The notes under the pieces are model-generated. The model was not told the DNA's origin, ran no database searches, and saw nothing but the letters and a program-made list of their open reading frames with translations. Positions 1 to 60,000 of a stretch of 60,000 nucleotides of DNA are shown here, in pieces. The position numbers and the translations under genes are program-made. The stretch covers positions 130,410-190,409 of the forward strand of contig JBBDJR010000006.1 of NCBI GenBank assembly GCA_040879785.1, written 5' to 3'. This DNA is from Candidatus Pacearchaeota archaeon. Lineage in GTDB: Archaea > Nanobdellota > Nanobdellia > Pacearchaeales > GW2011-AR1. Within the stretch, counting starts at the first letter, position 1, and the number at the start of each line of letters is the position of its first letter.

Positions 1-232
1 CCTGACTTGCATCAAAAGGCCTTCTCCAACCTTGCTGTTGATGGTTTTCTAGATATTCTTCTACCCATTTTTCCTTAGGCTCTCCCCTCAGATGGATATA
101 ATCTTCGCAGGTACCTGTTCTTCTAAGGATCTCCTCAGATGCTTTTGGAGCATAGAATATCCCTGCAACAGGAAGAACGGCTAAGCTTAGAATTGCAGCT
201 TTCTTCACAAGTGATTCCATTGTTTTTCTCAT
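1..232 (-). CDS. hypothetical exported protein, N-terminal part only (gene continues past window start)
   Basis: ATG at 232-230 on the minus strand. The translation MRKTMESLVKKAAILSLAVLPVAGIFYAPKA... has a signal/anchor-like hydrophobic N-terminus. The frame stays open to nt 1, so it is absent from the ORF track. Confidence 0.35.
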   Translation of the reverse strand, partial: MRKTMESLVKKAAILSLAVLPVAGIFYAPKASEEILRRTGTCEDYIHLRGEPKEKWVEEYLENHQQQGWRRPFDASQ

Positions 233-346
233 TTTATATTTCTCCATTTAATTATTTATACTAATAATTAGACTTATATTAATATTATCCCTAATAATTA
301 ACTATTTTCCGCAATATTTATATAATAATAAGAACTTATATTAAAA

Positions 347-1306
347 ATGGATAATAAGGACAAAAAAATACTTTACGAGTTAGATAAAAATTCAAGGGCA
401 ACTTACTCCCAAATATCAAAGGCAACAAGAATCTCTAAAGAGACAGTAAGATATAGAATAAATAATCTCACAAAAGAAGGTGTTATCAGAAAATTTCTAA
501 CAGTAATAAATAGTTCAAAATTAGGTAATTCTTTTTACCAAATAACTTTAAAATTGCAGAATATTGACGAAAAAAAGAAAAGGCGAATAATTGATTTTTT
601 AAAAGATAGTAATCATGTCGCATGGATAGGAAATCTTGAAGGGAACTATGATATCGCATTTATTTTATATATGAAAAACCAGTTAGAGCTTCAAAAATTT
701 GTGAAAATCCTATATGAAAAGTTTAGCAAATCAATAATGAGAAAGACTCTTTCCATAAATCTCAACGCAGAATTTTTTAATAGAGATTATCTAGTAAACA
801 AAAAAAGAACCTTGATAAAAAAGAATTCTTACGAATCTTATGATAAATTCTTAAAACTTGATGCAACAGATAAGAAAATTTGCTCTCTTTTAGGTAAGGA
901 TGCCAGAATGTCTTCAGTAGAAATCTCAAATAAAATTTCTATTTCCGCAGATTCCGTATCTAGAAGAATAAAAAACCTTGAAAAAGAAGGGGTAATACAG
1001 GGTTATACCTTAGTAATGAACCAAGATAAAATGGAACAATCGCACTACAAGATTCTACTCCACTTAAATAATATTTCAAAAGAGAAGGAAGACCAAATGA
1101 TATCTGTAATAAGGTTTAACAACAAAGTTATAGCCATAGTTAAAGTTCTTGCAGACTGGGATTATGAGATTGATCTAGAAGTCGAAAACATAAATCTGAT
1201 GAAAGAATTTACAATGGAACTTACCAATAAGTTCTCGGAAATAATAAGAGACTACGAATCAATAAGAGTAATTAATATGCCAAAATATAATTTTTATCCA
1301 GACTAG
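347..1306 (+). CDS. Lrp/AsnC-family transcriptional regulator, tandem two-module form
   Basis: There are two internal wHTH repeats: DKKILYELDKNSRATYSQISKATRISKETVRYRINNLTKEGVIRKF and DKKICSLLGKDARMSSVEISNKISISADSVSRRIKNLEKEGVIQGY. Each is followed by a RAM-like half. A TATA-like ATATTTATATAA lies about 25 nt upstream of the ATG. Confidence 0.8.
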   Translation: MDNKDKKILYELDKNSRATYSQISKATRISKETVRYRINNLTKEGVIRKFLTVINSSKLGNSFYQITLKLQNIDEKKKRRIIDFLKDSNHVAWIGNLEGNYDIAFILYMKNQLELQKFVKILYEKFSKSIMRKTLSINLNAEFFNRDYLVNKKRTLIKKNSYESYDKFLKLDATDKKICSLLGKDARMSSVEISNKISISADSVSRRIKNLEKEGVIQGYTLVMNQDKMEQSHYKILLHLNNISKEKEDQMISVIRFNNKVIAIVKVLADWDYEIDLEVENINLMKEFTMELTNKFSEIIRDYESIRVINMPKYNFYPD

Positions 1307-2397
1307 ATTTTCTTCCCCATAAGAATCTTCTCTTTCAAATTTTTTATGTCTTTGAATAGCGAATCGACAAAGTTTTCATTCTTAAATAAAGAGCTTAAAG
1401 ATTCCTTATCTGTATTAAAGATATTATCAAGTGTCTTAAATTCATTAAGGAGTATGTCAACATCCTTCTCAAGAAGATTCATCTTACTCAAAATCCTATC
1501 TCCTTTAGGAGCTATGTGATTATCATGGAGATCATCAAAAAGGATTCTCAAGACATTTGGAGTTTCTATAAGAAAGTCAAAATTCATGTTCTTTAACGAT
1601 TCATCCACTTTTTCAGAATCCTGACCGAAATAATCTTCAAGGATGGCGTTTCTTTCTTTATTCAGGTTCTTCGTAAGCTCCTTCAACCTCATACTAACAA
1701 TAGTCCCCTCTTTCCCCAGCTCGGTGAGGTGCTCCTTAACCTTCTCAGACATTCTTCTTATCATCTCCAGCGTCTGAAGAACATTACAAACATCACTCAT
1801 ATTCGTCAAGTTAGTTATTTCCAATATGTTCAAATGAGAAAAAAGGTCATTAAACACTTCTTTCTGTTTTTCAAGAATCTGTAATGTTTCTGCCGCCCTC
1901 CTTAAAACTTCGGAAGTCTCCTCTAAAAAATAACTTTCACCTTTAAAATAAAGAGTTATCTTATTTCTTCTTTCAGAAATTGCGACAACAATTGTATCAA
2001 ATTGCTTAGCTGTTCTTTCCGCAGCCTTATGTCTTGTTCCTGTTTCTTTTGTTTTTATTTTTGTGTTGGGATCAAGAAGCGTATTCGCATAGAGAATTTT
2101 CTTCAAATCATTAGAAAGAACTATCGCACCATCCATCTTAGCAAGCTCTACAAGTTTTTGTGAACTAAACTTAGAATTAATCCTAAACCCTCCTTCAATA
2201 ATATCTAAAATATCTCCTTTCTCAACGACGATTAAAGCCCCCATCCTAGCTCTGAGTATATCGTCAATCGCGGTCCTTATCATCGTGCCAGGAGAAAAAA
2301 TCTTCAATACATCAAAAATACTTCTATTATTCACTTCTTCCTTAATTCTTTCTGGAGAAACAGAACTATTTTTCTTTACCATACAAAAACAAAACAC
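1303..2397 (-). CDS. disA: DNA integrity scanning protein DisA (diadenylate cyclase, DAC domain plus linker plus HhH-like C-terminus)
   Basis: DAC motifs are present: RMGALIVV, GGFRIN, ELAKMDGAIVLS, ETGTRHKAAERTAKQ. These are followed by the DisA-type helical linker (ETLQILEKQK..., ELGKEGTIVSMRLKEL) and a C-terminal domain. The more likely start is MVKKNSS at 2382. Confidence 0.85.
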   Translation of the reverse strand: MFCFCMVKKNSSVSPERIKEEVNNRSIFDVLKIFSPGTMIRTAIDDILRARMGALIVVEKGDILDIIEGGFRINSKFSSQKLVELAKMDGAIVLSNDLKKILYANTLLDPNTKIKTKETGTRHKAAERTAKQFDTIVVAISERRNKITLYFKGESYFLEETSEVLRRAAETLQILEKQKEVFNDLFSHLNILEITNLTNMSDVCNVLQTLEMIRRMSEKVKEHLTELGKEGTIVSMRLKELTKNLNKERNAILEDYFGQDSEKVDESLKNMNFDFLIETPNVLRILFDDLHDNHIAPKGDRILSKMNLLEKDVDILLNEFKTLDNIFNTDKESLSSLFKNENFVDSLFKDIKNLKEKILMGKKI

Positions 2398-2451
2398 CTC
2401 AAATATATAAATATTTATGAAAAAAAATGTAATAATACAGAATTATCTTAA

Positions 2452-3447
2452 TCATCCTCTCGCAAAAGTTTCCGCTACAATTAATGGAAACAAAATCGTT
2501 GCATCTCCGTGGACTTTTATAGATTCTGCATCTTTTCCTTTAACCTTTCCCCATGAAACTGCTTCATCAGGCCGGGCATTTGAATCCGCTCCATCCCACT
2601 CTTCGCCGGAATTTATATACACTGCATAATCCGAGCCGTTTCTCATTAAATTCGCGTTGCAAATATGGTGTTTCATAATTCCACTCCCAAGAAGAATCAT
2701 ACCAGTCTTTTCCTGGGTTATTGAATACTCGTTTAATTTGTGTATATCTCCTGCAATATCAATCTTAAAATCAGGGTTTTTATACATAAAAAAGTGAATC
2801 ATATCTCCCGTGCTTCCGTCGGTAATCGCAGGACAATAAACATCAATATCATTTTTCCAGCACCAATACAAAATACTTCTCTCATCATTTATTTCCTTCC
2901 CTAAAATCTTCACAAATTCCGAAACAGAAATAACTTCACCAGTCTCTTTTTGTTCTCTGTAAATCTTATCTAATATAGGATTGATGAAACTCTCATACTT
3001 AATATACCTCGAGTTGGGAACAAAAATATTCCCCGTCCTGTTAACTCCTTTTTCCCTGAGCAATTCGCCCGAAGCAGAAAAATTCCCAAGCTTAAAATCC
3101 CCAAAACATTTTATTATATCCTCTTCAATTCCTCCCGCAGTTGTCACAAAAACGTCAATCATTTTCTTTTCAGTCAGATAACGAACAACATCTCTTATCC
3201 CGGAAGTTATTAAATTTGAACTACACCCGAGAAAAACAGTAACATTTTCATCAATCATTTTTTTTACTATATCAATTGATTTTGCAAGATGGCTGGCCTG
3301 AAATCCTGTGGACAAATAACTCTTCACAATTTTTTCATAATCAATTCCCTGGTTAAAATCGTAACCTTTTATTGAAATACCTTCTATCTCTTTTGAAGGT
3401 TTTAATATACTTTCTCTCGCAATTTTTTCAGACTCAGATTTTTCCAT
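2452..3447 (-). CDS. dys: deoxyhypusine synthase
   Basis: The full-length match is characteristic: GYDFNQGIDYEKIV, FLGCSSNLITSGIRD, VTTAGGIEEDIIKC, GDMIHFF, NSGEEWDGADSNARPDEAVSWGK. Confidence 0.9.
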   Translation of the reverse strand: MEKSESEKIARESILKPSKEIEGISIKGYDFNQGIDYEKIVKSYLSTGFQASHLAKSIDIVKKMIDENVTVFLGCSSNLITSGIRDVVRYLTEKKMIDVFVTTAGGIEEDIIKCFGDFKLGNFSASGELLREKGVNRTGNIFVPNSRYIKYESFINPILDKIYREQKETGEVISVSEFVKILGKEINDERSILYWCWKNDIDVYCPAITDGSTGDMIHFFMYKNPDFKIDIAGDIHKLNEYSITQEKTGMILLGSGIMKHHICNANLMRNGSDYAVYINSGEEWDGADSNARPDEAVSWGKVKGKDAESIKVHGDATILFPLIVAETFARG

Positions 3448-3620
3448 ATAAATTTAGAATTTATTTAATTTAATAGATTAAAGAATAGGTATTGGCAAGA
3501 CTTCACATAAGTTAAACATTCTGACCATATATTCTGAAAAAACAATTCGTTTATAAAACTATCTCAATACATAAACTCCATCACAAAAATCTTTTTAAAC
3601 ACAATTATTCTATTAAAAAC

Positions 3621-3836
3621 ATGAATAAATGGATTGAACTTATAATCGGAATGATTCTTCTCATAGGAGTTATTCTAGTTGGCTGGGCATCCTCGGCATA
3701 CACTTGGACTATATTCGGAAAAGACCTAAACTTTTTGCACGCCGCCTGGCTGTTCCTTAAAGGAGGAATATTCTGGCTCATCGCACTAATATCCGTTCTT
3801 CTAATAATTCTCGGAATAAACGACCTAAGAGAATAA
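3621..3836 (+). CDS. small membrane protein (2 TM)
   Basis: 71-aa ORF with two hydrophobic helices and no family call. Confidence 0.5.
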   Translation: MNKWIELIIGMILLIGVILVGWASSAYTWTIFGKDLNFLHAAWLFLKGGIFWLIALISVLLIILGINDLRE

Positions 3837-3837
3837 T

Positions 3838-4587
3838 CTATCTTGAAAAGAAAATAAGACTACCTTCTATAATCGCTGCAACAATCAGTAGCGGAAGGAC
3901 AATAAATGCAAAAACTCTCAGAGAATTGATAATTGAAGTTACCATATCTTCTGAGAATTTCTTATTGTTTCTATCAATTATGAATGATATGATTAAGAAT
4001 AAAATAGGTAACAGGATTAAGAGGATGATTAAGAGCCAAAGAGGGACTTCTCTCTGATGATATCTTATAAATTCGTAAAGAAACAAAATTGAATGGTATC
4101 CTAAAAGTAGACCAAGCCCTAAAGAAATAAACAATGCGGGCAACTCAAAAATTCCGTGAGGCACAAGATTCAGGAGTGTAGAAAATCCTGCTGCTCCAAC
4201 AGACAAAGAAGAAACATATCCTACAATATAACCATTAAGAATTGTAGACGCCAGAGGATAGACTCCTAATGCTATTCCTAGAATCATTCCAAAAAAACTG
4301 GCCTGAAGATTATTAAAGAAAATAAAATTAATTAACTCCCCCTGAGACATTCCTTCTGTCTTTAAAAATAATTCCTGGACAAACTCTAATATTTTTTGCT
4401 CAATGTCTGCCGGCGGCGGAACAAAAAACCCGACTGCCACAAACAATAGAAAAATCCCTATCGCTACATAAACAAAGTTCTTTGATTCCTTAACAAAACT
4501 CCAGCTCTGAGAATAATTCTTTTTTAGAAAATTATTATTAGTCCTTCCCTTCCCTAGCATCCCTTTCTTCCTCTTTTTATTTACCAT
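3838..4587 (-). CDS. SpoIIM-like (stage II sporulation protein M family) integral membrane protein
   Basis: Multi-TM protein with NNLQASFFGMILG, NGYIVGY and PHGIFELPALFIS signatures typical of the SpoIIM/DUF95 family. Confidence 0.65.
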   Translation of the reverse strand: MVNKKRKKGMLGKGRTNNNFLKKNYSQSWSFVKESKNFVYVAIGIFLLFVAVGFFVPPPADIEQKILEFVQELFLKTEGMSQGELINFIFFNNLQASFFGMILGIALGVYPLASTILNGYIVGYVSSLSVGAAGFSTLLNLVPHGIFELPALFISLGLGLLLGYHSILFLYEFIRYHQREVPLWLLIILLILLPILFLIISFIIDRNNKKFSEDMVTSIINSLRVFAFIVLPLLIVAAIIEGSLIFFSR

Positions 4588-5255
4588 TATCTAAAATACC
4601 TTCTAATCAATTCTGTTTTTCTTTTATATCTTTTCCTCAAGTAAATACCATACGCCAGTCCTGCAAGAAGCCCTCCAAGATGGGCAGTATTACCAATAGG
4701 AATATTTCCGGCAATAGAAATAAGCCACAACACTGCAAGAATTCCCGGACCCGCGTATTTCATTTTTATAGGAATCGGAATAAACATAACAAACACGGAT
4801 AGATTTGGCGTTAAAAGAACAAGCAATCCAACAAGTCCAAACAAAGCTCCGGATGCTCCAACAGCAAATGTATTAAGATCTGAAGTAAAGACTAAAGACA
4901 TCAAAACAAACAACAATCCCGCAAACAATCCTGAAATCATGTAAAAAAGAAAATATCTCCTCGGACCGATTATCTTCTCAATAAGACTTCCCAGAAAAAA
5001 CAAAGAGAACATATTTACAAAAAGATGAAAAAATCCGGCGTGCATAAACATGCTTGTTACAAAAGTCCATAGATATTCTCCCTGAAGAATATTCGAAGGT
5101 TTTATCGCAATGTTATCTATTGGAACATCTAATGCAATCATGATAGCAAACGCAATGAAAGTTACAACATTAATAAGAATCAGAGTAAGATTTACACTAA
5201 GATAACTAAAAATACTTCTCTTACCCCCTAATGAAAAAATATTGGCTCTTCCCAT
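4587..5255 (-). CDS. rhomboid-family intramembrane serine protease
   Basis: Six TM helices, HAGFFHLFVNM, a catalytic GASGALFGL (GxSG) and a HLGGLLAGL histidine helix. Confidence 0.85.
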   Translation of the reverse strand: MGRANIFSLGGKRSIFSYLSVNLTLILINVVTFIAFAIMIALDVPIDNIAIKPSNILQGEYLWTFVTSMFMHAGFFHLFVNMFSLFFLGSLIEKIIGPRRYFLFYMISGLFAGLLFVLMSLVFTSDLNTFAVGASGALFGLVGLLVLLTPNLSVFVMFIPIPIKMKYAGPGILAVLWLISIAGNIPIGNTAHLGGLLAGLAYGIYLRKRYKRKTELIRRYFR

Positions 5256-5261
5256 ATAAAA

Positions 5262-6155
5262 TTATTTAGATTTCCCGGATTTTTTTACTTTTCTTCTAAC
5301 AGCCCTTCCAAGAATTCCTTTAACATTCTTCCTCTTCGAGACATTCCTCGATACCTTCTTTTTAGGTGCCTTCTTGGTAACTTTCTTTTTCGCAGTCTTT
5401 TTCTTTACAGGATTCTTTATCTTAGTTTTCTTTTTAACCACTTTCTTTTTAGAGGTTTTCTTTTTAGCTGCCTTCCTGATAGTTTTCTTAGAAGTTTTCT
5501 TTTTTCCACTTACAGATTCTTTTTTAATTTTCTCTCTTTCTTTTTTCCGCTTCGCTCTTCCCTCTGCCCTTTTTATTTTTTTCTTCTTTTCTTCTTTTCT
5601 CAAATCTCTTGCCTTAGATTTATCTGATTTATCTCTTTCTTTTACTATCTCCTCCTCGATAAGTTCAAGGTCGTTGTTAATTCTATCCAGATTCTTTTTC
5701 ATTTCTTTTACAACTTTAGTATTATCTTTAAGCGTAAAAATAGAACCACACTCGTTACAAATAAAATCCTGAAGAAGAGCATTCTCTTCGGTCAATTCAA
5801 TATTACATCTTGTGCAAACATAAAATCTTTTTGTTTCTCTGCTATTTACTTGTTTTTCAAATTGGTATTTTCTCCTAAGAAGATTACTTTTAAGAAACTC
5901 CAACGACTTCAAAACTTCTATCTTCCAAAAATAAGTATACCATCCCTTCTTTTTATCTTTCTTTCTTATCGAAGAAACCAGCCCCTGGTCAGAAATTTTA
6001 TAGAGTACATTCCTTGTCTGATTAATTGTTAAGTCCAGTTTTTTTGCCAGAAGAAACTCATTTACATGTTTTTTTGTATGGAGCAGTTTAACTATCTCTT
6101 CCGCCTGTCTTCCGACGGCAATGTTCACCGCCTCTTCAAGAAATCTCTTTAACAT
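5262..6155 (-). CDS. tfe: transcription factor E (TFE alpha) with long Lys-rich C-terminal tail
   Basis: N-terminal winged helix (FLLAKKLDLTINQTRNVLYKISDQGLVS...WYTYFWKI) and a Zn ribbon (CTRCNIE...CNECGS). About 110 aa of KKKT/KKKV repeats follow. Confidence 0.8.
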   Translation of the reverse strand: MLKRFLEEAVNIAVGRQAEEIVKLLHTKKHVNEFLLAKKLDLTINQTRNVLYKISDQGLVSSIRKKDKKKGWYTYFWKIEVLKSLEFLKSNLLRRKYQFEKQVNSRETKRFYVCTRCNIELTEENALLQDFICNECGSIFTLKDNTKVVKEMKKNLDRINNDLELIEEEIVKERDKSDKSKARDLRKEEKKKKIKRAEGRAKRKKEREKIKKESVSGKKKTSKKTIRKAAKKKTSKKKVVKKKTKIKNPVKKKTAKKKVTKKAPKKKVSRNVSKRKNVKGILGRAVRRKVKKSGKSK

Positions 6156-6304
6156 GCAGAAACTAAAAATTATTTAAATAAATACCTTTCGGTTTTGGTT
6201 TATTCGGTCTAAAGAAATCTTTAAACGAGTTAAATTTAAAAAAATAAAAGTTTTTAAACCTGCAAGCCATCATATATATTAGAAAATCTATATTAAAATA
6301 TAAA

Positions 6305-6883
6305 ATGGGATTATTTAGTAAAAAGAAAGAGGTAAAAAACGAGGAGGCTCCTTCGCTCCCAAAACTTCCAAAGTTGCCTGAAATGGATAATTTTAAAGAT
6401 GATTATAATCAAAGAGGAACGGAAGCTCAACAGCCAATGTCCCGACTACCAAGCTACCCTTCTAGTTCATTAGGAACAAAATTTTCTCAAGACACAATTA
6501 AAGAAGCTGTATCCGGGGAAAAAGAGGACAGTGAGTTTCCTGCAGATGATTTCTCTGACGATGATGACGAAAAGAGAATGATGCAAGAAGCTCCTGTAAT
6601 TTCGCCGCGCACCGAAGAAATGGGAGAGAGGTCTAGGAGAATGAAGAGGTTCAAAGAAAAAAGAACTGCAGAACCAGTTTTTATTAGAATAGACAAATTT
6701 GAAGAAGCATTAGACATATTCAATGAATCCAAAAAGAAAATCTCTGAGATTGAAAGAGTACTTGAAGAGATAAAAAAAGTCAGAGAAAAAGAAGAAAAAG
6801 AACTTCAATCGTGGGAAACAGAAGTAAAATCTATGAAAGAAGATATAGAAAAAGTAGATAAAGATGTTTTCTCTAAAGTATAA
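6305..6883 (+). CDS. hypothetical acidic coiled-coil protein
   Basis: 192-aa ORF with a disordered acidic N-terminal half and a C-terminal coiled coil (FEEALDIFNESKKKISEIERVLEEIKKVREKEEKEL). No family recognised. Confidence 0.55.
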   Translation: MGLFSKKKEVKNEEAPSLPKLPKLPEMDNFKDDYNQRGTEAQQPMSRLPSYPSSSLGTKFSQDTIKEAVSGEKEDSEFPADDFSDDDDEKRMMQEAPVISPRTEEMGERSRRMKRFKEKRTAEPVFIRIDKFEEALDIFNESKKKISEIERVLEEIKKVREKEEKELQSWETEVKSMKEDIEKVDKDVFSKV

Positions 6884-6906
6884 ACAATAAAAATAATTTT
6901 AATAAA

Positions 6907-7287
6907 ATGCCTCAAGCAAAATCTAAAGATAACCTTATACATATAAAACTTGACTATTCTGAAGCTTTTGATACAAAAAAAGACCTCCTCTCATTGCAGA
7001 TGAAACTCCTTAAAATTGCAAAAAAAATAAGAGAATATAATTTTTACCGCAACGAGGAAGCGGAACTGAAATCCTTGCTTTACAAAAAAGCAAAAGGTGT
7101 AAGAACAGATATAGGAAATCTGCAAAAAATTCTTCCGAAGGCAGACCTTCCAAAGATACTTGAAAAAGATAAGACCAAAGAATTAGAAATATCATCGAAG
7201 AGCACTAGGTCACCTGACAAGAACATAGAAGACCAATTACAGGAAATCCAGAGAAGACTAAGTGAGTTGCAAGGAAAAAATATTTAA
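6907..7287 (+). CDS. hypothetical coiled-coil protein
   Basis: 126-aa ORF directly downstream of the 6305 gene on the same strand. It has heptad-like composition. Confidence 0.5.
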   Translation: MPQAKSKDNLIHIKLDYSEAFDTKKDLLSLQMKLLKIAKKIREYNFYRNEEAELKSLLYKKAKGVRTDIGNLQKILPKADLPKILEKDKTKELEISSKSTRSPDKNIEDQLQEIQRRLSELQGKNI

Positions 7288-7322
7288 CAAATCTTTTAAA
7301 ACTTTAATTTCTACCTAAATTA

Positions 7323-9092
7323 ATGGATAAACAGATTAACAGAAAGGAAATCATTCAGAAGTATCTTGACTTTTTTAAATCTAAAAACCACAAGACGATA
7401 CCATCCTCATCACTAATTCCTGAAAACGACCCAACAGTTCTTTTCACAACTGCAGGAATGCACCCTCTCGTCCCTTACCTAATGGGTCAAAAACATCCTC
7501 TTGGAAAACGGCTTGCTAGCGTGCAGAAATGTATCAGAACACAGGACATAGATGAGGTCGGGGATTTAGTCCATCACACTTTTTTTGAAATGTTAGGAAA
7601 CTGGTCCCTTGGAGACTACTGGAAAAAAGAAGCTATTGAATTTTCATTTGAATTCCTTACAAAAACACTGGAAATTCCTATAGAAAAACTTGCCATAACC
7701 GTTTTCGAAGGAGATAAAAACGCCAAAAAAGATGATGAATCAGTTAAATCATGGAAATCTTTAGGAATCCCTCAGGAAAGAATTGCATACCTTTCAAAAC
7801 ATGACAACTGGTGGGGTCCTGCAGGTGAAACAGGTCCGTGTGGCCCTGACTCAGAAATGTTTTATTGGTCCTCCCACGAAAAGCCTCCAAAAAAATTTGA
7901 CCCTCGGGACGACAGGTGGGTTGAAATCTGGAACGATGTTTTTATGGAGTATAACAAAACAAAAGACAATAAATACCTTCCACTAAAACAAAAAAACGTT
8001 GACACTGGGATGGGTGTTGAAAGAACTCTCGCAGCCCTAAACGGAATTGAAGACAACTACCAGACCTCAATTTTCAAACCAATAATCTCAGAAATAGAAA
8101 AAATCGCAAACAAAGAATACGGAAGAAACGAATCGGACACAAAGGCAATGAGAATAATTGCAGACCACATAAGGGCGGCAGTTTTTATCCTCGGAGATGA
8201 GAAAGGAATTGTTACTTCAAACACCGGTCAGGGATATGTCTTAAGAAGGCTTATAAGAAGAGCAATTAGATACGGAAGAACTCTCGGAATAAAAAAAAGC
8301 TTCACCTCAAAAATAGCGGAAAAAATAATCTCTTTTTATCCTGACTATGAAGAACTTGAAAAGAATAAAAAAACAATTCATGAGGAACTAAAAACAGAAG
8401 AAAAAAGATTCTCTGAAACAATTGAAAAAGGATTGAAGATGTTTGAAAAAATCGCTAAAGATAATATGATAACTGGTAAGGAAGGATTCCTTCTGTTCCA
8501 GAGCTTCGGCTTCCCTATTGAAATGACTAAAGAACTTGCAAATGAAAGGGGAATTAAAACTGATTTGGAAGGATATAAAAAAGAATATCAAAAACACCAG
8601 GAGCTTTCGAGAACAGCGTCGGCAGGAGCCTTTAAATCAGGTCTTACAGGCAGCTCAGAGCAAACAACAAAACTCCATACAGCAACACATCTGCTTAACG
8701 AAGCCCTAAGGAAAGTAATCTCTCCAGATGTAAAACAAAAAGGCTCAAACATAAATCCTGAAAGACTTAGATTTGATTTTAACTTTCCAAGAAAACTCAC
8801 TCCCGAAGAAATAAAGAAAATTGAAGAGCTCGTAAATAAAAAAATCTCTGAAAGTCTTGAAGTCACAAGCAAAGAAATGCCTCTGGAAAAGGCCCTAAAG
8901 TCGGGCGCACAATCCGAATTCGGAACAAAATATCCTGAGATTGTTTCGGTATATTCTATTGGAGATTTTTCAAAAGAGATTTGTACCGGACCTCACGTAA
9001 AAAACACAAAGGAAATAGGAAAGTTCAAAATCATTAAAGAAGAATCTTCATCTGCAGGAATTCGGAGGATTAAGGCCGAAGTAGTTGACTGA
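7323..9092 (+). CDS. alaS: alanyl-tRNA synthetase, short form (catalytic plus editing domains, no C-Ala domain)
   Basis: Class II AlaRS motifs FTTAGMHPLVPY, RLASVQKCIRTQD, FFEMLGNWSLGDY and GMGVERT. Editing-domain motifs HTATHLLNEALR and CTGPHV. Only 589 aa. Confidence 0.9.
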   Translation: MDKQINRKEIIQKYLDFFKSKNHKTIPSSSLIPENDPTVLFTTAGMHPLVPYLMGQKHPLGKRLASVQKCIRTQDIDEVGDLVHHTFFEMLGNWSLGDYWKKEAIEFSFEFLTKTLEIPIEKLAITVFEGDKNAKKDDESVKSWKSLGIPQERIAYLSKHDNWWGPAGETGPCGPDSEMFYWSSHEKPPKKFDPRDDRWVEIWNDVFMEYNKTKDNKYLPLKQKNVDTGMGVERTLAALNGIEDNYQTSIFKPIISEIEKIANKEYGRNESDTKAMRIIADHIRAAVFILGDEKGIVTSNTGQGYVLRRLIRRAIRYGRTLGIKKSFTSKIAEKIISFYPDYEELEKNKKTIHEELKTEEKRFSETIEKGLKMFEKIAKDNMITGKEGFLLFQSFGFPIEMTKELANERGIKTDLEGYKKEYQKHQELSRTASAGAFKSGLTGSSEQTTKLHTATHLLNEALRKVISPDVKQKGSNINPERLRFDFNFPRKLTPEEIKKIEELVNKKISESLEVTSKEMPLEKALKSGAQSEFGTKYPEIVSVYSIGDFSKEICTGPHVKNTKEIGKFKIIKEESSSAGIRRIKAEVVD

Positions 9093-10408
9093 AGTAAAAT
9101 AAAATATCTATAAATGTCAACTGCCGAGTTATTGTCGAATAATCCCTCAACTCCCTTCAGGCCTTCTCCCTCTACATCGTCTGTTTCATTATCTCCCCCT
9201 TCGCCGGAAACATCCTGTTCTTCTGTAGTTTCATTGGATTCATCTTCAATAATGAGATTCAATGCAGCGTCGTCAAGACTGTAAGCCCCATCAAGATGGT
9301 ATTTCTCTCTAATATTGTCATGTTTCCAAAACTTAAGTTTTCCAGGAAAATTCCCTTCTCTTATATCCATTAGCGTCTTTGCGTCCTTGTATTCATCCAT
9401 CTTCTCAGGGAGAGAAATCCCTTCTGATATAATCATAACTTCCGGACGAGATTCCAATTTTACTCCTCCAATAAATTCCATTTCATGGTCGGTAATTATC
9501 GCGGGACTCCCTGTCTCAACAAAACAATATCCCGTTCCGTGAAGACTCTCCTCAACAGGACATTTAATTCCTACTGCCTCGTGATTCTCATCCGAAAAAT
9601 AAAATATTGATACTCCAAACCCGAGATCCTTCAAAAGAAGCGCCATAAGTGAAGACTTCTCTCCACAAATTCCTTGATTGTCAAATAAAACCTCATAAGG
9701 ATATCGTGAATAATCAACCTCTGTCCCTTCAAAATCAATTGTCTCATTAGAAAATCCATAAGGGATGTTCTGGACAATGCTTATTGCTATCCTTGCCTGG
9801 TCTGCCTTGTTTTCGGGAGCAAGATTTTGTATTGATTTAACAAGAGGTAAAATATTTTCTCTTTGGATTTCATCACTAACACTATTCCTTTTAAAATCCG
9901 CCCTGAAAGGAATCTCGGATTCAGAATAAGATATAGACCTCTGAATATCAGAAACATGATTATTAACACCTTCAAAGATAGTAAAATTAAATTCATGCCT
10001 GTTCCCATCAAGGAAATAAGTCAAAGGAATCACTCTAGACCCGTCATTATGCTCTGAAACGCAGAAATCTCCTTCTTTTCTAAACTCAGAACTAGGCTCA
10101 ATCCCGTTACAACCACATAAAGAAGCCTTCTCAGTTAAAATCCCTTCTCCACAATAATAAGGCCTGTCAATAGAACAAGTATCATAAAAAGTTCCGTCGC
10201 CACAAGTAGGAATTTCCTCAAACCTTTCTTCTGACAATGCAATATATGTCGCGAAGAAAGTCAAAATAACGAGAATTAAAAAGATAATTACTATATAAAA
10301 CGGCTTAAAAGAACTCATATTATTTACAGACCCTCCTTTCACAGAGTTTCTACTCACTCTACCCTCCTCAGAAGAATCCTCTTTTTTCTTCGGCATTAAA
10401 AGGAACAA
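8993..10408 (-). CDS. membrane-anchored extracellular protein with Cys-rich region and transglutaminase-like Cys-His core (tentative)
   Basis: N-terminal TM helix (FYIVIIFLILVILTFFATYIAL), a Cys-rich segment and a possible papain/transglutaminase-like core (GICGEKSSLMALLLKDLGF ... ENHEAVGIKC). It has an acidic tail. The last ~33 codons overlap the alaS 3' end antisense, so the true C-terminus is uncertain. Confidence 0.5.
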   Translation of the reverse strand: MFLLMPKKKEDSSEEGRVSRNSVKGGSVNNMSSFKPFYIVIIFLILVILTFFATYIALSEERFEEIPTCGDGTFYDTCSIDRPYYCGEGILTEKASLCGCNGIEPSSEFRKEGDFCVSEHNDGSRVIPLTYFLDGNRHEFNFTIFEGVNNHVSDIQRSISYSESEIPFRADFKRNSVSDEIQRENILPLVKSIQNLAPENKADQARIAISIVQNIPYGFSNETIDFEGTEVDYSRYPYEVLFDNQGICGEKSSLMALLLKDLGFGVSIFYFSDENHEAVGIKCPVEESLHGTGYCFVETGSPAIITDHEMEFIGGVKLESRPEVMIISEGISLPEKMDEYKDAKTLMDIREGNFPGKLKFWKHDNIREKYHLDGAYSLDDAALNLIIEDESNETTEEQDVSGEGGDNETDDVEGEGLKGVEGLFDNNSAVDIYRYFILLQSTTSALILRIPADEDSSLMILNFPISFVFFT

Positions 10409-10438
10409 GAAAAATAATTATAAAAAGTTATCTGTATT

Positions 10439-12946
10439 CTATTCTAAATAAATTCCTGGTTTTCCTGGCTTCACTTTCTTTGATTTGTTTTCCGGATCGT
10501 ACCTTTCTTTATCACTAACAGAATAAACCCTTACATCCAATCCTGAACTTTTCTTAATTAAATCAATTCCTTTTTCAAATCCCTCAATCTCATTAGGCAA
10601 AACATAAATAAAAACGGTCTTGGGATTACTACCTTTACTCCGGACGATTCTCAAAACAGAATTAATATCGTTAATCAAGTTTTCCGTCGCCTGTTCCTGC
10701 TTTTCAAACTTCTCATTAATCTTTTTCTTATCTGCATTGGGCCATTCGGAAACACTTATGAATCCTTTATTACCAATCCCTTCCCACAACTCTTCTGTAA
10801 TATGCGGGCAAAATGGATGTAACAATTTCAAAAACCTCTCAAGAACTTTCTTGTCTATTTCAGAAGGTAAACTCTCAAAGAGTTTCTTTAATTTAATAAT
10901 AGCAAGATTATACTTGATATTTTCCAAATCATTTTCAATCTCAATAATTAACCTGTTTAACTTACTTTCAGTTCTTTCATCGGGCTTTCCTATCTTTACT
11001 TCACTAAAATAATTATATACCTTTTTAATAAATTTATACGAATTCTCGACGCCTCCATCGCTCCAGTTAAAATCACTGTCCGGGCTGGCCACAGAAACAA
11101 TAAACAGCCTAAGAGAATCCGCACCATATTTTTTAATAGTTTCCATAGGATCAACGACGTTACCCAAAGACTTAGACATCTTTCTTCCGTCTTCTCCCTG
11201 AACCATCCCCTGATTAAACAATTTAATAACAGGTTCATCAAAATCAAGCAACCCCAGGTCCCTCAAAAATTTGGTATAGAATCTGATAAAAATAAGGTGC
11301 ATCGTCGCATGCTCTTTTCCCCCTATGTAAAAATCAATAGGACACCAATAATCAGCTTTCTTTGAATCGAAAATCTTCTTATTATTATCAGGATCACAAT
11401 ATCTCAAATAGTACCAACTGCTATTAACAAAAGTGTCCATCGTGTCTGTTTCTCTTCTTGCTTTGCCCCCACATTTAGGACATTTGGTGTTAATCCATTT
11501 CTCATTCGTCTCTAAAGGATTTCCTTTTCCAAAGTCAACTTTATCAGGGAGTTCAACAGGAAAATTTTTCTCAGGCACAGGAACAGAGCCACACTTATCA
11601 CAATTAACTATGGGGATTGGAGTCCCCCAATATCTCTGACGCGAAACCAACCAATCTCTCAATCTATACTGAACTTTCTTCGTTCCTGACTTTTTCTTCT
11701 CCAGAGACTTTCTAATCTCCTCCTTCGCCTTCTGGCTTTCTAATTCATTAAACTCTCCTGAATTAACCAAATAACCTTCACCAGTATAGGCCCTGGCCAA
11801 GCGCCCGTTTCTTTCATAAATCTCATAATCTTTAGGCTCAATTACAACTTTTATAGGTAAGTCATATTTAACAGCAAATTCAAAATCCCTCTGATCGTGT
11901 GCAGGAACAGCCATTACCATTCCCGAACCGTACTCCGCAAGAACAAAATTTCCCGCGTAGATAGGAACCTTATCTTTATTCAATGGATTTATGGCGTAAC
12001 TCCCGGTAAAAACCCCTTCCTTTTCCATCTCGTCATCTCCTTGAGACTTCTCACTCACCGTTTTAACTTTCTTTAAGAATTTCTTAACCTCTTCCTTCCT
12101 ATCATCTGTAACAATCTCCATTAATCTCGAGTGCTGGGCCGAAATAACCATGAAGCTAACTCCAAAAAGAGTGTCTGGTCTCGTCGTGAAAATAGGCCAT
12201 TTCTCCCCGTTAACCTCAAATAGAATCTCTGTCCCGTAAGATTTCCCAATCCAATTCTTCTGTAGTTTCTTAATCAGACTAGGCCACCCCTCCAACTTGG
12301 AAAAATCATTTAACTCCTCAACATAATCTGTAATCTTAAAATACCACTGGTCCAAATGCCTAATCTCTACATCGGTGTCTGCATGATACTCACACCTTCC
12401 GTTATGGACCTGCTCATTAGCCAGAACAGTATTGCATTTTGGGCACCAATTAACAGAAGCCTTCTTCTTATACACAAGACCTTTTTCAAAAAGTTTCAAA
12501 AAAATCCATTGGTCCCACCTAAAATAATCCGGCTCATGTGTTGCAATCATCCTGCTCCAATCATAACTCAAACCAAGAGCATACTGTTGCTTTGAAAAAT
12601 ATTTTATTGATTTCTTCGTATAGTTTTTTGGATGCTCGCCTGCTTTTATTGCAGCGTTTTCAGCAGGTAGACCAAAACTGTCATAACCTGCAGGATAAAG
12701 AACATTCTTTCCTTTCATTCTCCAGAATCTCGATTGGACATCTCCCAAGGTATAATTAAAAGAGTGTCCTATATGTAATCCCGAACCAGAAGGATAAGGA
12801 AACATCTCTAAGCAATAGAACTTTTCTTTCTTTGAATCAGATTTAACCTCAAAGATTTTCTTCTCCTTCCATCTATCCTGCCACTTCTTCTCTATCTTCT
12901 TAAAGTCATAACCTGAATCAACCATTATTAAAACATGGCTTAGCAA
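10439..12946 (-). CDS. leuS: leucyl-tRNA synthetase (bacterial-type architecture)
   Basis: MFPYPSGSGLHIGHSFNYTLGDV (HIGH), AGYDSFGLPAENAA, KMSKSLGNVV, and a CP1 editing insert. The more likely start is MVDSGYDF at 12925. Confidence 0.92.
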   Translation of the reverse strand: MLSHVLIMVDSGYDFKKIEKKWQDRWKEKKIFEVKSDSKKEKFYCLEMFPYPSGSGLHIGHSFNYTLGDVQSRFWRMKGKNVLYPAGYDSFGLPAENAAIKAGEHPKNYTKKSIKYFSKQQYALGLSYDWSRMIATHEPDYFRWDQWIFLKLFEKGLVYKKKASVNWCPKCNTVLANEQVHNGRCEYHADTDVEIRHLDQWYFKITDYVEELNDFSKLEGWPSLIKKLQKNWIGKSYGTEILFEVNGEKWPIFTTRPDTLFGVSFMVISAQHSRLMEIVTDDRKEEVKKFLKKVKTVSEKSQGDDEMEKEGVFTGSYAINPLNKDKVPIYAGNFVLAEYGSGMVMAVPAHDQRDFEFAVKYDLPIKVVIEPKDYEIYERNGRLARAYTGEGYLVNSGEFNELESQKAKEEIRKSLEKKKSGTKKVQYRLRDWLVSRQRYWGTPIPIVNCDKCGSVPVPEKNFPVELPDKVDFGKGNPLETNEKWINTKCPKCGGKARRETDTMDTFVNSSWYYLRYCDPDNNKKIFDSKKADYWCPIDFYIGGKEHATMHLIFIRFYTKFLRDLGLLDFDEPVIKLFNQGMVQGEDGRKMSKSLGNVVDPMETIKKYGADSLRLFIVSVASPDSDFNWSDGGVENSYKFIKKVYNYFSEVKIGKPDERTESKLNRLIIEIENDLENIKYNLAIIKLKKLFESLPSEIDKKVLERFLKLLHPFCPHITEELWEGIGNKGFISVSEWPNADKKKINEKFEKQEQATENLINDINSVLRIVRSKGSNPKTVFIYVLPNEIEGFEKGIDLIKKSSGLDVRVYSVSDKERYDPENKSKKVKPGKPGIYLE

Positions 12947-12977
12947 CTTTTAAATATTATCATAACCAACTATTACC

Positions 12978-13496
12978 ATGAAAAAAATCCAGGGACAAAT
13001 CATAGGGGAAAATGTTTTAACTAATTCTTCAGAAGCATTTTCATTATACAAAAAAAGGCATTTCGGAGAACCGTTAGGAGAAAAAATACAATACTCTCTT
13101 TCAGAAGCTCTTTTCCTCGTTGAAGAAAAAAAGATAGAAACTCTCCAGGGGAAAAAAGCCCTTTCATTTGATGAACTAATGAACAAGGCAAGGAGACAGG
13201 ACAAAAGAATTCATGTTAAATATCCTGTATTTAGAGACTTAAGAAAGAAAGGATATGTAGTAAAGACTGCGCTAAAATTCGGGGCAGATTTCAGAGTCTA
13301 TGAAAAAGGGTCAAAGCCGGGAACAAAACACGCAAAGTGGATTGTTTTCTCTGATCACGAATCAAAAAGAGTTACCTGGCACGAGTTCTCTGCAAAAAAC
13401 CGTGTAGCCCACAGCACAAAAAAAAATCTTCTGCTGGCCATCGTCGACGAAGAAGGTGACGTGAGCTATTATGAAGTAAAGTGGATTAAGCCTTGA
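12978..13496 (+). CDS. endA: tRNA-splicing endonuclease
   Basis: 172 aa with LSEALFLVEEKKIE, VFRDLRKKGYVVKTALKFGADFRVYEKG and HAKWIV. This matches the archaeal EndA catalytic subunit layout. Confidence 0.85.
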   Translation: MKKIQGQIIGENVLTNSSEAFSLYKKRHFGEPLGEKIQYSLSEALFLVEEKKIETLQGKKALSFDELMNKARRQDKRIHVKYPVFRDLRKKGYVVKTALKFGADFRVYEKGSKPGTKHAKWIVFSDHESKRVTWHEFSAKNRVAHSTKKNLLLAIVDEEGDVSYYEVKWIKP

Positions 13497-13524
13497 GTTA
13501 TCACTAAAGAAAGGTCCAAAAGCT

Positions 13525-13536
13525 TTTTATATAATT
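13525..13536 (+). promoter_or_regulatory. TATA-box-like element upstream of the methyltransferase gene (example of the window-wide pattern)
   Basis: TTTTTATATAAT is centred about 23 nt upstream of the ATG at 13553. Similar boxes sit 20-35 nt before the starts at 347, 12978 and 16752. Confidence 0.4.
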
Positions 13537-13552
13537 CTCTACTTTAATATTC

Positions 13553-15154
13553 ATGCAAGAAAGAAAGTTGTCTTTAATTGAAGCAGCAAGGTGGGCTACA
13601 GAATATTTAGGGAGGCCAGTCACCCCTTCAAACATTTCTTACCTAATACAATACGCAAAAATAAGAAAACATCTTGAGAGATTAAACATTCATGTAAGTT
13701 TGGAAGAGTTGAAAGAATATTATGACAAAAATGTCCTGAAAAAACAAAACCAATGGAAACAAAAGTTAGGGGACGACTTAAATTGGAGTCTTTCTTTTGC
13801 CCATTTAAGAGAATCTGATACCACAAAACATGTCCATAGACTACACCCATATAAAGGAAAATTCATTCCTCAGTTAGTAGAATATTTCCTAGATTCTCAT
13901 TTAAACACATTTAAGAAACAAATCTTTTTCAAAGAAGGCGATATAATTCTTGACCCTTTTATGGGTAGTGGTACAACTCTTGTCCAGTCATCTGAATTAG
14001 GTTTACATTCTATAGGCATTGATGTTTCCGATTTTAATTGTTTAATGTCCAAAGTCAAAATAGGAAAACATGATTTAGTTAAGTTGGATAAGATGGCACG
14101 AGATATCTGTTTCAAAACAAGAGAATTCAGCCAAAAAGCATTTGATGATTCTTTTGATAATCAATTAAAAGAAAGATTAAACGAGTTTAATAAAAGTTAT
14201 TTTCCGAATCCTGAATTTAAACGAGATGTTTGGAAAGGCAGAATAAAAAATGAAAAACAATATGGAGAAGAAAAACTCAAACAATTCTTAAAGGAAAATA
14301 AAGATTTTTTTGAAAAGAATGGAACAAAAGATTCTTCAGAATTATTTAGTGAAAAAAAGATGAATAATTTCTTGTATAAGTGGTTTTCTAAGAGAGTTAG
14401 GCAAGAGCTATTTTATTATATAAAATCTTTAGAAAAAATTGAAGATGAAAGATTAAAAGATGCTTTAATGGTTATTTTGAGCAGAACCGCTCGTTCATGT
14501 AGGGCCACAAAACATTCAGACTTGGCTACACTTACAGAGCCACAAATTGGACCTTATTATTGCCCAAAGCATAAAAAAATATGCACTCCAGTAAATTCAA
14601 CAATTAAGCATTTAATAAGATATACTTATGACACTATAAAGAGATTGAAAGAATTTTCACAACTTAAAAAAGATGTTCACTCCGAAGCAATACATGGAGA
14701 CTCAAGAGAAGTAAATATAATTGATGAAATAAAAAAGCAGAATCCTGAATTCGGTAAGATTATTGAAAATAAAAAGATAGATGGAATTTTTACTTCTCCC
14801 CCTTATGTTGGCCAAATAGATTATCACGAACAACATGCTTATTCTTATGAGTTATTTGATATCCAAAGAGAAGACAATAAAGAAATAGGTCCATTATACA
14901 AAGGAAGAGGAAAACAGGCAAGAGATGAATATGTTGAAGGCATAAGCAGAGTTTTAAGAAATATTAGCAGATTTGTAAAAGATGAGGGACATTTTTTCAT
15001 TGTTGCGAATGATAAATATAATCTCTATCCTTTGATTGCAGAGAAAAGCGGTTTGAAGATTATTGATAAATTCAAGAGGCCTGTTTTGAATAGGACTGAG
15101 AAGGACAGACATCCTTATAGTGAGATTATTTTTCATATGAGGAAAAAATTATAA
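13553..15154 (+). CDS. DNA methyltransferase (N4-cytosine or N6-adenine class; SPPY catalytic motif)
   Basis: The SAM-binding motif ILDPFMGSGTTLVQS comes first and the catalytic motif IDGIFTSPPYVGQIDY comes about 270 aa later. The N-terminus is HTH-like. Confidence 0.8.
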   Translation: MQERKLSLIEAARWATEYLGRPVTPSNISYLIQYAKIRKHLERLNIHVSLEELKEYYDKNVLKKQNQWKQKLGDDLNWSLSFAHLRESDTTKHVHRLHPYKGKFIPQLVEYFLDSHLNTFKKQIFFKEGDIILDPFMGSGTTLVQSSELGLHSIGIDVSDFNCLMSKVKIGKHDLVKLDKMARDICFKTREFSQKAFDDSFDNQLKERLNEFNKSYFPNPEFKRDVWKGRIKNEKQYGEEKLKQFLKENKDFFEKNGTKDSSELFSEKKMNNFLYKWFSKRVRQELFYYIKSLEKIEDERLKDALMVILSRTARSCRATKHSDLATLTEPQIGPYYCPKHKKICTPVNSTIKHLIRYTYDTIKRLKEFSQLKKDVHSEAIHGDSREVNIIDEIKKQNPEFGKIIENKKIDGIFTSPPYVGQIDYHEQHAYSYELFDIQREDNKEIGPLYKGRGKQARDEYVEGISRVLRNISRFVKDEGHFFIVANDKYNLYPLIAEKSGLKIIDKFKRPVLNRTEKDRHPYSEIIFHMRKKL

Positions 15155-15895
15155 GTAAATGAAATCATTAACCTCGAATATTTCTTTAAAGAACTTTGGT
15201 TGTTTTCCTCCTTTTTCTGGAGATTTTTGGATAATTTCATAAGTTTTATCTATACTGCTTTTACTAAAATCTGGGAGAGTTTTTATCATGATGTTTACTA
15301 AAACAAATGCAAGAATTGATGAGTTTGAATGCCTTTCAAATCTCCTTTGAATATAAAATTTAAGTAAATTATAATTCTTAGAAGGAACGGATTTATCATT
15401 AACATAATCAAAAAATTCAAAACATCCAATAAAATGTATTCCTTGGGAACCCCTAAATTTATTTCTTGCCTTTCTAAAAAGCCCATCAACTTTATTTAAG
15501 ATATTCTTTGGTGTGGACTTTAATTTAGTCATTTCAACATAGAAATGCTCATTTCCTTTGGATAGCTTTGCCTCTGGAACAAAATTCCCGTTTGGATTAG
15601 AATGCTTTAAAACAATAAAATCTACTTTATTGAGTAGATTATCCAAAACCATTAACTCAAATAAAATATCTTCAAAATTGTTTCTAGATGTTTTAGCATC
15701 CAATACCCATTGTGAAAATCCTTCAATGTCTTCAAATTTTTTGATAAGTTTCTCTATTTTTTCTAAAAGATAATGTGCAGGTTTTGTAGATACTTTTTCT
15801 TTCTCACTTTTTTTAATCCAATTCTTACTTTCAATAGATTCTATTTCTCTATTCAACCATTCTTCTCCTAGATGTTTATTAATATTTTCATACAT
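15149..15895 (-). CDS. hypothetical protein within R-M island (possible nuclease)
   Basis: 248-aa ORF between the methyltransferase and the endonuclease. The segment FVPEAKLSKGNEHFYVEMTKLK is only loosely PD-(D/E)XK-like. Confidence 0.5.
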   Translation of the reverse strand: MYENINKHLGEEWLNREIESIESKNWIKKSEKEKVSTKPAHYLLEKIEKLIKKFEDIEGFSQWVLDAKTSRNNFEDILFELMVLDNLLNKVDFIVLKHSNPNGNFVPEAKLSKGNEHFYVEMTKLKSTPKNILNKVDGLFRKARNKFRGSQGIHFIGCFEFFDYVNDKSVPSKNYNLLKFYIQRRFERHSNSSILAFVLVNIMIKTLPDFSKSSIDKTYEIIQKSPEKGGKQPKFFKEIFEVNDFIYL

Positions 15896-15898
15896 TTT

Positions 15899-16672
15899 CT
15901 AAACACCCATCTTCTCCTCTGCAACTTCTTTAATCTTCTTTTGAATTTTACCCTTAAACTCCTTTCCAACTTCATCAAAGATTTCTAAAAGTTCCTCATA
16001 GGTTCCTTTCCCTCCTAAAAGCTCCCAGAACTTCTCTGCAACAAAGAGTTCATTTTCTTCATCTAAATAGCCCTGAATTGTAAATCTGCTATAAGGTTCT
16101 GGATGATAAGGATTATAAGGAATTGCTAAGATTGTATTTACTTTCTTTTTTCTGAGTGCAATCCATTCTAATAATTTCTGTTTTGATTTGACAAAAACAT
16201 CTATATTGGGTTTTGCTGTTTTTATCTCAATATAGTATTCCTCACCTCCTTTCCTTAAGAATAAATCCGCTCTGACCCTTATTTTTCTTCCGCCATTATT
16301 GTTGCATTCTAAAATTTCCTTTATTTCCTTTTCTTTATCGGATGTTCTCGTTCTGCTTTTTATTTCTTGGAGAATTTGAGAAATTATAGAATTTTCTTCG
16401 TTTGTAATTTCTCCTTCGACATCATGGCCTGTTCTAACTTCATCATAATGCGTTGAAGCTACAATTGCAGAAATTTTCTCATAAACAGACATTCCTAATG
16501 TCGTAGATAATGAATGTATGAATGAATAAGATGCTACCTTTTCAGAGTCTTGCATGAGCTTTACTAAAAAGGGCATAGAGGTTGTTTCCCTTACATATTT
16601 AGACAACTTATCATTTAGCTTTGTTCTTAACAGATTTTTGATTCTGTTTACCTGTTTATCAGTCAAGGTCAT
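15899..16672 (-). CDS. type II restriction endonuclease-like protein (PD-(D/E)XK; resembles TdeIII/MjaII-type enzymes from memory)
   Basis: SMPFLVKLMQDSEKVASYSFIHSLSTTLGMSVYEKI, followed by RADLFLRKGGEEYYIEIKTAKPNIDVFVKSKQKLLEW (D...EIK core). It lies adjacent to a DNA methyltransferase. Confidence 0.6.
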   Translation of the reverse strand: MTLTDKQVNRIKNLLRTKLNDKLSKYVRETTSMPFLVKLMQDSEKVASYSFIHSLSTTLGMSVYEKISAIVASTHYDEVRTGHDVEGEITNEENSIISQILQEIKSRTRTSDKEKEIKEILECNNNGGRKIRVRADLFLRKGGEEYYIEIKTAKPNIDVFVKSKQKLLEWIALRKKKVNTILAIPYNPYHPEPYSRFTIQGYLDEENELFVAEKFWELLGGKGTYEELLEIFDEVGKEFKGKIQKKIKEVAEEKMGV

Positions 16673-16751
16673 ATTCTTATAATCAAGAACGCATTTATAA
16701 ATAATTCGACAAGCACAAAATCTTTATAACCCTCCTATATTTATTCTTCTT

Positions 16752-17651
16752 ATGCCCACTCAAGATACATCCGAAATAAAGAATAAGATAATTTCAACTC
16801 TTAGAAGAAACGGTCCAAGCCTCCCTGTTCATATCGCAAAAAGCATAGAATCAAGCATACTATTTACATCCGCATTTCTTTCAGAACTTCTCTCAGAAAA
16901 AAAAGTGAAAACAAGTAACATGAGGGTAGGTAGCTCGTCGTTATATTTTTTGTCGGGGCAAGAGCATCTGCTTGAAAAATTCTCGCACCATCTAAAAAGT
17001 AAGGAAAAAGAAGCACACGATTTACTAAAAGGAAAAGAGATTCTAAAAGATTCCGAGCAAGAGCCTTCAATAAGAGTTGCCCTCAGAGAAATAAAAGACT
17101 TCGCAATTCCATTCAAAAAAAACGAGGAAATATTCTGGAGATTCTTTAACGTACCTGAGAATAAATCAGAAGAAGAGAAACAGCCCGAAAAGGAAACTGA
17201 AAAAACCGCAAAAGAAACGCCTCATGAAGAAAAACATAAAGAAAAGGAACCAACATCAAACAATTCATTAGATATCTTTGACAAAAAAACCGCAAAGAAA
17301 AAAGTAGTTAAGAAAAAATCGGGGAAAAAGAAAACAAGAACGACCCAAAAAGAAAGTGATTTCTTCAAAAAAATAAAAGAATTCCTGTCAGAAGAATCTA
17401 TTGAGCTCCTGGACATTTTAAACTTCGGGAAAAAAGAAATATTGTTGCGTGTTCGGAAAAACAGCCAAGAGAAAGTCCTTATTGCCTACAACAAAAAAAG
17501 AATCAACGAAAAAGATATACTAAACGCCTCAAAGAAAACAAAAGAATTCGGTCTTCCATACATTATTATTAGCAAAGGAGAGCCATTAAAAAAAACCAGT
17601 GAACTAATTGAGGCATTAAAAAACCTTAATTCAATAGAAAAACTAAAATAA
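16752..17651 (+). CDS. hypothetical protein, N-terminal winged-helix-like domain, Lys-rich linker
   Basis: 299-aa ORF with a wHTH-like N-terminus (IISTLRRNGPSLPVHIAKSIE), a KKTAKKKVVKKKSGKKK linker and a small C-terminal alpha/beta domain. Confidence 0.55.
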   Translation: MPTQDTSEIKNKIISTLRRNGPSLPVHIAKSIESSILFTSAFLSELLSEKKVKTSNMRVGSSSLYFLSGQEHLLEKFSHHLKSKEKEAHDLLKGKEILKDSEQEPSIRVALREIKDFAIPFKKNEEIFWRFFNVPENKSEEEKQPEKETEKTAKETPHEEKHKEKEPTSNNSLDIFDKKTAKKKVVKKKSGKKKTRTTQKESDFFKKIKEFLSEESIELLDILNFGKKEILLRVRKNSQEKVLIAYNKKRINEKDILNASKKTKEFGLPYIIISKGEPLKKTSELIEALKNLNSIEKLK

Positions 17652-17685
17652 CAACGTTTAAAAATAACCTCTTCCAGATTTTAAC

Positions 17686-17889
17686 ATGGGAAAAATAAAA
17701 TCAAAATTAATAAAAAAGACTGCGCAGAGACTCTCGGGCCGAGGAATCGAGTTTAGTGAAGACTTTGAAGAAAACAAAAAGATTCTTGGTAAAAGCATGC
17801 CTAGCAAAAAAATAAGAAACCAGATTGCAGGATTCTTGTCGAGAACAGAAAAACAGAAGAAGAAAGAAGAAGAACTTCTAAAATCCTAA
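17686..17889 (+). CDS. rps17e: 30S ribosomal protein S17e
   Basis: The MGKIKSKLIKKTAQRL... N-terminus and the 67-aa size match S17e. Confidence 0.8.
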   Translation: MGKIKSKLIKKTAQRLSGRGIEFSEDFEENKKILGKSMPSKKIRNQIAGFLSRTEKQKKKEEELLKS

Positions 17890-18122
17890 TTACCTTTCTT
17901 TTTACTCTTCTTATTTTTTAAAAGCATTTTCTTTATCTCTTGTATATCCTTTTTCATTTTCTGTATTTCCTTCTTCTTTTTCCAGTTTATTATAAAATTA
18001 GCAATACTAAAAGCAAGATAAAGAATTATGATTCCCCCCAATGCCTGTATTATCGTAGTTAAAGAATCTAAAGGAACAGTCAGGGTTTCAGCAGCCGCAC
18101 CTACAATAGTCTCGTTCACCAT
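17886..18122 (-). CDS. small membrane protein with basic coiled-coil tail
   Basis: 78 aa, with one TM helix (IIQALGGIIILYLAFSIANFII) followed by a KKKKEIQKMKKDIQEIKK tail. Confidence 0.5.
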   Translation of the reverse strand: MVNETIVGAAAETLTVPLDSLTTIIQALGGIIILYLAFSIANFIINWKKKKEIQKMKKDIQEIKKMLLKNKKSKKKGN

Positions 18123-18172
18123 TTTATTACCTTAAACCTTTTAAACCAAATCCCTTTATTAAATCTATCTTA

Positions 18173-18245
18173 GGCTCCATAGCTCAGTTGGAAGAGCGCG
18201 TCTCTCATGAGGACGAGGTCCCGGGTTCGGTTCCCGGTGGAGCCA
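18173..18245 (+). tRNA. tRNA with CAU anticodon (elongator Met or Ile2)
   Basis: GGCTCCA/TGGAGCC acceptor, GCTC/GAGC D stem, CGTCT/GGACG anticodon stem, loop CTCATGA, CCGGG/CCCGG T stem. The T loop TTCGGTT has G instead of the usual A at position 58. It does not look like an initiator. Confidence 0.85.
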
Positions 18246-19083
18246 TTAATCTCTCAAACCTCAAATTGATGGGTTCTCTAATAGGTTTATGATTTGAGGA
18301 TGGAACTCCTTTAATAGATTGATTGTACTCCCGATCATAATTCATAAAGTCAAGAAACTTTTTATGGTGTTTCAGATTTACAAAACCTATTTCTTTCTCG
18401 AAAAGTAGTAGATTTTTCTTCCCATTAAACTGAAATCGGTATTGATCCTGAACAACATTCCACCTAGGATCTGGCCTTGACTTACAGAAATAGTGATTAC
18501 CACTCATCCCTAAACTCTGGAGATAATCATGAATCTCCTTGATTAACTGTTTGTGAATTGTTCTTGATTCAATTCTTGGGTAATATTTATTTGGATTTTT
18601 CGTTAGGACAAAACTCCCGTCAGTTGCAAAAAATCCTTGAACAACATGTTTTAATAAATTTTTCTCATAGAACAGTTTAGGTATTTTTAGATTAGCTCCT
18701 TTCTTTCCCACAGGGAAACCAGAAGAAGAAATCAAATCAAAAAGCTCGGCATCTATGAAATTAAATTCTATTGCATTACAATCTTTCCTAAACTTCAAGT
18801 TTGTATTTTTCTCTCTAAAGTAGACTAAAAGAGGGGAAACAATTTCTTGGAAGAAGGATATATCATCTATAGAAGATCCTGTTATTGCAATAAACTTCTT
18901 TTTACCATTAACCAAACTCAAGCAACCATCCCCCATTATTATTCCGCATAAAAGTGCAAATTTTTCTTCATCATTCATAGATTCTAAAGATAGGACCATT
19001 TTATTTTTTCCTAAGATATGTTTTAATAAATCCTTCAAGGACTTCCCATATATTTTTCCTTTCTTTTTTAACTTTAGAAACAA
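18205..19083 (-). CDS. LAGLIDADG homing endonuclease-like protein (double-motif, monomeric type)
   Basis: Two LAGLIDADG motifs are present: LLCGIIMGDGCL and VVQGFFATDGSF. The last ~13 codons (MAPPGTEPGTSSS) are antisense read-through of tRNA-CAU, so the real C-terminus is uncertain. Confidence 0.8.
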   Translation of the reverse strand: MFLKLKKKGKIYGKSLKDLLKHILGKNKMVLSLESMNDEEKFALLCGIIMGDGCLSLVNGKKKFIAITGSSIDDISFFQEIVSPLLVYFREKNTNLKFRKDCNAIEFNFIDAELFDLISSSGFPVGKKGANLKIPKLFYEKNLLKHVVQGFFATDGSFVLTKNPNKYYPRIESRTIHKQLIKEIHDYLQSLGMSGNHYFCKSRPDPRWNVVQDQYRFQFNGKKNLLLFEKEIGFVNLKHHKKFLDFMNYDREYNQSIKGVPSSNHKPIREPINLRFERLMAPPGTEPGTSSS

Positions 19084-19217
19084 AATCTATCCATAAATCT
19101 CTGTTTCCTCTAAAAGTAATTATTTCTTTCTCTTTCATAAATAATGTAATACAGTAATACTTATAAACCTTTCTTTTCTCTAGTACGAGGTCCCAGGTTC
19201 AAATCCTGGTGCAGCCA
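18246..19217. mobile_element. putative homing-endonuclease cassette lodged between tRNA-CAU and a decayed copy of its 3' half
   Basis: An intact tRNA, a ~940-nt insert carrying only the LAGLIDADG ORF, and then a 35-nt degenerate duplicate of tRNA positions ~39-73. Confidence 0.4.
19183..19217 (+). pseudogene. degenerate duplicate of the tRNA-CAU 3' half
   Basis: Compare GTACGAGGTCCCAGGTTCAAATCCTGGTGCAGCCA with the genuine GGACGAGGTCCCGGGTTCGGTTCCCGGTGGAGCCA. It would mispair in the acceptor (C5.C68) and the anticodon stem. No 5' half was found nearby. Confidence 0.7.
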
Positions 19218-19226
19218 TAGAGTTAG

Positions 19227-19574
19227 TCACCCAACAATTTTCAACCCGTCACCTTTCTTCCTCGGAATAATATGAAAGTGTACATGATTCACAACCTGTC
19301 CCGCTGATTTCCCATTATTTACAACGACATTAAATCCTTCTGAATTATATTTCTTCAACAAATCCTCTGCAACTTTTTTAACAAATCCCAAATAACCCTT
19401 AGCAATTTCTTCATCCAAATCTAAAATTGTCTCAAAATGTTTTTTGGGAATAACTAAAGTATGCCCCTCTGCAACAGGGTTAGCGTCGGCAAACGCTACA
19501 AAATTACTATCCTCATAAATCTTCTCAGTAGGAACATCTCCTTTCACAATCTTACAAAAGATACATTCTACCAT
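19227..19574 (-). CDS. HIT-family (histidine triad) nucleotide hydrolase
   Basis: CIFCKI start and the HVHFHIIPR histidine triad; 115 aa. Confidence 0.9.
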   Translation of the reverse strand: MVECIFCKIVKGDVPTEKIYEDSNFVAFADANPVAEGHTLVIPKKHFETILDLDEEIAKGYLGFVKKVAEDLLKKYNSEGFNVVVNNGKSAGQVVNHVHFHIIPRKKGDGLKIVG

Positions 19575-19630
19575 CTCAAATAAAAACCATACTTCTAAAC
19601 TCTAAAAATAAAAAAATAAATTTATTTTAA

Positions 19631-19852
19631 CTACCTTCTTTTCTTTTTGGTAGCTTTTCGAGCAGTTTTCTTCTTAGCTGTTTTTTTAGCTGCTTTTTTA
19701 ACAGTCTTTTTCTTTGCAGTTTTCTTCTTGGCTGTCTTTTTCATAGCAGTTTTTCTCCTTGCTGTTGTTTTCTTAGCTGCTTTTTTCTTTGTAGCCTTTT
19801 TCTTTGTTGTTTTCTTCTTAGCTGTTTTTTTAGCTGCTTTTTTTCTCGGCAT
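19631..19852 (-). CDS. Lys/Ala/Thr-rich basic protein (histone H1/Hc1-tail-like)
   Basis: The 73 aa are almost entirely KKTAKKKT/KKAAKKT repeats. The DNA shows internal duplication. A TATA-like box lies upstream. Confidence 0.55.
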   Translation of the reverse strand: MPRKKAAKKTAKKKTTKKKATKKKAAKKTTARRKTAMKKTAKKKTAKKKTVKKAAKKTAKKKTARKATKKKRR

Positions 19853-19963
19853 TTTTACACCTCTCTTTTTAATTGTAAATACTAAGAACTAATTATTTAA
19901 AAAGTTTGTGTCTATCAAAAATTTTTGAAGAAAACAGTTTTTATGTTTTACCGACGACAAAAT

Positions 19964-21649
19964 CTATTTCCCAACTTTACCTACTTTATCAAAATTAATT
20001 TCGCCATTAATTAAACCTCTTAAAACATTTTTCAGTTCTGATACTTTAACTCTAATTTGTTTCTTTGAATCACGATCACGAATCGTAACATCCATACTTT
20101 TCAGGCTTTTCTCGTCGACAGTTATACAAAAAGGGGTTCCTATTTCATCATTTCTGGAATAACGCCTTCCAACACTTCCTCCCGAATCATAAACAACACT
20201 AAACTCCTTTCTTAAATTATCATAAACATCTTTAGAAATTTTAACAATTTCTTCATTTACCTTAACAATAGGAAACACCGCCGCCTTTATTGGAGATAAT
20301 ACCGGATTAAGTTTTAAGACAATATTCTTTCTTTGGTCTCCATAAAAATATGAATCAAACATAAAGGCAAGAAATGCTCTCTCGACTCCAAACGAAGATT
20401 CAATCACCTTCGGTAAAACTTTTTTCTTACTCTCTTCATCAAAAACTTTTAATTCCTTTCTTGAGAATTCCTCGTGCTGTGACAAATCAAAATCCCCTCT
20501 GTCGTGACTTCCAAAAATCTCTCTCCATCCCGTCGGAAAATTATATTCTATATCAACAGCAGCATTCGCATAATGAGCCAATTCATCTTTTTCATGCTCT
20601 CTTAATCTCAAATTATCCTTATCAATTCCTAATTTTAAAAACCAAAGATAAGAATAATGAAGCCAGTAAGCATGCCATTTATTTCTAAATATTTTCTTCT
20701 TAAGCATCTGTCCAATACTAAGAACATCTTCTTTCTTCTCAGAATCAAGAATATTTATTTTCTCATTCTTTATATCCTCATAAAAAGGACAGTCATCCAA
20801 TTTCTCGGGATTGATAAAATACTGCATCTCCATTTGTTCAAACTCTCTGCTCCTAAACAAAAAATCACGAGGAGCAATCTCATTCCTAAATGCCTTCCCT
20901 ATCTGTGCAATGCCAAACGGAAGTTTTGCCCTTGAATTATCATAGACCGATTTAAAATCAACAAATATCATCTGGGCAGTTTCAGGCCGAAGGTAACTGG
21001 TATCATCCTGACCAACATTCGTCTCAAACATTAACTTAAAATCTCTTGCAGTACTCTCGTCGTAATCCCCTCCGCAATGAGCACAATTAACCTTTCCCAA
21101 TTCATTTCTGTCCACCTTCCCTGGTTTCTTACACTTCTTACATAAAATAAATACATCACTAAAACTATCAACATGTCCCGAAGCCTTCCAGATTTTTGGA
21201 TGAGTAATTATGCTCCCGTCAATTCCCACGACATCATCTCTACCTACAAAATAATTCCACCAATCTTCTTTGAGATTATTTTTCAACTCAACACCCAAAG
21301 GACCAAAATCCCAAAAACCTGCAAAACCTCCATAAATATCTCCCGACTGATAAACAAACCCTTTTCTCTTACAGAAAGTTGTTAAATCTTCTATAGAAAT
21401 GTCCTGCCTCTTCAATAACTCTTCTCCTTCAGGTTTCTTATCTGTCTCATTAGAGGTTCCCTGATTTAATTCCATTGCACTTTCTTCCTTTAGTTTTTGG
21501 ATAATCTCCTTAGACTTTTTCTCTGCCTCTTTCTTCGTCTTTCCAAGATAAGCCAGAGTCTTACTTTTAACTTTTCCCTCGACTCTCTTATTCTCATTAA
21601 GATAATAATAATTTTTCCCGTGAATTTTCTTTTTAACAATGAATGCCAT
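19964..21649 (-). CDS. glyS: glycyl-tRNA synthetase (archaeal/eukaryotic dimeric type) with ~90-aa N-terminal extension
   Basis: RKGFVYQSGDIYGGFAGFWDFGPLGVELKNN, LRPETAQ, FRNEIAPR, GVERAFLAF and a C-terminal anticodon-binding domain. Confidence 0.9.
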   Translation of the reverse strand: MAFIVKKKIHGKNYYYLNENKRVEGKVKSKTLAYLGKTKKEAEKKSKEIIQKLKEESAMELNQGTSNETDKKPEGEELLKRQDISIEDLTTFCKRKGFVYQSGDIYGGFAGFWDFGPLGVELKNNLKEDWWNYFVGRDDVVGIDGSIITHPKIWKASGHVDSFSDVFILCKKCKKPGKVDRNELGKVNCAHCGGDYDESTARDFKLMFETNVGQDDTSYLRPETAQMIFVDFKSVYDNSRAKLPFGIAQIGKAFRNEIAPRDFLFRSREFEQMEMQYFINPEKLDDCPFYEDIKNEKINILDSEKKEDVLSIGQMLKKKIFRNKWHAYWLHYSYLWFLKLGIDKDNLRLREHEKDELAHYANAAVDIEYNFPTGWREIFGSHDRGDFDLSQHEEFSRKELKVFDEESKKKVLPKVIESSFGVERAFLAFMFDSYFYGDQRKNIVLKLNPVLSPIKAAVFPIVKVNEEIVKISKDVYDNLRKEFSVVYDSGGSVGRRYSRNDEIGTPFCITVDEKSLKSMDVTIRDRDSKKQIRVKVSELKNVLRGLINGEINFDKVGKVGK

Positions 21650-21716
21650 CTAAGCATTAGGCACTACAAAACTATTTAAATCTTATTAGAAAAATTAACG
21701 ACCCTAAAAGCAAAAT

Positions 21717-23612
21717 TTATTTAGACTCTTCATCAGAATCTTTATCGTCTTCTTTCTTTTCCTTTTTAGGGGAAGAATCATCACCAGTACTCTTTGATTT
21801 TTTCCTTGCCTTCATAGAGAGTCTTATTCTCCTTGTAATAAAGAAAATTACTATCAACAGTAAAAAAGCGCCTGCAATAACAATAATCGCATTGGCACCT
21901 ATTCCTGTAAGACCCAGCTCGTCAAAGATTGCAAACCCTCCAATCGGCGCGCCAAGAACCAAACTTTCCCGGACAGAACTTGAATAAATCTCTGAGTTGT
22001 AACTAACTCTAAGATTCACCTCATCTTCCAAAGAACCGTTAACCACAATTATTTCTGCAGTAAACTCAGAGGATTCATTTGAATCAAGACTTCTATTTTC
22101 ACCTAGATTTGCCAATTGAGTTTCGTTTGAGTCTTCAAGCACAAAATCAATTTCAACATCCTGCGGTGTGCCCGAAAGCTCTTCTAAAGAATAAGTTACT
22201 CTAACCATATCGTCCTGCCTGGTTTTTCTTGCGTCAACAATCTCAAATCCAATCTTTTCTTTCTCTACCAAAACTGTAAAACTCTCAGAAACTGAATCTC
22301 CTGAAGAACACTCTACTGAAACACTTAAAGGATACTCTCCTTCCCCAGTATCTTCGGAAACACTCACAACAAAATTGAATGCTGCTTCTTCATCAGGGTC
22401 GATATTTTTCTGTCCCTCGTCAAAAGATATCCAGTCAGAATTCTCTCCGGAAGAAGAAAGTTCACAAGACATCATAAACGAGCTTCCGGTGTTTTCAACA
22501 TTTAATGAAACCTCTTCTAAAGAACCGGGCCTTATTCTTACCTCGCCGATGCTTTCCGCATTCAAAGGTCCTGATTGTGTCTGACTTTCAGATTCACTTG
22601 ATTCAAAAGACTCAGTTTCCTGACCTGCTTCACTACTTTCGCCTTCCTCATTTCCTGTCTCACCACCATCACCATCTGTATTTTCTTCAACCCTAACAAC
22701 TAACTCAAAACTTTCAGAAGAAGCACTGGAATAATTCTCATTTCCCGTTGTCTTGTAAACATAGGTGTAATTTCCTTCTTTTTCAAAATTAGAATTGTCA
22801 GGATTATCTACCGCTTCGCCGTCTCTATAAAGAGTACAATTCAACTGCCCCGGGCATCCCGTTCCTTCAACATCTCCCGTAGCATTCGGCTTAATCTGCG
22901 AAGTTCCAGTCAAACTCAGATCAGGCTCTGCCTCGGTAACATTTACACTAAACAATGTAGAATTTGTATTTTCTGAAGTATCATTTACTGAAACATTTAT
23001 TACATAATTAGTTCCTACGCTTAAAACAGAAGAATTTGTTAAAATTCCTGTTGAACTATTTATTTCAAAAGTATCTGTCCAATTAATAATAAAATAAGAA
23101 TCTAATCCAACATTATCCTCTGCATCAAAGTCTACAGACAAAGATTTTCCGTAACTTATTGAGGCATCTTCAGGGATTTTTTTAAATTTCGGAGCAATTA
23201 CATCTGGAGTTGTTGTTAAAGTAAAAATTTTCGTAGCACTTGAATTAGAGCTATTATCTGTAAGGTACCACCTATAACCTATTACTGAACCCACCGTGTT
23301 ATTCAATGTCTTTGTTTCGTTTGCCCAGTCTGGTGTTGCCGTAAAGTTTTCTGCCGAATCATTTATCCATGTTCCTGTATTGTTTGTTGAGAAAATGTAT
23401 TGTCCGTTTGGATGTAAGTTTGCATTAGTAAAATTTTCCACATAATAAGAAAACGTTGCATTTTCTCCTGCAATATCATTTGAAGGTTCAAAAACAGCAA
23501 ATCCTGTAAAACTTACGCTAACAAAGTACGCCACAGCAAGAGCACCTAAAACCAAAATGCCTGCCGGGAGAAACTTTCCCACCTCTCTTTTTGCCATCAC
23601 AGAATCATACAT
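21717..23612 (-). CDS. cell-surface (S-layer-like) glycoprotein with N-terminal signal/anchor and C-terminal TM anchor
   Basis: N-terminal hydrophobic segment, dozens of N-x-S/T sequons, an acidic Ser/Glu-rich linker, a C-terminal TM helix (IIVIAGAFLLLIVIFFI) and a charged tail. Confidence 0.7.
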   Translation of the reverse strand: MYDSVMAKREVGKFLPAGILVLGALAVAYFVSVSFTGFAVFEPSNDIAGENATFSYYVENFTNANLHPNGQYIFSTNNTGTWINDSAENFTATPDWANETKTLNNTVGSVIGYRWYLTDNSSNSSATKIFTLTTTPDVIAPKFKKIPEDASISYGKSLSVDFDAEDNVGLDSYFIINWTDTFEINSSTGILTNSSVLSVGTNYVINVSVNDTSENTNSTLFSVNVTEAEPDLSLTGTSQIKPNATGDVEGTGCPGQLNCTLYRDGEAVDNPDNSNFEKEGNYTYVYKTTGNENYSSASSESFELVVRVEENTDGDGGETGNEEGESSEAGQETESFESSESESQTQSGPLNAESIGEVRIRPGSLEEVSLNVENTGSSFMMSCELSSSGENSDWISFDEGQKNIDPDEEAAFNFVVSVSEDTGEGEYPLSVSVECSSGDSVSESFTVLVEKEKIGFEIVDARKTRQDDMVRVTYSLEELSGTPQDVEIDFVLEDSNETQLANLGENRSLDSNESSEFTAEIIVVNGSLEDEVNLRVSYNSEIYSSSVRESLVLGAPIGGFAIFDELGLTGIGANAIIVIAGAFLLLIVIFFITRRIRLSMKARKKSKSTGDDSSPKKEKKEDDKDSDEESK

Positions 23613-23652
23613 CTTTAGTTTAAAAACTTTTTTAGATTACAATATATAGAAT

Positions 23653-24078
23653 TTACTCCCCAATAACTTTCACCAAAATACGTTTATTGCGTTTGCCGTC
23701 AAACTCTCCGTAAAAAATTGTCTCCCACGGACCAAAATCCAAATCTCCGTCGGTAATCGCAATCACAGACTCACGGCCCATTATCGTCCTCCATAAATGA
23801 GCATAGGCATTATCTTCTCCCGTCAAATTGTGCCTGTACTTTTCCAAATTATCAAGATTCATCGGAGCCAGTTTTTCAAGCCACTGCCTAAAATCATGAA
23901 GCAATCCAGATTCATTATCGTTAATAAAAACCGAAGCCGTTATATGCATCGGATTCACGAGAACAATTCCCTCTTTAACTCCAGACTCTCTGACAACATC
24001 CTCAACCTCAGAAGTTATATTCAAAAAATCAATCTTATTCTTTGTATTAACAGTTATGTATTTTGTGTGTGTTTTCAT
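23653..24078 (-). CDS. YjbQ/UPF0047-family protein (secondary thiamine-phosphate synthase-like)
   Basis: [35 protein letters not shown] and GEFDGKR motifs; 141 aa. Confidence 0.75.
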
Positions 24079-24139
24079 TTTGTTATCCTATATTTTTCAA
24101 AAGAGAAAACTATATAAAATCTTTTCCTTTTCTTCAATT

Positions 24140-24385
24140 ATGGGATGGAAAACATATTTAGTTTTATACTTCAAAGCAGGAAACGGGAAGATTTCTGAAA
24201 TTGTTAAAAAAGTTGAGTCTGTAGGTTTCAGTTCTTCCCTTGGACCTGTCGACTTCTCTTACAAATGGGAAAACGAGCCTTCAACAGAAAAAGTCCTTGA
24301 GTTAGCAGACAAACTCTCTGAAGCACTGGACGGAACAGAAGTCATGTTTAACATAGACACACATAAAGCCCCTGATAATTCTTAA
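24140..24385 (+). CDS. hypothetical small protein
   Basis: The ORF-track entry starts at 24056, but the first 28 codons overlap the yjbQ-like gene antisense. MGWKTYLVLYF at 24140 is the more plausible start. Confidence 0.45.
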   Translation: MGWKTYLVLYFKAGNGKISEIVKKVESVGFSSSLGPVDFSYKWENEPSTEKVLELADKLSEALDGTEVMFNIDTHKAPDNS

Positions 24386-24386
24386 A

Positions 24387-24965
24387 TTATTTAATAAAAT
24401 CTAGTATTTCAGGAATTTTCTCAACATCATCTTCCTTTGTAAAGTGTCCCTGCTTCTTCTTAATAATTATCTTTGCCCCAAGATTCTTTTTAAATTTCTC
24501 TGCTTCATCAAGATGGACTTCAGAATCATCGTCGGAGAATATGCCCATGAAATTATTACAATGATCTAATATTCTGGAAAAACCAATCTTTGTATTCATC
24601 CAGGGATGTGCAATTTTCATTTCTTCAGGACTCTGATTAATAAGATCAAAAAAGCCAGCTACAAAAACACATCCAGCAATTTTCTTATGTCTATGCAACT
24701 TTTCCAAGAACCTCATAATAGTCTGACATCCTATTGAGTGTCCTACAAAGTAAGTTTGCTCATCAATTTCATCAGAATCAATATTTTCTCTCAAAAACCC
24801 AACCCATTCCTCAATCTTAGGGTGGTCTGTATTAGGCATATCAAAAATAATAACATTAAACCCTTTATTCTCAAGCTCTTTTTTAAGCCATGGAAACCAG
24901 GGTTCACTTTCAGAACTTCCACCCCATCTGTGAATCAAATATACTTTTTTATTCTCTTTTTTCAT
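24387..24965 (-). CDS. alpha/beta serine hydrolase (YdeN/RBBP9-like)
   Basis: VYLIHRWGGSSESEPWFPWLKKELE and the nucleophile elbow FVGHSIGC; 192 aa. Confidence 0.75.
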   Translation of the reverse strand: MKKENKKVYLIHRWGGSSESEPWFPWLKKELENKGFNVIIFDMPNTDHPKIEEWVGFLRENIDSDEIDEQTYFVGHSIGCQTIMRFLEKLHRHKKIAGCVFVAGFFDLINQSPEEMKIAHPWMNTKIGFSRILDHCNNFMGIFSDDDSEVHLDEAEKFKKNLGAKIIIKKKQGHFTKEDDVEKIPEILDFIK

Positions 24966-24972
24966 TTTCTTA

Positions 24973-24992
24973 AGCGAGGAGTGGGGTTTGAA
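24973..24992 (-). pseudogene. tRNA-Cys-like 3' end fragment (T loop, T stem 3' strand and acceptor 3' strand)
   Basis: The minus strand reads TTCAAACCCCACTCCTCGCT, versus the genuine tRNA-Cys 3' end TTCGAATCCCACTCCTCGCT at 28763-28782. Confidence 0.7.
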
Positions 24993-25026
24993 TGAGAACC
25001 TCCTGCAGGTTCTTCACAACTCCAGC
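24990..25026 (-). repeat. 37-nt tRNA-trailer hairpin element, copy A
   Basis: The minus strand reads GCTGGAGTTGTGAAGAACCTGCAGGAGGTTCTCATTC, identical to 28795-28831 (plus strand). It contains the stem AGAACCT/AGGTTCT around GCAGG. Confidence 0.85.
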
Positions 25027-25041
25027 TTCCCGAATCCTTCA

Positions 25042-25182
25042 TGCGGGCGAAAGGATTCGAACCTTTGTAAGCACTAAGCTAACAGGTTTCTTCGAGGTCC
25101 GTTTGCGTTATTATTATGCTGATAATCTCTTGCAAATCTACTCGCCTAAGCCTGTCCCGTTTGACCACTCCGGCACGCCCGC
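25042..25182 (-). tRNA. tRNA-Leu (UAG) with ~57-nt intron at the canonical 37/38 position
   Basis: GCGGGCG/CGCCCGC acceptor, ACAGG/CCTGT anticodon stem, loop CTTAGG|intron|A, long variable arm (TAGCTTAGTGCTTAC), AAAGG-TTCGAAT-CCTTT T arm and discriminator A. Confidence 0.8.
25088..25144 (-). other. tRNA-Leu intron
   Basis: This sequence lies between anticodon-loop G37 and A38. The internal helix CGAG/CTCG flanks the junctions. The exact splice sites were not determined. Confidence 0.6.
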
Positions 25183-25247
25183 ATAGAAATAAAGAATTAT
25201 TTTAGTATAAAAAGATATTGATATGGGATAGGATTTAAGGATGGAAA

Positions 25248-25260
25248 GATATTTAAATTA
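25248..25260 (+). promoter_or_regulatory. TATA-box-like promoter of the small 2-TM gene
   Basis: GATATTTAAATTA lies ~20-30 nt upstream of the ATG at 25279. GGAAA-ATATTTAAAT is conserved with the paralog promoter at 38121-38137. Confidence 0.4.
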
Positions 25261-25278
25261 ATTTATATTGATAAGGAA

Positions 25279-25473
25279 ATGTCAAACAAATTAGCTGTTG
25301 TTGGTTCTGTTTTATATCTTTTGTTTGGTTTATACCTGATAAACGCTTCTTTTGTCTTTGTTCCAATGCCAAACTTTATTGAATCGATTGATAGTTGGAT
25401 TGTTTTAATAGCAGGAATATTGGTTATTCTTGGTGGAGTAAATTATTTCAGGGCTAACAAGAATCCTTATTGA
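25279..25473 (+). CDS. small 2-TM membrane protein (paralog of 37894..38100)
   Basis: 64 aa. It aligns with the 68-aa protein at 37894-38100 (LYLLFGLYLIN...W IVLIAGILVILGGVNYF versus LYILFAIYFLN...W IIFIGGILLVFGGFSFF). Confidence 0.6.
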   Translation: MSNKLAVVGSVLYLLFGLYLINASFVFVPMPNFIESIDSWIVLIAGILVILGGVNYFRANKNPY

Positions 25474-25488
25474 TTTTGGAGAATTAAA

Positions 25489-25689
25489 GTGCTAAAGAAC
25501 AAAAAAAGAAAAATAAGAGAATTGTGGGTTGAGAGCGGATGGACTAGTTTTGCGTTGTTTGTTATATTTTTGGCGATTTATATTAGCAGGTTTATTAGAG
25601 ATCTAGAAGCGACAGGATACTTATACATTTCAATAGGTCTTTTTATAGCTTCGGTAATCCAGTTAGGAATGAAGTATAAGAAAAAATAA
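25489..25689 (+). CDS. small 2-TM membrane protein
   Basis: 66-aa ORF with a GTG start and two hydrophobic helices. Confidence 0.4.
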   Translation: MLKNKKRKIRELWVESGWTSFALFVIFLAIYISRFIRDLEATGYLYISIGLFIASVIQLGMKYKKK

Positions 25690-25713
25690 GATTAATTACA
25701 TTATGTAAGTATA

Positions 25714-26640
25714 TTACTTCTTCGCTTTGACTTCGGCTTCTTTCTGTTTTATTTTTTCTTCGAGGTCGAGTTTTTCTATAAGCTCTTTGTATCTGTTTCT
25801 TATTGTAACTTCTGTTATCCCTGCAATGTCTGCGACTTCTCTTTGAGTTTTTTTCTCGTCGTTTATTAATGCGGCAACGTAAAGTGCGGCGGCGGCGATT
25901 CCTGCAGGGCCTCTTCCCGATGTTAGCTCAACACCCTCTGCTTTTTTTAGAACTTTGAGCGCGTCGTTTTGAGCTTTTGGAGATAGTTTTAGAACTGAAG
26001 AGAATCTTGAGATGTAGTCTTTTGGGGAGCTTTGCGTGACTTTTATTCCGAGTTTTCTTATGATGAATCTGTATGTTCTTCCGATTTCTTTTCTTTCAAC
26101 GTCGGATGCTGTTGCCATTTCGTCAAGAGTTCGCGGGATGTTGTAGCTTCTGCAGGCGGCGTAAAGACATGCGGCAATTACAGATTCCATGCTTCTTCCT
26201 CTTACGAGACCTCTTTGGAGAACGAAGTTGTAAATTCTTGATGCCTCGTCTCTGACGACGTTTGGAAGGTTTAGGTAGGAAGCGATAACCCTTAGTTCAG
26301 CCATTGCGAGTCTTAGATTTCTTTCAATAGAAGTTGAAACTCTCTCCTGCCATTTTTTAAGTCTTAAGAATTTTCTTGTTTGTTTTGGGTCTAATCTATA
26401 AATATCGGAGATTTCACCGACGTTAGTTGTAAGCCCTTTGTCGAATTTTTGCATGCTTGAAGGCGCTCCGCCACGACCTTTTTTCTCCCCTTTATCGAAT
26501 TTTCCTTGTAAATCTACACCAGAATCAACCATTTTTTCTTCTACAACAAGACCACAATCATTACAAATTATTTCTCCGAGGTGAGGATCATAAGTAAGAT
26601 TTATACTTTCACATTCAGGACATTTTTTTATAGAGGTCAT
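25714..26640 (-). CDS. tfb: transcription initiation factor IIB (TFB)
   Basis: Zn ribbon CPECES...CNDCG, B-reader/linker, and two cyclin-fold repeats (SRIYNFVLQRGLVRGRS, AAALYVAALINDEKKTQREVADIAGITEVTIRNRYKEL). Confidence 0.95.
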   Translation of the reverse strand: MTSIKKCPECESINLTYDPHLGEIICNDCGLVVEEKMVDSGVDLQGKFDKGEKKGRGGAPSSMQKFDKGLTTNVGEISDIYRLDPKQTRKFLRLKKWQERVSTSIERNLRLAMAELRVIASYLNLPNVVRDEASRIYNFVLQRGLVRGRSMESVIAACLYAACRSYNIPRTLDEMATASDVERKEIGRTYRFIIRKLGIKVTQSSPKDYISRFSSVLKLSPKAQNDALKVLKKAEGVELTSGRGPAGIAAAALYVAALINDEKKTQREVADIAGITEVTIRNRYKELIEKLDLEEKIKQKEAEVKAKK

Positions 26641-26702
26641 TTGAGTTGTTTTTTAGCCATTTTAAGACTAAAGAAATTTTGTTACTTCGAGGTTGGTAAA
26701 AA

Positions 26703-26755
26703 GGTTTATAAACCAACTTTGTACAGCGTTTATAAACTTTTCGTCATTTATAAAG
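26703..26755. promoter_or_regulatory. three TTTATAAA boxes upstream of tfb
   Basis: GGTTTATAAACC (26703-26714, a perfect 12-nt palindrome), GTTTATAAAC (26728-26737) and ATTTATAAAG (26746-26755), located 63-115 nt upstream of the tfb ATG. Confidence 0.4.
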
Positions 26756-26798
26756 CTTTCGGTTTTTATTCTCGGAGAGTATGGTTTCAGAACTAGGT

Positions 26799-27164
26799 TT
26801 ATTCGTTTTCAATAAGGATACCATTAACAACACTTTCCTGGCTTGGTCTGTTTGTGATTCTTACTTTTCCTTTATCTGTCTCAACGATTGTACCTTTTGT
26901 AAGTATGTTTTGTCTTGCAAGGAATCTATTTGACGGAGTTTCAATAACGTTTTTTATTTCAAGTTTTTGATTTTTGTCTTTTATTTTTACGTTAATAAAT
27001 TTTGATTTAAGCAAAGATGTTTTTATGTTTCCGCCCCGCACTCTGTATGTTTTTCTTTTGTCTTCTCCGAGTTTTGTTGTCCTTTTTTGTCCTTCTCTTT
27101 CGTAGAGCTTTTTACTTCTATGCTTTTTGTACTTTCCGCCCGTAGTCTTTATTCCTTTTCTCAT
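26799..27164 (-). CDS. rps8e: 30S ribosomal protein S8e
   Basis: MRKGIKTTGGKYKKHRSKKLYE..., GGNIKTSLL, and a C-terminal ITNRPSQESVVNGILIE. Confidence 0.9.
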   Translation of the reverse strand: MRKGIKTTGGKYKKHRSKKLYEREGQKRTTKLGEDKRKTYRVRGGNIKTSLLKSKFINVKIKDKNQKLEIKNVIETPSNRFLARQNILTKGTIVETDKGKVRITNRPSQESVVNGILIENE

Positions 27165-27318
27165 GTTAAAGATGAAAAGCTTTAATTTAAATAGGTTTCT
27201 GTTTGAAGATTTTTTGAAAATGAGGCAGATGTGTTCTTGTAAATGCAGAACCGAAGAATTTATAAATAAACCAATAGAATATTCTATATAAATATTCCAT
27301 AATTTGGAGTTTAATAAA

Positions 27319-27567
27319 ATGGTTAACGGAATTGAAAGACCTCTAGATCTTTTAAATAATTCGAAAGGAAAGGAAGTGCTTGTTCACTTGAAAGGCGATA
27401 AGCAGTTTGTAGGAACATTGTTAGCTTTTGACATTCATGTGAATCTTGTTCTTGATAATATAAAAGAAATGGAAGGTGGCGAAGTAAAAAGAAATCTTGG
27501 ACTTACATTTCTTAGAGGAGACACAATAATTTTCATTTCTCCTGCCTCTACTGCTTTGAAGAAGTAG
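27319..27567 (+). CDS. Sm-like archaeal protein (SmAP/LSm)
   Basis: Sm1 motif VLVHLKGDKQFVGTLLAFDIHVNLVLDN and Sm2 motif LRGDTIIFIS. The ATG at 27319 is preferred over the TTG at 27304. Confidence 0.85.
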   Translation: MVNGIERPLDLLNNSKGKEVLVHLKGDKQFVGTLLAFDIHVNLVLDNIKEMEGGEVKRNLGLTFLRGDTIIFISPASTALKK

Positions 27568-27613
27568 TTATAATTTTAGTTACTTTTATTAATTAGATTT
27601 TGCTTTATTATTT

Positions 27614-28516
27614 ATGGCAGAAAAAGTAAAAATACATTTTTTGGGAACAAGTGATTCTGTTCCGAGCGCTGGAAGAAACCATCCTTCAATCTGGCTGAGT
27701 TATGAGAGAGAGAATATTTTGATTGATTGTGGGGAAGGGACGCAGAGACAGATTCGGAAGGCGAGATTAAATCCGTGCAGGATAACAAGGATTTTGATTA
27801 CTCATTGGCACGCAGATCATATTTTAGGAATTCCAGGATTGTTGAAAACTCTGGGGATGAGCGGTTACAACAGAACTTTACATATTTATGGGCCACGAGG
27901 AACTAAGAGAAAATTGGAATCTTTGAGGGACTTGTTTGGAGTCAGAGAGGAATATCCCATTAAGGTAAAAGAGGTTTCAGGAAAATTCTTGGAGGAGGAT
28001 GATTTTTATATTGAATCTGAAGAGATGACTCACGGGACTCCTTGCAACGCGTATTCGTTTGTTTTAAAAGGCAAGACGAGAATCGACAAGAAAAAGATTG
28101 AGAAGTTTAAGATTCCGACGGGGCCTCATATGAAAAAACTGAAAGAAGGAAAAGATATAACTTACAAAGGGAAAAAATATTCCGCAAAGAATTTGACTTA
28201 CACAGAGGAAGGGAAGAGGGTTTCAATTGTTTTGGATACGGCTTTAAATGAGAGGATTGCGCCTTTTGTTAAAGAGTCTGATGTTTTTGTGTCAGAGTCT
28301 ACGTTTGATTCCGGGCATGAGGATAAAGCAAGAGAGTATAAACATCTCACCTCAGAGCAGGCAGCGCGAATTGCGAAGAAAGCGAAAGTTAAGAAGCTTT
28401 ATCTGATTCATGTCAGCCAGAGATTTTCAAAGAATTTTAAGGCTGTGCTGCAGGAAGCTAAAAAGGTTTTCAAGGAAACGAGCCTGCCTAAGGATTTGGA
28501 TTCTGTTGAGGTTTGA
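27614..28516 (+). CDS. rnz: ribonuclease Z (tRNA 3' endonuclease, metallo-beta-lactamase fold)
   Basis: FLGTSDSVPS, IDCGEGTQRQ, ITHWHADHILGIPGLL, and a C-terminal LIHVSQRF. Confidence 0.85.
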   Translation: MAEKVKIHFLGTSDSVPSAGRNHPSIWLSYERENILIDCGEGTQRQIRKARLNPCRITRILITHWHADHILGIPGLLKTLGMSGYNRTLHIYGPRGTKRKLESLRDLFGVREEYPIKVKEVSGKFLEEDDFYIESEEMTHGTPCNAYSFVLKGKTRIDKKKIEKFKIPTGPHMKKLKEGKDITYKGKKYSAKNLTYTEEGKRVSIVLDTALNERIAPFVKESDVFVSESTFDSGHEDKAREYKHLTSEQAARIAKKAKVKKLYLIHVSQRFSKNFKAVLQEAKKVFKETSLPKDLDSVEV

Positions 28517-28581
28517 TTAAATGATTTTAAGATAAACAAAACATTTTAAATACAATTTCTTCTTAGATTTTTAGCTTAGAT

Positions 28582-28634
28582 GCCCTTGTTTGGACAAGTC
28601 TGGACGAATAAAGGTGGGCGAGCGAAGCAAGTGA
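28582..28634 (+). repeat. GC-rich leader element upstream of tRNA-Arg that begins with a degenerate copy of the tRNA 5' end
   Basis: GCCCTTGTTTGGACAAGTCTGGACGAATAAAGGTGGGCGAGCGAAGCAAGTGA directly precedes GCCCCTGTAGCTC. It shares the TCTGGACGA and GCGA..GCA.GTGA motifs with the Val and Thr leaders. Confidence 0.55.
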
Positions 28635-28708
28635 GCCCCTGTAGCTCAGCTGGATAGAGCAACTGACTTCTAATCAGTAGGTCGCAGGTTCAAATCCTGT
28701 CGGGGGCA
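28635..28708 (+). tRNA. tRNA-Arg (UCU)
   Basis: GCCCCTG/CGGGGGC acceptor, GCTC/GAGC D stem, ACTGA-CTTCTAA-TCAGT anticodon arm, GCAGG-TTCAAAT-CCTGT T arm. Confidence 0.9.
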
Positions 28709-28711
28709 TTT

Positions 28712-28782
28712 GCGGGGATGGCGAAGTGGTTACGCGCTCGGCTGCAACCCGAGTAACGTGGGTTCGAATCCCACTCCTCGCT
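28712..28782 (+). tRNA. tRNA-Cys (GCA)
   Basis: GCGGGGA/TCCTCGC acceptor, CTCGG-CTGCAAC-CCGAG anticodon arm, GTGGG-TTCGAAT-CCCAC T arm, and discriminator U as expected for Cys. It lies 3 nt after tRNA-Arg. Confidence 0.9.
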
Positions 28783-28794
28783 TGGATTTGGGAC

Positions 28795-28831
28795 GCTGGA
28801 GTTGTGAAGAACCTGCAGGAGGTTCTCATTC
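28795..28831 (+). repeat. 37-nt tRNA-trailer hairpin element, copy B
   Basis: GCTGGAGTTGTGAAGAACCTGCAGGAGGTTCTCATTC is identical to copy A in inverted orientation. Confidence 0.85.
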
Positions 28832-28848
28832 GGGTCCTTTCGCCCGCA
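28829..28848 (+). pseudogene. tRNA-Leu-like 3' end fragment
   Basis: Compare TTCGGGTCCTTTCGCCCGCA (then TGAA) with the genuine tRNA-Leu 3' end TTCGAATCCTTTCGCCCGCA (then TGAA). Confidence 0.7.
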
Positions 28849-28852
28849 TGAA

Positions 28853-31800
28853 TTAACAAACCTCAGGGAACATCTCTTTAAGCTTATCTAAATTTTCAGT
28901 ACTACCCACATTTTCAACATATCTCGGATCGCCAATCAATCCAAGACTCCCATCATCTTTCTCGTAGGTACACTGAGAATTCCATCCGTTATAAGACCTT
29001 AAAGCTCTTTGCCATCCACGATAAGCCAAATTAATGAAATCACTTTCCCTAACAACAGAACCATGCCTCTCTTGACGATAACAACTATAAACTCTTTCAA
29101 AAGAATCATATTCATCGGCCAATAAATTCAACCCAACCTCCATATTTTTCTCTGCATCTGAAAGTTGGTCTATACATTCCTCGTGATTAGATGAAAGACC
29201 ATAGTCTCCACAATGCCCAACATCCTGTCCTGTGTCCTGTCTTGTAAATGCGGTATTAATCTGCATAACACCAAAACTCGCGCCTTCATCCCCAAGGATA
29301 ACCTCACTGGAATTTTCGTTACAATAAAGAGGGTCTTCTCCCTGATGTATCTGATTACAATGCTGAATCTCACTCTCATGATAAGCAACCGCCAAGGCCA
29401 AACACTCAAAAGAAGCTATTCTTCCTCCATTATCTTCACTCACTACACCATCACTCATAAAAGGAGGACTCCCTCTTTCCTGTTTTATATCCGAAGCAAT
29501 ATCTATGATTTTATATCCTATATCTTCTTGACATTCTTCCTTTGTTGTACAACCAAAACCTATCTCAGGTGGAGAAACCCTTGTATTATCGGGAGCGGCG
29601 GTCTCGAATCCCGGGGAAGAAAAATCAGAGTCATCTATATCAAACAGAGACCTTCCGCTACCAACATCTTCCTCATTTAAATTTAAATCAATTGAGAAAA
29701 TCACTGCGGCTCCTTCAAGAAAACCTCTGTCTCTTAATGACATAATAATATTCCTTGTCCCATCCTCAGCAATGGAGATTTCCGTTCGCCCAAATCCGGA
29801 CCCTACCAACCTGCTTTCAGGAATCTCTCCCGAGACAGGTGCCATAAGACTGATATCTTCAATAGCATACATCCACTCTCCTTCGTCCTCACTATACTCA
29901 AAATACAAATCATAATCGCCCTCAAAATCTCCCCCATCATATCTTCTCGCAACGCTAAACCTTCCTCTATGTGAAAACCCAACTTTTTCAGTGGATAATT
30001 TTGAGTTACGCAAAGTAATTCCCAAAAGAGGTATTCTTGACTTCTCATCATTTTGTTCAACCCTGTCTATTAAAAACTCAAGACCCTCGAGATAAGACTT
30101 TCCTTTTAGTCCAGACTCTGTAAACTCTCTGTTCTCAGACAAAAGATTTTCCGAAGGAAGAGTTATTCCTTCTGGAATCTCCACCCTTGTATTATCGGGA
30201 GCGGCGGTTTCAAAACCGGGATCGTCAAATTGTCCAGGCTCAATATCTTCAATTCGTGTAGGTACATCATCATCTTTAGGAGGAGTCCTATTAAGAGTAT
30301 AATCAATATGTCTAACATCAAACCACTCACCGCCTTCTCCAGGACTTTCTCCGTCCAAAGACCAGTACCAATTCCCATCTATGAAAGTATAATAGATATT
30401 CTGACCAAAAAAGAATCTCCCGTCGCCAAAGGCAAAAACAGGATAATCCACACCAAGAGATCTTAACTCCTCTTCTGTTGCAGGATTGGTCACTTCCAAA
30501 ATTTCATCAATACCATCTTCCCCATCATCATCTCCATCTGGATCAACACAAAGACTGTCCTCGCAAACTTTTCCATCAGGACAATCCTCATCTTCAGTAC
30601 AATCACCTTCATTCTCATCAAGAAGTTTCTGATAGGCAGCCACAGCAAGCTTCCTGTAGGCATCCCCTCTAACCAGAGTCAAAAATCCCTTCTCATAACT
30701 CAAGAAAACCTTCTCAATATTCTCATTTACTTTTTCAATCAAACTGACAGGGTTCCCTTTACTTTCCAAATCTTCAATCTCACCGACAACATCTCTAAAC
30801 TCATCATCACTTAAAGCCCCGGTCTCATTTCTCAAAACCTCAAGATAATCAACTGCGGAATCATTTAATGCCTTCTCTCTCAATCCTTCATGTTTCACCG
30901 TATTTTCAACACTTCTTCTATCAAGCCAGCAACCAATCTGAGGAGAATCACAATGTCCGACCCTGACCCATCTTGAATCTTCGGTTCCGGCCGCAGCGTC
31001 CGTCGCCGAGCCGGGATTGTCCGTCGCACAGATTCTTGTAATTCCTCTGTTATGAAGAGATGGATCAACGCCCTCACGAATACTAGGATTAATTATACTC
31101 TCTATATTAGTCGTCCCTGAAACACACTCTCTCTCAGAACTTATATCGGTCCTTGAAACCTGGTCTGAAATAAATCTATCTGAAAGGTAGTTCGGTGCAA
31201 AATCTGTCGTAACCTGGCCAAACCCACACTCTTCCTGACCATTCACTACAATACACAATTCATTAAATCCTGAAGGAGCCGTAAAATCACAAGGCTGATT
31301 TGGATTGGAACCACAAGTTGCAGAATCACCGGCAGGAATAAATCCTGTAGCAACCACTCTCCTCGAAGGAGTGTCCTGGTAAAATGATTCTCCTGTACTT
31401 CTAAGGTAAACCTGATAGTAAGCAGAAACATCCTCTCCCGCATAAATATGATAAAATGTCTTATAGTGGGAAGTCGGAGGAGTCGTAGCCGAGGTAAAAG
31501 GTATCTCATCAAACCTTCCATAGAATTGTGCAGGCACTCTTGGTTTTGTTATTGAATCAATAAGACTTCCGGTATCAGGTCCTGCAATCGAAACCCAGTT
31601 TTTACAAACCTCTGTTCCAACACCTTCCATTGACCTTACCCTAAATGCATTAGCAGAATTCACAGCATACTCTTGCGTAAAGAAATCCGCGGACTCTCCT
31701 GCTTTCTGCCACGCATCCCTTACATCCATATACTCTCCTCCTCCACGAGTAGTTTGCCCGCCAAGAACTTTTCCAAGAACCTCCGGAATCACCGCGTTCG

Positions 31801-34800
31801 CAACCGGAAGCGCCTGCCTCCAGAAGAAATCACACATATAAACAGAATGAAGCTGATCACAAATTCCTATCTGTTGTCCGGTCTCAAGGCTGTGCTCAAG
31901 ACACTGCTGATAATTATCCAATACACTCAAATATCCCTCAAGACCCGCATGAACTCCCGAAAGGCAAATCGGAACATAAACATCTCCGCCTGCCCACGCT
32001 GCGTTAGGATAACATAAAGCAATACTTCCAATCACTCCCGACTGTACAACATCTCTAACATGATAGTTTCCTCCAAGATTACACCTTGAACTCGGGCAAA
32101 CAACAGGGTCACAAATATTAAACATGATACTACACTCTTTCGCAGACATAAAGTCCTGACACTCTACATCCGGAACTCCCACAGCCGGCTCTCCAACATC
32201 AATTGTCTCTCCAAACAAACTGATTGAACTAAGTCCCGCACTATGCTTTCTTGAGGCTTGGGCAATCGCCTGGACAGCCCTGTCTGTAAGCAGAAATGCA
32301 TCATTCTCATCCAGTCCCGGGAAATTTGTGTAAGGCTGGCTCAAACCAGGATTCATCAAAACACAATCATCATCTCCAACCCCTGAGAAAAACTCTTCTC
32401 TTCCGTTTTCTCCGACGTTACACAAATAAAAACTCGAAACTCTTCCCGAATCTTCAAACGCCCTCACCTGTCCTCCTATAGGAAGACTCGATTTTATTGC
32501 TGCATACCAACCATCACCCAAACCCGGAGGAGCAGGGAAAGGAACAATCGCAGGCAATCCCGCATACTGCCCGGTTTCATAATACCTCAACTCACAATTT
32601 GAACACTCATTATCATAAGTTTCTTTTTCATAATAATTGAAAGAAAGTCCCAACGGATTTGGATGCTTAGGGTCATCTTTCGTGCCGTGCCTCTCTAAAG
32701 AGTTTCCCTCTCCGACGACATAAGTCTCCTGAATAACATCATTCTCATTCAAAACCAAAAGATATATTTGCCCGTCTGCCTCATTCTCAAAAAGCTGGAC
32801 GCTTTCATCATCATTAATTTGCGCTCCTGAAAATTTATCTTCAACCTGGCCAAAAGTCGTTCGCGTGGTAAACGGAATCTTAGTCAGCTTTTCCGTCGAG
32901 CCAATGATAGGATTAGAAAATCCCGTATCCTCAGAAATACTTCTCCTCTTAGAGTCTCTATTAGAATTAACATAAATATCTCCAAGAGCGGATTCGATAT
33001 CACCTCTCGCAACATCACTAACAACCGAATTATCAGAATTCAAAAGCCGTGCATTCAACTGCAAGTCTCTCGCCTGAGTCACATAAGTCGTCTCAGGAGT
33101 CATGTTCCCAATTATACTCGAAACAGGTACGTCCCGTCCTTCAATCTTTATCGTTTCAATACCTTCAAGATTTCCACTCAATTCATTTCTATAATCATCA
33201 TCAACAAGTTTCTCCATAAACGCCCCGGTGTCAACAACATCCTCTCCAAGGAAATGGCTCGTGGTAATCCCTTCCTGAATTTTTTTCATCTCTTCATTAT
33301 GTTTCTCCAACGCTTCCGCCACTTCATTCACAGCACTTTCTATCCTATCATTCTTATCAAGCAAGCAAGAATCCATTGACTCTCCCGTCCCGGCTATCTC
33401 ACTTTCACAAATCTCATAATAACCTCCCGGACCCCTCATAACTTTCTGCCTGGCAATTCCTTCTCCCTGCAAATTCGAGAAAAAGTTTTTCACAGTTAAA
33501 GCAGCACCAACACCAAGACATGCCTTATTTCCTAATTCAACTGCAGTTCCAAGCTTCTCATTTATATTCCTCCACCTTTCCAATTTTTCATCCAAAGAAT
33601 CAATTCTTTCTCTTGTTTTCTCCGGAGAAAGCTGTATCGCTCTTTTTTCAATCCCAATCCTAAACGGAAACTCTGCCTCTGTTTCCTGGAACCTCACCTT
33701 CGGCTGAACAGAAACTTTTGCAACTTCGTTTAAATTTGCCTGCTGTAACGAAAAGGTATATCCTCCTCTTGAATCAGGTAACCCTTCCCTTAATGTTATT
33801 CTTGTTACCTGGCCAACAAAAGCTCTCTCAACGCCTTCAACAAATCCCTCTCTGAGATTAGTCCTAATTCTAACAGAAATCTCTCCAGAAGAATCTCTGC
33901 TCATATCAACTAACTGGATAAATGCCCCACTTGTATGGTTCAAAACACGTACAGAATCTTTTCTCAAATGGATACCCTCCGTGCTTCCATCAGGCATCCT
34001 TACAGAAACCACCGCCCCGAAATCATCAAACGTCGGCTCTCTAACCCTGTCTAAAGAGATACTATAAGTTCTTCCCTTAACCAAAACACTTCCCATAGAA
34101 GACTCCGGACTCGCGAGCCGATGCTCCTCGACACAATCCTTAGGAGGATTTTCATTCATCGAATCAGGATAACTATCTTCAAACTCCTCACACAACTCAA
34201 CAACAGACCTTTTCTGACCTGTTCCTTCCTGAAGCTCTATCATCCCTCTCAACGCCCTCTCACCAAAAGTTGGCTCATTATCTAATTCCGGAGGATATCT
34301 ATCACCAGCAAAACCATCCAAAACATCATTATAATCCTCGACCGCATTTTCATAATTCTCTCTATCTTCATCGCCTAATTCAGACAGGTCCGCATCGACC
34401 GCGTCCGCAAAACCCTCAATAAAAGCTTCTTTTCCCTCCTCACTTCCACCACTAAAAATTAATCTAGATTCTTGAAAAGAGATACTTTCAAAAAATATTC
34501 CTGAAACAATATATTTGTATATTGCTTTTCCTTGCCCAATTAAAGTCCTTCCTAACGTAGCAAAGTTATCTATCCTAACACCTTCTTCACCCTTTGTCGC
34601 ATAAACTGTCGAAAGAAATGCGGAGATATCTCCATTAGGAGCCTCATTAAAGAAATCAGCAAAATCTTCCAATTCAGAATTACTTAATCTTTCCCTCGTT
34701 CCCGGAACTGCTGCAAGTCCCGCTACTAAATCTTCATTTGATCTTGTGTTACCTTTTGTCGTAACATAAGCAAGATACACTGTCTTTTCTCCTTCTGCCG

Positions 34801-35959
34801 CCATTAAAGGCCTCCCATCCTCTCCTAAAAGAGCATCACCAACACTATAATATCTATCAATTCCTTCAACACTTATATTTACTCTGGGACTGACTTTCAA
34901 ATGCAAATTCCCGCTTCCTTCATCCGCCCTGCAACTAATATCGGCACTTTCAACAATTCCCTGCTTTTCAACTCTCCTAACCCTGCAATCATTATCCAAA
35001 AACCTTTCACCTTCCCTAAACTCAAAAACATCTCCATTAATTTCTAATCTCGCAGTCGTATCCGGATTCTCGATATCATCAAGTCTTAAATTCATACTTC
35101 CCGCACAAAAATTAAATCCGGGCATAAAAATATCTCTTGAAGATTCACCAACAACAAGATTCTCCGTCGCAACTCTCCTCTTATTCGTCCCCGTCCTCGA
35201 GCCTGTTTCTCTATCTGAATAAACCGAAATCGACGCCCTATCGTCATTAACACTCTCAGCTCTCAAAAATCCCCGTCCCTGCCAAAAACTAGACTGAACA
35301 AAATCCCTGTTCCACTCAGTATCACTCATCACCGGAAGATAAAATGAAGACTGCCCGACGCCAAACGCGTTATGAACATCATACCTTATTCTTGCAGTGA
35401 GATTTCCCTCGACAAAATCAGGCATCGCACTCTCATTCCTTTCCTGTCTTAAAACAATCACCGCGTAACCAACATTATTCAAAACCGGCTGAGTTAGTTC
35501 TGCTCCGGGCCTTCCCAACGCTGCCCTCGCCGGTTGGAACCCAACGCCAGAAACTCCTTCCGGCCTTCCTTCAGGAGAAAAAGTAACTCTGTCAATAGTA
35601 TCAACATCAATCAAAGGATTCAACTTAGTCGCAACAATCGGGCAAAAAACAGGCACATTTTGACTCTCAAGTAAATCACTTCTTACAATAGATGGGGCAC
35701 ATCCCGTCGGAGAAACCTGCAAAAGAAAATCCTGCCCTGACTCACACATTCCCCTATCAAAACCGGTAAAGCCGGGGTCGACCGCTCTCCGAACCGTAGG
35801 GTCAAACTGACCATTTTCAACATACTCTTTTGAATATGACGAAGAAGAAAACTGCGCCGAAACCAAAAAAGCCGTCGACAAAATCACGGCCAAAACAAGC
35901 AAAGCTAGAACAAATCTTTTCATTCCTTTCTCTCCTAACTTATCTCCAATAATTTTCAT
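28853..35959 (-). CDS. giant secreted/surface protein (2368 aa) with C-terminal SLT-type lytic transglycosylase domain
   Basis: Uninterrupted 7.1-kb ORF with the signal peptide MKRFVLALLVLAVILSTAFLVSAQ, Cys-rich segments and a duplicated PGFETAAPDNTRV motif (30192-30230 and 29576-29614). The C-terminal 185 aa carry SLT motifs. Confidence 0.85.
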   Translation of the reverse strand: MKIIGDKLGEKGMKRFVLALLVLAVILSTAFLVSAQFSSSSYSKEYVENGQFDPTVRRAVDPGFTGFDRGMCESGQDFLLQVSPTGCAPSIVRSDLLESQNVPVFCPIVATKLNPLIDVDTIDRVTFSPEGRPEGVSGVGFQPARAALGRPGAELTQPVLNNVGYAVIVLRQERNESAMPDFVEGNLTARIRYDVHNAFGVGQSSFYLPVMSDTEWNRDFVQSSFWQGRGFLRAESVNDDRASISVYSDRETGSRTGTNKRRVATENLVVGESSRDIFMPGFNFCAGSMNLRLDDIENPDTTARLEINGDVFEFREGERFLDNDCRVRRVEKQGIVESADISCRADEGSGNLHLKVSPRVNISVEGIDRYYSVGDALLGEDGRPLMAAEGEKTVYLAYVTTKGNTRSNEDLVAGLAAVPGTRERLSNSELEDFADFFNEAPNGDISAFLSTVYATKGEEGVRIDNFATLGRTLIGQGKAIYKYIVSGIFFESISFQESRLIFSGGSEEGKEAFIEGFADAVDADLSELGDEDRENYENAVEDYNDVLDGFAGDRYPPELDNEPTFGERALRGMIELQEGTGQKRSVVELCEEFEDSYPDSMNENPPKDCVEEHRLASPESSMGSVLVKGRTYSISLDRVREPTFDDFGAVVSVRMPDGSTEGIHLRKDSVRVLNHTSGAFIQLVDMSRDSSGEISVRIRTNLREGFVEGVERAFVGQVTRITLREGLPDSRGGYTFSLQQANLNEVAKVSVQPKVRFQETEAEFPFRIGIEKRAIQLSPEKTRERIDSLDEKLERWRNINEKLGTAVELGNKACLGVGAALTVKNFFSNLQGEGIARQKVMRGPGGYYEICESEIAGTGESMDSCLLDKNDRIESAVNEVAEALEKHNEEMKKIQEGITTSHFLGEDVVDTGAFMEKLVDDDYRNELSGNLEGIETIKIEGRDVPVSSIIGNMTPETTYVTQARDLQLNARLLNSDNSVVSDVARGDIESALGDIYVNSNRDSKRRSISEDTGFSNPIIGSTEKLTKIPFTTRTTFGQVEDKFSGAQINDDESVQLFENEADGQIYLLVLNENDVIQETYVVGEGNSLERHGTKDDPKHPNPLGLSFNYYEKETYDNECSNCELRYYETGQYAGLPAIVPFPAPPGLGDGWYAAIKSSLPIGGQVRAFEDSGRVSSFYLCNVGENGREEFFSGVGDDDCVLMNPGLSQPYTNFPGLDENDAFLLTDRAVQAIAQASRKHSAGLSSISLFGETIDVGEPAVGVPDVECQDFMSAKECSIMFNICDPVVCPSSRCNLGGNYHVRDVVQSGVIGSIALCYPNAAWAGGDVYVPICLSGVHAGLEGYLSVLDNYQQCLEHSLETGQQIGICDQLHSVYMCDFFWRQALPVANAVIPEVLGKVLGGQTTRGGGEYMDVRDAWQKAGESADFFTQEYAVNSANAFRVRSMEGVGTEVCKNWVSIAGPDTGSLIDSITKPRVPAQFYGRFDEIPFTSATTPPTSHYKTFYHIYAGEDVSAYYQVYLRSTGESFYQDTPSRRVVATGFIPAGDSATCGSNPNQPCDFTAPSGFNELCIVVNGQEECGFGQVTTDFAPNYLSDRFISDQVSRTDISSERECVSGTTNIESIINPSIREGVDPSLHNRGITRICATDNPGSATDAAAGTEDSRWVRVGHCDSPQIGCWLDRRSVENTVKHEGLREKALNDSAVDYLEVLRNETGALSDDEFRDVVGEIEDLESKGNPVSLIEKVNENIEKVFLSYEKGFLTLVRGDAYRKLAVAAYQKLLDENEGDCTEDEDCPDGKVCEDSLCVDPDGDDDGEDGIDEILEVTNPATEEELRSLGVDYPVFAFGDGRFFFGQNIYYTFIDGNWYWSLDGESPGEGGEWFDVRHIDYTLNRTPPKDDDVPTRIEDIEPGQFDDPGFETAAPDNTRVEIPEGITLPSENLLSENREFTESGLKGKSYLEGLEFLIDRVEQNDEKSRIPLLGITLRNSKLSTEKVGFSHRGRFSVARRYDGGDFEGDYDLYFEYSEDEGEWMYAIEDISLMAPVSGEIPESRLVGSGFGRTEISIAEDGTRNIIMSLRDRGFLEGAAVIFSIDLNLNEEDVGSGRSLFDIDDSDFSSPGFETAAPDNTRVSPPEIGFGCTTKEECQEDIGYKIIDIASDIKQERGSPPFMSDGVVSEDNGGRIASFECLALAVAYHESEIQHCNQIHQGEDPLYCNENSSEVILGDEGASFGVMQINTAFTRQDTGQDVGHCGDYGLSSNHEECIDQLSDAEKNMEVGLNLLADEYDSFERVYSCYRQERHGSVVRESDFINLAYRGWQRALRSYNGWNSQCTYEKDDGSLGLIGDPRYVENVGSTENLDKLKEMFPEVC
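28856..29410 (-). other. SLT (goose-lysozyme-like lytic transglycosylase) domain of the giant protein
   Basis: LALAVAYHESEIQHCN (catalytic Glu-Ser), ASFGVMQINTAF (GLMQ-type motif) and QRALRSYNGWN (AYNxG-type motif), in the canonical order and spacing. Confidence 0.7.
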
Positions 35960-37849
35960 TTATCCAAAATTTATCTCCAGTCCGCTCTCTTCAAACAGCA
36001 AATAATTAAAGTGTAGCTGGTCGGTCGTTTCAGGAATTGAAAAACTCTCCGCATTTATTTCTAACATTCCTGAACTCATTAAATCATCCTCCAGTATAAA
36101 ATGATTCTGCTGTCCGCCTCCCGCAAGAACCTGCGAAACAACCTGCTCCGGAATCTCAATCTCAAAACATCTCTCCTCAGTAAGTCCTAAAAATCCCAAA
36201 GCGCCCGAACGCGGAACATCGACACACTGCTCCGTAACAGTTTCAGGCATCGTGATTTCAGAGTCCTCATAAATATGAACCTGAACTTCATACTGACCTT
36301 CAGCCAAAGAAACAGACCTCTGCTCCGGATAAATAACCGTCCTCGTAAAATCATCTCCAAGGAAATAAATTATTGCCTCGCCGTTGTAAGCCTGTCCGTC
36401 AAGCCGAAGCTGAATCTGCTTATCATAAATCCTGTCCATAATAATTGTTGTGCTATCAGATTCAACTGTCGAAAACAACCTGCTCGTCTCCTTAAATCCT
36501 TCAGCCCTCGCCGTAACAAAACCATTCACACACTGAGGGAAATCGTCAACAAGAACTCCCGATTCCGGAGACTCTCCGATATTACATCTGTTTCCAAAAC
36601 ACTCATAAGAAATGTCCGCCTCGACAGGAGCTCCTTGTTTATCCCTAACCCTAATCTCCTGCTCTGTGTTTTTATACTGGCAAAGCTCGGGGTCAACCTG
36701 CTGAGAAGCCTCTCCCTCAAGAGACTCTCGAGGATTATTATTTTCTATAACGACCGCCATCGGAAACTGGAAAACCTCCCCGTCCAAACCCGAATCAGAG
36801 TAAACCTGAACCAAAACAGGATATTTCATAGAATAAACAAAATGATACGGAACATAACAAAATCCCAACGCCCCGAGCCCGGGCTGATTCCCAACAGGAT
36901 TCGAAATCATAAACGCTCCGTCGGAAGGCGTAACCTCGATGCTGTGCGGCCAGTCCCTCGACTGAAGAAACCGAACCTCTTCATTAACAGGAAGCCCGAC
37001 CTCAAAATAATCATCAACACTCTCTCCCGAACTCAACGCTAAAGTGTTCGCCTCAACACCCTCTTGTAACTCATCAAAAACTTCCTCCGCATTCCAAACC
37101 TGAGGAGAACACGAAATCTCAACCCCGTCGACAGGCGCGTAAAGTCTCAAAGTATCGACAGCATACCCCTCCAAAAACAAACTCTCCTGCTCCTCTTCAT
37201 AAACAGCCAGAGCAGAATCATACAAAGAGCCAAGCCCCGAATTAACGCTAACATCATGATGCCTCACAAGAACACTCTCATCGCCTCTCGCAAAATTAAG
37301 ATTCATCTCCAATTCAACATCGACCCTGTCGTCCATAATCTCAACTCTCGACGACGGCTCCGCCCAGGAAATCTCAAACCCCTGGTCATAATACGATTCA
37401 AAATTACATCCCTCGACCCTGTCGTCTATAAAATTCTGCAACTGCGTCTCCATCGCCTCCTTCGAAGGAACCTGCTCTCTCTGAATGTTATTCCCCGAAA
37501 CGTAATACCAATACGGAATCGGAGTCCCCATAAAATTAAATTGCGACGAGAAAGGCATATGTCCCGAGCCCGGCTCAAATTCCGGAAGCCCAATATATCC
37601 CCCGCGGCTCAACAAAATACTAATCCCCGTCGAAGCGCTGTCCTCGATACAAGTCAAAAAAGAAGTATACGCCGGCTGAAACTCCTCAGGAACCGCCTCG
37701 GTCTGAACGTCCGTCCTAAGAATAAAATAAAGAGAAACCCCCACAACCAAAAGTATCGCAATAATTATGAAAATAGTCACCTGCCCTTTTTTTCCCAAAT
37801 CGAACATCTTTGAAGCAACGCCCTTTTTTTTCACCGAAGATAAATCCAT
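35960..37849 (-). CDS. membrane-anchored extracellular protein (629 aa), partner of the giant protein
   Basis: N-terminal TM helix VTIFIIIAILLVVGVSLYFIL and an acidic ectodomain with paired Cys. Its stop codon abuts the giant gene start codon (35960/35959). No family recognised. Confidence 0.75.
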   Translation of the reverse strand: MDLSSVKKKGVASKMFDLGKKGQVTIFIIIAILLVVGVSLYFILRTDVQTEAVPEEFQPAYTSFLTCIEDSASTGISILLSRGGYIGLPEFEPGSGHMPFSSQFNFMGTPIPYWYYVSGNNIQREQVPSKEAMETQLQNFIDDRVEGCNFESYYDQGFEISWAEPSSRVEIMDDRVDVELEMNLNFARGDESVLVRHHDVSVNSGLGSLYDSALAVYEEEQESLFLEGYAVDTLRLYAPVDGVEISCSPQVWNAEEVFDELQEGVEANTLALSSGESVDDYFEVGLPVNEEVRFLQSRDWPHSIEVTPSDGAFMISNPVGNQPGLGALGFCYVPYHFVYSMKYPVLVQVYSDSGLDGEVFQFPMAVVIENNNPRESLEGEASQQVDPELCQYKNTEQEIRVRDKQGAPVEADISYECFGNRCNIGESPESGVLVDDFPQCVNGFVTARAEGFKETSRLFSTVESDSTTIIMDRIYDKQIQLRLDGQAYNGEAIIYFLGDDFTRTVIYPEQRSVSLAEGQYEVQVHIYEDSEITMPETVTEQCVDVPRSGALGFLGLTEERCFEIEIPEQVVSQVLAGGGQQNHFILEDDLMSSGMLEINAESFSIPETTDQLHFNYLLFEESGLEINFG

Positions 37850-37893
37850 AAAAAAAATATGAAAATCATGTATATAAATTTATTGATGAAACA

Positions 37894-38100
37894 CTAATAT
37901 ACAACCCTGCCACGCCTGAAAAAACTGAATCCTCCGAAAACCAAAAGAATCCCTCCAATGAAAATTATCCACGGCTCAAACGAAGAAAACGCATCCCCGA
38001 AATTAATAAAATTAAAAGGATAGTTCAAAAAATAAATCGCGAAAAGGATATACAAAAACATGAATAACCCCCTCACCTTGCTTCTCCCGCCGTATCTCAT
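37894..38100 (-). CDS. small 2-TM membrane protein (paralog of 25279..25473)
   Basis: 68 aa, homologous to the 64-aa protein at 25279. A conserved promoter-like GGAAATATTTAAATAT lies upstream. Confidence 0.6.
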   Translation of the reverse strand: MRYGGRSKVRGLFMFLYILFAIYFLNYPFNFINFGDAFSSFEPWIIFIGGILLVFGGFSFFRRGRVVY

Positions 38101-38120
38101 AAATAACCGACATAAACATT

Positions 38121-38137
38121 ATATTTAAATATTTCCA
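38121..38137 (-). promoter_or_regulatory. TATA-box-like promoter of the 37894..38100 gene
   Basis: The minus strand reads GGAAATATTTAAATAT, 21-37 nt upstream of the ATG at 38100. It is similar to 25244-25260. Confidence 0.4.
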
Positions 38138-38153
38138 CCTCGAAGCAATTTTG

Positions 38154-38195
38154 GGTCCTGTGGTCTATGTCGGCCACGCCTGGACGATATCATAA
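38154..38195 (+). repeat. GC-rich leader element upstream of tRNA-Val starting with a copy of the tRNA 5' end
   Basis: GGTCCTGTGGTCTATGTCGGCCACGCCTGGACGATATCATAA. Its first 15 nt match the tRNA-Val start GGTCCCGTGGTCTAG at 14/15. It can fold as nested stems GTCC/GGAC and GTGG/CCAC. Confidence 0.6.
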
Positions 38196-38267
38196 GGTCC
38201 CGTGGTCTAGTGGCATGACGCATCCCTGACTTGGATGAGATCGCAGGTTCAATTCCTGCCGGGACCA
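38196..38267 (+). tRNA. tRNA-Val (GAC)
   Basis: GGTCCCG/CGGGACC acceptor, CATCC-CTGACTT-GGATG anticodon arm, GCAGG-TTCAATT-CCTGC T arm. Position 37 reads U rather than the usual purine. Confidence 0.8.
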
Positions 38268-38358
38268 TTTAAAAACCGAATAGTTTAGAACTCAACGAAC
38301 TGTTAAATTATCATCACTCAACAAATAGTTTTTTAATAGAGTTTTCCTTTTTGAAGAA

Positions 38359-39282
38359 ATGGTTAAGAAAGTTTCATTTATCCATGCTTCTGATTTTTTA
38401 AATGTTGTAGAAAATCAAAATAAGGTACTTTTAGACATTCTTGATAAAGAAATATATTATTACAATAAGGAATGCAAATTCTCTGAAGCAAGAAGTTTAA
38501 TAAAAATTAATAAAATTTTCAAAAAATTAAACAAAAAAGAGCTTTTGTCTATCCAGAATAGAATAATTGACATAGAAAGTATCCTAAAATCAAATCTCGA
38601 TAATTCTCTTAATCTTGTCTTATCTGGTTCAACAACAAAGGGAACTTACATCCACAGATTAAGTGATGTTGATATTTTAATAATGTTAAACAAAAGCTTC
38701 TTTTTTAATAAAAAACCAGAGATAATTCAGAAGAAAGTATTAGACATATTGAAAAGATCTTTTCCAGAACAAAAAATAAAAAGGGATCACGAGGCAATTA
38801 ATTTTTTTATTGAAAAGAGGATTAAGATTCAATTTGTTCCTGTTATATTTAAAAAGGGGAAAATATATTTTCCAAAAAGGGAAGAGAAGACTTGGAAGAA
38901 AATACATCCTGAAATATTTGGTAATTTATTAACAAAACAGAACAAAAAATTTAATAAGAAAATCAGCGTTTCTATAAAAATTATTAAAGCTATCATTACA
39001 AAGTTTCCTAAAAAGTTGAGACTCAATAACCACCACCTAGAAGTTTTAATGTATTTATTTTCTAAAGAATCTTCAAATAAAAACAAGGATTTTTTGAATT
39101 TTATTTCAAATTTCTTTTTTTACACTTCAAAAAGAATTATGGAACCTATCGAAGATAGTTCAAAACAATTTGAATTTATTGATGAATATATGGGAAAATC
39201 AGAAAATTCAAAAAGGAAAATAATTTCTAAAAAATTAAAAGAGATTTCAAAACAAATAAAAGAAAACAAAATAAGTTTATGA
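38359..39282 (+). CDS. Pol-beta-superfamily nucleotidyltransferase, SMODS/CD-NTase-like
   Basis: LVLSGSTTKGTYIHRLSDVDILIML (GS...DxD), a later strand IKIQFVPV, and WKKIHPEIFGNLL...SVSIKIIKAII resembling the helical part of second-messenger synthase-like NTases; 307 aa. Confidence 0.55.
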   Translation: MVKKVSFIHASDFLNVVENQNKVLLDILDKEIYYYNKECKFSEARSLIKINKIFKKLNKKELLSIQNRIIDIESILKSNLDNSLNLVLSGSTTKGTYIHRLSDVDILIMLNKSFFFNKKPEIIQKKVLDILKRSFPEQKIKRDHEAINFFIEKRIKIQFVPVIFKKGKIYFPKREEKTWKKIHPEIFGNLLTKQNKKFNKKISVSIKIIKAIITKFPKKLRLNNHHLEVLMYLFSKESSNKNKDFLNFISNFFFYTSKRIMEPIEDSSKQFEFIDEYMGKSENSKRKIISKKLKEISKQIKENKISL

Positions 39283-40625
39283 AAAAGAGATCAGATCCGT
39301 GGTTACTCTGGAAAGATACCTTAAAACAGCCTTACTTTCAGAACAAAGAGAAAATATTAGTAATTATTCCTACTGCTGGAGAAAATATCAAAATGCTCAA
39401 GAATTGTCTCAAATCTCTTAAACTAGCCTCTCAGGATGAGAAAATAGATATAGTTATAATTCTATCTCCCTCGACAAGGAAAAAGGAAAAAGGGCTCAAG
39501 AGCATCCTCGGGAAAGAGGCAAAGATAATCTCCTTAAGAGGTCCTTTTAATTATTGTCGTAGTATTAATAAGGGGTTAGGTTTTGGGGACAAAAAATACG
39601 GATACGCTCTATTTCTTAATGATGATGTTATATTTACCAAGAAGAGAGATTTGCAGAGGCTTAAAGAAACATTAATAAATGAGGGATGGGCATGTATTGG
39701 TCCATTCATAAATTATAATCCTGATAGGTATGACCCAACATGGCCAAAGGAAAAATCAAGTTTGGGATTTATCCAAAAGACATCTGGCGCAGTTAGGACA
39801 AATTTGCCTGTGAGTGGTTCATGCTCGTTATGGGATCTTAAATGGTTAAACAAAATTGGTAAGCTTGATGAGGAATTTGGAAAGGGGTGGGGAATGGATG
39901 AAGCAGATTTATGTATAAGAGCATTAAGACTCGGGGCAAGATATGGGCGACAAGATTCTGTATCAATAAATCATATTATGCATGCTACGTTTGGAAAAGA
40001 ATTTACAAGATACTCTGGAGTTCCTCACATGAGAAGTCGGAATTATTTTAAGAAAAAATATGGTAACGAAGTTGAAGAATGGGGAAAAAGCCCCCATTGG
40101 TTTCCTCTTCCAGGTCTACAAGTAATAATCTTTCCATTCAAGAATAAAAAGAAATTTAAAAATTGTTTGAATAAAATTGAAAAAGATTTGAGGGGCTTTC
40201 GTTGGATTTTATTGATAGCTGATGATGATAAAAATGAACTTACTCAAAAAATTATCAAAAATCATTCCAAAAAAACAAGTGCAGATAGATTGATAATGGA
40301 AAAAATTGATAATGAAAAATTATCAAAAAACGAAATCCTTAAGAGAATGGTAATTAGAAAAAATCCGCTAGATAAACAATATCCTGCAATTTATGTTGTT
40401 GATCCTAACAAAAATGTCTCCGATAGCTGTGTAAGAGAATTATTATATAAAGTTAGAGATGGAAGATTCATAGCAGGAAAAATTGGAAAAGAGAGAACTA
40501 TTCCCGAATGTCTCTTCCCAAATGTAAACTTTATTAAATTTAAACCAAAAAGTTATAAAACAGGATCTATTTTTCATATTAAACTTATTAAATATAAAAA
40601 TGGAAAAATACCTAAAATCAAATAA
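39279..40625 (+). CDS. family 2 glycosyltransferase (GT-A fold) with extra C-terminal GT-A-like half
   Basis: LVIIPTAGEN, FNYCRSINKG, ALFLNDDVIF (DxD region) and GSCSLWDLKWLNKIGKLDEEF...GMDEADLCIRA. Its start overlaps the previous stop (ATGA). Confidence 0.75.
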   Translation: MKKRSDPWLLWKDTLKQPYFQNKEKILVIIPTAGENIKMLKNCLKSLKLASQDEKIDIVIILSPSTRKKEKGLKSILGKEAKIISLRGPFNYCRSINKGLGFGDKKYGYALFLNDDVIFTKKRDLQRLKETLINEGWACIGPFINYNPDRYDPTWPKEKSSLGFIQKTSGAVRTNLPVSGSCSLWDLKWLNKIGKLDEEFGKGWGMDEADLCIRALRLGARYGRQDSVSINHIMHATFGKEFTRYSGVPHMRSRNYFKKKYGNEVEEWGKSPHWFPLPGLQVIIFPFKNKKKFKNCLNKIEKDLRGFRWILLIADDDKNELTQKIIKNHSKKTSADRLIMEKIDNEKLSKNEILKRMVIRKNPLDKQYPAIYVVDPNKNVSDSCVRELLYKVRDGRFIAGKIGKERTIPECLFPNVNFIKFKPKSYKTGSIFHIKLIKYKNGKIPKIK

Positions 40626-41406
40626 AAAATTGTGGAATGAGCTTACAAAACTCCACCAAGAAAAAAATAATCTATATTCTATTAATGATTTTAGATCTGG
40701 AAAAACAACTCTTTCTAAAACAGAAATTAATGAACTTGGAGATATCTCTGGAAAAAAGATTTTACATCTTCAATGCCATTTTGGATTAGATAGTTTGTCA
40801 TTAGCAAAAATGGGAGCAAGAGTTACAGGAGTTGATTTTTCCGAAGAATCAATCAAGCTTGCAAATCATCTAAACAAAGAGTCCAAATTAAGTGTAAAAT
40901 TTATATGTGCAGATTTGTATGACCTACCAGAGATATTAAATGGAAAATTCGATATAGTTTTTACTTCATATGGGGTTTTATTGTGGCTTCCTGACCTAAA
41001 CAGGTGGGCAAAAATTATTTCTCACTTTCTCAAATCAAAAGGATTATTTTATATTATTGAAGGCCATCCATTTAGTATGATTCTAGAAAATAAAGGGAAA
41101 GGAATTAATCTATTTGTCAAAAAATCTTATTTTCATAATTCTCCTGTAAAAGAAAAAAGGGGAAGAGATTATGCCAATCCAAAACAACAACTAAAAAATA
41201 CTGCCTATACTTGGAACCATCCTATCAGCGAAGTAATTAATTCTCTTGTAAGAGAAGGTTTAAAGATTGATTTTCTCCACGAATTTCCTTATTCGTGTGA
41301 AGCCCACTACAATAACATGGAATTAAAAAAAGAGGGTTGGTGGTTTAAAGGAAAGAGAGAGATTATCCCTATGATGTTTTCTCTTCGTGCAACAAAAGAA
41401 AAATGA
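40600..41406 (+). CDS. class I SAM-dependent methyltransferase
   Basis: KILHLQCHFGLDSLSLAKMGARVTGVDFSEESIKLA (motif I/II) and FDIVFTSYGVLLWL. It overlaps the GT2 gene by 26 nt. Confidence 0.75.
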   Translation: MEKYLKSNKKLWNELTKLHQEKNNLYSINDFRSGKTTLSKTEINELGDISGKKILHLQCHFGLDSLSLAKMGARVTGVDFSEESIKLANHLNKESKLSVKFICADLYDLPEILNGKFDIVFTSYGVLLWLPDLNRWAKIISHFLKSKGLFYIIEGHPFSMILENKGKGINLFVKKSYFHNSPVKEKRGRDYANPKQQLKNTAYTWNHPISEVINSLVREGLKIDFLHEFPYSCEAHYNNMELKKEGWWFKGKREIIPMMFSLRATKEK

Positions 41407-42542
41407 GAAAAATAACTATTGTAATTCAAGCCATACCTTTTTGTTTTGGACCAGGAGCTCAAGCTCTTGCAATAGGAAATGAATTAAGATCTATCCTTGG
41501 AAAAAGACTTAATCTTGTTGTATTAGGAACGGAGACAACCTACGAATTCTTGCAAAAATCAAAAACATTCGATAGAATTTATAAATATTCTTCCGAAAGA
41601 AAAAAAATTCCTAAGAAGATAAGAAAAATCTTGCTTTCAGCTGATAAGATAATTTGTATAGGAGATTTTGATTTTATAGATGTAGCTAATACATTTAGGC
41701 GAAAAGTAGAATTTGTTGACCCTTTATTTTGGATGTGGAACAAATTCCCTTCAAACATAAATCTATGTAACAAATATTATGCTGTTGATTTTCCTGGTGT
41801 TAAAAAAAAGGTAAAAGAATACACTAAAAAATATCCAGGAAGTTTGAAACCAATGATTGTAAACCAGATATGTGAGTATCAGAAGCGTAAGAAAAATCGT
41901 GAAACAATTATTATGCAATTTGGGGGAATACAAAATCCTTTTGGAGTAAATATTAATTTAGTTGTTGCGATGGTTGAAGAATTGTCAAATAGTATAAAGA
42001 ATTCTCCTAATATAAGGAAGGTTCTTGTAAGAGGAGGGTCTAAAGTCATGGAAACTGTAAAAAATAATGTAAAAGATTTGGATAAAAGGATCAAAATTGG
42101 TGCCGTGCACCATAACGAATTTCTCAGAGAACTTTCTTCGTGCAAAGCATTATTAACTGTTCCTGGCATGTCTATTGTTTACGAAGCATTTGCAGGAAAA
42201 ATTCCTTTAATATTTATTTTACCTTTAAATTATAGTCAACACAGACAACCTCTCGCATATCAAAAGATTTTCAAAAATTTTGAATTCATATCTTTTAATG
42301 ATTTCAAAGGATATAAGACTCTTCCAGAAGATGCTCCAGAAGATGAGGCTATAAAAAAAGCAATAATTATGGGGGATAAATTTTTTAATGATCCTATTGC
42401 TAGAAAAAAGTTTAAAGGGAGAATTACTAAATTTTTATCCAAAAAAAGACATAAGATTATGGTAACAAGGAAAAAGAAGATAAAAATTGATGGCGCAATG
42501 CAGATTGCTAGGGATATAACAAAACAAATTCTACAAAAATAG
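41403..42542 (+). CDS. GT-B-fold glycosyltransferase-like protein (GT1/GT28-like, tentative)
   Basis: N-terminus ITIVIQAIPFCFGPGAQALAIGNEL and C-terminal half GGSKV...LLTVPGMSIVYEAFAGKIPLIFILP, typical of a Rossmann-pair GT-B. ATGA overlap with the methyltransferase gene. Confidence 0.5.
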   Translation: MRKITIVIQAIPFCFGPGAQALAIGNELRSILGKRLNLVVLGTETTYEFLQKSKTFDRIYKYSSERKKIPKKIRKILLSADKIICIGDFDFIDVANTFRRKVEFVDPLFWMWNKFPSNINLCNKYYAVDFPGVKKKVKEYTKKYPGSLKPMIVNQICEYQKRKKNRETIIMQFGGIQNPFGVNINLVVAMVEELSNSIKNSPNIRKVLVRGGSKVMETVKNNVKDLDKRIKIGAVHHNEFLRELSSCKALLTVPGMSIVYEAFAGKIPLIFILPLNYSQHRQPLAYQKIFKNFEFISFNDFKGYKTLPEDAPEDEAIKKAIIMGDKFFNDPIARKKFKGRITKFLSKKRHKIMVTRKKKIKIDGAMQIARDITKQILQK

Positions 42543-42581
42543 CACCGAAAGGGTTATAAATCGGATCTTCAATTTAACCCT

Positions 42582-42890
42582 ATGAAAATTCCTAAAACAA
42601 CTAACAGGTTTTGCCCATATTGTAATAAAAAGACAAAACAGAAGATTAAATTAGTTGGGACAGGGTTTCAAAGAGGAACCTTGACACGCGGGTCAAAACA
42701 AAGAGCAAAACTCAGGGGATTGAGCACAGGTATAGGAAACAAGGGCCGATATAGTAAGCCAGCCGTATCAAAATTCAAAAGAAAATCTAAAACAACTAAA
42801 AAAACAAATTTCCTTTACACTTGTGAAGTTTGCGGAAAGGGCAAATACCAGAAAAAAGGAAAAAGAGCGGGGAAGGTAGTGCAAGAATAA
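42582..42890 (+). CDS. rpl44e: 50S ribosomal protein L44e
   Basis: MKIPKTTNRFCPYCNKKTKQKI...CEVCGK zinc-ribbon pattern with a basic composition. Confidence 0.85.
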   Translation: MKIPKTTNRFCPYCNKKTKQKIKLVGTGFQRGTLTRGSKQRAKLRGLSTGIGNKGRYSKPAVSKFKRKSKTTKKTNFLYTCEVCGKGKYQKKGKRAGKVVQE

Positions 42891-42891
42891 A

Positions 42892-43488
42892 ATGGCGCAG
42901 GCAAGAAAAAAACAAAGGTTCTTTGATGTGGAAATGCCACTCATAGGAAAGGAAACTCAACTTTACAGCTATAGTGTTAAAGATCTCGACGGGAGAACGA
43001 TAACCTACGACTTGACGCGGCTCCTCAGAGGGAAAAGCATTCTCTTAAAAATGGATGTGAAAGTTAAAGAAGATAAGGCAGTTGCGATTCCGAGAGAGTT
43101 GAAAGTTCTGCCGTATTTCACAAGGCGGATGATTAGAAAAGGCACGAATTACGTCGAGGATTCTTTCGCGGCCGAATGTAAAGACGCGCAGATAAGGATA
43201 AAACCTTTCTTAATCACGAGGAAAAAGGTCTCGAGGGAAGTCAGGAAGGCCTTGAGGAATAAAGCAAAAGAAGAACTTGAAAATTATGTCAAAAATAAAA
43301 ACTCCGAGGTTCTCTTCGACGAAATCCTAAAAAACAAACTCCAGAAAGAATTGAGTCTTAAACTGAAAAAGGTTTATCCTCTGTCGCTTTGTGAGATTAG
43401 GATGTTTCAAATAGTAAAAAGGCTCGAGAATAAAAAAGAATCTAAAGATAATCACGAAGAACTCAAATCAGAAAAAACTAAAAAATAA
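42892..43488 (+). CDS. rps3ae: 30S ribosomal protein S3Ae
   Basis: FFDVEMPLIG, DLDGRTITYDLTRLLRGK, YFTRRMIRKGTNYV, KKVYPLSLCEIRMFQIVK; ~200 aa. Confidence 0.8.
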   Translation: MAQARKKQRFFDVEMPLIGKETQLYSYSVKDLDGRTITYDLTRLLRGKSILLKMDVKVKEDKAVAIPRELKVLPYFTRRMIRKGTNYVEDSFAAECKDAQIRIKPFLITRKKVSREVRKALRNKAKEELENYVKNKNSEVLFDEILKNKLQKELSLKLKKVYPLSLCEIRMFQIVKRLENKKESKDNHEELKSEKTKK

Positions 43489-43492
43489 TAAA

Positions 43493-43975
43493 ATGGCGAT
43501 TCAACAAACACTTGTTTTGGTAAAGCCCGACGGAGTTCAGCGCGGTCTCGTCGGTGAGATAATAAAAAGATTTGAACAGCGCGGTTTGAAAATTGTGGGG
43601 ATGAAAATGGCCGAGGTCGACGCTGATTTTTCAAAAAAACATTATGCCGAACTTATAGAAAAAGATTTTTATCCGGGATTGGAAACATATATAACTTCCG
43701 GGCCGGTTATTGCGCTCGTTGTCGAAGGCGTGGACGCGATTGAAAACGTCAGGAAACTCGTCGGGGCAACAGAATCGAAGTCTGCAGTTCCGGGGACAAT
43801 CAGGGGCGATTACGCGCACATTTCTTACTCTCACGCCGACGAAAAAGGAATCTCTGTAAAGAATTTGGTCCACGCCTCGGGAAACGAAGAAGACGCAAAA
43901 AACGAACTAAGTCTCTGGTTTTCCATCGACGAGCTCCACGATTACAAACGCTCAGAAGAAGAGCATGTTTTTTGA
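43493..43975 (+). CDS. ndk: nucleoside diphosphate kinase
   Basis: QTLVLVKPDGVQRGLVGEIIKRFEQRGLKIVGMK, GTIRGDY, NLVHASG. Confidence 0.92.
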   Translation: MAIQQTLVLVKPDGVQRGLVGEIIKRFEQRGLKIVGMKMAEVDADFSKKHYAELIEKDFYPGLETYITSGPVIALVVEGVDAIENVRKLVGATESKSAVPGTIRGDYAHISYSHADEKGISVKNLVHASGNEEDAKNELSLWFSIDELHDYKRSEEEHVF

Positions 43976-44042
43976 ATTTAATGATAAGTCACTTCCTAAA
44001 CAAGAAATCTTTTAAACTAATTCTGCCCTTAAGTTTTAGTCT

Positions 44043-44167
44043 GCCTGTGAACTCTGTGCCGGCCGCGCTTGGATGGTGCAGTAGCAAACAGGTGAGCAAA
44101 ACGAGCCTGTGTAACTCTAAGCCGACCTCGCCAGGGCGGTTTTGTAGCGAACAGGCGAACGCAGTGA
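44043..44167 (+). repeat. two tandem GC-rich leader units upstream of tRNA-Thr, each starting with a copy of the tRNA 5' end
   Basis: Unit 1 (44043-44104) is GCCTGTGAACTC...ACAGGTGAGCAAAACGA. Unit 2 (44105-44167) is GCCTGTGTAACTC...ACAGGCGAACGCAGTGA. The genuine tRNA GCCTGTGTAGCTC follows. Each unit has a GCCTGT/ACAGG(C/T) closing stem. Confidence 0.65.
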
Positions 44168-44239
44168 GCCTGTGTAGCTCAGTGGTAGAGCGGCTGCCTT
44201 GTAAGCAGTAGGTCGGGGGTTCAACTCCCTCCACAGGCT
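44168..44239 (+). tRNA. tRNA-Thr (UGU)
   Basis: GCCTGTG/CACAGGC acceptor, GCTC/GAGC D stem, GCTGC-CTTGTAA-GCAGT anticodon arm, GGGGG-TTCAACT-CCCTC T arm. Confidence 0.9.
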
Positions 44240-44254
44240 TTGGGGAGTTGGGAA

Positions 44255-44291
44255 GCTGGAGGTGTGAGGAACCCGCAGGAGGTTCTCATTC
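44255..44291 (+). repeat. 37-nt tRNA-trailer hairpin element, copy C (3 substitutions)
   Basis: GCTGGAGGTGTGAGGAACCCGCAGGAGGTTCTCATTC matches 34/37 to copies A and B. One change (A to G) keeps the stem as a G.U pair. Confidence 0.8.
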
Positions 44292-44354
44292 AACTCCCTT
44301 GGCTGGACCACGCTTGGGCAGTCAAGAGTGAATCTCATAAACTCTCCACAGGCT
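44289..44354 (+). pseudogene. tRNA-Thr-like 3' end duplicate interrupted by a 44-nt insert
   Basis: Compare TTCAACTCCCT [TGGCTGGACCACGCTTGGGCAGTCAAGAGTGAATCTCATAAACT] CTCCACAGGCT with the genuine TTCAACTCCCTCCACAGGCT. Confidence 0.65.
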
Positions 44355-44365
44355 TTTAAGAAAAA

Positions 44366-44938
44366 TTATCTTTCGTCAACAGCCTCGGCCTTCCCGTCTT
44401 CAATTAAAATCTTCGCGACCTCTTTTGGAATATTCGCAATCTGGCCTTTATCAAACGGACCAATTTTCTCTCCCTGCATATCCAGAAGCTCCTTAACCTC
44501 TTCCTTAAACATAACAAGATTGTTCTTAGATTCGTCTTCTTTCTTCCCGTTCATAATCTCGCTGATTTTCTTATCGGAAAACTCGATGTTCTTCATAATT
44601 TCTTCAAAAAGCTCTTTTTCAAAAGGAAGCATATTCTCAAAATCCTGTTTTGAAATCCCGGTCTCGGAAGCAATCAGAACAAGGTTCAAGATTTTCTTTC
44701 TCCGGCGGGTCATCAACTCTCTAAAAATAGTCACGGCGTTCTCAAGCTGCTTCTTCGTCTTGGCTATTGTGTCCGAGAAAACGTCGTCTTCTTTAAGCGT
44801 AATCTGTTTTTTCTCTTTGAGATAGTCTGAAACATCGACGATAAAATTCTTATTAAGTGGTTGCAACTGGTCAGAATACCTCTCCTTCCGGGCCGCCTCA
44901 TACAAGTCATTATAGGTTATCATAAAAGTAGAAAACAC
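44366..44938 (-). CDS. GINS-family replication protein (Gins51-like, tentative)
   Basis: N-terminus YNDLYEAARKERYSDQLQPLNKNFIVDVSDYL and C-terminal small domain GPFDKGQIANIPKEVAKILIEDGKAEAV; 190 aa. Confidence 0.55.
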   Translation of the reverse strand: MFSTFMITYNDLYEAARKERYSDQLQPLNKNFIVDVSDYLKEKKQITLKEDDVFSDTIAKTKKQLENAVTIFRELMTRRRKKILNLVLIASETGISKQDFENMLPFEKELFEEIMKNIEFSDKKISEIMNGKKEDESKNNLVMFKEEVKELLDMQGEKIGPFDKGQIANIPKEVAKILIEDGKAEAVDER

Positions 44939-44991
44939 CTTTGATTTTTAATAATTACTATGGTAAGAAAGTAGTGATAATTGCGATTTAG

Positions 44992-46371
44992 TCACCTCAA
45001 AAACCCGACCTTATCAAGAAGTTCATTCCCCAGAATCTTCCCTAGACTTCCTTTCTTCGCATTTTTCTCGCAGAACCTGACAATCTCCCCGCCGGAATCT
45101 TCCGGATTCGAATCAGATTTAGGATAAAAAGGTATTTTCTTGTTTGCTACATTAAAAAACGAAGCGACTTTTCCTTTTGGCCTCGGAGGTTTATCGTTAT
45201 AAAAAAGCACCGGAACCGGGTCGGCAGAATGAGCTTTCAGTTTACAAGGAGTTGAATGGTCTCCCGTGACAACTACCTTAATCCCATTAGGAGGCGCAAA
45301 ATTTCTCAAAAATTTAAATAACGTTTTATCAATATACTCAATCATCTCTTTCTTCTCAAAAGGTTTATTGTGATGGCCCGGAAGGTCCGTCTCTTTAATA
45401 TGAATGTACGCATAATCCGAACCGCGATAATTCTTCTTTAACGACTTTATCGAGAAGTTACACGCTTTTTTAAGAGCCGAGCGGAGATTTTCATAAAGGT
45501 CAATACCTTTCAAAGCAGGATAATCAAACGAAAACGTTTTCATTCCGCTGATTTTCGAAAAGCCAATCTCAAGAGGCATATAAGAAACAGAAAGCCACTT
45601 TCTATAAAACTTCAGTTTTGGCTGTTCGGCTCCGGGACCCCTCATAAGAAGATAATTCGCAGGCAACAAACCCTTCCGCTTCCTTTCCTCATTAATCGGA
45701 TGTTCGTTCAAAACCTCAAACGCCTTTTCCAAAAACTCGTTAAGGACATTAACAGTATATTGAGTGTTCTCGTCGTCGTCAAACGCCTTGATATCTTCAA
45801 TTTTTTCTATCTCTTTTGCTTTCGACCCTACATAAGTTGAATCGTTCCCTGAAATGTTGTCCGAGAATCCGCCTTTCAAAACTAAAACACCACGATGCTG
45901 AACTGTTGCCTGGAAAACAAATTTCCTTGGAAGTTTTATTTCGTTCAGCGCTTCTGAAAGTTCTTCTGCTTCTTTATTTGTAAGAGTTCCTCCCGCTCTC
46001 CTGTCCAAAACATTCTTACCTTTAAGGGAATCTATTGTTGCAAAGTTCGTCCTTAATGCAAGGTCGCCTCTTGTTAATTTTAAACCCGCACCTCTCGCTT
46101 CGAGCTGGCCTCTTGAATTTTCCTTCAAGTCATTTCTAAAGATAGATAATATGCCTTCTTCAGATGAGGGTGCGAATCCTGGCTTGACAGGATACATATA
46201 GCCCATTTCTCCTCTCACAGAAAAAAAATCAAGGTTCGGCGTTTCAGCAGCTTCCAAAGGAGTTTTTTCTCCCAACTGTCTGTTAGGCAAATCGCCAAGA
46301 CCATCTAAAATAATTAACACACCTTTCATGACAAAAACAATCTTCCACTCTTTATAAAAATTTATATTCAC
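44992..46371 (-). CDS. apgM: 2,3-bisphosphoglycerate-independent phosphoglycerate mutase, archaeal type
   Basis: VLIILDGLGD, TGDHSTP, and ETDLPGHHN metal/phospho-Ser region motifs. The likely start is MKGVLII at 46329. Confidence 0.8.
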   Translation of the reverse strand: MNINFYKEWKIVFVMKGVLIILDGLGDLPNRQLGEKTPLEAAETPNLDFFSVRGEMGYMYPVKPGFAPSSEEGILSIFRNDLKENSRGQLEARGAGLKLTRGDLALRTNFATIDSLKGKNVLDRRAGGTLTNKEAEELSEALNEIKLPRKFVFQATVQHRGVLVLKGGFSDNISGNDSTYVGSKAKEIEKIEDIKAFDDDENTQYTVNVLNEFLEKAFEVLNEHPINEERKRKGLLPANYLLMRGPGAEQPKLKFYRKWLSVSYMPLEIGFSKISGMKTFSFDYPALKGIDLYENLRSALKKACNFSIKSLKKNYRGSDYAYIHIKETDLPGHHNKPFEKKEMIEYIDKTLFKFLRNFAPPNGIKVVVTGDHSTPCKLKAHSADPVPVLFYNDKPPRPKGKVASFFNVANKKIPFYPKSDSNPEDSGGEIVRFCEKNAKKGSLGKILGNELLDKVGFLR

Positions 46372-46420
46372 TCAAGATAGATAAGACTATATTTATAAAT
46401 TAAATCATCTTTCCACAAGC

Positions 46421-47569
46421 ATGTTCAAACTTTTAAAAGAAAAAATAGGAAACTGGGCAAAAAAAATCTCTAAGGAAAAGGAAGCCGAAGTTGAAGAAAA
46501 ATCTGGAAAAAGTGCAATTAAGAAACCTGAAAAGAAGAAAAAACCCATGCAAAAGACAAAAGAAATCTCAATCCCACAAAAATTTGATGTTGGACAACAG
46601 CAATTTCTTCCTGATACCGAAAAAATTCAGGAAATAGAAACGGAAATTGAAAAACAGCCGGAAGAATCCAAGCCGGGAGAAAAAGGCTTCTTCAAAAGAT
46701 TCACTTCAAAAATTGGAAAAGTAAAAATCTCGGAGAAAGAATTCGATGTTTACGAGGAAGAATTAAGGATGCTCCTTCTCGAAAACAACGTCGCGTTTGA
46801 AGTCGCGGATAAAATTATAGAAAGCCTGAAAGAAGAAGTGGTTGGGAAAGAGCTTCTTAAAAAAGAGGTGGAACCCGAAATTAAAGAAATCCTTAAAGAG
46901 ATAATTGAGAAAATTCTTATCGAGCCGTTTGACGTTGTGGAAAGGATAAAAGAAAAGAAATCAAAAAACGAAGAAGAACCTTATGTAATTCTTCTTGCAG
47001 GAGTTAACGGAACAGGGAAAACAACAACTGTTGCAAAAATTGCCAGCTTTCTCAAAAAGAAAAAGTTCTCTTGTGTTCTCGCGGCGGCCGACACATTCAG
47101 GGCCGCCTCAATAGAACAGATTGAAAAGCACGGGGAAAGAGTTGGAGTCAAAGTCATCTCGCACGAATACAACACAGACCCGGCATCCGTCGGCTTTGAC
47201 GCAATAAAATACGCAAAAAAGAATTCAATTGACGTCGTTCTCATCGACACTGCAGGCAGGATGCACACTTCAAAGAACCTATTAAAAGAAATTGAAAAAA
47301 TAGTAAAAGTCTGCAAACCAGACCTGAAAATTTTCATAGGAGAATCAACAACAGGAAATGACTCTGTGGAACAGGCAAAAAGTTTCGACTGGGCAATCGG
47401 AATCGACGGAATAATTCTTACAAAAGCAGACGTCGATGAAAAAGGCGGTTCCGCACTTTCTGTAGGTCACGTAACAAAAAAACCAATTCTCTTTCTAGGA
47501 ACAGGCCAGGAATATGATGAAATAGAAGTTTTCAACAAAGAAAAATTCGTGAAAGAGCTAGGGCTTTGA
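46421..47569 (+). CDS. ftsY: signal recognition particle receptor FtsY
   Basis: Charged N-terminus followed by an NG domain: LLAGVNGTGKTTTVAKIA, AADTFRAASIEQ, LIDTAGRMH, TKADVDEKGGSALS. Confidence 0.92.
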   Translation: MFKLLKEKIGNWAKKISKEKEAEVEEKSGKSAIKKPEKKKKPMQKTKEISIPQKFDVGQQQFLPDTEKIQEIETEIEKQPEESKPGEKGFFKRFTSKIGKVKISEKEFDVYEEELRMLLLENNVAFEVADKIIESLKEEVVGKELLKKEVEPEIKEILKEIIEKILIEPFDVVERIKEKKSKNEEEPYVILLAGVNGTGKTTTVAKIASFLKKKKFSCVLAAADTFRAASIEQIEKHGERVGVKVISHEYNTDPASVGFDAIKYAKKNSIDVVLIDTAGRMHTSKNLLKEIEKIVKVCKPDLKIFIGESTTGNDSVEQAKSFDWAIGIDGIILTKADVDEKGGSALSVGHVTKKPILFLGTGQEYDEIEVFNKEKFVKELGL

Positions 47570-47663
47570 AAGTGAAAAAACATGGAAAACAAGGGTTTAA
47601 AACCCAGGAAAAATTCTATATATTATAGATAAGTAACTATTCTTAAAGACAATTCTTTACAAA

Positions 47664-48815
47664 ATGAAAAAACCTCCAAGATCAATTGAAAGAAAAGTAT
47701 TAGCCATGCCTCAAGACTATCAGCCTTTATCAGAGAGATGTGAGGTAGTTGGAACATTTAATCCCGCTGCAGTTCATATTAAGACAAAAAAGGGTCTTGA
47801 AACACTTTTGATGATAAGAGTTGCAGAACGACCAATCGAAGAAAATCCGGATTATGTTAACCTACCTTCTTTTGAAATTAAAAACCAAGAACAAAATAAG
47901 TTGAAAATGGAGTTTGAGAGATATAAAAAATCAGACTTGCTCTGGGAAGGAGAAAGAAGTGTTAAAGTTCCCGACGAACATGAAGGACACTATAGACTAA
48001 AGGATATCTCTTTACCAAGATTATTAAGATTAAATGAAGAAGGAGATGTAATTGAACGTTCACAAAAGCCTGCCATTTTTCCTTCTTACGAATATGAAAG
48101 ATTCGGGATGGAAGATTTTAGAATAACTCCTTTTGAAGATAAATATATACTAACATATGTTGTGCCACACAGACAATTTGGAGTATCAACAGGTATTTTG
48201 TTAACAAAAGATTTCAAAAATTATAAAAGACTTCCAGAAGAAAACACTCCTCGCCCAAGTGTCACAGCAGTTAAAGATGTAATTCTTTTTCCAAAAAAAG
48301 TTCCAAGTCCTTCTTCAACAGAATTAATTAAAAAAGGCCAACCTATCTATGCAGGTTTCATAAGACCAAATGCCTTTTCAGAAATAAGTTCTGCAGGGAT
48401 TTGGATTTCTTATTCTCCGGATTTAGTTCACTGGGGACAAGACCATAGATTAACTCCTGAAAGCTCAACAACAACAGGCTCAGGAACGCCTCCTATAGAA
48501 CTTAACGACTCTTGGTTAGCCGCGTATCACGAAACAACAAAAAATCCACAAAGAGAGAATAATTATACTACTATGTTAATGAAATTAAATAAAAGAAATC
48601 CCTGGGAAAATTTCAAAACATCAGATGTTTTCCTAAAACGAGAAGATTACAATAGCATTCTTCCAAAAAGAGGTTATGTACCAAACGTTGTATTTAGTTC
48701 AGGGATAACTAATCTTGACGGAATAACAACAATATATTCTGGAGCTGACGACCAATGGACTGTAGGGGACAAATCCTACACAGAAGATTTGTCGAATTTC
48801 GTAGATGAATCTTAA
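47664..48815 (+). CDS. GH130-like glycoside hydrolase/phosphorylase (beta-propeller, tentative)
   Basis: GTFNPAAV, GMEDFRITPF, ILFPKKV, IWISYSPDLVHWG, GSGTPPIEL and WLAAYHE match the general GH130/DUF377 layout. Confidence 0.5.
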   Translation: MKKPPRSIERKVLAMPQDYQPLSERCEVVGTFNPAAVHIKTKKGLETLLMIRVAERPIEENPDYVNLPSFEIKNQEQNKLKMEFERYKKSDLLWEGERSVKVPDEHEGHYRLKDISLPRLLRLNEEGDVIERSQKPAIFPSYEYERFGMEDFRITPFEDKYILTYVVPHRQFGVSTGILLTKDFKNYKRLPEENTPRPSVTAVKDVILFPKKVPSPSSTELIKKGQPIYAGFIRPNAFSEISSAGIWISYSPDLVHWGQDHRLTPESSTTTGSGTPPIELNDSWLAAYHETTKNPQRENNYTTMLMKLNKRNPWENFKTSDVFLKREDYNSILPKRGYVPNVVFSSGITNLDGITTIYSGADDQWTVGDKSYTEDLSNFVDES

Positions 48816-48890
48816 CAAAAAATTATTTCTTAAATAATCTTTAAAGAACTAGGACTGTAAAAATCATTTTAGCCTAAAAAAGTATTCAGA

Positions 48891-48980
48891 TTAACAATTA
48901 CAGCAATTATCACATCTTCCGCAATTGTCGCACTTAGATTCATTGCCGCAAGTTGGACAGCTCCCTTTTTTATCTTCCAT
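48891..48980 (-). CDS. 29-aa Cys-rich micro-ORF (9 Cys)
   Basis: The minus strand encodes MEDKKGSCPTCGNESKCDNCGRCDNCCNC followed by a stop. It is below the ORF-track size cutoff and sits in an otherwise empty 278-nt intergenic region. Confidence 0.35.
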   Translation of the reverse strand: MEDKKGSCPTCGNESKCDNCGRCDNCCNC

Positions 48981-49093
48981 TTTGATAACAAACCAATGGA
49001 TTTAGAGTTTATAAAATTAGCCTTAACAAGGTTTACCACAACACACTAAAACAGAACCACAAATTTATTAACCCCTCTCTGCCTTTTTTCATC

Positions 49094-50473
49094 ATGTTAG
49101 AAAAACTCGGAGAAGTTCTAAGAAAGGCAACAGACAAGGTAGCGAACGCCATATTTCTCGATAAGGGAGTTGTGGACTCAATCGTTAAAGACCTCCAAAG
49201 AGCGCTGATAGAAGCAGACGTAAACGTGTCTTTGGTAAAAGAGATTAGCGACAGGATAAAGAAAGGCGCATTTGATGAAAGAATTAAAGACGTTGAAAAA
49301 AAAGAGCATTTGATAAAATTACTCCATGATGAATTAACAAAAATTCTCGGAGAGCACAAAAAACTTGAATTAAAAAAAGGTAAGAAAGAGCAAAACAGGA
49401 TAATTTTTCTCGGACTTTACGGGGCCGGAAAAACAACTACAATCGCCAAACTCGGAAACTATTATTCAAAAAGAGGGAACAAAGTTGTTTTAATAGGATT
49501 AGATACCCACCGACCCGCAGCCCCCGAACAGCTAAAACAAATGGCAGATAAACACAAAGTTCACAACATAATAGACACCGAAGAAAAAAACCCTTTAAAA
49601 CTCTGGAAAAAATACGAAAAAGAAACTAAAGATTATGATATTGTTCTCGTAGACACTGCAGGAAGGCACGCTCTCGATAAAGAGCTTATAGAAGAAATAA
49701 AGTCCCTGGATAAAGAAATAAAACCAACAGAAACAATTCTTGTGATGCCCGCAGACGTCGGACAAGCCGCCAAAAAACAAGCAAAAGATTTTATGGATGC
49801 CGTAGGAGTTTCAGGAGTGATAATCACAAGAATGGATTCTACTGCTAAAGGGGGCGGTGCTCTAACGGCGTGCGCAGAAACCAAAGCCCCGGTATATTTC
49901 ATAACGACAGGAGAAAAAATAAATGACATAGAAGAATTTGACCCCGAAGCATTTCTGTCCCGACTTCTCGGAATGGGAGACCTAAAAACCCTTCTTGAAA
50001 AGATAAAATCTGTGAGCGGAGAAAACCAAGAGAAAGCCCTCGAAAGAATGAAAAAAGAGGGAAAAATCTCTCTTGAAGATGTTGTAGAACAGGTTAAATC
50101 AATGAACCAGTTGGGAGGATTTGAAAAAATAAAATCAATGGTTCCGGGATTCTCAAAGGTTGAAAAGAAAATTCCCGAAGGCGTGCTTGAAAGTCAGGAA
50201 AATAAAATTGCAAAATGGGAGCACATAATTAAATCAATGACTCCAAAAGAAAAAGAAGACCCTTCAATACTCGAAAAACAAACCTCCAGAATTCAGAGAA
50301 TCGCAAAGGGTTCCGGAGCTCACACAAGCGAAGTCCGCTCGCTCCTTAAACAATACAAACTCCTTAACGATATGGTAAAATCGGGGGCGGGTGAAATGGA
50401 CATGTCACAAGGGCTAAGCCAAAAACAAATGCAAAAACTCGCCAAGAAATTCGGAAAGAAGATGAGGTTTTAA
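49094..50473 (+). CDS. srp54: signal recognition particle protein SRP54
   Basis: FLGLYGAGKTTTIAKLG, DTHRPAAPEQL, LVDTAGRHA, TRMDSTAKGGGAL and a Met-rich M domain. Confidence 0.95.
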   Translation: MLEKLGEVLRKATDKVANAIFLDKGVVDSIVKDLQRALIEADVNVSLVKEISDRIKKGAFDERIKDVEKKEHLIKLLHDELTKILGEHKKLELKKGKKEQNRIIFLGLYGAGKTTTIAKLGNYYSKRGNKVVLIGLDTHRPAAPEQLKQMADKHKVHNIIDTEEKNPLKLWKKYEKETKDYDIVLVDTAGRHALDKELIEEIKSLDKEIKPTETILVMPADVGQAAKKQAKDFMDAVGVSGVIITRMDSTAKGGGALTACAETKAPVYFITTGEKINDIEEFDPEAFLSRLLGMGDLKTLLEKIKSVSGENQEKALERMKKEGKISLEDVVEQVKSMNQLGGFEKIKSMVPGFSKVEKKIPEGVLESQENKIAKWEHIIKSMTPKEKEDPSILEKQTSRIQRIAKGSGAHTSEVRSLLKQYKLLNDMVKSGAGEMDMSQGLSQKQMQKLAKKFGKKMRF

Positions 50474-50489
50474 GAATTAAAAAGGATGA

Positions 50490-51164
50490 CTAAAAAGAAG
50501 CTCCTAAATTAATTTTAAATCCATCTAGGTTTGTTGTAGTAACATCATATCTTATTCCTGCAGAATATCCTCCCGAAGATACTCCTCCTCCAAAGAATAA
50601 CCCCACGCCATCTCCTGAAAAAGTATCACTGGAACCCTCACCAGAGCTATGAGTCTCTTTAATTAAGAAGTAAGAAAGACCTACTTCAAGAAAAGGATTA
50701 GATTTGGAGATGTCTTTAGTCTCTGGATAATACTTTAGAGAGGTATTAAGACCAAACAAATTGGTCCTGTAAGAGCCTGAGAAATTTTGAGATTCTCCTT
50801 TACTTGTTAAAAAACTAATAGATGATCTGTTTGCAAAATAAGGATTTTTTTGTGTATCCACGCCGACATTCCCTCCAAAGAACACTCCGTAAAAATCACT
50901 GATTCCATCATCAGAAGGGATATGTAACGACGGACCTGCAGAGACAGAAAATGTAGAAACAAATTCGTTTTCGCCAGAATCAGATTCCTGATTCTGTTGT
51001 GTCGAATAAAAATCAGAAATTTGTTCAGAATCCCGAATATTTTTTCCGGTATTCTCTGCTTCACCTTGGCTCTCTTGTCCAAAAGAGGAATCATAAGGCA
51101 ATAACATTGAGCCTGCAATCAAAGCAGGAACGAACAGTTTTTTTATTAAACTCATTAAAACCAA
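50490..51164 (-). CDS. bacterial outer-membrane-type 8-strand beta-barrel protein (OmpA/OmpW-like) with signal peptide
   Basis: Signal-like KKLFVPALIAGSMLLP, then alternating-hydrophobicity strands (FSVSAGPSLHI, VFFGGNVGVD, SSISFLTS, NLFGLNTSLKYY, FLEVGLSYFLI, VGLFFGGGVS, YSAGIRYDV, GFKINLGASF) ending in a C-terminal Phe. Confidence 0.55.
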   Translation of the reverse strand: MVLMSLIKKLFVPALIAGSMLLPYDSSFGQESQGEAENTGKNIRDSEQISDFYSTQQNQESDSGENEFVSTFSVSAGPSLHIPSDDGISDFYGVFFGGNVGVDTQKNPYFANRSSISFLTSKGESQNFSGSYRTNLFGLNTSLKYYPETKDISKSNPFLEVGLSYFLIKETHSSGEGSSDTFSGDGVGLFFGGGVSSGGYSAGIRYDVTTTNLDGFKINLGASF

Positions 51165-51258
51165 TAAAAAATCAAGACTTATAAAGATTATCCTACTTTA
51201 GAATATAATTCAAACAATAACCATAAAGACTTAAAAATTATTATTTATTCTTAAAACA

Positions 51259-51672
51259 ATGAAAATCAAAACAAAACAAAAATATATAATTCTTTTAATT
51301 CTAACCATAATCTCATTAATTAGTTCCCTGGTCCTTTCATTCCCCCAAGAGCCCTCTGGGACTTGCATAATTGGAGGAGGATGCGATGTCGTCCACACCT
51401 CAAAGTACAACTACACCTTCGGTATACAAAACAGCTATTTAGGAATTGTTATTTTTTTAGCCCTCTCTCTACTCATATACCTTCAAATGAAAAAACCAAC
51501 AAAAGACAAAAGAGATATAATACATCTCACAATAATTGTCGGCTCCGTAATAGCACTATACTTCCTTTACATCCAGCACTTTGTTCTAAATTCATACTGT
51601 GAATATTGTATTGTTACGGACGTAAGTCTCCTAATTTCTCTGGGAATAATAATCTGGAAATGGGAAGAATGA
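51259..51672 (+). CDS. vitamin K epoxide reductase (VKOR) family disulfide oxidoreductase
   Basis: Four TM helices, a loop Cys pair (GTCIIGGGCDVVHTS) and the active-site CEYC in the last helix. Confidence 0.75.
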   Translation: MKIKTKQKYIILLILTIISLISSLVLSFPQEPSGTCIIGGGCDVVHTSKYNYTFGIQNSYLGIVIFLALSLLIYLQMKKPTKDKRDIIHLTIIVGSVIALYFLYIQHFVLNSYCEYCIVTDVSLLISLGIIIWKWEE

Positions 51673-52289
51673 CAAAACAAAAAATAATCCAACAAGGAGC
51701 CGAGGCACAAATTATTCTGGATGGAAAAAACATCATAAAAAAGCGAGTGAAAAAATCTTACAGACACTCTGAACTTGACGAAAAAATTCGGAAGCTAAGA
51801 ACCCGCTCGGAAACAAAACTTCTTGAAAAAGCATCTCAAATAACAAACATCCCGAGGGTAATCAAATCAGATGAAAAAAATAAAGAAATATCAATGAATT
51901 TTATTGAGGGGAAAAAACTCTCAGAATACCTGGATTCTTTTTCTTTGAAAAAACAAAAAGAAATTTGTAACGCGATTGGGCAAAACATTGGGAAACTTCA
52001 TAGAGAAAACATAATCCACGGAGACCTAACAACAAGCAATATGATTCTTGATGACAAAGAGGTATTTTTCATCGACTTCGGACTCGGATACATCTCAAGA
52101 AAAATCGAAGACAAAGCCGTCGACATCCACCTTCTAAAACAAGCTCTCGAAGCAAAACATTACAAAAACTGGGAAACTCTTTTTGAAGAAGTCATTAAAG
52201 GATATGAAAAAAACCAGGGAAAAGAAGAAACAAAAAAAGTCTTGGAAAGAATTCTGGCTGTTGAGAAAAGGGGCAGGTATCGGCATTAA
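51669..52289 (+). CDS. bud32: Bud32/Kae1-associated atypical protein kinase (KEOPS subunit)
   Basis: IQQGAEAQIIL, SYRHSELDEKIRKLRTRSETKLLEKA, IIHGDLTTSNMIL, FIDFGLG. The preferred start is the ATG at 51669, which overlaps the VKOR stop (ATGA). Confidence 0.85.
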   Translation: MTKQKIIQQGAEAQIILDGKNIIKKRVKKSYRHSELDEKIRKLRTRSETKLLEKASQITNIPRVIKSDEKNKEISMNFIEGKKLSEYLDSFSLKKQKEICNAIGQNIGKLHRENIIHGDLTTSNMILDDKEVFFIDFGLGYISRKIEDKAVDIHLLKQALEAKHYKNWETLFEEVIKGYEKNQGKEETKKVLERILAVEKRGRYRH

Positions 52290-52316
52290 GAAATAATTAT
52301 AACTATTGAGTCAAAA

Positions 52317-52389
52317 TAGCCCCACCAGGATTCGAACCTGGGTCACGACCTCCAAAGGGTCGTATCTTTGACCGCTAGACTATGGGGCT
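52317..52389 (-). tRNA. tRNA-Gln (UUG)
   Basis: AGCCCCA/TGGGGCT acceptor (A1-U72 as in archaeal tRNA-Gln), GTCT/AGAT D stem, CGACC-CTTTGGA-GGTCG anticodon arm, CCAGG-TTCGAAT-CCTGG T arm. Confidence 0.88.
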
Positions 52390-53337
52390 TCAAAAGTTCC
52401 ACTTATTAACTTTATTTAAATGTCTCGAATTATGAAATCCAATTTGTTTTAAAAACTTTCTTAGTTCAGATTTCTTAGTTATATACACTTTATTTCCTTT
52501 AGTGATTTTTGAAGGCACAATTCCTAAAATCTCCAAAGATTCCTTCACATCTCTCAACAAAGTTAGATTAAAATTAGTGAAAACTATTTGATATGTATTC
52601 TGATTGTTAAGTTTATAGATCCCTCCATCTGTATCATATAATCCTCTTAAACAGGCTGCCAAAAAGCGATGGTTTTCTTTAATCCATTTAGGGATACCTA
52701 GCCGATTCTTTATCTTATTACCTGGTTTGAATCCCTTCTCCTCCAAAAAATTTACTAGCCTAACTCCATACGCAACTAAAAACATAGCATTACGAGAATT
52801 TTTGAAGTTTTCTTTTGGATTGAACTTTCCTGAATTAACTTTTATATTAAATAATTTTTCAATTAGGGATTTCACATAATTAATGAGGTAATCCTCATCA
52901 TGCCTCGAATCCCCAACAACCCTAATAACGTAAGTTCCTCGTTTATTCATTCTTGACTCATAGAATTGCGTCTTGTGTGAATTACCGTCCCCCAACATTA
53001 TTCCAAAAAATTCTGCCAGTTTCACAGAGTCTTTAGGAATTTTTATTGTTTTAGTATTCCCTTTTGAATTTTTTCCTCCCTTAGATTGCCCCCAATTATC
53101 TCCAATTTTTTCAGAGATAAATTTATCAAAATCTCTATTTACCATCTTGCAAATTTTTCTATAAAGAACCTCATCCAATAATCTTACTTCATTTCTTAAT
53201 TCGTTTCTTAAGTAACCCTCTGAAACCCCTAATAATTTAGATAATTGTGACCAGGAATAATCTTTTTTTAAGAGACTTATCATTTCTCTCTGCTTTCCTT
53301 TAACAAATTTCAATCTCATCCTAAAATTAAGAAGCAA
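52390..53337 (-). CDS. LAGLIDADG homing endonuclease-like protein with N-terminal HTH
   Basis: Two LAGLIDADG motifs: LAEFFGIMLGDGNS and CLRGLYDTDGGIY. The N-terminus has SWSQLSKLLGVSEGYLRNEL. The stop codon (52390-52392) abuts nucleotide 1 of tRNA-Gln. Confidence 0.8.
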   Translation of the reverse strand: MLLNFRMRLKFVKGKQREMISLLKKDYSWSQLSKLLGVSEGYLRNELRNEVRLLDEVLYRKICKMVNRDFDKFISEKIGDNWGQSKGGKNSKGNTKTIKIPKDSVKLAEFFGIMLGDGNSHKTQFYESRMNKRGTYVIRVVGDSRHDEDYLINYVKSLIEKLFNIKVNSGKFNPKENFKNSRNAMFLVAYGVRLVNFLEEKGFKPGNKIKNRLGIPKWIKENHRFLAACLRGLYDTDGGIYKLNNQNTYQIVFTNFNLTLLRDVKESLEILGIVPSKITKGNKVYITKKSELRKFLKQIGFHNSRHLNKVNKWNF

Positions 53338-53347
53338 AAGTATATAA

Positions 53348-53401
53348 GTCTATTGCTTGACCACTAAACTACATATACTATTGTTAAATCCTGGCGGGGC
53401 T
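53348..53401. pseudogene. decayed tRNA-Gln fragments upstream of the LAGLIDADG gene
   Basis: 53348-53372 (GTCTATTGCTTGACCACTAAACTAC) resembles the antisense of the tRNA-Gln D-arm region (52359-52383) in the same orientation as the gene. 53383-53401 (GTTAAATCCTGGCGGGGCT) resembles the sense 3' end, but in inverted orientation. Confidence 0.55.
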
Positions 53402-54206
53402 ATTCCTTAAAAGCCCTCTTATAAAAAAGCTCTCGATTAATTTCCTGTCTCTTCGGAGTCAACTTCCTAAAGAACTCCGTCAATCTTCTTTGTTTATACT
53501 TCTCTCCAATAAGAACCCCCGCAAGCTTTTTGTATTCAACACTTCCTTTAGAATTCGGTTTATGGATTGTATATGGCTTCATTTTTGAGAGGGCATTTAG
53601 AACTTCCGTATCATGAGGTATGACTGCAAGAACAGGAATCCCTAAAGTCTCCTCGACATCCTCAAAAGAAACCTCAAAATTTTTATTATGAACTTTATTC
53701 AGAACCAATCCTGATATCGGCGCTCCTCTCTGCTTAGCCAGCTTTATTGCCTTTATCGTCGCGCTAAGAGTTGAATGGTCGGGCGTCGTAACAACAATAA
53801 TCTCATCAGATGCAAGCATGACTGCAAGAGTTTCTTCGTCGAGGGAAGGAGAAGAATCTATCAAAATTACATCATAACTTCTTTTCAAACCCTTAATCCT
53901 ATCTCTCAGTTTAAGAGGATTTATCTTTGATTTCCAAAAGATTGAGGCAGGCATCACGTGCAAGCCATCCAAATCATGTATAGCGTCTTTAGTTCCCGCA
54001 GACCTGTCCAAAACATGATGAAGAGTTTTTTCAGGGTCCACTACATTTAGATGAAGCCCCAAACTTGGAGACGAAAGATTTCCATCAATTAAGAGAGTTT
54101 TCTTTCCAAGACTCGAGAACGCCGCTCCCAGAGAAGAAACAACACTCGTTTTCCCCACACCTCCTTTTAAACTAACAATACCAATGGTTTTTCCCATTAT
54201 AACCAA
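53400..54206 (-). CDS. MinD/ParA-family P-loop ATPase
   Basis: Deviant Walker A IVSLKGGVGKTSVV, Walker B VILIDSSPS; 268 aa. Confidence 0.85.
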   Translation of the reverse strand: MVIMGKTIGIVSLKGGVGKTSVVSSLGAAFSSLGKKTLLIDGNLSSPSLGLHLNVVDPEKTLHHVLDRSAGTKDAIHDLDGLHVMPASIFWKSKINPLKLRDRIKGLKRSYDVILIDSSPSLDEETLAVMLASDEIIVVTTPDHSTLSATIKAIKLAKQRGAPISGLVLNKVHNKNFEVSFEDVEETLGIPVLAVIPHDTEVLNALSKMKPYTIHKPNSKGSVEYKKLAGVLIGEKYKQRRLTEFFRKLTPKRQEINRELFYKRAFKE

Positions 54207-54291
54207 TATAATTTCAGCATTTAAAATCTTTTAGTTTTAGTATTTTCAGGGAGCACGCAAAGTTTAAAAACAAACTCATTTATCTTATAAA

Positions 54292-54690
54292 ATGCCCAAA
54301 AAATCAGAAAAGAAAAACAAGGAAAAGACAGGAGAAAAAACCGGGAAAGATTCAAAAAATGAAGAGAAAGTCCCTAAGAAATTATCTCAGCAAGAATTTG
54401 AAAAAAAGGTAATAGAACTTGCAGATAAAAAACTAACCAGTGAAAAAATTGGGGAACAACTCCGAAAAGAAGGGATTCATCCTAAAGATTACGATAAAAA
54501 AATATCTAAAATACTTAAGGAAAAAGAAAAACTTGTAAATTCAGATATCCAAAATCTTGAGAAAAAACTCGAAGATCTTAGGAAGCACTACGAAAAAAAC
54601 AAACAAGATAAAAAAGCGATGAGAGATAGGGATAAGATCTTCTCAAGAATAAGGAAGTTGAAAAAATATCACAAATTGCCATTAAAGTGA
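54292..54690 (+). CDS. rps15: 30S ribosomal protein S15 (S13e type)
   Basis: EFEKKVIELADKKLTSEKIGEQLRKEGIHP..., LRKHYEKNKQDKKAMRDRDKIFSRIRKLKKYH. Confidence 0.8.
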   Translation: MPKKSEKKNKEKTGEKTGKDSKNEEKVPKKLSQQEFEKKVIELADKKLTSEKIGEQLRKEGIHPKDYDKKISKILKEKEKLVNSDIQNLEKKLEDLRKHYEKNKQDKKAMRDRDKIFSRIRKLKKYHKLPLK

Positions 54691-54766
54691 TGTAATTTAA
54701 TAGTGCAAGCAACCCCTTAAATAAAAAGATTGTGAATTTATTTAGTATTAATTTTAAGATTATAAA

Positions 54767-56137
54767 ATGGAAAAAGAGGAGAATATTATAGTAGATGAAA
54801 AATTAGGAAGAGAACCGCTGGATGAAAAAATTAAGGAAGTCTCAAAAAAATTTCTTGAAAAAACAAAAGACAGAGAAATCTTAATCATCAGCCATTTTGA
54901 TACAGATGGAATAACCTCTGCATCGATAATTATACAAGCTTTGAAAAGAATTGATAGAAAGTTCTCGGTTAAGATTGTAAAATCTCTTGAGGAAGATTTT
55001 ATTAGAGGACTTCCAAAAGACAAAGTGATTCTTTTCCTGGATCTGGCTTCAGGGAGTTTGGATTATATGAAAGATGAAAATTTAAAAGACGTTTTTATAA
55101 TAGACCATCACGAGGTTACGCAAGAAATTCCTGAAGGAGTGGAAGTAATCAACCCCTGGTTTAACGGGAAAGAAAAAATAAGTGGTGCCGGCCTGTCATA
55201 TCTTTTCTCAAAAGAAATAGACAACAACAATAAAGACCTTGCAAAATTAGCAGTCCTTGGAATGATGGGGGACATTATGGAAAAGCATATAGAAGACCTT
55301 GACAAAGAAATATTCGATGGAGGCGACATAAAAAGAAAGAAAGGCCTTTTATTATATCCCTCAACAAGACCAATAAACAAAACTCTTGAATACAGTTCAA
55401 ACCCATACATTCCGGGAGTCACAGGAAATTCAGAGGGTGTTTTTGAATTGATAAGAGAAACAGGAATTGAAATGGTTAACGGAAAACACAAAAGTCTAAT
55501 CGAGTTAAGTGAGGATGAAATGAAAAAACTCACGACAGCAATAATGCTAAGAAACCCTAACACTAAAAGAGATATCATCGGGAATATATATCTCTTAAAA
55601 TTCTTCAACAAATTAGATGACGCAAGAGAACTAAGCGCAATGATAAACGCCTGCTCAAGACTCGGAAAAAGTGAGGCCGCATTAAAATTCTGCCTTGAAG
55701 TTCCTAACGCAAGAAAAGAAGCGGAAGGAATCCATGCAAAATATAAACAGCACCTAATTTCCGCGCTTGATTTTGTATCAAAAACAGAAAAAATAGAGGG
55801 TAAAGGATTTGTAATAATAAACGCTGGAGACCAGGTAATGGACACTATAATCGGAACAATTGCAAGTATTCTTTCAAACTCTCCGAATTATGAAGAAGGC
55901 ACAATAATAACTGCGATGGCCTACTACGAGGGAAAAATAAAAATCTCGGCAAGAATCTGCGGCCAAGAAAACAATGGGAGAAATGTAAAAGAAATTCTCG
56001 AAAAGATTATAACTCAGATAGGAGGAGAGGTCGGAGGACACGAGTTTGCCGCAGGAGGAATCATAGAAAAAGAAAAAGAAAAAGATTTTATTGAAGCATT
56101 AAAGAAAAATCTCGAAATTGAGATGGTTAAGATTTAG
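54767..56137 (+). CDS. DHH-family phosphoesterase, archaeal RecJ/GAN-like
   Basis: LIISHFDTDGITSASI (motif I/II), FIIDHHE (DHH) and a C-terminal DHHA1-like GGHEFAAGG. Confidence 0.8.
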   Translation: MEKEENIIVDEKLGREPLDEKIKEVSKKFLEKTKDREILIISHFDTDGITSASIIIQALKRIDRKFSVKIVKSLEEDFIRGLPKDKVILFLDLASGSLDYMKDENLKDVFIIDHHEVTQEIPEGVEVINPWFNGKEKISGAGLSYLFSKEIDNNNKDLAKLAVLGMMGDIMEKHIEDLDKEIFDGGDIKRKKGLLLYPSTRPINKTLEYSSNPYIPGVTGNSEGVFELIRETGIEMVNGKHKSLIELSEDEMKKLTTAIMLRNPNTKRDIIGNIYLLKFFNKLDDARELSAMINACSRLGKSEAALKFCLEVPNARKEAEGIHAKYKQHLISALDFVSKTEKIEGKGFVIINAGDQVMDTIIGTIASILSNSPNYEEGTIITAMAYYEGKIKISARICGQENNGRNVKEILEKIITQIGGEVGGHEFAAGGIIEKEKEKDFIEALKKNLEIEMVKI

Positions 56138-56384
56138 TCTTTATAAAATTTCTAAAAATCATTGATACAAGTTTGTTCAATTAGTCTCCCATATTTAATA
56201 ATTCCTGCCATCCTATGTTGAGAAAAACCTGCGTTTGTCTTCATTTAACTGTATTCATTGTTTTTGTAATTTGCGAGCGGAGCGAGCAAGTATATCTCTA
56301 TCCAAAAAACAGAATAAAGATTCAACTCTTAAACAAAGTCTAATAATACAAAACCCTTAAAAACGCGCTAACTTAACTATTTCT

Positions 56385-57110
56385 ATGACAGAAAATCTTG
56401 AAGAAGGCGACCTTGTATTATGTACTGTGGATAGAATAGTCGGAACAATCGTATTCGTAAAAATACATCATGAAGGAAAAGAACTTGAAGGTTCAATAAC
56501 TTTCAGCGAGATCGCCCCGGGAAGAATCAGAAATATAAGGGATTATGTTGTTCCTAAAAAGAAGATAGTTTGCAAGGTGTTAAGAATTTCCGGAGATAGA
56601 ATCGACTTAACATTTAGAAGAGTAAGTCAAAAAGAAGAAAAAGAGATTAAAGAAAAGGAGAAACTGGAAAAAAGTTATGAGAACATACTAAAGGGGGTCC
56701 TCGGAGAAAAAGGCGAAGAAGTGTTAAAAAAAATCTCAGAAGAAGAAACTGTTTATGATTTCCTCGAATCGTCTAAAGAAAATCCGGAGAAACTGGAAAA
56801 ACTTGTGGGAAAACAAGATTTAGAAAAAATTCTTGAAGTTATAAACTCTCAAAAGAAAAAGAATACAATCATAAAAAAAGAAATCTCATTAATATCAACT
56901 AAAAAAGACGGTCTTGAATCAATAAAAAAACTCTTAGGCGGAATCAAAGATATAGAAATAAGGTATATCTCTTCAGGAAAATACTCCTTAAAAAAAGAAT
57001 CTGAAGACCCAAAAAAAGGAGACCAGGAATTTAAAAATACTCTTCTAGAACTTGAAAAGTCAGCAAAAAAAGACGGCATAGAATTCAGTGTTGTCAAGGA
57101 AAAAGGATAA
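56385..57110 (+). CDS. eif2a: translation initiation factor 2 alpha subunit (aIF2-alpha)
   Basis: S1 domain EGDLVLCTVDRIVGTIVFVKI...GSITFSEIAPGRIRNIRDYV...KVLRISGDRIDLTFRRV, then the helical and alpha-beta domains. Confidence 0.8.
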   Translation: MTENLEEGDLVLCTVDRIVGTIVFVKIHHEGKELEGSITFSEIAPGRIRNIRDYVVPKKKIVCKVLRISGDRIDLTFRRVSQKEEKEIKEKEKLEKSYENILKGVLGEKGEEVLKKISEEETVYDFLESSKENPEKLEKLVGKQDLEKILEVINSQKKKNTIIKKEISLISTKKDGLESIKKLLGGIKDIEIRYISSGKYSLKKESEDPKKGDQEFKNTLLELEKSAKKDGIEFSVVKEKG

Positions 57111-57213
57111 ATAAAGGTTAGCATTCTCTAGAAGTGAAAGGAAAATCGTATTTTCTAGCGACTATGTTTGAATGAATCACAAAGCTTAAAAACAAAGTTT
57201 TTTATGGATTTGT

Positions 57214-57630
57214 ATGGACGAGAAAAAACTGGATCGGTTTAATGTGATTGTCTTGGGGATAATCTTTGACCCAAAAGAAAAGAAGATTTTAATAGGAAGA
57301 AGAGAAAATGATCCTTATGTTTCTGATTTGAAATGGAGTCCTCCAGGAGGGAGTCTTACTCAGGGAAAAGATTTGGAGGAGTCACTTAAAATAAAAATAA
57401 AAGAACAGACTGGATATAATATCGAAAACCTTGGAAACATATTTGCAATGATTCCTGAAGAAAAGAAAAATTTTATTTTACTTCTTTATCTATGTGAAGT
57501 TACCGGCGGAGAAGAAAAGATAGGAGGAAATTTAAAAGAATTAAAATGGGTATATCCTGAAGATTTAGATAATTATTTCAATATAGCATACCATCCTCAC
57601 TTAAGAGAATATATTTTGAATCTTAAATGA
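57214..57630 (+). CDS. Nudix-fold hydrolase (Nudix box partly degenerate)
   Basis: PPGGSLTQGKDLEESLKIKIKEQTGY occupies the Nudix-box position, but the canonical RE..EE residues are partly replaced. Confidence 0.6.
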   Translation: MDEKKLDRFNVIVLGIIFDPKEKKILIGRRENDPYVSDLKWSPPGGSLTQGKDLEESLKIKIKEQTGYNIENLGNIFAMIPEEKKNFILLLYLCEVTGGEEKIGGNLKELKWVYPEDLDNYFNIAYHPHLREYILNLK

Positions 57631-57752
57631 CAAAGCTAAAAACTTGCAAATCCTGCAAACCAAACAGATACACTCTAAAAGAATCATGTCCGAAGTGCAA
57701 AAAGAAAACTTCCGACGCGCATCATAAATTTGTTAAAGTAAAGTCTATTTAA
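57627..57752 (+). CDS. nop10: H/ACA RNP protein Nop10 (41 aa; below ORF-track cutoff)
   Basis: MTKLKTCKSCKPNRYTLKESCPKCKKKTSDAHHKFVKVKSI has the Nop10 zinc-ribbon pattern C..C...YTL...CP.C. The ATG overlaps the Nudix stop (ATGA). Confidence 0.7.
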   Translation: MTKLKTCKSCKPNRYTLKESCPKCKKKTSDAHHKFVKVKSI

Positions 57753-57759
57753 ATCTAAA

Positions 57760-58131
57760 TTATGAGGAGACTATATTTTCTGACTTTAGGGGGATAACTT
57801 TTTCCTTAAACATCTCAGGAAGATCTGAAATTAAATCCTCCAATCTTTCTCGGTCCACAGGCAAAAAACATAGGGAAGAGTATTTATTTAAACTATCTTC
57901 AGAAAGTATCCCGTTGTATAGGCCGAGACTCTCTAAATCCTTTTCAAATGTTGCACCTTCCAAATAACTTTTAACAAAATTTTTGTTCACTTCCACAAAT
58001 ATGTCCTTTACTTTAGACTCATTTTGAGAAAGATAAATTCTATGAAGAACAAAATAGCTTCTTGCCGAATCAGTATCAGGATCTTTCTTTCCTACTTCTC
58101 CAAAAAAAATTTCCCCATAATCTTTCATCAT
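57760..58131 (-). CDS. hypothetical protein
   Basis: 123-aa ORF; no family recognised. Confidence 0.5.
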   Translation of the reverse strand: MMKDYGEIFFGEVGKKDPDTDSARSYFVLHRIYLSQNESKVKDIFVEVNKNFVKSYLEGATFEKDLESLGLYNGILSEDSLNKYSSLCFLPVDRERLEDLISDLPEMFKEKVIPLKSENIVSS

Positions 58132-58185
58132 TAAACCCCTAAGAAAACAAGAGTTTTTAACGATTATTGTAATAAAAGAGTCTTC

Positions 58186-58770
58186 TCAAACAAGAGTCTT
58201 CTGCCGAACCTCGGCCTTAACAATCTCCATATCTTTTTCCCATTCCCCAATAAGCTCCCTCTTGTAAATTATTGCCGCAGGATGAAATAAAGGAATTAAC
58301 TTTATCTTTAGCCCGTGAAATTCAATCATCTTTACTTTTCCGTGAACGTTCGTTATCCAGGGCATTTTTTTCATATTGTCAACATCGCCATCAGCTAAAA
58401 AAAACTTCGTCGCATAATTCCCAAGAGAACAAATAACTTTTGGCTTAATCTGTTTAATCTGTTCTATGAGCCACGGCGTATGGGCTCTTATCTCTTCAGG
58501 AAGAGGGTCTCTGTTTTCAGGAGGCCTGCATTTAAGGATATTCGCTATGTAAACATCATCTAAATTCAATCCAACTTTTTCAAGAAGTTTGTTTAAATTT
58601 TTTCCTGCTGCGCCGACAAACGGAAGTCCCTGCTCATCCTCATTTCTTCCTGGGGCCTCACCAATAAACATCATATCCGCCTCTAAATCTCCTCTCCCAA
58701 CAACAATATTTTTACACTGCTTGCAAATCTCGGTTTCCTTAGCAAGTTTAATATGTTCTGACTCTGTCAT
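58186..58770 (-). CDS. udg: uracil-DNA glycosylase, family 4
   Basis: CKQCKN, MFIGEAPGRNEDEQGLPFVGAAGKNL, ANILKCRPP, LFHPAAI. Confidence 0.88.
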   Translation of the reverse strand: MTESEHIKLAKETEICKQCKNIVVGRGDLEADMMFIGEAPGRNEDEQGLPFVGAAGKNLNKLLEKVGLNLDDVYIANILKCRPPENRDPLPEEIRAHTPWLIEQIKQIKPKVICSLGNYATKFFLADGDVDNMKKMPWITNVHGKVKMIEFHGLKIKLIPLFHPAAIIYKRELIGEWEKDMEIVKAEVRQKTLV

Positions 58771-58808
58771 AAAAATCTAAGAACACTGGTGTTTTTAAAA
58801 ATTTAGAA

Positions 58809-60000
58809 TTATTCTTTCTTCCTTGAATTGATGCCAAAATATGCTGCGCCGGCAATGACAACCAAAGCAATTAGAATCCACAACCATGTCAGATTTCTCT
58901 CGCCATCACTTTCTTCTTCACTTTCTCCAGTCTCAGAACCGGTTTCTTCGCTAGTATCATCCTCAACGACACTCTTCTCTGATACTGCAAAATAACTGAA
59001 AGAGTCAAGCTCGACATCATAGTAATTGTAATCCGAGTCTTCAGAAGAAAATTCCGTCTCCAACTCGTTCCACACATTCGAAGATTCGTCAAACTTAGAA
59101 ACACCTACTTCATCCCTCTGCAATCCGTTATCCTGAAGCCATGACTTTTCCACCCTAAACTCCACAACTGCGCTTCCAAATCCGTCTTCCAAATTCTCTG
59201 CATCAATCTGAATATATTGATAGACTTTTCCTGACCTTTCAACTGAAACCGCCGCAGGTTTTCCATCATGTTTTGTAACCTCAATTTTAACGTTTTGTGC
59301 AGGGTTGTTCACATTTATTGTGATTTCTCTTACTCCGATTTCAGAATCAAAATTAGAAACTATTGCTGCAGCCCCTGAAGTTATTTCTGCGAATGAATGA
59401 GATTTTGTTGGGAGTGATGATGAAGCAGAACCTCCCCCTGACGACGAACCTCCTGTGGAACAATCACTTGTTGAAAATGATTCTGTGGAAGTCGCCGAGT
59501 TTCCTTCATTATCTGTAGCAGTAACAGTAAAGTCATAAGAAGTTCCACAATTTAACCTACTCACCTTTTTATCTGCACTATGAACAAGCCCATTATCACT
59601 CGAAAGAACACAGGTATCTAATCCACTAAACGCGTCTGAACAAGAATAATCAACTATAATAAAGTCCCCTGCAGAACTACTCTTTGCAAATCCGCTTATC
59701 GTAGGATTGACACTGTCTTTAACTCTGACTAAGCTTGAATTAAACGGTGGAGCAGTATACGTAACATTCTCTGACTGATTTGTAATTGCGGTAACATATG
59801 TCTGGAAAGTGTCATTCCAGGTTGCATCAGAACTTAGAGTAAAATTAATTGTGAAATTTGTCTCCGCCTTAATTTGAGCTTGAGAAACATCTATAGTAAC
59901 TACTGAACTAGTAATTGAATTATTAGAATAATCATTTGTTCCATCAGAAATATTCACGCTTGAAATATTCCCAAAATTAGTTCCTGTTATGTTTAATGTA
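58809..60000 (-). CDS. cell-surface glycoprotein with PGF-pre-PGF-like domain and C-terminal TM anchor (5' end outside window)
   Basis: The frame is open through nt 60000 (the GTG at 59957 is probably internal). It has many N-x-S/T sequons and a Ser/Gly linker. VYQYIQIDAENL...VEFRVEKSWLQDNGL...VWNELETEF resembles archaeal pre-PGF domains. The C-terminal TM helix is WLWILIALVVIAGAAYF. Confidence 0.7.
   Translation of the reverse strand, partial: TLNITGTNFGNISSVNISDGTNDYSNNSITSSVVTIDVSQAQIKAETNFTINFTLSSDATWNDTFQTYVTAITNQSENVTYTAPPFNSSLVRVKDSVNPTISGFAKSSSAGDFIIVDYSCSDAFSGLDTCVLSSDNGLVHSADKKVSRLNCGTSYDFTVTATDNEGNSATSTESFSTSDCSTGGSSSGGGSASSSLPTKSHSFAEITSGAAAIVSNFDSEIGVREITINVNNPAQNVKIEVTKHDGKPAAVSVERSGKVYQYIQIDAENLEDGFGSAVVEFRVEKSWLQDNGLQRDEVGVSKFDESSNVWNELETEFSSEDSDYNYYDVELDSFSYFAVSEKSVVEDDTSEETGSETGESEEESDGERNLTWLWILIALVVIAGAAYFGINSRKKE

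Follow-up and report, generated by a model that had tools for sequence, protein, structure and literature searches.

Two loci of the window, the 60,000-nucleotide stretch of DNA analysed as a whole, host a LAGLIDADG endonuclease gene adjoining a complete tRNA gene and the remnants of another. Each locus is interpreted, with a probability of about 0.7, as a free-standing endonuclease cassette equipped with its own complete tRNA gene, having the same anticodon as the gene invaded. It appears that a selfish endonuclease gene of a DPANN archaeon travels with a working tRNA gene, overwrites the host copy and leaves an orphaned tail behind. The recurrent linkage of the two genes in related loci, and the comparison of these loci with each other, bear out two proposals of the preliminary description of this DNA, namely that the endonuclease belongs to a free-standing cassette tied to a tRNA gene, and that the cassette restores an intact tRNA and displaces the original as a fragment.

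The tRNA(CAU) locus and its relatives

The intact tRNA(CAU) gene is located at 18173-18245 on the plus strand, and is called as tRNA(CAT) by ARAGORN and Rfam (63.1 bits). It has no interruption and is complete without splicing. The tRNA is not of the initiator type, featuring a G1-C72 pair and lacking the three G-C pairs of the anticodon stem. Acceptor (GGCTCCA/TGGAGCC) and anticodon stem (CGTCT/GGACG) sequences assign it to a variety denominated type C, which is found over its full length also beside endonucleases of the same family in loci L027 and L034. It is read as the replacement gene brought by the cassette.

The endonuclease gene, HE1, lies at 18205-18999 on the minus strand and encodes 264 amino acids plus stop, the start being set at the ATG at 18999, as in homologues, and not at the TTG of a longer ORF of 292 aa. 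The product matches LAGLIDADG_3 (Pfam PF14528, E 3e-9), has 266 homologues at E <= 0.001, and hosts two motifs, GIIMGDGCL and GFFATDGSF, in one chain. In a 24-homologue alignment D155, G156 and S157 are invariant, and D52 nearly so. Sequence searches of the PDB yielded marginal matches alone (E ~1e-3), and the fold search was decisive. The AF2 model (pLDDT 86.2, pTM 0.83) has the pseudo-symmetric alpha-beta-beta-alpha-beta-beta-alpha double-domain fold, and is matched best in Foldseek by I-Tsp061I (2dch, E 1.3e-10) and I-DmoI (TM ~0.7), but also by I-OnuI and I-AniI. By motif conservation and by a predicted fold as in I-Tsp061I and I-DmoI, HE1 is presumably nuclease-competent. The final 41 nt of the gene are antisense to tRNA positions 33-73, the TGA stop (18207-18205) being complementary to U33-C34-A35. 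In 35 of 42 related loci the endonuclease frame likewise extends into the tRNA. HE1 resides outside any intron, as the adjoining tRNA is uninterrupted and the two genes are antisense to each other. No intron family, group I introns included, was detected at the locus by Rfam.

The insert spans about 0.95 kb. It had been described as containing the endonuclease ORF alone, but a conserved ORF of 45 aa and a promoter block are also present. The short ORF (19001-19138, minus strand) was drawn from the ORF list and traced in relatives by tblastn (64-79% identity in L001, L004, L011/12, L019, L023 and L067). It lies directly upstream of HE1, its stop being separated by one base from the HE1 ATG, and the two genes probably form an operon, with a TATA box 20-30 nt upstream as its own expression signal. 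In the promoter block of the cassette, TTTATAAGTATTACTGTATTAC (19146-19167, minus strand), a TATA box precedes the direct repeat GTATTAC-T-GTATTAC, a possible operator. The seven related loci hosting the 45-aa ORF all have this block unchanged, with endonucleases that are only about 50-70% identical. The 45-aa protein matches no Pfam or NCBIfam family, and its single-sequence AF2 model, with two helices after an extended N-terminal segment, retrieved nothing significant in Foldseek. A ribbon-helix-helix label has been dropped on these grounds; that the protein is a regulator is a guess.

The orphaned tRNA piece GTACGAGGTCCCAGGTTCAAATCCTGGTGCAGCCA (19183-19217, plus strand) corresponds to tRNA positions 39-73. 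It is identical to the intact gene at 28 of 35 residues, and the two repeats, 80% identical, are different alleles. The Rfam covariance search reported the complete tRNA only, and a purpose-built nhmmer profile of tRNA(CAU) 3' parts was required for detection. As this profile matches the fragment at 19185-19218 with an E value of 4.4e-6, a chance match is dismissed. The fragment is of another variety, type B, with T arm CCAGG-TTCAAAT-CCTGG and acceptor strand TGCAGCC. The difference in the T stem is compensatory (CCAGG/CCTGG in the fragment, CCGGG/CCCGG in the intact gene), and the fragment has therefore a well-formed, not a decayed, T arm. It ends 10 nt short of the HIT gene, that is, where resident tRNAs end in empty loci. 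Comparison with better-preserved junctions extends it upstream to about 19170, since the 5' strand of the resident anticodon stem, together with the loop, survives in degenerate form at 19170-19182 (plus strand). The anticodon is destroyed in this tract, which is the site of the junction between cassette and resident sequences. The 60-kb window hosts no type-B 5' half for the fragment, the sole match with at most three mismatches being a complete tRNA-Thr gene. The intact tRNA, the antisense two-motif ORF reading into it and the 35-nt tRNA 3' part are all present as first described, down to the mismatches of the 35-mer and the T loops (TTCAAAT in the fragment, TTCGGTT in the intact gene).

Related loci were collected from sequences that are all metagenome assemblies. 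The same arrangement has been identified in 40 of 43 loci retrieved through the endonuclease from species-representative genomes. In 34 of these a tRNA(CAU) called by ARAGORN abuts the endonuclease 3' end on the opposite strand (three calls being intron-containing genes mis-typed by the program), and in 6 further loci a tRNA 3' part was found at the same place by nhmmer. Gene order is conserved (GlyRS-HIT-[45-aa ORF]-HE-tRNA-S17e-orf299), and the cassettes occupy a single syntenic locus, orf299-S17e-tRNA-HIT-GlyRS. When loci were retrieved via the flanking gene orf299, regardless of the endonuclease, this was found in only 4 of 43 informative ones. A comparison with related genomes for endonuclease-free alleles of the locus had been suggested, and such alleles exist. 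In the empty sites L055, L119, L078, L106, L077 and L059 one tRNA is found 5-90 nt from HIT, and there is no fragment. The figures contradict the opposite outcome also contemplated at the outset, an endonuclease universally fixed with no empty sites.

Endonuclease distances correlate weakly with those of orf299 (rho 0.26) and GlyRS (0.26). This test does not discriminate vertical from horizontal transmission, because at such divergence the host-to-host control is also weak (only 0.38). More useful is the comparison within a close group of hosts, L088, L090, L085 and L029, sharing flanks of 79-81% nucleotide identity. L088 is empty and has a third tRNA variety, type A. In L090, L085 and L029 the endonuclease is found beside a tRNA differing in type from that of L088 over the full length. 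Flank homology extends up to tRNA position -1 and resumes at the 3' end of the tail, the two tRNA alleles of a pair differ from position 1 onwards, and the fragment sits where the resident gene would be, next to the downstream flank. L090 and L029 keep a type-A tail; the L085 contig stops within the endonuclease gene. Between L029 and L090 identity is only 44% for the endonuclease, versus 73% for orf299, which points to independent acquisitions. As the best flank protein identity to the genome of the window is about 58-69% among the comparison genomes, the empty allele is that of related lineages, not of the window's own.

The fragment had been regarded as a decayed duplicate of the 3' half of its neighbour. 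The 35-mer fits its neighbour at 27 of 33 positions, but the tRNA of L063 at 30/33 and that of endonuclease-free L065 at 29/33. Twelve fragments were scorable against the neighbour (that of the window and 11 others), and each of them fits the tRNA of another genome better; for the 11 others the best-fitting tRNAs are mostly from endonuclease-free genomes. Scores with own neighbour and with another genome are 29/46 and 42/46 in L026, 30/45 and 42/45 in L107, and 8/20 and 20/20 in L090. The L029 fragment, the intron-containing neighbour of which is not scorable, matches endonuclease-free alleles at 35/36. Judging from these alignments, the 35-mer belongs to the tail of another tRNA(CAU) allele, that of the resident gene, and the comparisons assign a foreign origin to the intact tRNA and a resident origin to the fragment. 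The acceptor strand GGCTCCA of the intact gene pairs with its own TGGAGCC, not with TGCAGCC of the fragment. Differences between the intact gene and the resident allele are spread over the full length, and a complete tRNA is therefore taken to be part of the incoming unit; endonuclease, promoter and, here, the 45-aa ORF would be its other components.

The junction, initially placed at the 37/38 intron site, is found family-wide within the anticodon stem, near position 27/28. The subfamilies share one layout, in which TATA box, CCTTT and anticodon-stem remnant follow one another, as in ..CCTT(T)CTCTCATGAGG.. (L015, L026, L107) and ..CCTTTTGCTCTCATAA.. (L027, L028, L034). The tRNA type beside the endonuclease varies inside one endonuclease subfamily, and the tRNA of L107 looks chimeric, joining a type-B acceptor and T arm to the anticodon stem of its own fragment. 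Thus tRNA and endonuclease do not always pass to descendants as a single unit.

The second locus, at a tRNA-Gln gene

The second case signalled at 52.3-53.4 kb proved real, and consists of a tRNA-Gln gene, a LAGLIDADG ORF and tRNA-Gln remnants. The intact tRNA-Gln(UUG) gene (52317-52389, minus strand; ARAGORN, Rfam 65.3 bits) is plausibly the replacement gene of the second cassette. Directly upstream, on the same strand, lies HE2 (52390-53319), a LAGLIDADG homing endonuclease gene of 309 aa (Pfam PF14528, E 1.4e-13) with 304 homologues at E <= 0.001. HE2 and HE1 are 25% identical by BLASTP. In most relatives the HE2 frame enters the tRNA by four codons (..SPVV, then stop). The HE2 promoter (TATA) and the motif CAATAGA, marking the left end of the cassette, are found at 53340-53355 (minus strand), at a junction conserved in relatives. 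In every HE2 locus examined the sequence reads GGTCAA(A/G)/CAATA(G/A)A..TTATA, where the bar outside the brackets is the junction point.

Beyond the junction lies the 5' stub of a displaced tRNA-Gln (53356-53374, minus strand), which includes the D arm up to position 21 and was recognized by comparison with the stubs of L124-L140. Stub and flank in L134 share about 90% identity with the 5' end of the resident tRNA-Gln, and its flank, in endonuclease-free L135. A further relic, GTTAAATCCTGGCGGGGCTA (53383-53402, plus strand), derives from the 3' terminus of a tRNA-Gln in the opposite orientation. Its counterpart is the 3' terminus (..GTTCGAATCCTGGCGGGGCTA) of the tRNA-Gln gene that L132 and L133, both endonuclease-free, have in plus orientation. 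L132 is the closest relative by Bud32 (80% identity), and the relic is probably what is left of an earlier resident tRNA-Gln of the lineage. Together, the tRNA-Gln remnants span 53356-53402.

In its sequence organization the locus looks like a mirror image of the tRNA(CAU) case, with resident 5' stub (1-21), promoter, endonuclease and complete tRNA-Gln in succession. A complete tRNA-Gln follows HE2 in 10 of 10 distinct related loci, all of which have the mirror architecture. Three empty sites (L132, L133 and L135) were found, and the flanks of L134, which hosts HE2, and of L135, which does not, are about 90% identical. In 4 of the 10 distinct loci the cassette tRNA-Gln is interrupted exactly at 21/22, the position of the cassette junction, by an intron of about 35 nt, homologous from locus to locus. 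None of the three endonuclease-free resident genes has it.

Proposed mode of invasion and alternative explanations

At the tRNA(CAU) locus the incoming unit would have taken the place of the resident gene from position 1 to about 27, and positions 28-73 would have been stranded beyond the promoter, the 35-mer being the well-preserved part of this tail. The endonuclease would cut endonuclease-free resident tRNA genes at a site spanning the junction, about 27/28 for HE1 and 21/22 for HE2. The break would be repaired from a homologous locus bearing the cassette, with homology provided by the flanks, conserved in synteny, and by the tRNA tail still in place, and endonuclease and linked tRNA would be copied in together. 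As the host would keep a functional tRNA, insertion would cost little. The orphaned piece would lack half of the target, and the cassette tRNA would either depart from the resident allele at several residues of the putative target or have an intron there, so that both would escape cutting. By manual count, cassette tRNAs differ from the L088 resident allele at 4-8 of 22 positions around the junction. A search for an immunity signature in tRNA positions 10-38 revealed no consistent difference between tRNAs with and without endonuclease, and the tRNAs of L063, which has the endonuclease, and L047, which has not, show no difference from D arm to anticodon loop inclusive.

The preliminary description envisaged a more limited exchange, in which the cassette supplies a replacement 3' half only, joined at 37/38 to the original 5' half of the host, and the 35-mer is a decaying duplicate. 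The resemblance between the fragment and the intact 3' half and the start of its well-preserved part at position 39 agree with this, and the L107 tRNA suggests that partial replacement can happen. The explanation is nonetheless quite unlikely: the 5' acceptor strand pairs with the 3' strand of the same gene and not with that of the fragment, the intact 5' half is of type C, as in L027 and L034, and the fragment of type B, remnants start at about position 28 family-wide, alleles of related hosts differ already at position 1, and every scorable fragment is nearer to tRNAs of other genomes than to its neighbour. It is also unlikely that the endonuclease cuts near the tRNA, in the intergenic DNA or toward HIT, in the manner of many free-standing enzymes of phages, with the tRNA hitch-hiking by co-conversion and the fragment persisting as the inherited scar of one old illegitimate event. 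A single founding event would fit the occurrence of the same junction in all subfamilies, and identities of the downstream flank (HIT, GlyRS) are discordant with those of the upstream flank (orf299, S17e), L088 and L029 sharing 45% in HIT and 74% in orf299, which suggests long conversion tracts. However, the L029 and L090 tails are of type A like the resident gene of L088, and fragments matching the local resident allele of close relatives must be renewed at each invasion, not inherited. In addition, two unrelated endonuclease families each break within a tRNA of matching anticodon, and LAGLIDADG target sites as a rule span the insertion point.

Vertical inheritance of an endonuclease that has been domesticated or fixed next to tRNA(CAU), with the fragment as the remains of an ancient tandem tRNA duplication, is very improbable. 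Empty sites with a single tRNA and no fragment, the occupancy of 4 in 43 endonuclease-blind loci, and the presence/absence polymorphism seen between L088 and L090 and between L134 and L135 all speak against it. So do endonucleases only 44% identical, and beside different tRNA types, in related hosts; a neutral 35-mer would not outlast such divergence. In its favour are the conservation of the neighbourhood across deeply diverged DPANN genomes and the weak correlation of endonuclease and host distances (rho 0.26). Hardly credible are the remaining possibilities, the scar of an integrase-type element, a BHB or group I intron with its endonuclease, or a split tRNA gene having the 35-mer as 3' half. 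Partial repeats of tRNA 3' ends are the classic integrase footprint (PMC9897764), and in Caldiarchaeum a tRNA-Thr 5' fragment is found 1.8 kb upstream of the intact gene, across a recombinase-encoding element (PMC3293823). Yet the insert includes the endonuclease and the 45-aa ORF only, and neither an integrase nor a tyrosine or serine recombinase gene, and its repeats are different alleles instead of identical att repeats; an integrative element of this type has been rejected for these reasons. An endonuclease encoded by a BHB intron was discarded since the tRNA at 18173-18245 is complete without splicing and HE1 lies on the opposite strand, and Rfam detected no group I intron. A split tRNA gene with its own 5' half, named in the preliminary description as a result that would overturn its proposal, was discarded in turn, no separate type-B 5' half being found in the 60-kb window.

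If endonuclease cassettes overwrite tRNA genes as proposed, they exploit a third low-cost route to insertion besides the self-splicing intron or the intein, that is, a spare copy of the destroyed gene, which here would be a whole RNA gene in a cellular chromosome. This would account for isolated tRNA halves and for unusual tRNA calls in the genomes of DPANN archaea, and would provide a vehicle for horizontal tRNA gene replacement and for recombination breakpoints at tRNA loci. The two large natural LAGLIDADG families (266 and 304 homologues) are also a resource of enzymes, with predicted targets that are predictable and highly conserved. According to an old idea, archaeal tRNA introns and gene disruption guard against mobile elements, and the coincidence of junction and intron in the cassette tRNA-Gln makes the hypothesis of introns as protection testable. 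That tRNA-overwriting homing endonucleases are a general force in DPANN genomes, promoting whole-tRNA transfer, breakpoints at tRNA loci and selection for cut-site introns as immunity, is doubtful. If true, it would be direct comparative evidence for such a protective role, and would explain the origin of some non-canonical intron positions.

Comparison with known systems

Elements integrated into tRNA genes, as those of the SSV and pNOB8 types, genomic islands and the Caldiarchaeum tRNA-Thr case, are similarly bracketed by a complete and a partial tRNA copy, the gene being restored upon insertion (PMC9897764, PMC3293823). They differ in having a site-specific recombinase, exact att repeats and kilobase-scale size, whereas the cassettes measure about 1 kb, rely on a homing endonuclease alone and are flanked by different alleles.

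Free-standing endonucleases of phages (seg, mob and F-CphI genes; intronless homing) are likewise located outside introns and inteins, cut the endonuclease-free homologue and spread by recombinational repair together with neighbouring markers (PMC2790892, PMC13096335). In contrast to the cassette enzymes they are of the GIY-YIG or HNH type, operate in phage co-infection, and neither leave a truncated target remnant nor replace a tRNA like for like. SegB of phage T4 is located in a tRNA gene cluster and reportedly favours the inheritance of that tRNA region (work attributed to Brok-Volchanskaya et al., 2008).

The 39 archaeal group I introns reported in PMC6125680 all reside in rRNA genes. The intron-encoded LAGLIDADG enzymes I-Tsp061I, I-DmoI and I-PorI, the first two of which are the closest folds to HE1 in Foldseek, are archaeal and monomeric with two domains, as HE1. 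Their genes are found inside BHB introns of rRNA and are spliced out; in the cassettes there is no intron, and gene replacement would spare the host. The enzyme I-Ssp6803I, of the group I intron of cyanobacterial tRNA-fMet, is said to have been described by Bonocora and Shub in 2001. It resembles HE1, in regard to the predicted target of the latter, in being a homing endonuclease aimed at the anticodon region of tRNA(CAU) genes, but is a bacterial PD-(D/E)xK enzyme encoded within a self-splicing intron.

The arrangement had been presented as undescribed. No account of archaeal LAGLIDADG cassettes linked to tRNA genes emerged from a literature search; the principle, however, is known from the mobile ORFs (mORFs) of fungal mitochondria, found in the atp6, atp9, cox2 and nad3 hybrids of Glomus (PMC3630166) and, as cited there from Paquin et al. 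1994, in Allomyces macrogynus atp6. Like the cassettes, mORFs are sporadic, free-standing endonuclease ORFs (LAGLIDADG or GIY-YIG) accompanied by a foreign replacement of part of the target gene, and the native part, displaced beyond the ORF, persists and is nearer to the gene of close relatives than to the inserted copy (PMC3630166). In mORFs the targets are mitochondrial protein genes, fusion is in frame and the C-terminal part only is replaced (PMC3630166). The cassettes, in contrast, are associated to a chromosomal archaeal tRNA gene, which is replaced as a whole where comparisons are best resolved, the endonuclease is preceded by a promoter of its own and, at the tRNA(CAU) locus, lies antisense to the tRNA, and two endonuclease families are found at opposite ends of the tRNA.

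The tRNA(CAU) locus and the HE1 family

The window has a G+C content of 36% and is assigned to DPANN archaea of the Pacearchaeota/Woesearchaeota/Nanoarchaeota kind on the basis of archaeal-type GlyRS, S17e, Bud32/KEOPS kinase and the names of homologues. A complete tRNA(CAT) gene (18173-18245, plus strand), called concordantly by ARAGORN and Rfam (63.1 bits), is followed on the minus strand by HE1, a LAGLIDADG endonuclease gene (Pfam LAGLIDADG_3) of 264 aa. HE1 runs from an ATG at 18999, set by homologues, to a TGA at 18207-18205 complementary to U33-C34-A35 of the tRNA(CAU), so that the ORF ends in 41 nt of antisense tRNA. The fragment GTACGAGGTCCCAGGTTCAAATCCTGGTGCAGCCA (19183-19217, plus strand), 28/35 identical to tRNA positions 39-73, was found by a profile of tRNA(CAU) 3' parts (E 4.4e-6). 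The adjoining junction piece (19170-19182) is decayed and the anticodon is gone, positions 39-73 being in good condition. These matches bear out the tRNA, antisense ORF and 35-nt 3' part noticed in the preliminary description. The LAGLIDADG ORF is not, as had been thought, the sole content of the insert, which also includes a 45-aa ORF (19138-19001, minus strand), one base upstream of HE1, and a TATA-containing block preceding it. Elsewhere in the window, an intron-containing class II tRNA of 141 nt with a long variable arm (25042-25182, minus strand; Rfam 45.9 bits) was missed by ARAGORN.

The Gly/Asp residues of both HE1 motifs are retained in 24 homologues (48-68% identity), and the AlphaFold model (pLDDT 86, pTM 0.83) comes nearest to I-Tsp061I (Foldseek E 1e-10) and I-DmoI, two enzymes encoded by archaeal introns. 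Residues and predicted fold suggest that HE1 is a monomeric homing endonuclease, and a competent one.

A total of 266 homologues of HE1 were found at E <= 0.001. A family-alignment scan, with one genome per species, yielded 43 HE1-family loci; all comparisons were made in silico, on metagenome assemblies, and no near relative of the window genome was found among the loci retrieved. ARAGORN calls a tRNA(CAU) on the opposite strand, abutting the endonuclease 3' end, in 34 of the 43 (three of these calls being intron-containing genes mis-typed by the program), and nhmmer detected a tRNA 3' part at the same end in six more. The endonuclease frame overlaps the tRNA in 35/42 loci, and the C-terminus ..MAxxGVEPxTSxS of many homologues is translated antisense tRNA. 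The gene order GlyRS-HIT-[45-aa ORF]-HE-tRNA-S17e-orf299 is conserved. Many loci carry a tRNA remnant, past the endonuclease promoter and on the tRNA strand. Remnants differ in length; their 5' junction is invariable, and consists of a TATA box, CCTTT, and anticodon-stem sequence (5' strand) beginning at about position 28 (..CTTCTCTCATGAGG.. in L026 and L107, ..CCTTTTGCTCTCATAA.. in L027 and L028). A junction near the anticodon loop, at the intron position, as initially proposed, does not fit this family-wide start.

In some HE1 cassettes (window 19001-19167, minus strand; L001, L004, L011/12, L019, L023, L067) the 45-aa ORF and the endonuclease form an apparent operon. The block TTTATAAGTATTACTGTATTAC upstream, which includes a TATA box and a GTATTAC direct repeat, is unchanged in seven related loci. 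ORF and block look like a putative small autoregulator with its operator; a search for family and fold matches to the ORF returned none to back this reading.

Empty sites and origin of the intact tRNA(CAU)

Endonuclease-free alleles, which the preliminary description proposed to look for, do occur. Among 80 metagenomic loci fetched via the flanking gene orf299, blind to the endonuclease, 43 were informative, and only 4 of these host the endonuclease. In many, the tRNA immediately adjoins HIT, at a distance of 5 (L055), 32 (L119), 46 (L078), 60 (L106), 80 (L077) or 90 nt (L059), and no tRNA fragment is present in these six. Some endonuclease-free loci (L082, L110, L120, L121; also L058, L096, L097) feature a tRNA(CAU), an insert of ~80-130 nt, and an exact repeat of the last ~24 nt; the downstream copy has a conserved hairpin-like motif CGACCG..GAGGTCGCGAG and an apparent T-arm intron. 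Such loci could be cassettes minus the endonuclease, or result from another process.

The clearest case is a related host group with flanks of 79-81% nucleotide identity. L088 is empty, and has a type-A tRNA (GTCTCTG..CAGAGAC) with a 37/38 intron. L090 and L085 carry an endonuclease and a type-B tRNA (GGCT[A/G]CA..), L029 an endonuclease and a tRNA of a further type. The type-A tail ..TTAAAATC[C/T]C[T/C]CAGAGACA is kept in L090 and L029, exactly at the end point of the L088 tRNA; the L085 contig stops inside the endonuclease gene, the tail region lying outside. Homology of the flanks extends to tRNA position -1 at one end and restarts beyond the tail at the other. The L029 and L090 endonucleases are judged to be separate acquisitions, because they are only 44% identical, against 73% for orf299 and 72% for S17e.

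Had the fragment been a decayed duplicate of the neighbouring 3' half, as first suggested, it should resemble that neighbour most. The window fragment matches its neighbour at 27/33 positions, and the tRNAs of L063 and L065 at 30/33 and 29/33. All 12 scorable fragments are closer to the tRNA(CAU) of another genome, usually endonuclease-free, than to their own neighbour; for the L029 fragment, whose intron-containing neighbour was left out of scoring, the agreement with endonuclease-free alleles is 35/36. The suggestion that the cassette supplies a replacement 3' half only is similarly disfavoured. The intact window tRNA is type C in both halves (acceptor GGCTCCA/TGGAGCC, anticodon stem CGTCT/GGACG), like those of L027 and L034, and its 5' acceptor strand would mispair with TGCAGCC of the fragment. 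No 5' half for the fragment was found in the 60-kb window. By these comparisons, the fragment is the tail of the resident gene and the intact tRNA(CAU) is foreign.

The tRNA locus acts like a recombination breakpoint. Across genome pairs (loci L001-L123), protein identities on the HIT/GlyRS side disagree strongly with those on the orf299/S17e side (L088 and L029, HIT 45%, orf299 74%; L088 and L107, GlyRS 73%, orf299 55%), as expected if tracts of recombination or conversion stop at the tRNA. L107 (6377-6450, 7221-7266) has an intact tRNA that combines acceptor and T arm of type B with the anticodon stem CCGCT/GGCGG of its own type-A fragment. This apparent chimera looks like the product of conversion between tRNA and fragment, or of crossover within the tRNA. 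The anticodon loop of most tRNA(CAU) genes at the locus reads CTCATGA, G37 replacing the usual A (window 18204-18210). The T loop is TTAAAAT, with A56, in type-A residents, and TTCGGTT, with G58, in the window tRNA (18226-18232). These tRNA(CAU) genes may be either elongator Met or Ile2.

The tRNA-Gln locus

The second case signalled at 52.3-53.4 kb is confirmed. HE2 (53319-52390, minus strand; 304 homologues), 25% identical to HE1, is directly followed on the same strand by a complete tRNA-Gln(UUG) (52389-52317). The order tRNA promoter, tRNA-Gln 1-21 (the resident stub), CAATAGA and TATA box, HE2, complete tRNA-Gln was found in 10/10 distinct related loci, usually in a ParA-..-Bud32-SRP54 neighbourhood, and the HE2 frame usually runs four codons into the tRNA. 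L132, L133 and L135 are HE2-free. L134, which has HE2, and L135, which lacks it, have ~90% identical flanks; the L134 stub and flank match the resident 5' end of L135, and the complete L134 tRNA-Gln shows compensatory differences in T stem and acceptor stem. Judging from this order, the locus is the mirror image of the HE1 arrangement.

A homologous intron of ~35 nt interrupts 4/10 cassette tRNA-Gln genes (L124/125, L130/131, L134, L139/140) exactly at 21/22, where the stub ends, and 0/3 endonuclease-free residents; it may confer immunity to HE2. A 20-nt tRNA-Gln 3'-end relic (53383-53402, plus strand), opposite in orientation to the intact gene, matches the plus-oriented resident 3' end of L132 and L133, the closest relatives of the window. 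The relic suggests repeated invasion of the locus, or an invasion in inverted orientation. SRP54-family genes beside the locus (L134 1-2999, L135 1-1582) carry inteins with LAGLIDADG domains, several kinds of homing elements sharing the neighbourhood in these genomes.

Proposed mechanism and related systems

At both loci an endonuclease and a complete tRNA take the place of a resident tRNA with the same anticodon, one end only of the resident gene remains, and cassettes are sporadic. The endonuclease would cut endonuclease-free tRNA genes across the junction, at ~27/28 for HE1 (D-stem/anticodon-stem region) and 21/22 for HE2. The break would be repaired from a cassette-bearing homologue, syntenic flanks and tail providing homology. 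The orphan piece would escape cleavage, as half the site is missing, and the cassette tRNA would be spared by divergence (4-8/22 differences from the L088 resident around the junction) or, for HE2, alternatively by the intron at 21/22. Self-immunity is the weakest link. From D arm through anticodon loop, the endonuclease-bearing L063 and the endonuclease-free L047 do not differ.

Archaeal LAGLIDADG genes are classically borne by introns or inteins, and work of 2008 reportedly placed the SegB gene in a tRNA neighbourhood. Archaeal group I introns were all (39/39) found in rRNA genes in one survey (PMC6125680). Similar partial-tRNA footprints are left by integrase-mediated tRNA integration and by the Caldiarchaeum element, but are recombinase-driven (PMC9897764, PMC3293823). 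Free-standing phage endonucleases share the intron-less homing logic (PMC2790892), and SegB the tRNA neighbourhood (PMC13096335). The tRNA-replacing cassettes are widespread, two independent families occurring inside one 60-kb window; the literature searched, mostly open-access, contains no description of them in archaea. The nearest known kind is the mobile ORF of fungal mitochondria, an endonuclease ORF that brings a C-terminus of foreign origin to replace that of atp6, atp9, cox2 or nad3; the native end is displaced and remains closer to the gene of relatives (PMC3630166). The working principle is the same.

Follow-up and report, generated by a model that had tools for sequence, protein, structure and literature searches.

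A probable 3.8-kb inversion between 37-nt repeats downstream of tRNA genes in a Pacearchaeota-like DPANN archaeon

The window, the 60,000-nt stretch of archaeal DNA analyzed here, contains two exact copies of a 37-mer, GCTGGAGTTGTGAAGAACCTGCAGGAGGTTCTCATTC, in inverted orientation, and between them lies a block of tRNA and housekeeping genes (Table 1). One copy follows tRNA-Leu and the other follows tRNA-Cys. Each is separated from its tRNA by a short spacer and is followed by a fragment resembling a tRNA 3′ end, with only 49-52 nt between tRNA and fragment. A third copy, with three mismatches, follows tRNA-Thr (44255-44291, plus strand). The initial annotation had reported both the identity of the Leu and Cys copies and the three substitutions in the Thr copy, and exact matching agrees on both counts; in a shuffle control, 0/100 shuffles gave a match. 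The anticodon of tRNA-Leu is taken as UAG, matching relatives; ARAGORN in intron mode gives taa.

Table 1. Positions of tRNA genes, repeats, spacers and tRNA-end fragments in the window
Feature	Position	Strand	Evidence
Orphan tRNA-Cys 3′ fragment (T-loop to discriminator), TTCAAACCCCACTCCTCGCT	24973..24992	-	Ungapped comparison with tRNA-Cys
37-mer copy A, core of conserved DPANN element, probable left inversion breakpoint	24990..25026	-	Exact match; part of inverted repeat I2
Probable inverted segment, 3768 bp: tRNA-Leu, two small membrane ORFs, tfb, rps8e, Sm/LSM, RNase Z, tRNA-Arg, tRNA-Cys	25027..28794	.	tblastn synteny, tRNA maps, Pfam
Leu spacer TGAAGGATTCGGGAA, antisense to tRNA-Leu T-loop/T-stem	25027..25041	-	AAGGATTCG, the reverse complement of tRNA-Leu CGAATCCTT
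tRNA-Leu(UAG), 57-nt canonical intron	25042..25182	-	Rfam 45.9 bits; ARAGORN with introns
tRNA-Arg(UCU)	28635-28708	+	Rfam
tRNA-Cys(GCA)	28712-28782	+	Rfam
Cys spacer TGGATTTGGGAC, antisense to TTCAAATCC-type Cys T-loop	28783..28794	+	Sequence; tRNA-Cys T-loop of L085 and L042
37-mer copy B, probable right inversion breakpoint	28795..28831	+	Exact match
Orphan tRNA-Leu 3′ fragment with TGAA trailer, TTCGGGTCCTTTCGCCCGCATGAA	28829..28852	+	Ungapped comparison with tRNA-Leu
Cognate Thr module: tRNA-Thr, spacer TTGGGGAGTTGGGAA, 37-mer copy C, fragment TTCAACTCCCT, ~45-nt second insert, CTCCACAGGCT	44168..44354	+	

The two fragments are exchanged between the loci. In a formal ungapped comparison with tRNAs, the fragment after tRNA-Leu matches tRNA-Cys at 18/20 positions, tRNA-Thr at 13/20 and tRNA-Leu at 11/20, and the fragment after tRNA-Cys matches tRNA-Leu plus its TGAA trailer at 22/24, the runner-up tRNA reaching 14/24. 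Each is the sole near match to its tRNA end across the 60 kb, and the proposal that each fragment lies closer to the non-adjacent tRNA is borne out. The T-loop of the orphan Cys fragment, TTCAAAC, is closer to the TTCAAAT of two relatives (loci L085 and L042) than to the TTCGAAT of the window tRNA-Cys. On the outer side, the Cys-like fragment remains joined to the hydrolase gene at 24387-24965, 7 nt ahead of its start codon, and the Leu-like fragment abuts the stop codon of a 2368-aa gene (28853-35959, minus strand).

The exchange is reciprocal outside the repeats, and the spacers are still cognate to the adjacent tRNA. These spacers are not arbitrary sequence: taking the reverse complement of each gives the T-loop and 3′ T-stem strand of the tRNA next to it. 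The Cys spacer pairs GGATTTG with CAAATCC, the T-loop version of the nearest relatives. At tRNA-Thr the fragment is cognate, as previously described, but it is not intact, being split into TTCAACTCCCT (44289-44299) and CTCCACAGGCT (44344-44354) by the second insert. An identical tRNA-Thr without any inserts is present in L087. Other cognate modules with the same core are found at tRNA-Arg(GCG) in L081 and tRNA-Val in L136.

Gene order in relatives identifies the segment that differs. The uninverted order occurs in the closest relatives, with RNase Z identities of 78% and 74%, and in about ten other Pace-/Woesearchaeota loci. It reads large gene(+), tRNA-Leu(-), g64(+), tfb(-), S8e(-), LSM(+), rnz(+), tRNA-Arg(+), tRNA-Cys(+), hydrolase(+), and covers loci L002, L003, L007, L008, L010, L011, L017, L030 and L042 by tblastn and tRNA maps. 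In the same nine loci, tRNA-Cys is followed on the plus strand by homologues of the window genes at 24387-24965, 23653-24078 and 21717-23612, and L085, the nearest relative with its RNase Z at 78% identity, carries rnz, tRNA-Arg, tRNA-Cys, hydrolase(+) and UPF0047(+). In the window, only 25027-28794 is reversed. Both flanks are opposite to the block g64-tfb-rps8e-Sm-rnz-tRNAArg-tRNACys and collinear with each other when set against the outgroups (at least nine spanning loci plus L085), which supports the 3.8-kb inversion originally suggested. L085 has an intact tRNA-Cys 3′ end 11 nt ahead of the hydrolase start, and its window counterpart is the orphan Cys-like fragment. In L042, the homologue of the 2368-aa gene is convergent with tRNA-Leu, with 38 nt between them.

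The swap is not common to related genomes. Neither the 37-mer at the Leu/Cys loci nor swapped fragments occur in the relatives examined, modules are absent from the tRNAs of L085, L087 and L042, and the modules at Thr, Arg(GCG) and Val are cognate. Among the relatives examined, none combined the uninverted order with cognate modules at Leu and Cys, so the state before the flip is one that we infer.

Taken on its gene order and repeat structure, the region 25027-28794 has very probably undergone a real, lineage-specific chromosomal inversion in this Pacearchaeota-like DPANN archaeon, by crossover between the 37-mers. Before the flip, tRNA-Leu and tRNA-Cys would have pointed apart, each with a “3′-end replacement module” composed of an intact tRNA, a spacer antisense to its own T-arm, a conserved GC-rich hairpin element of ~40 nt (the 37-mer) and the displaced original 3′ end. 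Because the tRNAs pointed in opposite directions, the two element copies would have formed inverted repeats 3.7 kb apart. A single reciprocal crossover within the 37-mer would flip everything between the copies, with tRNA and spacer traveling with the segment and the displaced fragment staying with the flank; the modules would thus have come first and the flip second. A crossover inside the 37-mer, as the initial annotation had it, is indicated because the spacers are cognate while the fragments are swapped, and because each orphan fragment occupies the position of its tRNA 3′ end in relatives. The Leu and Cys element copies also share a C-to-T change (GAACCTGC) that is present in 0/12 other copies. 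Host homologous recombination seems the most likely agent, and the data by themselves would fit site-specific recombination as well. At 37 nt, the repeat is a short substrate for homologous exchange. The flip looks neutral for expression: both ahead of the hydrolase gene and facing the large gene, it exchanges one tRNA 3′ end for another. An inversion is an ordinary type of event, and this one is unusually well documented in that orphan tRNA ends label the exchange site.

The inversion is seen in one assembly of the genome, and an assembler taking the wrong path through the 37-nt inverted repeat could have produced the same layout from a genome with cognate fragments and ancestral order. The exact repeat is just 37 nt, the flip changes no local junction k-mer of 37 nt or less, and there is one long assembly only. 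Independent Logan contigs of run SRR27977663 break 30 nt into the 37-mer, exactly at the repeat and as expected at k=31; they end inside the repeat and therefore give no confirmation of long-range linkage. However, common metagenome assemblers finish at k values (55-141) that exceed the length of the repeat, as single reads do too; the source contig measures 285 kb, and the flanks differ directly outside the 37-mer, so any read of at least 60 nt resolves the junction. Misassembly is unlikely as the source of the flip, with very little probability left to an artefactual order.

Two biological alternatives would produce the inversion by other routes. In a duplicative inversion, a single module, for example at tRNA-Leu, would undergo intramolecular replicative transposition or homing into the tRNA-Cys T-loop, making the inverted copy and the inversion together. 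Inverted copies bracketing an inverted segment are the classical product of intramolecular replicative transposition, which the layout fits; moreover, the element appears mobile-like, and the flanking copies are identical, with their private shared substitution. However, the cognate antisense spacers outside the 37-mer differ between the loci, and a simple element copy would not yield them; cognate modules at Thr, Arg and Val arise without inversion; and Pfam scans of 50/59 window ORFs find no transposase. This route is improbable. Still somewhat less credence goes to a programmed, enzyme-driven site-specific inversion in which a recombinase or integrase would recognize the hairpin core and flip the segment reversibly, in the manner of Int-pTN3 acting between tRNA sequences in Thermococcus or of invertase switches. 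A near-invariant core across DPANN lineages would suit a protein recognition site, and integrase-caused inversions bordered by tRNAs are documented (PMC5495485). Against this, a Pfam search of 50/59 non-overlapping window ORFs of at least 70 aa turned up neither a tyrosine or serine recombinase nor a transposase, and the core pattern is absent from viral contigs. Furthermore, the segment consists of housekeeping genes with their own promoters, and therefore nothing would be switched by the flip.

Readings of the modules as RNA features were also considered and set aside. A BHB intron or split tRNA is not supported, as the contiguous tRNAs are complete and score 46-75 bits alone in Rfam, the folds form a long helix with a one-sided bulge of ~12 nt rather than BHB geometry, the swapped fragments are unable to form T-stems with the upstream tRNA, and the window EndA is a short alpha-type form. 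RNA-level selection on a spacer:fragment helix is likewise rejected: outside a shared GGG:UUC, G.U-compatible changes outnumber A.C changes by ~6 to 3, which is not significant, and the spacer perfectly complements the upstream functional copy rather than the fragment. Fold z-scores of the modules are weak (-0.8 to -1.5). No match to a known RNA family was found: at the Rfam gathering threshold the window gave tRNA matches only, and eleven core-bearing loci (L081, L128, L129, L132-L139) gave none at permissive E-values.

The 37-mer is recognizable by alignment as the core of an almost invariant GC-rich element of ~40 nt, present in 10 further DPANN species genomes (GTDB) and in one further metagenomic organism. 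An initial GTDB pattern requiring TCTCATTC gave zero matches, and looser core patterns gave 2 and then 10 genomes. The alignment holds 14 copies from 12 organisms, with 26 invariant columns in the core. Three of the copies belong to the window; the other organisms are the metagenomic one represented by L081/L083 and the 10 GTDB species. The genomes belong to Pace-, Woese-, Nano- and Aenigmarchaeota and share only 35-70% identity between their proteins. A match in L082 falls within a GC-rich coding region and is attributed to chance.

The element occupies four kinds of context. It lies downstream of tRNAs whose 3′ ends have a cognate duplicate, at the end of a protein gene whose 3′ terminus exists in a second, synonymously diverged copy, in frame within a methyltransferase gene, and directly upstream of start codons. 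For example, the two gene-end copies in L137 and L139 differ only at synonymous or stop-preserving positions. The L129 methyltransferase carries a clean 60-nt in-frame insert with the core that is missing from L130 and 17 other homologues (present in 1/19). A 379-aa window ORF upstream of rpl44e was considered as a counterpart of this methyltransferase and is not that gene. L128 and L129 both have a 9-bp arm pairing, AACTTCCTG with CAGGAGGTT. Duplications flanking the element vary from 0-5 nt to 24 nt, and no transposase was found. Further copies of the window 5′ inserts, or of the second inserts of L010 and L129, were not found among the loci compared. These comparisons show the 37-mer to be an insertion element shared by several genomes. 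It is apparently undescribed, as neither the core sequence nor any description of tRNA-end duplications in DPANN was found in the literature searched. Three core patterns gave 0 matches in IMG/VR, which speaks against a virus or plasmid origin. Two further models, a MITE with fixed target-site duplication and a Campbell-type mini-circle integration, were rejected: they call for the same arms at every site or for a hybrid tRNA, and neither is seen.

A broader reading, which is plausible but tentative, is that the core marks undescribed mobile cassettes of ~45-60 nt across DPANN. Such cassettes would enter the last ~13-24 nt of tRNA or protein genes while supplying a donor gene end and a target-matched hairpin, and their copies could serve as recombination substrates that reshuffle tiny genomes. 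If the element is mobile, selfish DNA would have a new means of persisting in ultra-compact genomes while sparing single-copy tRNA genes, and the element would also give rise, in DPANN genomes, to rearrangements and to artefacts in the annotation of tRNA genes.

Inversions bordered by tRNAs have been described in Thermococcales (Cossu et al. 2017, PMC5495485). They span 70-140 kb and are produced by the SSV-type integrase of pTN3, which acts on tRNA or on stretches of identical sequence at least 104 bp long. In both cases the archaeal breakpoints lie at tRNA genes that face opposite ways and have links to mobile-element sequences, with recombination of short identical inverted sequences. However, the present segment is 3.8 kb, the recombining repeat is a 37-nt element that lies downstream of the tRNAs and is not itself tRNA sequence, and no integrase is found among the window ORFs scanned. 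Inversions between inverted IS, MITE or rRNA repeats share the identical inverted breakpoint repeats and a reciprocal exchange of flanks with no gain or loss of sequence, whereas the repeat here is unusually short and the displaced tRNA fragments provide a built-in footprint of the exchange. Rickettsia palindromic elements and prokaryotic MITEs measure 100-150 nt (reviewed in PMC10969869). Like these, the DPANN element is short, multi-copy, palindromic and GC-rich, resides in AT-rich reduced genomes and can be in frame, as in the L129 methyltransferase. Unlike them, it has a core of ~40-60 nt without a fixed-length target duplication or known autonomous partner, and it often comes with a second copy of the final 13-24 nt of the gene it has entered and with an antisense spacer specific to that target.

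Replacement of gene 3′ ends is known from prophages and islands (attL/attR at tRNA genes or icd) and from free-standing homing-endonuclease cassettes, such as that of Allomyces atp6. The modules resemble these in that the intact gene ends in a copy of its 3′ end on the element side, with the original end displaced downstream. As at attL/attR sites, the 3′ part of the tRNA is duplicated with the displaced copy distal, but no element body with an integrase lies between, and the insert, at ~50 nt, contains no ORF for an integrase or endonuclease. If the cassette reading is true, the element would parallel the gene-end replacement of homing endonucleases or prophages while lacking an ORF. The same layout recurs at two neighboring tRNAs in the window, where LAGLIDADG genes (18205-19083 and 52390-53337, by Pfam) form the inserts.

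A 3.8-kb segment of the window (25027-28794), and no more than that, is inverted relative to all relatives examined. The initial annotation had proposed such a flip from the repeats and tRNA fragments at the segment ends, and comparison of gene order now supports it. By its RNase Z, TFB, S8e and LSM proteins, the window groups with the Pacearchaeota/Woesearchaeota part of DPANN; the nearest sequence is Logan contig L085 (78% identity in RNase Z), followed by the Pacearchaeota MAG LejiaA_31_70 (L042/L087; 74%). Window proteins were compared by tblastn with 80 RNase Z loci, and tRNAs were mapped by intron-aware ARAGORN. Nine loci (L002, L003, L007, L008, L010, L011, L017, L030 and L042) share the order 2368-aa-protein homologue(+), tRNA-Leu(-), g64(+), tfb(-), S8e(-), LSM(+), rnz(+), tRNA-Arg(+), tRNA-Cys(+), and then homologues of the hydrolase (24387-24965), UPF0047 (23653-24078) and 631-aa genes, all on the plus strand. 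L085 likewise reads rnz, tRNA-Arg, tRNA-Cys, hydrolase(+), UPF0047(+). The central block of the window keeps the internal order of its relatives, with the hydrolase, UPF0047 and 631-aa genes to its left and the 2368-aa gene to its right, all on the minus strand.

The segment is bounded by the inverted 37-nt repeats reported initially, which are exact copies of each other (see table); shuffled window sequences gave zero matches to the 37-mer. In ungapped comparison with all seven window tRNAs, the fragment at locus A (the tRNA-Leu side) matches tRNA-Cys at 18/20 positions (runner-up 13/20, Leu 11/20), and that at locus B (the tRNA-Cys side) matches tRNA-Leu plus trailer at 22/24 (runner-up 14/24). 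Given these scores and the absence of the repeat from shuffles, the swap of Leu and Cys fragments is correct and far beyond chance. The third repeat copy, near tRNA-Thr, does carry the three substitutions originally counted; its fragment is cognate as claimed, yet it is split by a second insert of ~45 nt.

Features of the window and insertion contexts of the core in comparison loci (L numbers)
Feature	Position	Strand	Description
37-mer GCTGGAGTTGTGAAGAACCTGCAGGAGGTTCTCATTC	24990-25026	-	exact copy
37-mer GCTGGAGTTGTGAAGAACCTGCAGGAGGTTCTCATTC	28795-28831	+	exact copy
37-mer, third copy	44255-44291	+	three mismatches
Locus A		-	tRNA-Leu, spacer TGAAGGATTCGGGAA, 37-mer, AAACCCCACTCCTCGCT
tRNA-Leu	25042-25182	-	57-nt intron at canonical position (Rfam, ARAGORN)
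Locus B			tRNA-Arg and tRNA-Cys, spacer TGGATTTGGGAC, 37-mer, GGGTCCTTTCGCCCGCATGAA
tRNA-Met	18173-18245		followed by LAGLIDADG_3 ORF
LAGLIDADG_3 ORF, 292 aa	18205-19083	-	3' end overlaps tRNA-Met
Orphan tRNA 3' fragment GAGGTCCCAGGTTCAAATCCTGGTGCAGCCA	19188-19217		past the ORF of tRNA-Met
Second LAGLIDADG_3 ORF	52390-53337	-	ends 1 nt before tRNA-Gln (region 52317-53400)
tRNA-Val 5' duplication	38154-38195		GGTCCTGTGGTCTA and 28-nt insert ahead of tRNA
tRNA-Thr 5' duplication	44041-44167		two tandem 63-nt units ahead of tRNA, each ending GAGCCTGTGT
tRNA-Arg 5' duplication	28579-28634		GATGCCCTTGT and ~45 nt ahead of tRNA
L136			tRNA-Val, antisense spacer GGAATCGA, core, perfect cognate fragment
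L134			core antisense at tRNA-Ser 5' end; 13-nt duplication
L139, L137			core at protein-gene 3' end
L129			clean 60-nt in-frame insertion in RsmD/RrnaAD-like methyltransferase
L133, L135, L138			core ends in GGAGGTTCTCA(N)ATG where real ORFs begin
L128			core within rpl44e leader
L137, L138			degenerate tandem core copies

In L085 the tRNA-Cys 3' end precedes the ATG of the hydrolase gene by 11 nt, and in the window the Cys-like fragment precedes it by 7 nt. The large gene and tRNA-Leu converge 38 nt apart in L042, and the Leu-like fragment abuts the stop codon of the 2368-aa gene in the window. The T-loop of the Cys-like fragment (TTCAAAC) is also near that of L085 and L042 (TTCAAAT) and unlike that of the functional window tRNA-Cys (TTCGAAT). 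These ancestral positions and the T-loop like that of the relatives mark the orphan fragments as the original gene ends left in place and the tRNAs as the part that moved. The hydrolase gene begins just 7-11 nt past a tRNA 3' end or fragment (gap 24966-24972 in the window, 2088-2098 in L085). It lacks its own promoter and probably shares a transcript with the tRNA ahead of it; after inversion it would depend on the tRNA-Leu promoter rather than the tRNA-Arg/Cys promoter.

Each spacer is still cognate to the tRNA beside it (GGATTCG complements CGAATCC at Leu, GGATTTG complements CAAATCC at Cys). Since only the fragments were exchanged, the crossover is pinned between spacer and fragment, inside the 37-mer, in line with the recombination within the repeats first suggested. 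The simplest account has two steps. Modules (tRNA, antisense spacer, element, displaced 3' end) on sister element copies would have arisen at tRNA-Leu and tRNA-Cys; because these tRNAs are divergent, the copies would lie as inverted repeats, and a single reciprocal crossover within them would then invert the segment. A C-to-T change is found in both the Leu and the Cys copy and is private to them. Duplicative inversion in one step is conceivable but disfavored, since the identical 37-mers are flanked by spacers that differ from each other and are specific to their targets. Misassembly would also produce the arrangement, and linkage across the repeat rests on one long assembly (a 285-kb contig). 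Logan contigs of run SRR27977663 match the flanks and segment at 100% identity but, built with k=31, end 30 nt into the repeat, so they are uninformative on both linkage and polymorphism. Misassembly is nonetheless rated very improbable because 37 nt falls below both the read length and the final k that assemblers usually reach.

Homologous recombination by the host could in principle suffice for the crossover between element copies. Pfam detected no integrase, invertase or transposase among 50 of the 59 non-overlapping window ORFs of at least 70 aa; its matches there include two LAGLIDADG proteins, a TdeIII restriction-modification pair and a tRNA splicing endonuclease. The last of these, a short alpha-type enzyme of 172 aa, adjoins the TdeIII-type restriction endonuclease and an N6/N4 DNA methylase (12978-16672). 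The inversion adds an example to a kind of process already known, the nearest precedent being inversions between tRNA sequences driven by an integrase in Thermococcus (PMC5495485).

The 37-mer is neither genome-specific nor tRNA-specific. A metagenome scan found it after a tRNA-Arg(GCG), with a cognate fragment, in an organism whose element is 96% identical to that of the window but whose coding DNA is only 65-70% identical. Core patterns matched 10 species genomes in GTDB, every one of them DPANN (Woese-, Nano- and Aenigmarchaeota), and gave zero matches in IMG/VR. In the alignment the core reads GG(A/T)N GCTGGAG N TGTGA R GAACC Y GCAGGAGGTTC TCA with almost no variation; it folds into a GC hairpin of 5-6 bp that has a short lower stem, and it includes two GGAGGT motifs. 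No Rfam family matches the element in the window or the core-bearing loci scanned, and the core sequence does not occur in the literature searched. The 37-mer is probably a short, mobile, GC-rich palindromic element, and the repeat that mediated the flip appears to be an undescribed element of several DPANN lineages, worth study of its own. The best-known analogues are Rickettsia palindromic elements and MITEs; unlike these, it is accompanied by replacement of the end of the invaded gene, otherwise typical of integrating prophages and free-standing homing-endonuclease cassettes.

Insertion is not confined to tRNA genes. At L139 and L137 the last five codons and stop are followed by a short inverted repeat of these, the core and a second five-codon-plus-stop copy. 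All seven differences between gene-end copies are synonymous or stop-to-stop, which argues for both copies having evolved as coding sequence, each in a separate lineage. The L129 insertion is absent from 18 homologues and from homologous L130 DNA. Other homologues of this methyltransferase have different short in-frame inserts at several sites (FAKTKIFPLGQEGGINE-, CSGDFANTNHFLSGGRVGISERNRNIK- and ERFRGGEDGAEQAGSRVG-like, for example), which suggests that DPANN protein genes host several mini-insertion families. The second insert of L129 has termini TTCGC...GCGAA.

Duplication of tRNA ends is general in these genomes. Among 112 tRNAs called across a first set of loci, seven had a copy of their own 3' end within 200 nt and five of their own 5' end; wrong-flank controls gave no copies. 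After more loci were added (142 of 146 called tRNAs examined), an antisense T-loop spacer directly followed 6 of the 10 tRNAs with a 3' fragment versus 8 of the 132 without. Inserts in L002, L010, L015, L057, L093 and L107 have no relation to the 37-mer. Two further layouts were observed: tRNA-Leu, 4 nt and then, from position 38 onward, the 3' half of another, different tRNA-Leu (L008, 7300-7400), and, after tRNA-Thr, a tandem duplication of its last 12 nt plus a ~83-nt trailer (L107, 3207-3340).

All seven window tRNA genes carry such a duplication. The insert is a LAGLIDADG ORF at tRNA-Met and tRNA-Gln, the two ORFs being 25% identical. The tRNA-Met layout (18173-19217) resembles a homing-endonuclease cassette that replaces the gene end; the tRNA-Met found at the same promoter in L042 is quite different in sequence. 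Upstream of the ORF at tRNA-Gln are a TATA-like box and, in degenerate form, a 5' tRNA fragment, AGCCCCG[23 nt]TAGTTTAGTGGTCAAGCAATAGAC. Short 5' inserts occur at tRNA-Val, tRNA-Thr and tRNA-Arg; those of Arg and Thr are absent in L085 and L087, respectively, where the tRNA starts at the site of the 5'-most fragment. The Val leader, the first Thr unit and the second insert 3' of Thr (44300-44343) have a motif in common, CGGCC[AG]CGC[CT]TGGA. Elsewhere, long runs inside ORFs (5350-5500 and 19640-19870) have a degenerate 15-nt period (TTTTTCTT/AGC-rich) and probably encode lysine-rich low-complexity protein tails.

Follow-up and report, generated by a model that had tools for sequence, protein, structure and literature searches.

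Tandem tRNA-like leader units at an archaeal tRNA-Thr gene are best explained as stacked insertions of a small target-duplicating hairpin element

The tRNA-Thr(UGU) gene of a Candidatus Pacearchaeota archaeon is preceded by two GC-rich units in tandem, each of which opens by repeating the 5' end of the tRNA itself, and the question raised by this locus is whether such leaders are working parts of a precursor tRNA or the footprints of something that has inserted itself there. The gene lies in a 60,000-nt stretch of DNA, here called the window, which stems from an archaeal MAG of 0.55 Mb with 36% G+C and 73% completeness, and it is flanked by an NDK gene on one side and a GINS gene on the other. 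The conserved proteins of the MAG have their closest counterparts in DPANN genomes of the Pacearchaeota/Woesearchaeota type. A reading of the sequence alone had described two tandem units of about 62 nt that start with the tRNA 5' end and contain its complement ACAGG(C/T), and this description was borne out, the units being 62 and 63 nt long and built to the same layout (Table 1). The arrangement is best explained by the repeated insertion of a small, target-duplicating hairpin element, one copy stacked on another, and not by a device dedicated to tRNAs.

Table 1. Coordinates in the window of the tRNA-Thr(UGU) locus and of the units before two further tRNA genes
Feature	Position	Strand	Content	Basis
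TATA-like box	44010-44017	+	TTTTAAAC; ~30 nt upstream of the first leader copy	read from sequence
Leader unit 1	44043-44104	+	62 nt	sequence layout, fold
Unit 1, tRNA 5'-end copy	44043-44054	+	GCCTGTG-AACTC	
Unit 1, hairpin	44055-44084	+	ends in GTAG; apex CGGCCGCGCTTGGATG at 44060-44075	
Unit 1, complement of copy	44088-44093	+	ACAGGT	
Unit 1, linker	44094-44104	+	GAGCAAAACGA	
Leader unit 2	44105-44167	+	63 nt	sequence layout, fold
Unit 2, tRNA 5'-end copy	44105-44117	+	GCCTGTGTAACTC	
Unit 2, hairpin	44118-44147	+	ends in GTAG; degenerate apex CGACCTCGCCAGGGCG at 44123-44138	
Unit 2, complement of copy	44151-44156	+	ACAGGC	
Unit 2, linker	44157-44167	+	GAACGCAGTGA	
tRNA-Thr(UGU) gene	44168-44239	+	intact, without encoded CCA	Rfam match, 74.8 bits; ARAGORN
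tRNA-Thr trailer	44240-44354	+		read from sequence
Trailer start		+	complement of T-loop/T-stem, GGGGAGTTG, then second repeat family with core GCTGGAGGTGTGAGGAACCCGCAGGAGGTTCTCA	
Trailer copy of tRNA 3' end, two pieces	44289-44299 and 44342-44354	+		
Third hairpin-element copy	44300-44341	+	splits the trailer's 3'-end copy; apex GGACCACGCTTGGGCA at 44305-44320	
Single short unit before tRNA-Val(GAC)	38154-38195	+	copy of tRNA nt 1-14, GGTCCTGTGGTCTA, hairpin, 6 more nt	
Apex of the tRNA-Val(GAC) unit	38171-38186	+	CGGCCACGCCTGGACG	
Degenerate unit before tRNA-Arg(UCU)	28582-28634	+	GCCCTTG..., GTCTGGACGA, GGGC, linker GCGAAGCAAGTGA	

Both units follow a common plan in which nt 1-12 or 1-13 of the tRNA lead into a 30-nt hairpin ending in GTAG, three further nucleotides, the segment ACAGG(T/C) and a purine-rich linker of 11 nt that abuts the next copy or the tRNA itself, the true tRNA-Thr 5' end with which the two copies were compared being GCCTGTGTAGCTC. 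In the predicted fold of each unit, GCCUGU pairs with ACAGG(U/C) and thereby closes the inner hairpin. The G+C content of the units is 58-59%, as against 36% for the window, and their folds, with z-scores between -1.0 and -2.0, are not unusually stable. The distance from the TATA-like box to the first leader copy equals that from box to tRNA +1 at unit-free tRNAs of the same genome, and this spacing makes it very probable that transcription includes the units as a leader. On the downstream side, the 44-nt insert in the trailer, which had been thought to resemble the interior of unit 1, indeed carries the same hairpin apex as that unit, and in MFE folds the tRNA is enclosed by pairing between the first copy in the leader and the last one in the trailer. 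An origin of the trailer core from the 3' end of 16S rRNA was considered and set aside, the match at C4:71580 covering 13/15 positions but about one such match being expected by chance in this genome, by a rough estimate. Unitigs of the source metagenome span all two-unit junctions without a mismatch and at a depth of 32-39, the same as that of the flanks, so the two-unit arrangement is not an artefact of assembly.

Units of this kind also stand before other tRNA genes. The one before tRNA-Val(GAC) is real, though its copy matches the tRNA at 13/15 positions and not at 14/15 as first stated, and in G056 the tRNA-Val gene is preceded by a unit in the same position and with the same layout. The unit before tRNA-Arg(UCU) shares the module and the linker GCGAAGCAAGTGA, while the tRNA copy attributed to it is only weak (GCCCTTGT against GCCCCTGT). 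Among the 26-27 tRNA genes detected in the genome by ARAGORN and Rfam, 8/27 have their own 5' 12-mer repeated within 200 nt upstream, with at most two mismatches, and in 7/27 the tRNA's own 3' 12-mer recurs downstream; control pairings of mismatched tRNAs and flanks gave 3.2% for the 5' and 2.4% for the 3' 12-mer, and tRNA-end copies thus exceed chance. Unit 2 is identical at 61/63 positions to the leader of tRNA-Thr(GGU), located 138 kb away, and at 54/63 to unit 2 of tRNA-Ile(UAU), whereas its identity to unit 1 is only 44/63 (shuffled sequences reached a mean of 34 and a maximum of 41). Because unit 2 is closer to units at other tRNAs than to its immediate neighbour, the tandem pair represents two acquisitions and no local tandem duplication. 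At the tRNA-Lys genes the leader module consists of GGCTCT, a hairpin and then AGTGACAAATTTCAAAGAAATTT; it is found in both Lys isoacceptors and is kept in G000, G021, G003 and G006, that is, in at least four species, with a variant form in G005 and compensatory changes in its arms. Rfam returned only tRNA and LSU rRNA matches at the module-bearing loci. Apart from this, a separate hairpin family is common to one tRNA intron and one tRNA leader. Gene conversion between paralogous tRNA genes, in place of transposition, could also explain why unit 2 and the tRNA-Thr(GGU) unit are nearly identical.

The hairpin apex, with the consensus CGRCCACGCNTGGRCG, marks an element of about 22-50 nt whose distribution extends well beyond tRNA leaders. 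A search with this consensus, one mismatch being allowed and the reversed pattern serving as control, gave about 95 matches in 18/42 genomes of the same genus and none for the control, the element being absent by this search from the other 24/42; the apex was found in 34/255 genomes of the same family, belonging to 26/122 genera, and in 0/45 genomes from eight other families of the same order. The check as to whether every occurrence is linked to a tRNA came out negative, as only 24/99 distinct copies lie within 120 nt of a tRNA, 20 of these 24 on the sense strand of the tRNA, and about three quarters of the sampled copies are away from tRNAs. The tRNA-proximal share nevertheless represents a roughly tenfold enrichment, tRNA genes with their 120-nt flanks making up an estimated 2% or so of the genomes. 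Copies outside tRNA loci in this genome follow the stop codon of gyrB and that of a gene ending in ...RGRRP, and others occupy the spt5 5' UTR, a place beside the 23S 3' end and one further C4 locus. Relatives also have many copies within ORFs that run on the opposite strand; these are in frame, and the apex is translated as RPSV(V/A)EL. At the protein genes hit, the folding strand is antisense; at tRNAs it is sense. The tRNA-like 5' end of a unit is a duplicated piece of the target, the hairpin core being unrelated to tRNA, and the element is neither tRNA-derived nor exclusive to tRNAs.

The tRNA-Thr(UGU) site also exists in an empty form. In G014, which belongs to the same genus, a 100% identical tRNA-Thr with the same NDK and GINS neighbours has no units and no trailer; the same TATA-like box stands about 30 nt before the tRNA +1, and the downstream flank directly follows the tRNA. 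The site is likewise empty in G015, G002 and G023, and the source metagenome itself holds the G014-like empty form at a depth of 54-58 alongside the filled form at 32-39. The empty-form joints in the metagenome lie at 44028>44168 and 44241>44372, and the whole trailer is missing both from G014 and from the co-occurring strain of the same sample.

Insertion has left further traces in the flanks of the copies. Fresh copies are flanked by perfect direct repeats of 18-22 bp (20 bp at L056 and L053, 21 bp at L064 and L077, 22 bp at L071), and the insert between perfect repeats may be as small as 22-24 nt. The flanking-repeat score exceeds the 99th percentile of a mismatched-flank background in 21/99 copies and is at least 9 in 48/99 copies, compared with 8% of the background; repeat lengths are variable and cluster at 13-22 bp, and a clear repeat is missing at about half of the 99 copies. 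At the RGRRP site, G056 is filled and shows a 21-bp duplication consisting of the last 21 bp of the locus, the target being present only once in about ten sister genomes. The target, moreover, is recognisable: C, Y, Y and T occupy positions -8 to -5 in 84, 97, 94 and 77 of the 99 copies, respectively, and the left repeat ends at this CYYT, 4-5 nt before the apex. Motifs of the CYYT type occur in tRNA genes on a D-stem strand (GCTC, nt 10-13) and on a T-stem strand (CCCT), the first of which accounts for leader copies that stop at nt 13 and the second for the third element copy at 44300, which lies within the trailer's duplicated T-arm. Most of the tRNA-leader units seen have a duplication beginning at tRNA +1 or -1, L077 (-6) being an exception; a random staggered cut would not be expected to give such a regularity, which counts against the insertion reading. 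Of the interpretations offered by the sequence-only reading, that of integration scars or a miniature mobile element fits best, given that sister genomes have empty sites, copies are multiple and patchily distributed, targets are duplicated and the nearest relative of unit 2 stands at another tRNA; the derivation of such an element from a tRNA was not borne out.

The hairpin itself bears the marks of a folding constraint on one particular strand. Among 48 copies, 94.4% of stem cells are paired compared with 79% in shuffles, double-change cells number 62 where 16.8 are expected, and G·T exceeds A·C by 58 to 8 (p = 2e-10), though the copies are related by descent and the pairing statistics therefore overstate independence. 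The two R positions, scored in 99 copies, read G..A in 45, A..G in 43, A..A in 7 and G..G in 2, a conserved purine-purine mismatch. Covariation, the excess of G·T and the R..R pattern together imply that the strand bearing CACGCTTGG must fold, either as single-stranded DNA or as RNA, and the antisense position of this strand at protein genes argues against a purely transcript-level role. The observations fit an asymmetric element whose orientation is set by the CYYT target. Segments resembling ACAGG(C/T) are present in other units as well, often 11 nt before the next copy, and a copy-complement stem of at least 5 bp can be formed in 7/13 units, compared with 28% for units paired with unrelated tRNA ends. 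The complementary segment may form the base of a self-contained hairpin, so that the decoy 5' strand would be prevented from competing with the true one. The idea that it acts instead as a guide pairing with the true tRNA 5' end was rejected, as the signal is weak and the segment matches the upstream copy, and not the true tRNA, in the Glu and Ser(GGA) units.

Each leader unit thus probably arose when a small hairpin element, non-coding and strand-specific, inserted and duplicated its target. The minimal element would comprise about 22-26 nt, namely an arm of 4-6 nt, an apex of the form CG-R-CCACGCNTGG-R-CG and the matching arm, and the tRNA-leader form of about 49 nt would additionally have GTAG, a short stretch that complements the duplicated target, and a tail resembling GAACGAAGTGA. 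Such an element would land just 3' of CYYT, presumably by way of staggered cuts, and 13-22 bp of target would be directly duplicated around it. At tRNA genes the motif would come from nt 11-13, the (G)CTC of the D-stem strand, and the duplication would re-create nt 1-13, leaving an intact tRNA downstream and the old promoter with an orphaned 5' copy upstream. Transcription from this promoter probably yields a long leader, made up of the copy, the hairpin and the tail, which RNase P could cut off at the true +1. An archaeal RNase P RNA gene is present (147 bits), so the leaders can be removed. We infer that insertions survive where duplication back to +1 regenerates the whole tRNA, and the two units at tRNA-Thr would then be two separate acquisitions stacked at one hot spot.

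RNase P is absent from Nanoarchaeum, and a similar absence, with removal by the splicing endonuclease, was considered as a reason for the leaders. With the RNase P RNA present and no BHB motif drawable at the boundaries, this idea was discarded; by inspection, no succession of a 3-nt bulge, a 4-bp helix and a 3-nt bulge can be drawn at the unit boundaries. The upstream tRNA copies are degenerate, with A10 instead of G10.

Among the competing accounts, the one that fares best regards the units as functional parts of pre-tRNAs kept by selection at the RNA level, be it as acceptor-mimicking hairpins for folding or processing, as substrates or decoys of RNase P or tRNase Z, or as sources of small RNAs. 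The orientation of 20/24 tRNA-linked copies along the sense strand and a promoter spacing that implies transcription agree with this account, but an identical tRNA-Thr without units or trailer in G014 and 24/42 same-genus genomes without the element do not. The predicted fold does pair the 5' copy with ACAGG(C/U) in each unit, and the MFE pairing of leader and trailer around the tRNA points the same way; the copy-complement pairing, however, is weakly above its control (7/13 versus 28%) and the folding z-scores are modest. Tolerance of G·U and avoidance of A·C on the folding strand suit an RNA-level function at tRNAs, whereas at protein-gene ends and in frame inside ORFs the same hairpin lies antisense, so that the mRNA receives the worse-pairing complement. 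The tRNA-Lys module, present in at least four species and with compensatory changes, hints at use. As an explanation of the units as such, we consider this account unlikely.

A further alternative dispenses with a true mobile element and supposes that a GC-rich hairpin provokes slippage or template switching, by which gene ends are duplicated, and that the products spread between similar tRNA genes by gene conversion. This would accommodate variable repeat lengths, the occurrence of arrays of target plus hairpin (L054, L066) and the lack of a transposase among the genomes searched, and it would be in keeping with the location of unit 2 and the tRNA-Thr(GGU) unit at paralogous genes with identical 5' ends. 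Repeats at tRNAs do recombine, as the trailer core has done in the window, where 3.8 kb are inverted between tRNA-Leu and tRNA-Cys. The same 16-nt apex with the CYYT left flank recurs, however, at dozens of non-homologous sites in 26 genera, and at sites whose repeats are perfect over 20-22 bp there is a single hairpin, with clean empty alleles in sister genomes. Slippage would moreover leave the first arrival of the hairpin unexplained, and we regard this alternative, too, as improbable.

That the partial tRNA copies are attL/attR-type scars of tRNA-targeting plasmids or viruses of the SSV or pNOB8 type with later deletion of their interiors is very improbable, for although partial tRNA copies flanking inserted DNA are the classic archaeal integration signature, as exemplified by Caldiarchaeum (PMC3293823), the inserts here are non-coding stretches of 22-50 nt with a conserved hairpin core that is the same at different tRNAs and at non-tRNA sites, the duplicated segment varies by site without a fixed att core, no ORF recurs at 30 loci, IMG/VR matches are chance-like, and the searches brought up no full-length integrative element with this hairpin beside an att site.

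The insertion reading calls for an agent that moves the element, and several candidates were examined in genomes that are incomplete MAGs, in which absences are not proof. A HUH Y1 transposase, as in REP/RAYT or IS200/IS605 systems, was rejected because its presence is uncorrelated with that of the element: Y1_Tnp occurs in 15/42 genomes, 7/18 with the element and 8/24 without, and the IS200/IS605 copies have different ends, in which the hairpin was not found. Reverse transcriptase shows no association either, RVT_1 being found in 17/42 genomes, 9/18 with the element and 8/24 without. A Cas1 casposase was dismissed since Cas1 is found only in G043 (1/42 same-genus genomes), which has no elements. 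No recurrent ORF lies beside the element among the 30 loci. A viral carrier was likewise discarded, the 82 single IMG/VR matches being close to the estimated chance level; most of those inspected are in GC-rich phage contigs, without arms and mostly of the G..G variant. We know of no transposon family that combines an insert of about 25 bp with target duplications of 13-22 bp and variable length. It is conceivable, although we hold this only tentatively and rather doubt it in full, that the copies constitute an undescribed class of mobile DNA, consisting of strand-specific hairpins of about 25-50 nt that insert 3' of CYYT with a 13-22-bp duplication and are moved by something outside the known transposase families, possibly a housekeeping nuclease or ligase or an RNA intermediate arising from pre-tRNA leaders, and that have perhaps been co-opted as structured leaders at some tRNAs.

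Short, GC-rich, hairpin-forming, multi-copy and non-coding sequences with a patchy occurrence among relatives are known as MITEs, REP/BIME, SMAG and Rickettsia palindromic elements (RPE). The element described here resembles the MITE/REP/RPE group in all these respects and in its location, being intergenic or, like RPEs, in frame in genes as well as in RNA genes. As in REPs, an imperfect palindrome is immediately preceded on its 5' side by a conserved tetranucleotide, and the structure is constrained on one strand, but the tetranucleotide is CYYT and not GTAG. REPs and IS200/IS605 derivatives make no duplication, so that the direct repeats contradict a duplication-free mechanism, and no cognate transposase or RAYT was found in the genomes searched. 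With MITEs it has in common inverted arms around a 4-nt centre, target duplications and empty sites in relatives. It is, however, far smaller than a typical MITE, with a minimal form of about 22-26 bp, and its duplications, at 13-22 bp, approach the insert in length; this variable duplication length is atypical for a single transposase, and no autonomous partner with the same ends was found. Downstream of E. coli tyrT there are 178-bp repeats, each containing the last 19 nt of tRNA-Tyr, at a single locus. They are tandem and repeat one tRNA terminus as the units do, but lack a dispersed hairpin family, and the resemblance is thus one of layout only.

Integration beside tRNA genes by way of target duplication has been documented for the Cas1 casposase, which integrates short TIR duplexes at the 3' end of a tRNA gene, either adjoining that end or within it (Béguin et al. 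2016, PMC5137440). The duplication is 15 bp, occasionally 16 or 22 bp, overlaps the gene end and leaves the gene intact, and the target includes the T-arm palindrome (PMC5137440). By our analysis this would be the nearest documented mechanistic precedent, although Cas1 was not found in the element-bearing genomes searched. The present element differs from casposons in having duplications of 13-22 bp and no fixed TSD of 14-15 bp, in being a single small hairpin and not a transposon bounded by TIRs, and in its targets, which include tRNA 5' ends, protein-gene ends and ORF interiors. In Caldiarchaeum, a tRNA-Thr fragment lies beside a 1.8-kb element that encodes a recombinase and has been read as an insertion of mobile DNA (Sugahara et al. 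2012, PMC3293823). Both cases involve a partial copy of the tRNA-Thr 5' end upstream of an intact gene and a difference between close genomes; here, in contrast, the insert is 49 nt long, non-coding and stacked in tandem, and its family also lands outside tRNAs. A literature search yielded no description of such elements in Pacearchaeota or Woesearchaeota. New in the present work are the 16-nt apex with its phyletic pattern, a CYYT target that explains the boundary at nt 13, the one-strand signal of G·T and R..R, the negative results on Y1, Cas1, reverse transcriptase and viruses, and the co-occurring empty allele.

Genomes of about half a megabase are usually thought to be under pressure at every nucleotide, yet in this one DPANN family they have been colonised by a hairpin element of 25-50 nt, which has settled in tRNA leaders and trailers, at the ends of genes and inside essential ORFs. 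If the footprints, namely a very small hairpin, target duplications of up to 22 bp and the CYYT motif, were left by the mechanism that they suggest, this would be the smallest insertion element known to us. The partial tRNA copies that it leaves behind confuse the prediction of tRNA genes and att sites, and the repeats drive rearrangements such as the 3.8-kb inversion in the window. For the tRNAs themselves, the insertions would give rise to pre-tRNA leaders that are long and structured, in a lineage many of whose tRNAs seem to have no leader at all.

The arrangement of leader and trailer units, the probable small hairpin insertions with duplicated tRNA ends that lie upstream and downstream of tRNA genes, is also found at tRNA-Thr(UGU) of another species, G005 (locus L011). 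Two different leader units precede this gene, one of them duplicating 20 nt of the tRNA, and three trailer units follow it, each of which combines about 20 nt with a hairpin that differs in sequence and with a copy of ACTCACAGGCT. The same layout thus recurs, built from unrelated modules. In a further relative, G011 (L002), the tRNA-Thr(UGU) leader is a hairpin module, GGGGCACCAAGGTTCCCCTTA..CTAACCCCTCC, which differs from the leader hairpin family of the window and is also the 37/38 intron of tRNA-Ser(UGA) in G000, the source genome (C1:40137-40282). Leader and intron are identical at 39 of 45 positions (alignment score 59; shuffled sequences reach at most 23), so one sequence pool supplies both tRNA introns and leader modules. 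In G000, 12 of the 27 ARAGORN tRNA calls are interrupted at the canonical position by long introns (41-76 nt), several of them having a CTTT.GAAAAGTTC motif in common. Only 26-27 tRNA genes were detected in the whole genome and many isoacceptors are missing from the set, either because the metagenome-assembled genome is 73% complete or because disrupted genes escape detection.

Between tRNA-Leu(UAA) and tRNA-Cys, the trailers have exchanged their ends: the tRNA-Leu 3' end terminates the tRNA-Cys trailer and the tRNA-Cys 3' end terminates that of tRNA-Leu(UAA), with identical copies of the trailer core, the second repeat family, flanked by the exchanged ends on either side. It follows from this configuration that a segment of about 3.8 kb was inverted through recombination of the two inverted repeat copies. 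From the tRNA-Cys trailer to the tRNA-Val leader (28783-38195) extends a block of about 9 kb with 41-45% G+C, compared with 29-36% in its surroundings, and a strongly negative GC skew; both of its borders are tRNA loci bearing hairpin elements.

Positions of the tRNA loci with exchanged trailer ends in the window and of the transposase gene in G000
Feature	Position	Remark
tRNA-Leu(UAA)	window 25041-25183	minus strand
tRNA-Cys	window 28712-28782	
tRNA-Leu/tRNA-Cys trailer-swap region	window 24973-28848	
partial IS200/IS605-type Y1 transposase gene	G000:C4:125500-126386	extreme end of contig C4

The partial Y1 transposase gene has subterminal hairpins of its own, different type and is unrelated to the leader hairpins. 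Reverse-transcriptase (RVT_1) ORFs of 350-480 aa, possibly diversity-generating retroelements, are common in these tiny archaea, occurring in 17 of the 42 genomes of the genus (e.g. L239, L240). The resemblance of the trailer core GAACCCGCAGGAGGT (44268-44282) to the 16S rRNA 3' end, GAACCTGCAGATGGA followed by TCACCTCCT (G000:C4:71580-71594), was judged no closer than chance would produce in a genome of this size.

Hairpin copies in relatives also lie in frame within apparently intact ORFs of the opposite strand (L048, L058, L098, L101, L102, L107, L117, L122, L149 and L153). In a manner similar to the Rickettsia palindromic elements, they add a peptide, for example E-x-RPSV(V/A)-E-L, to charged stretches of low complexity.
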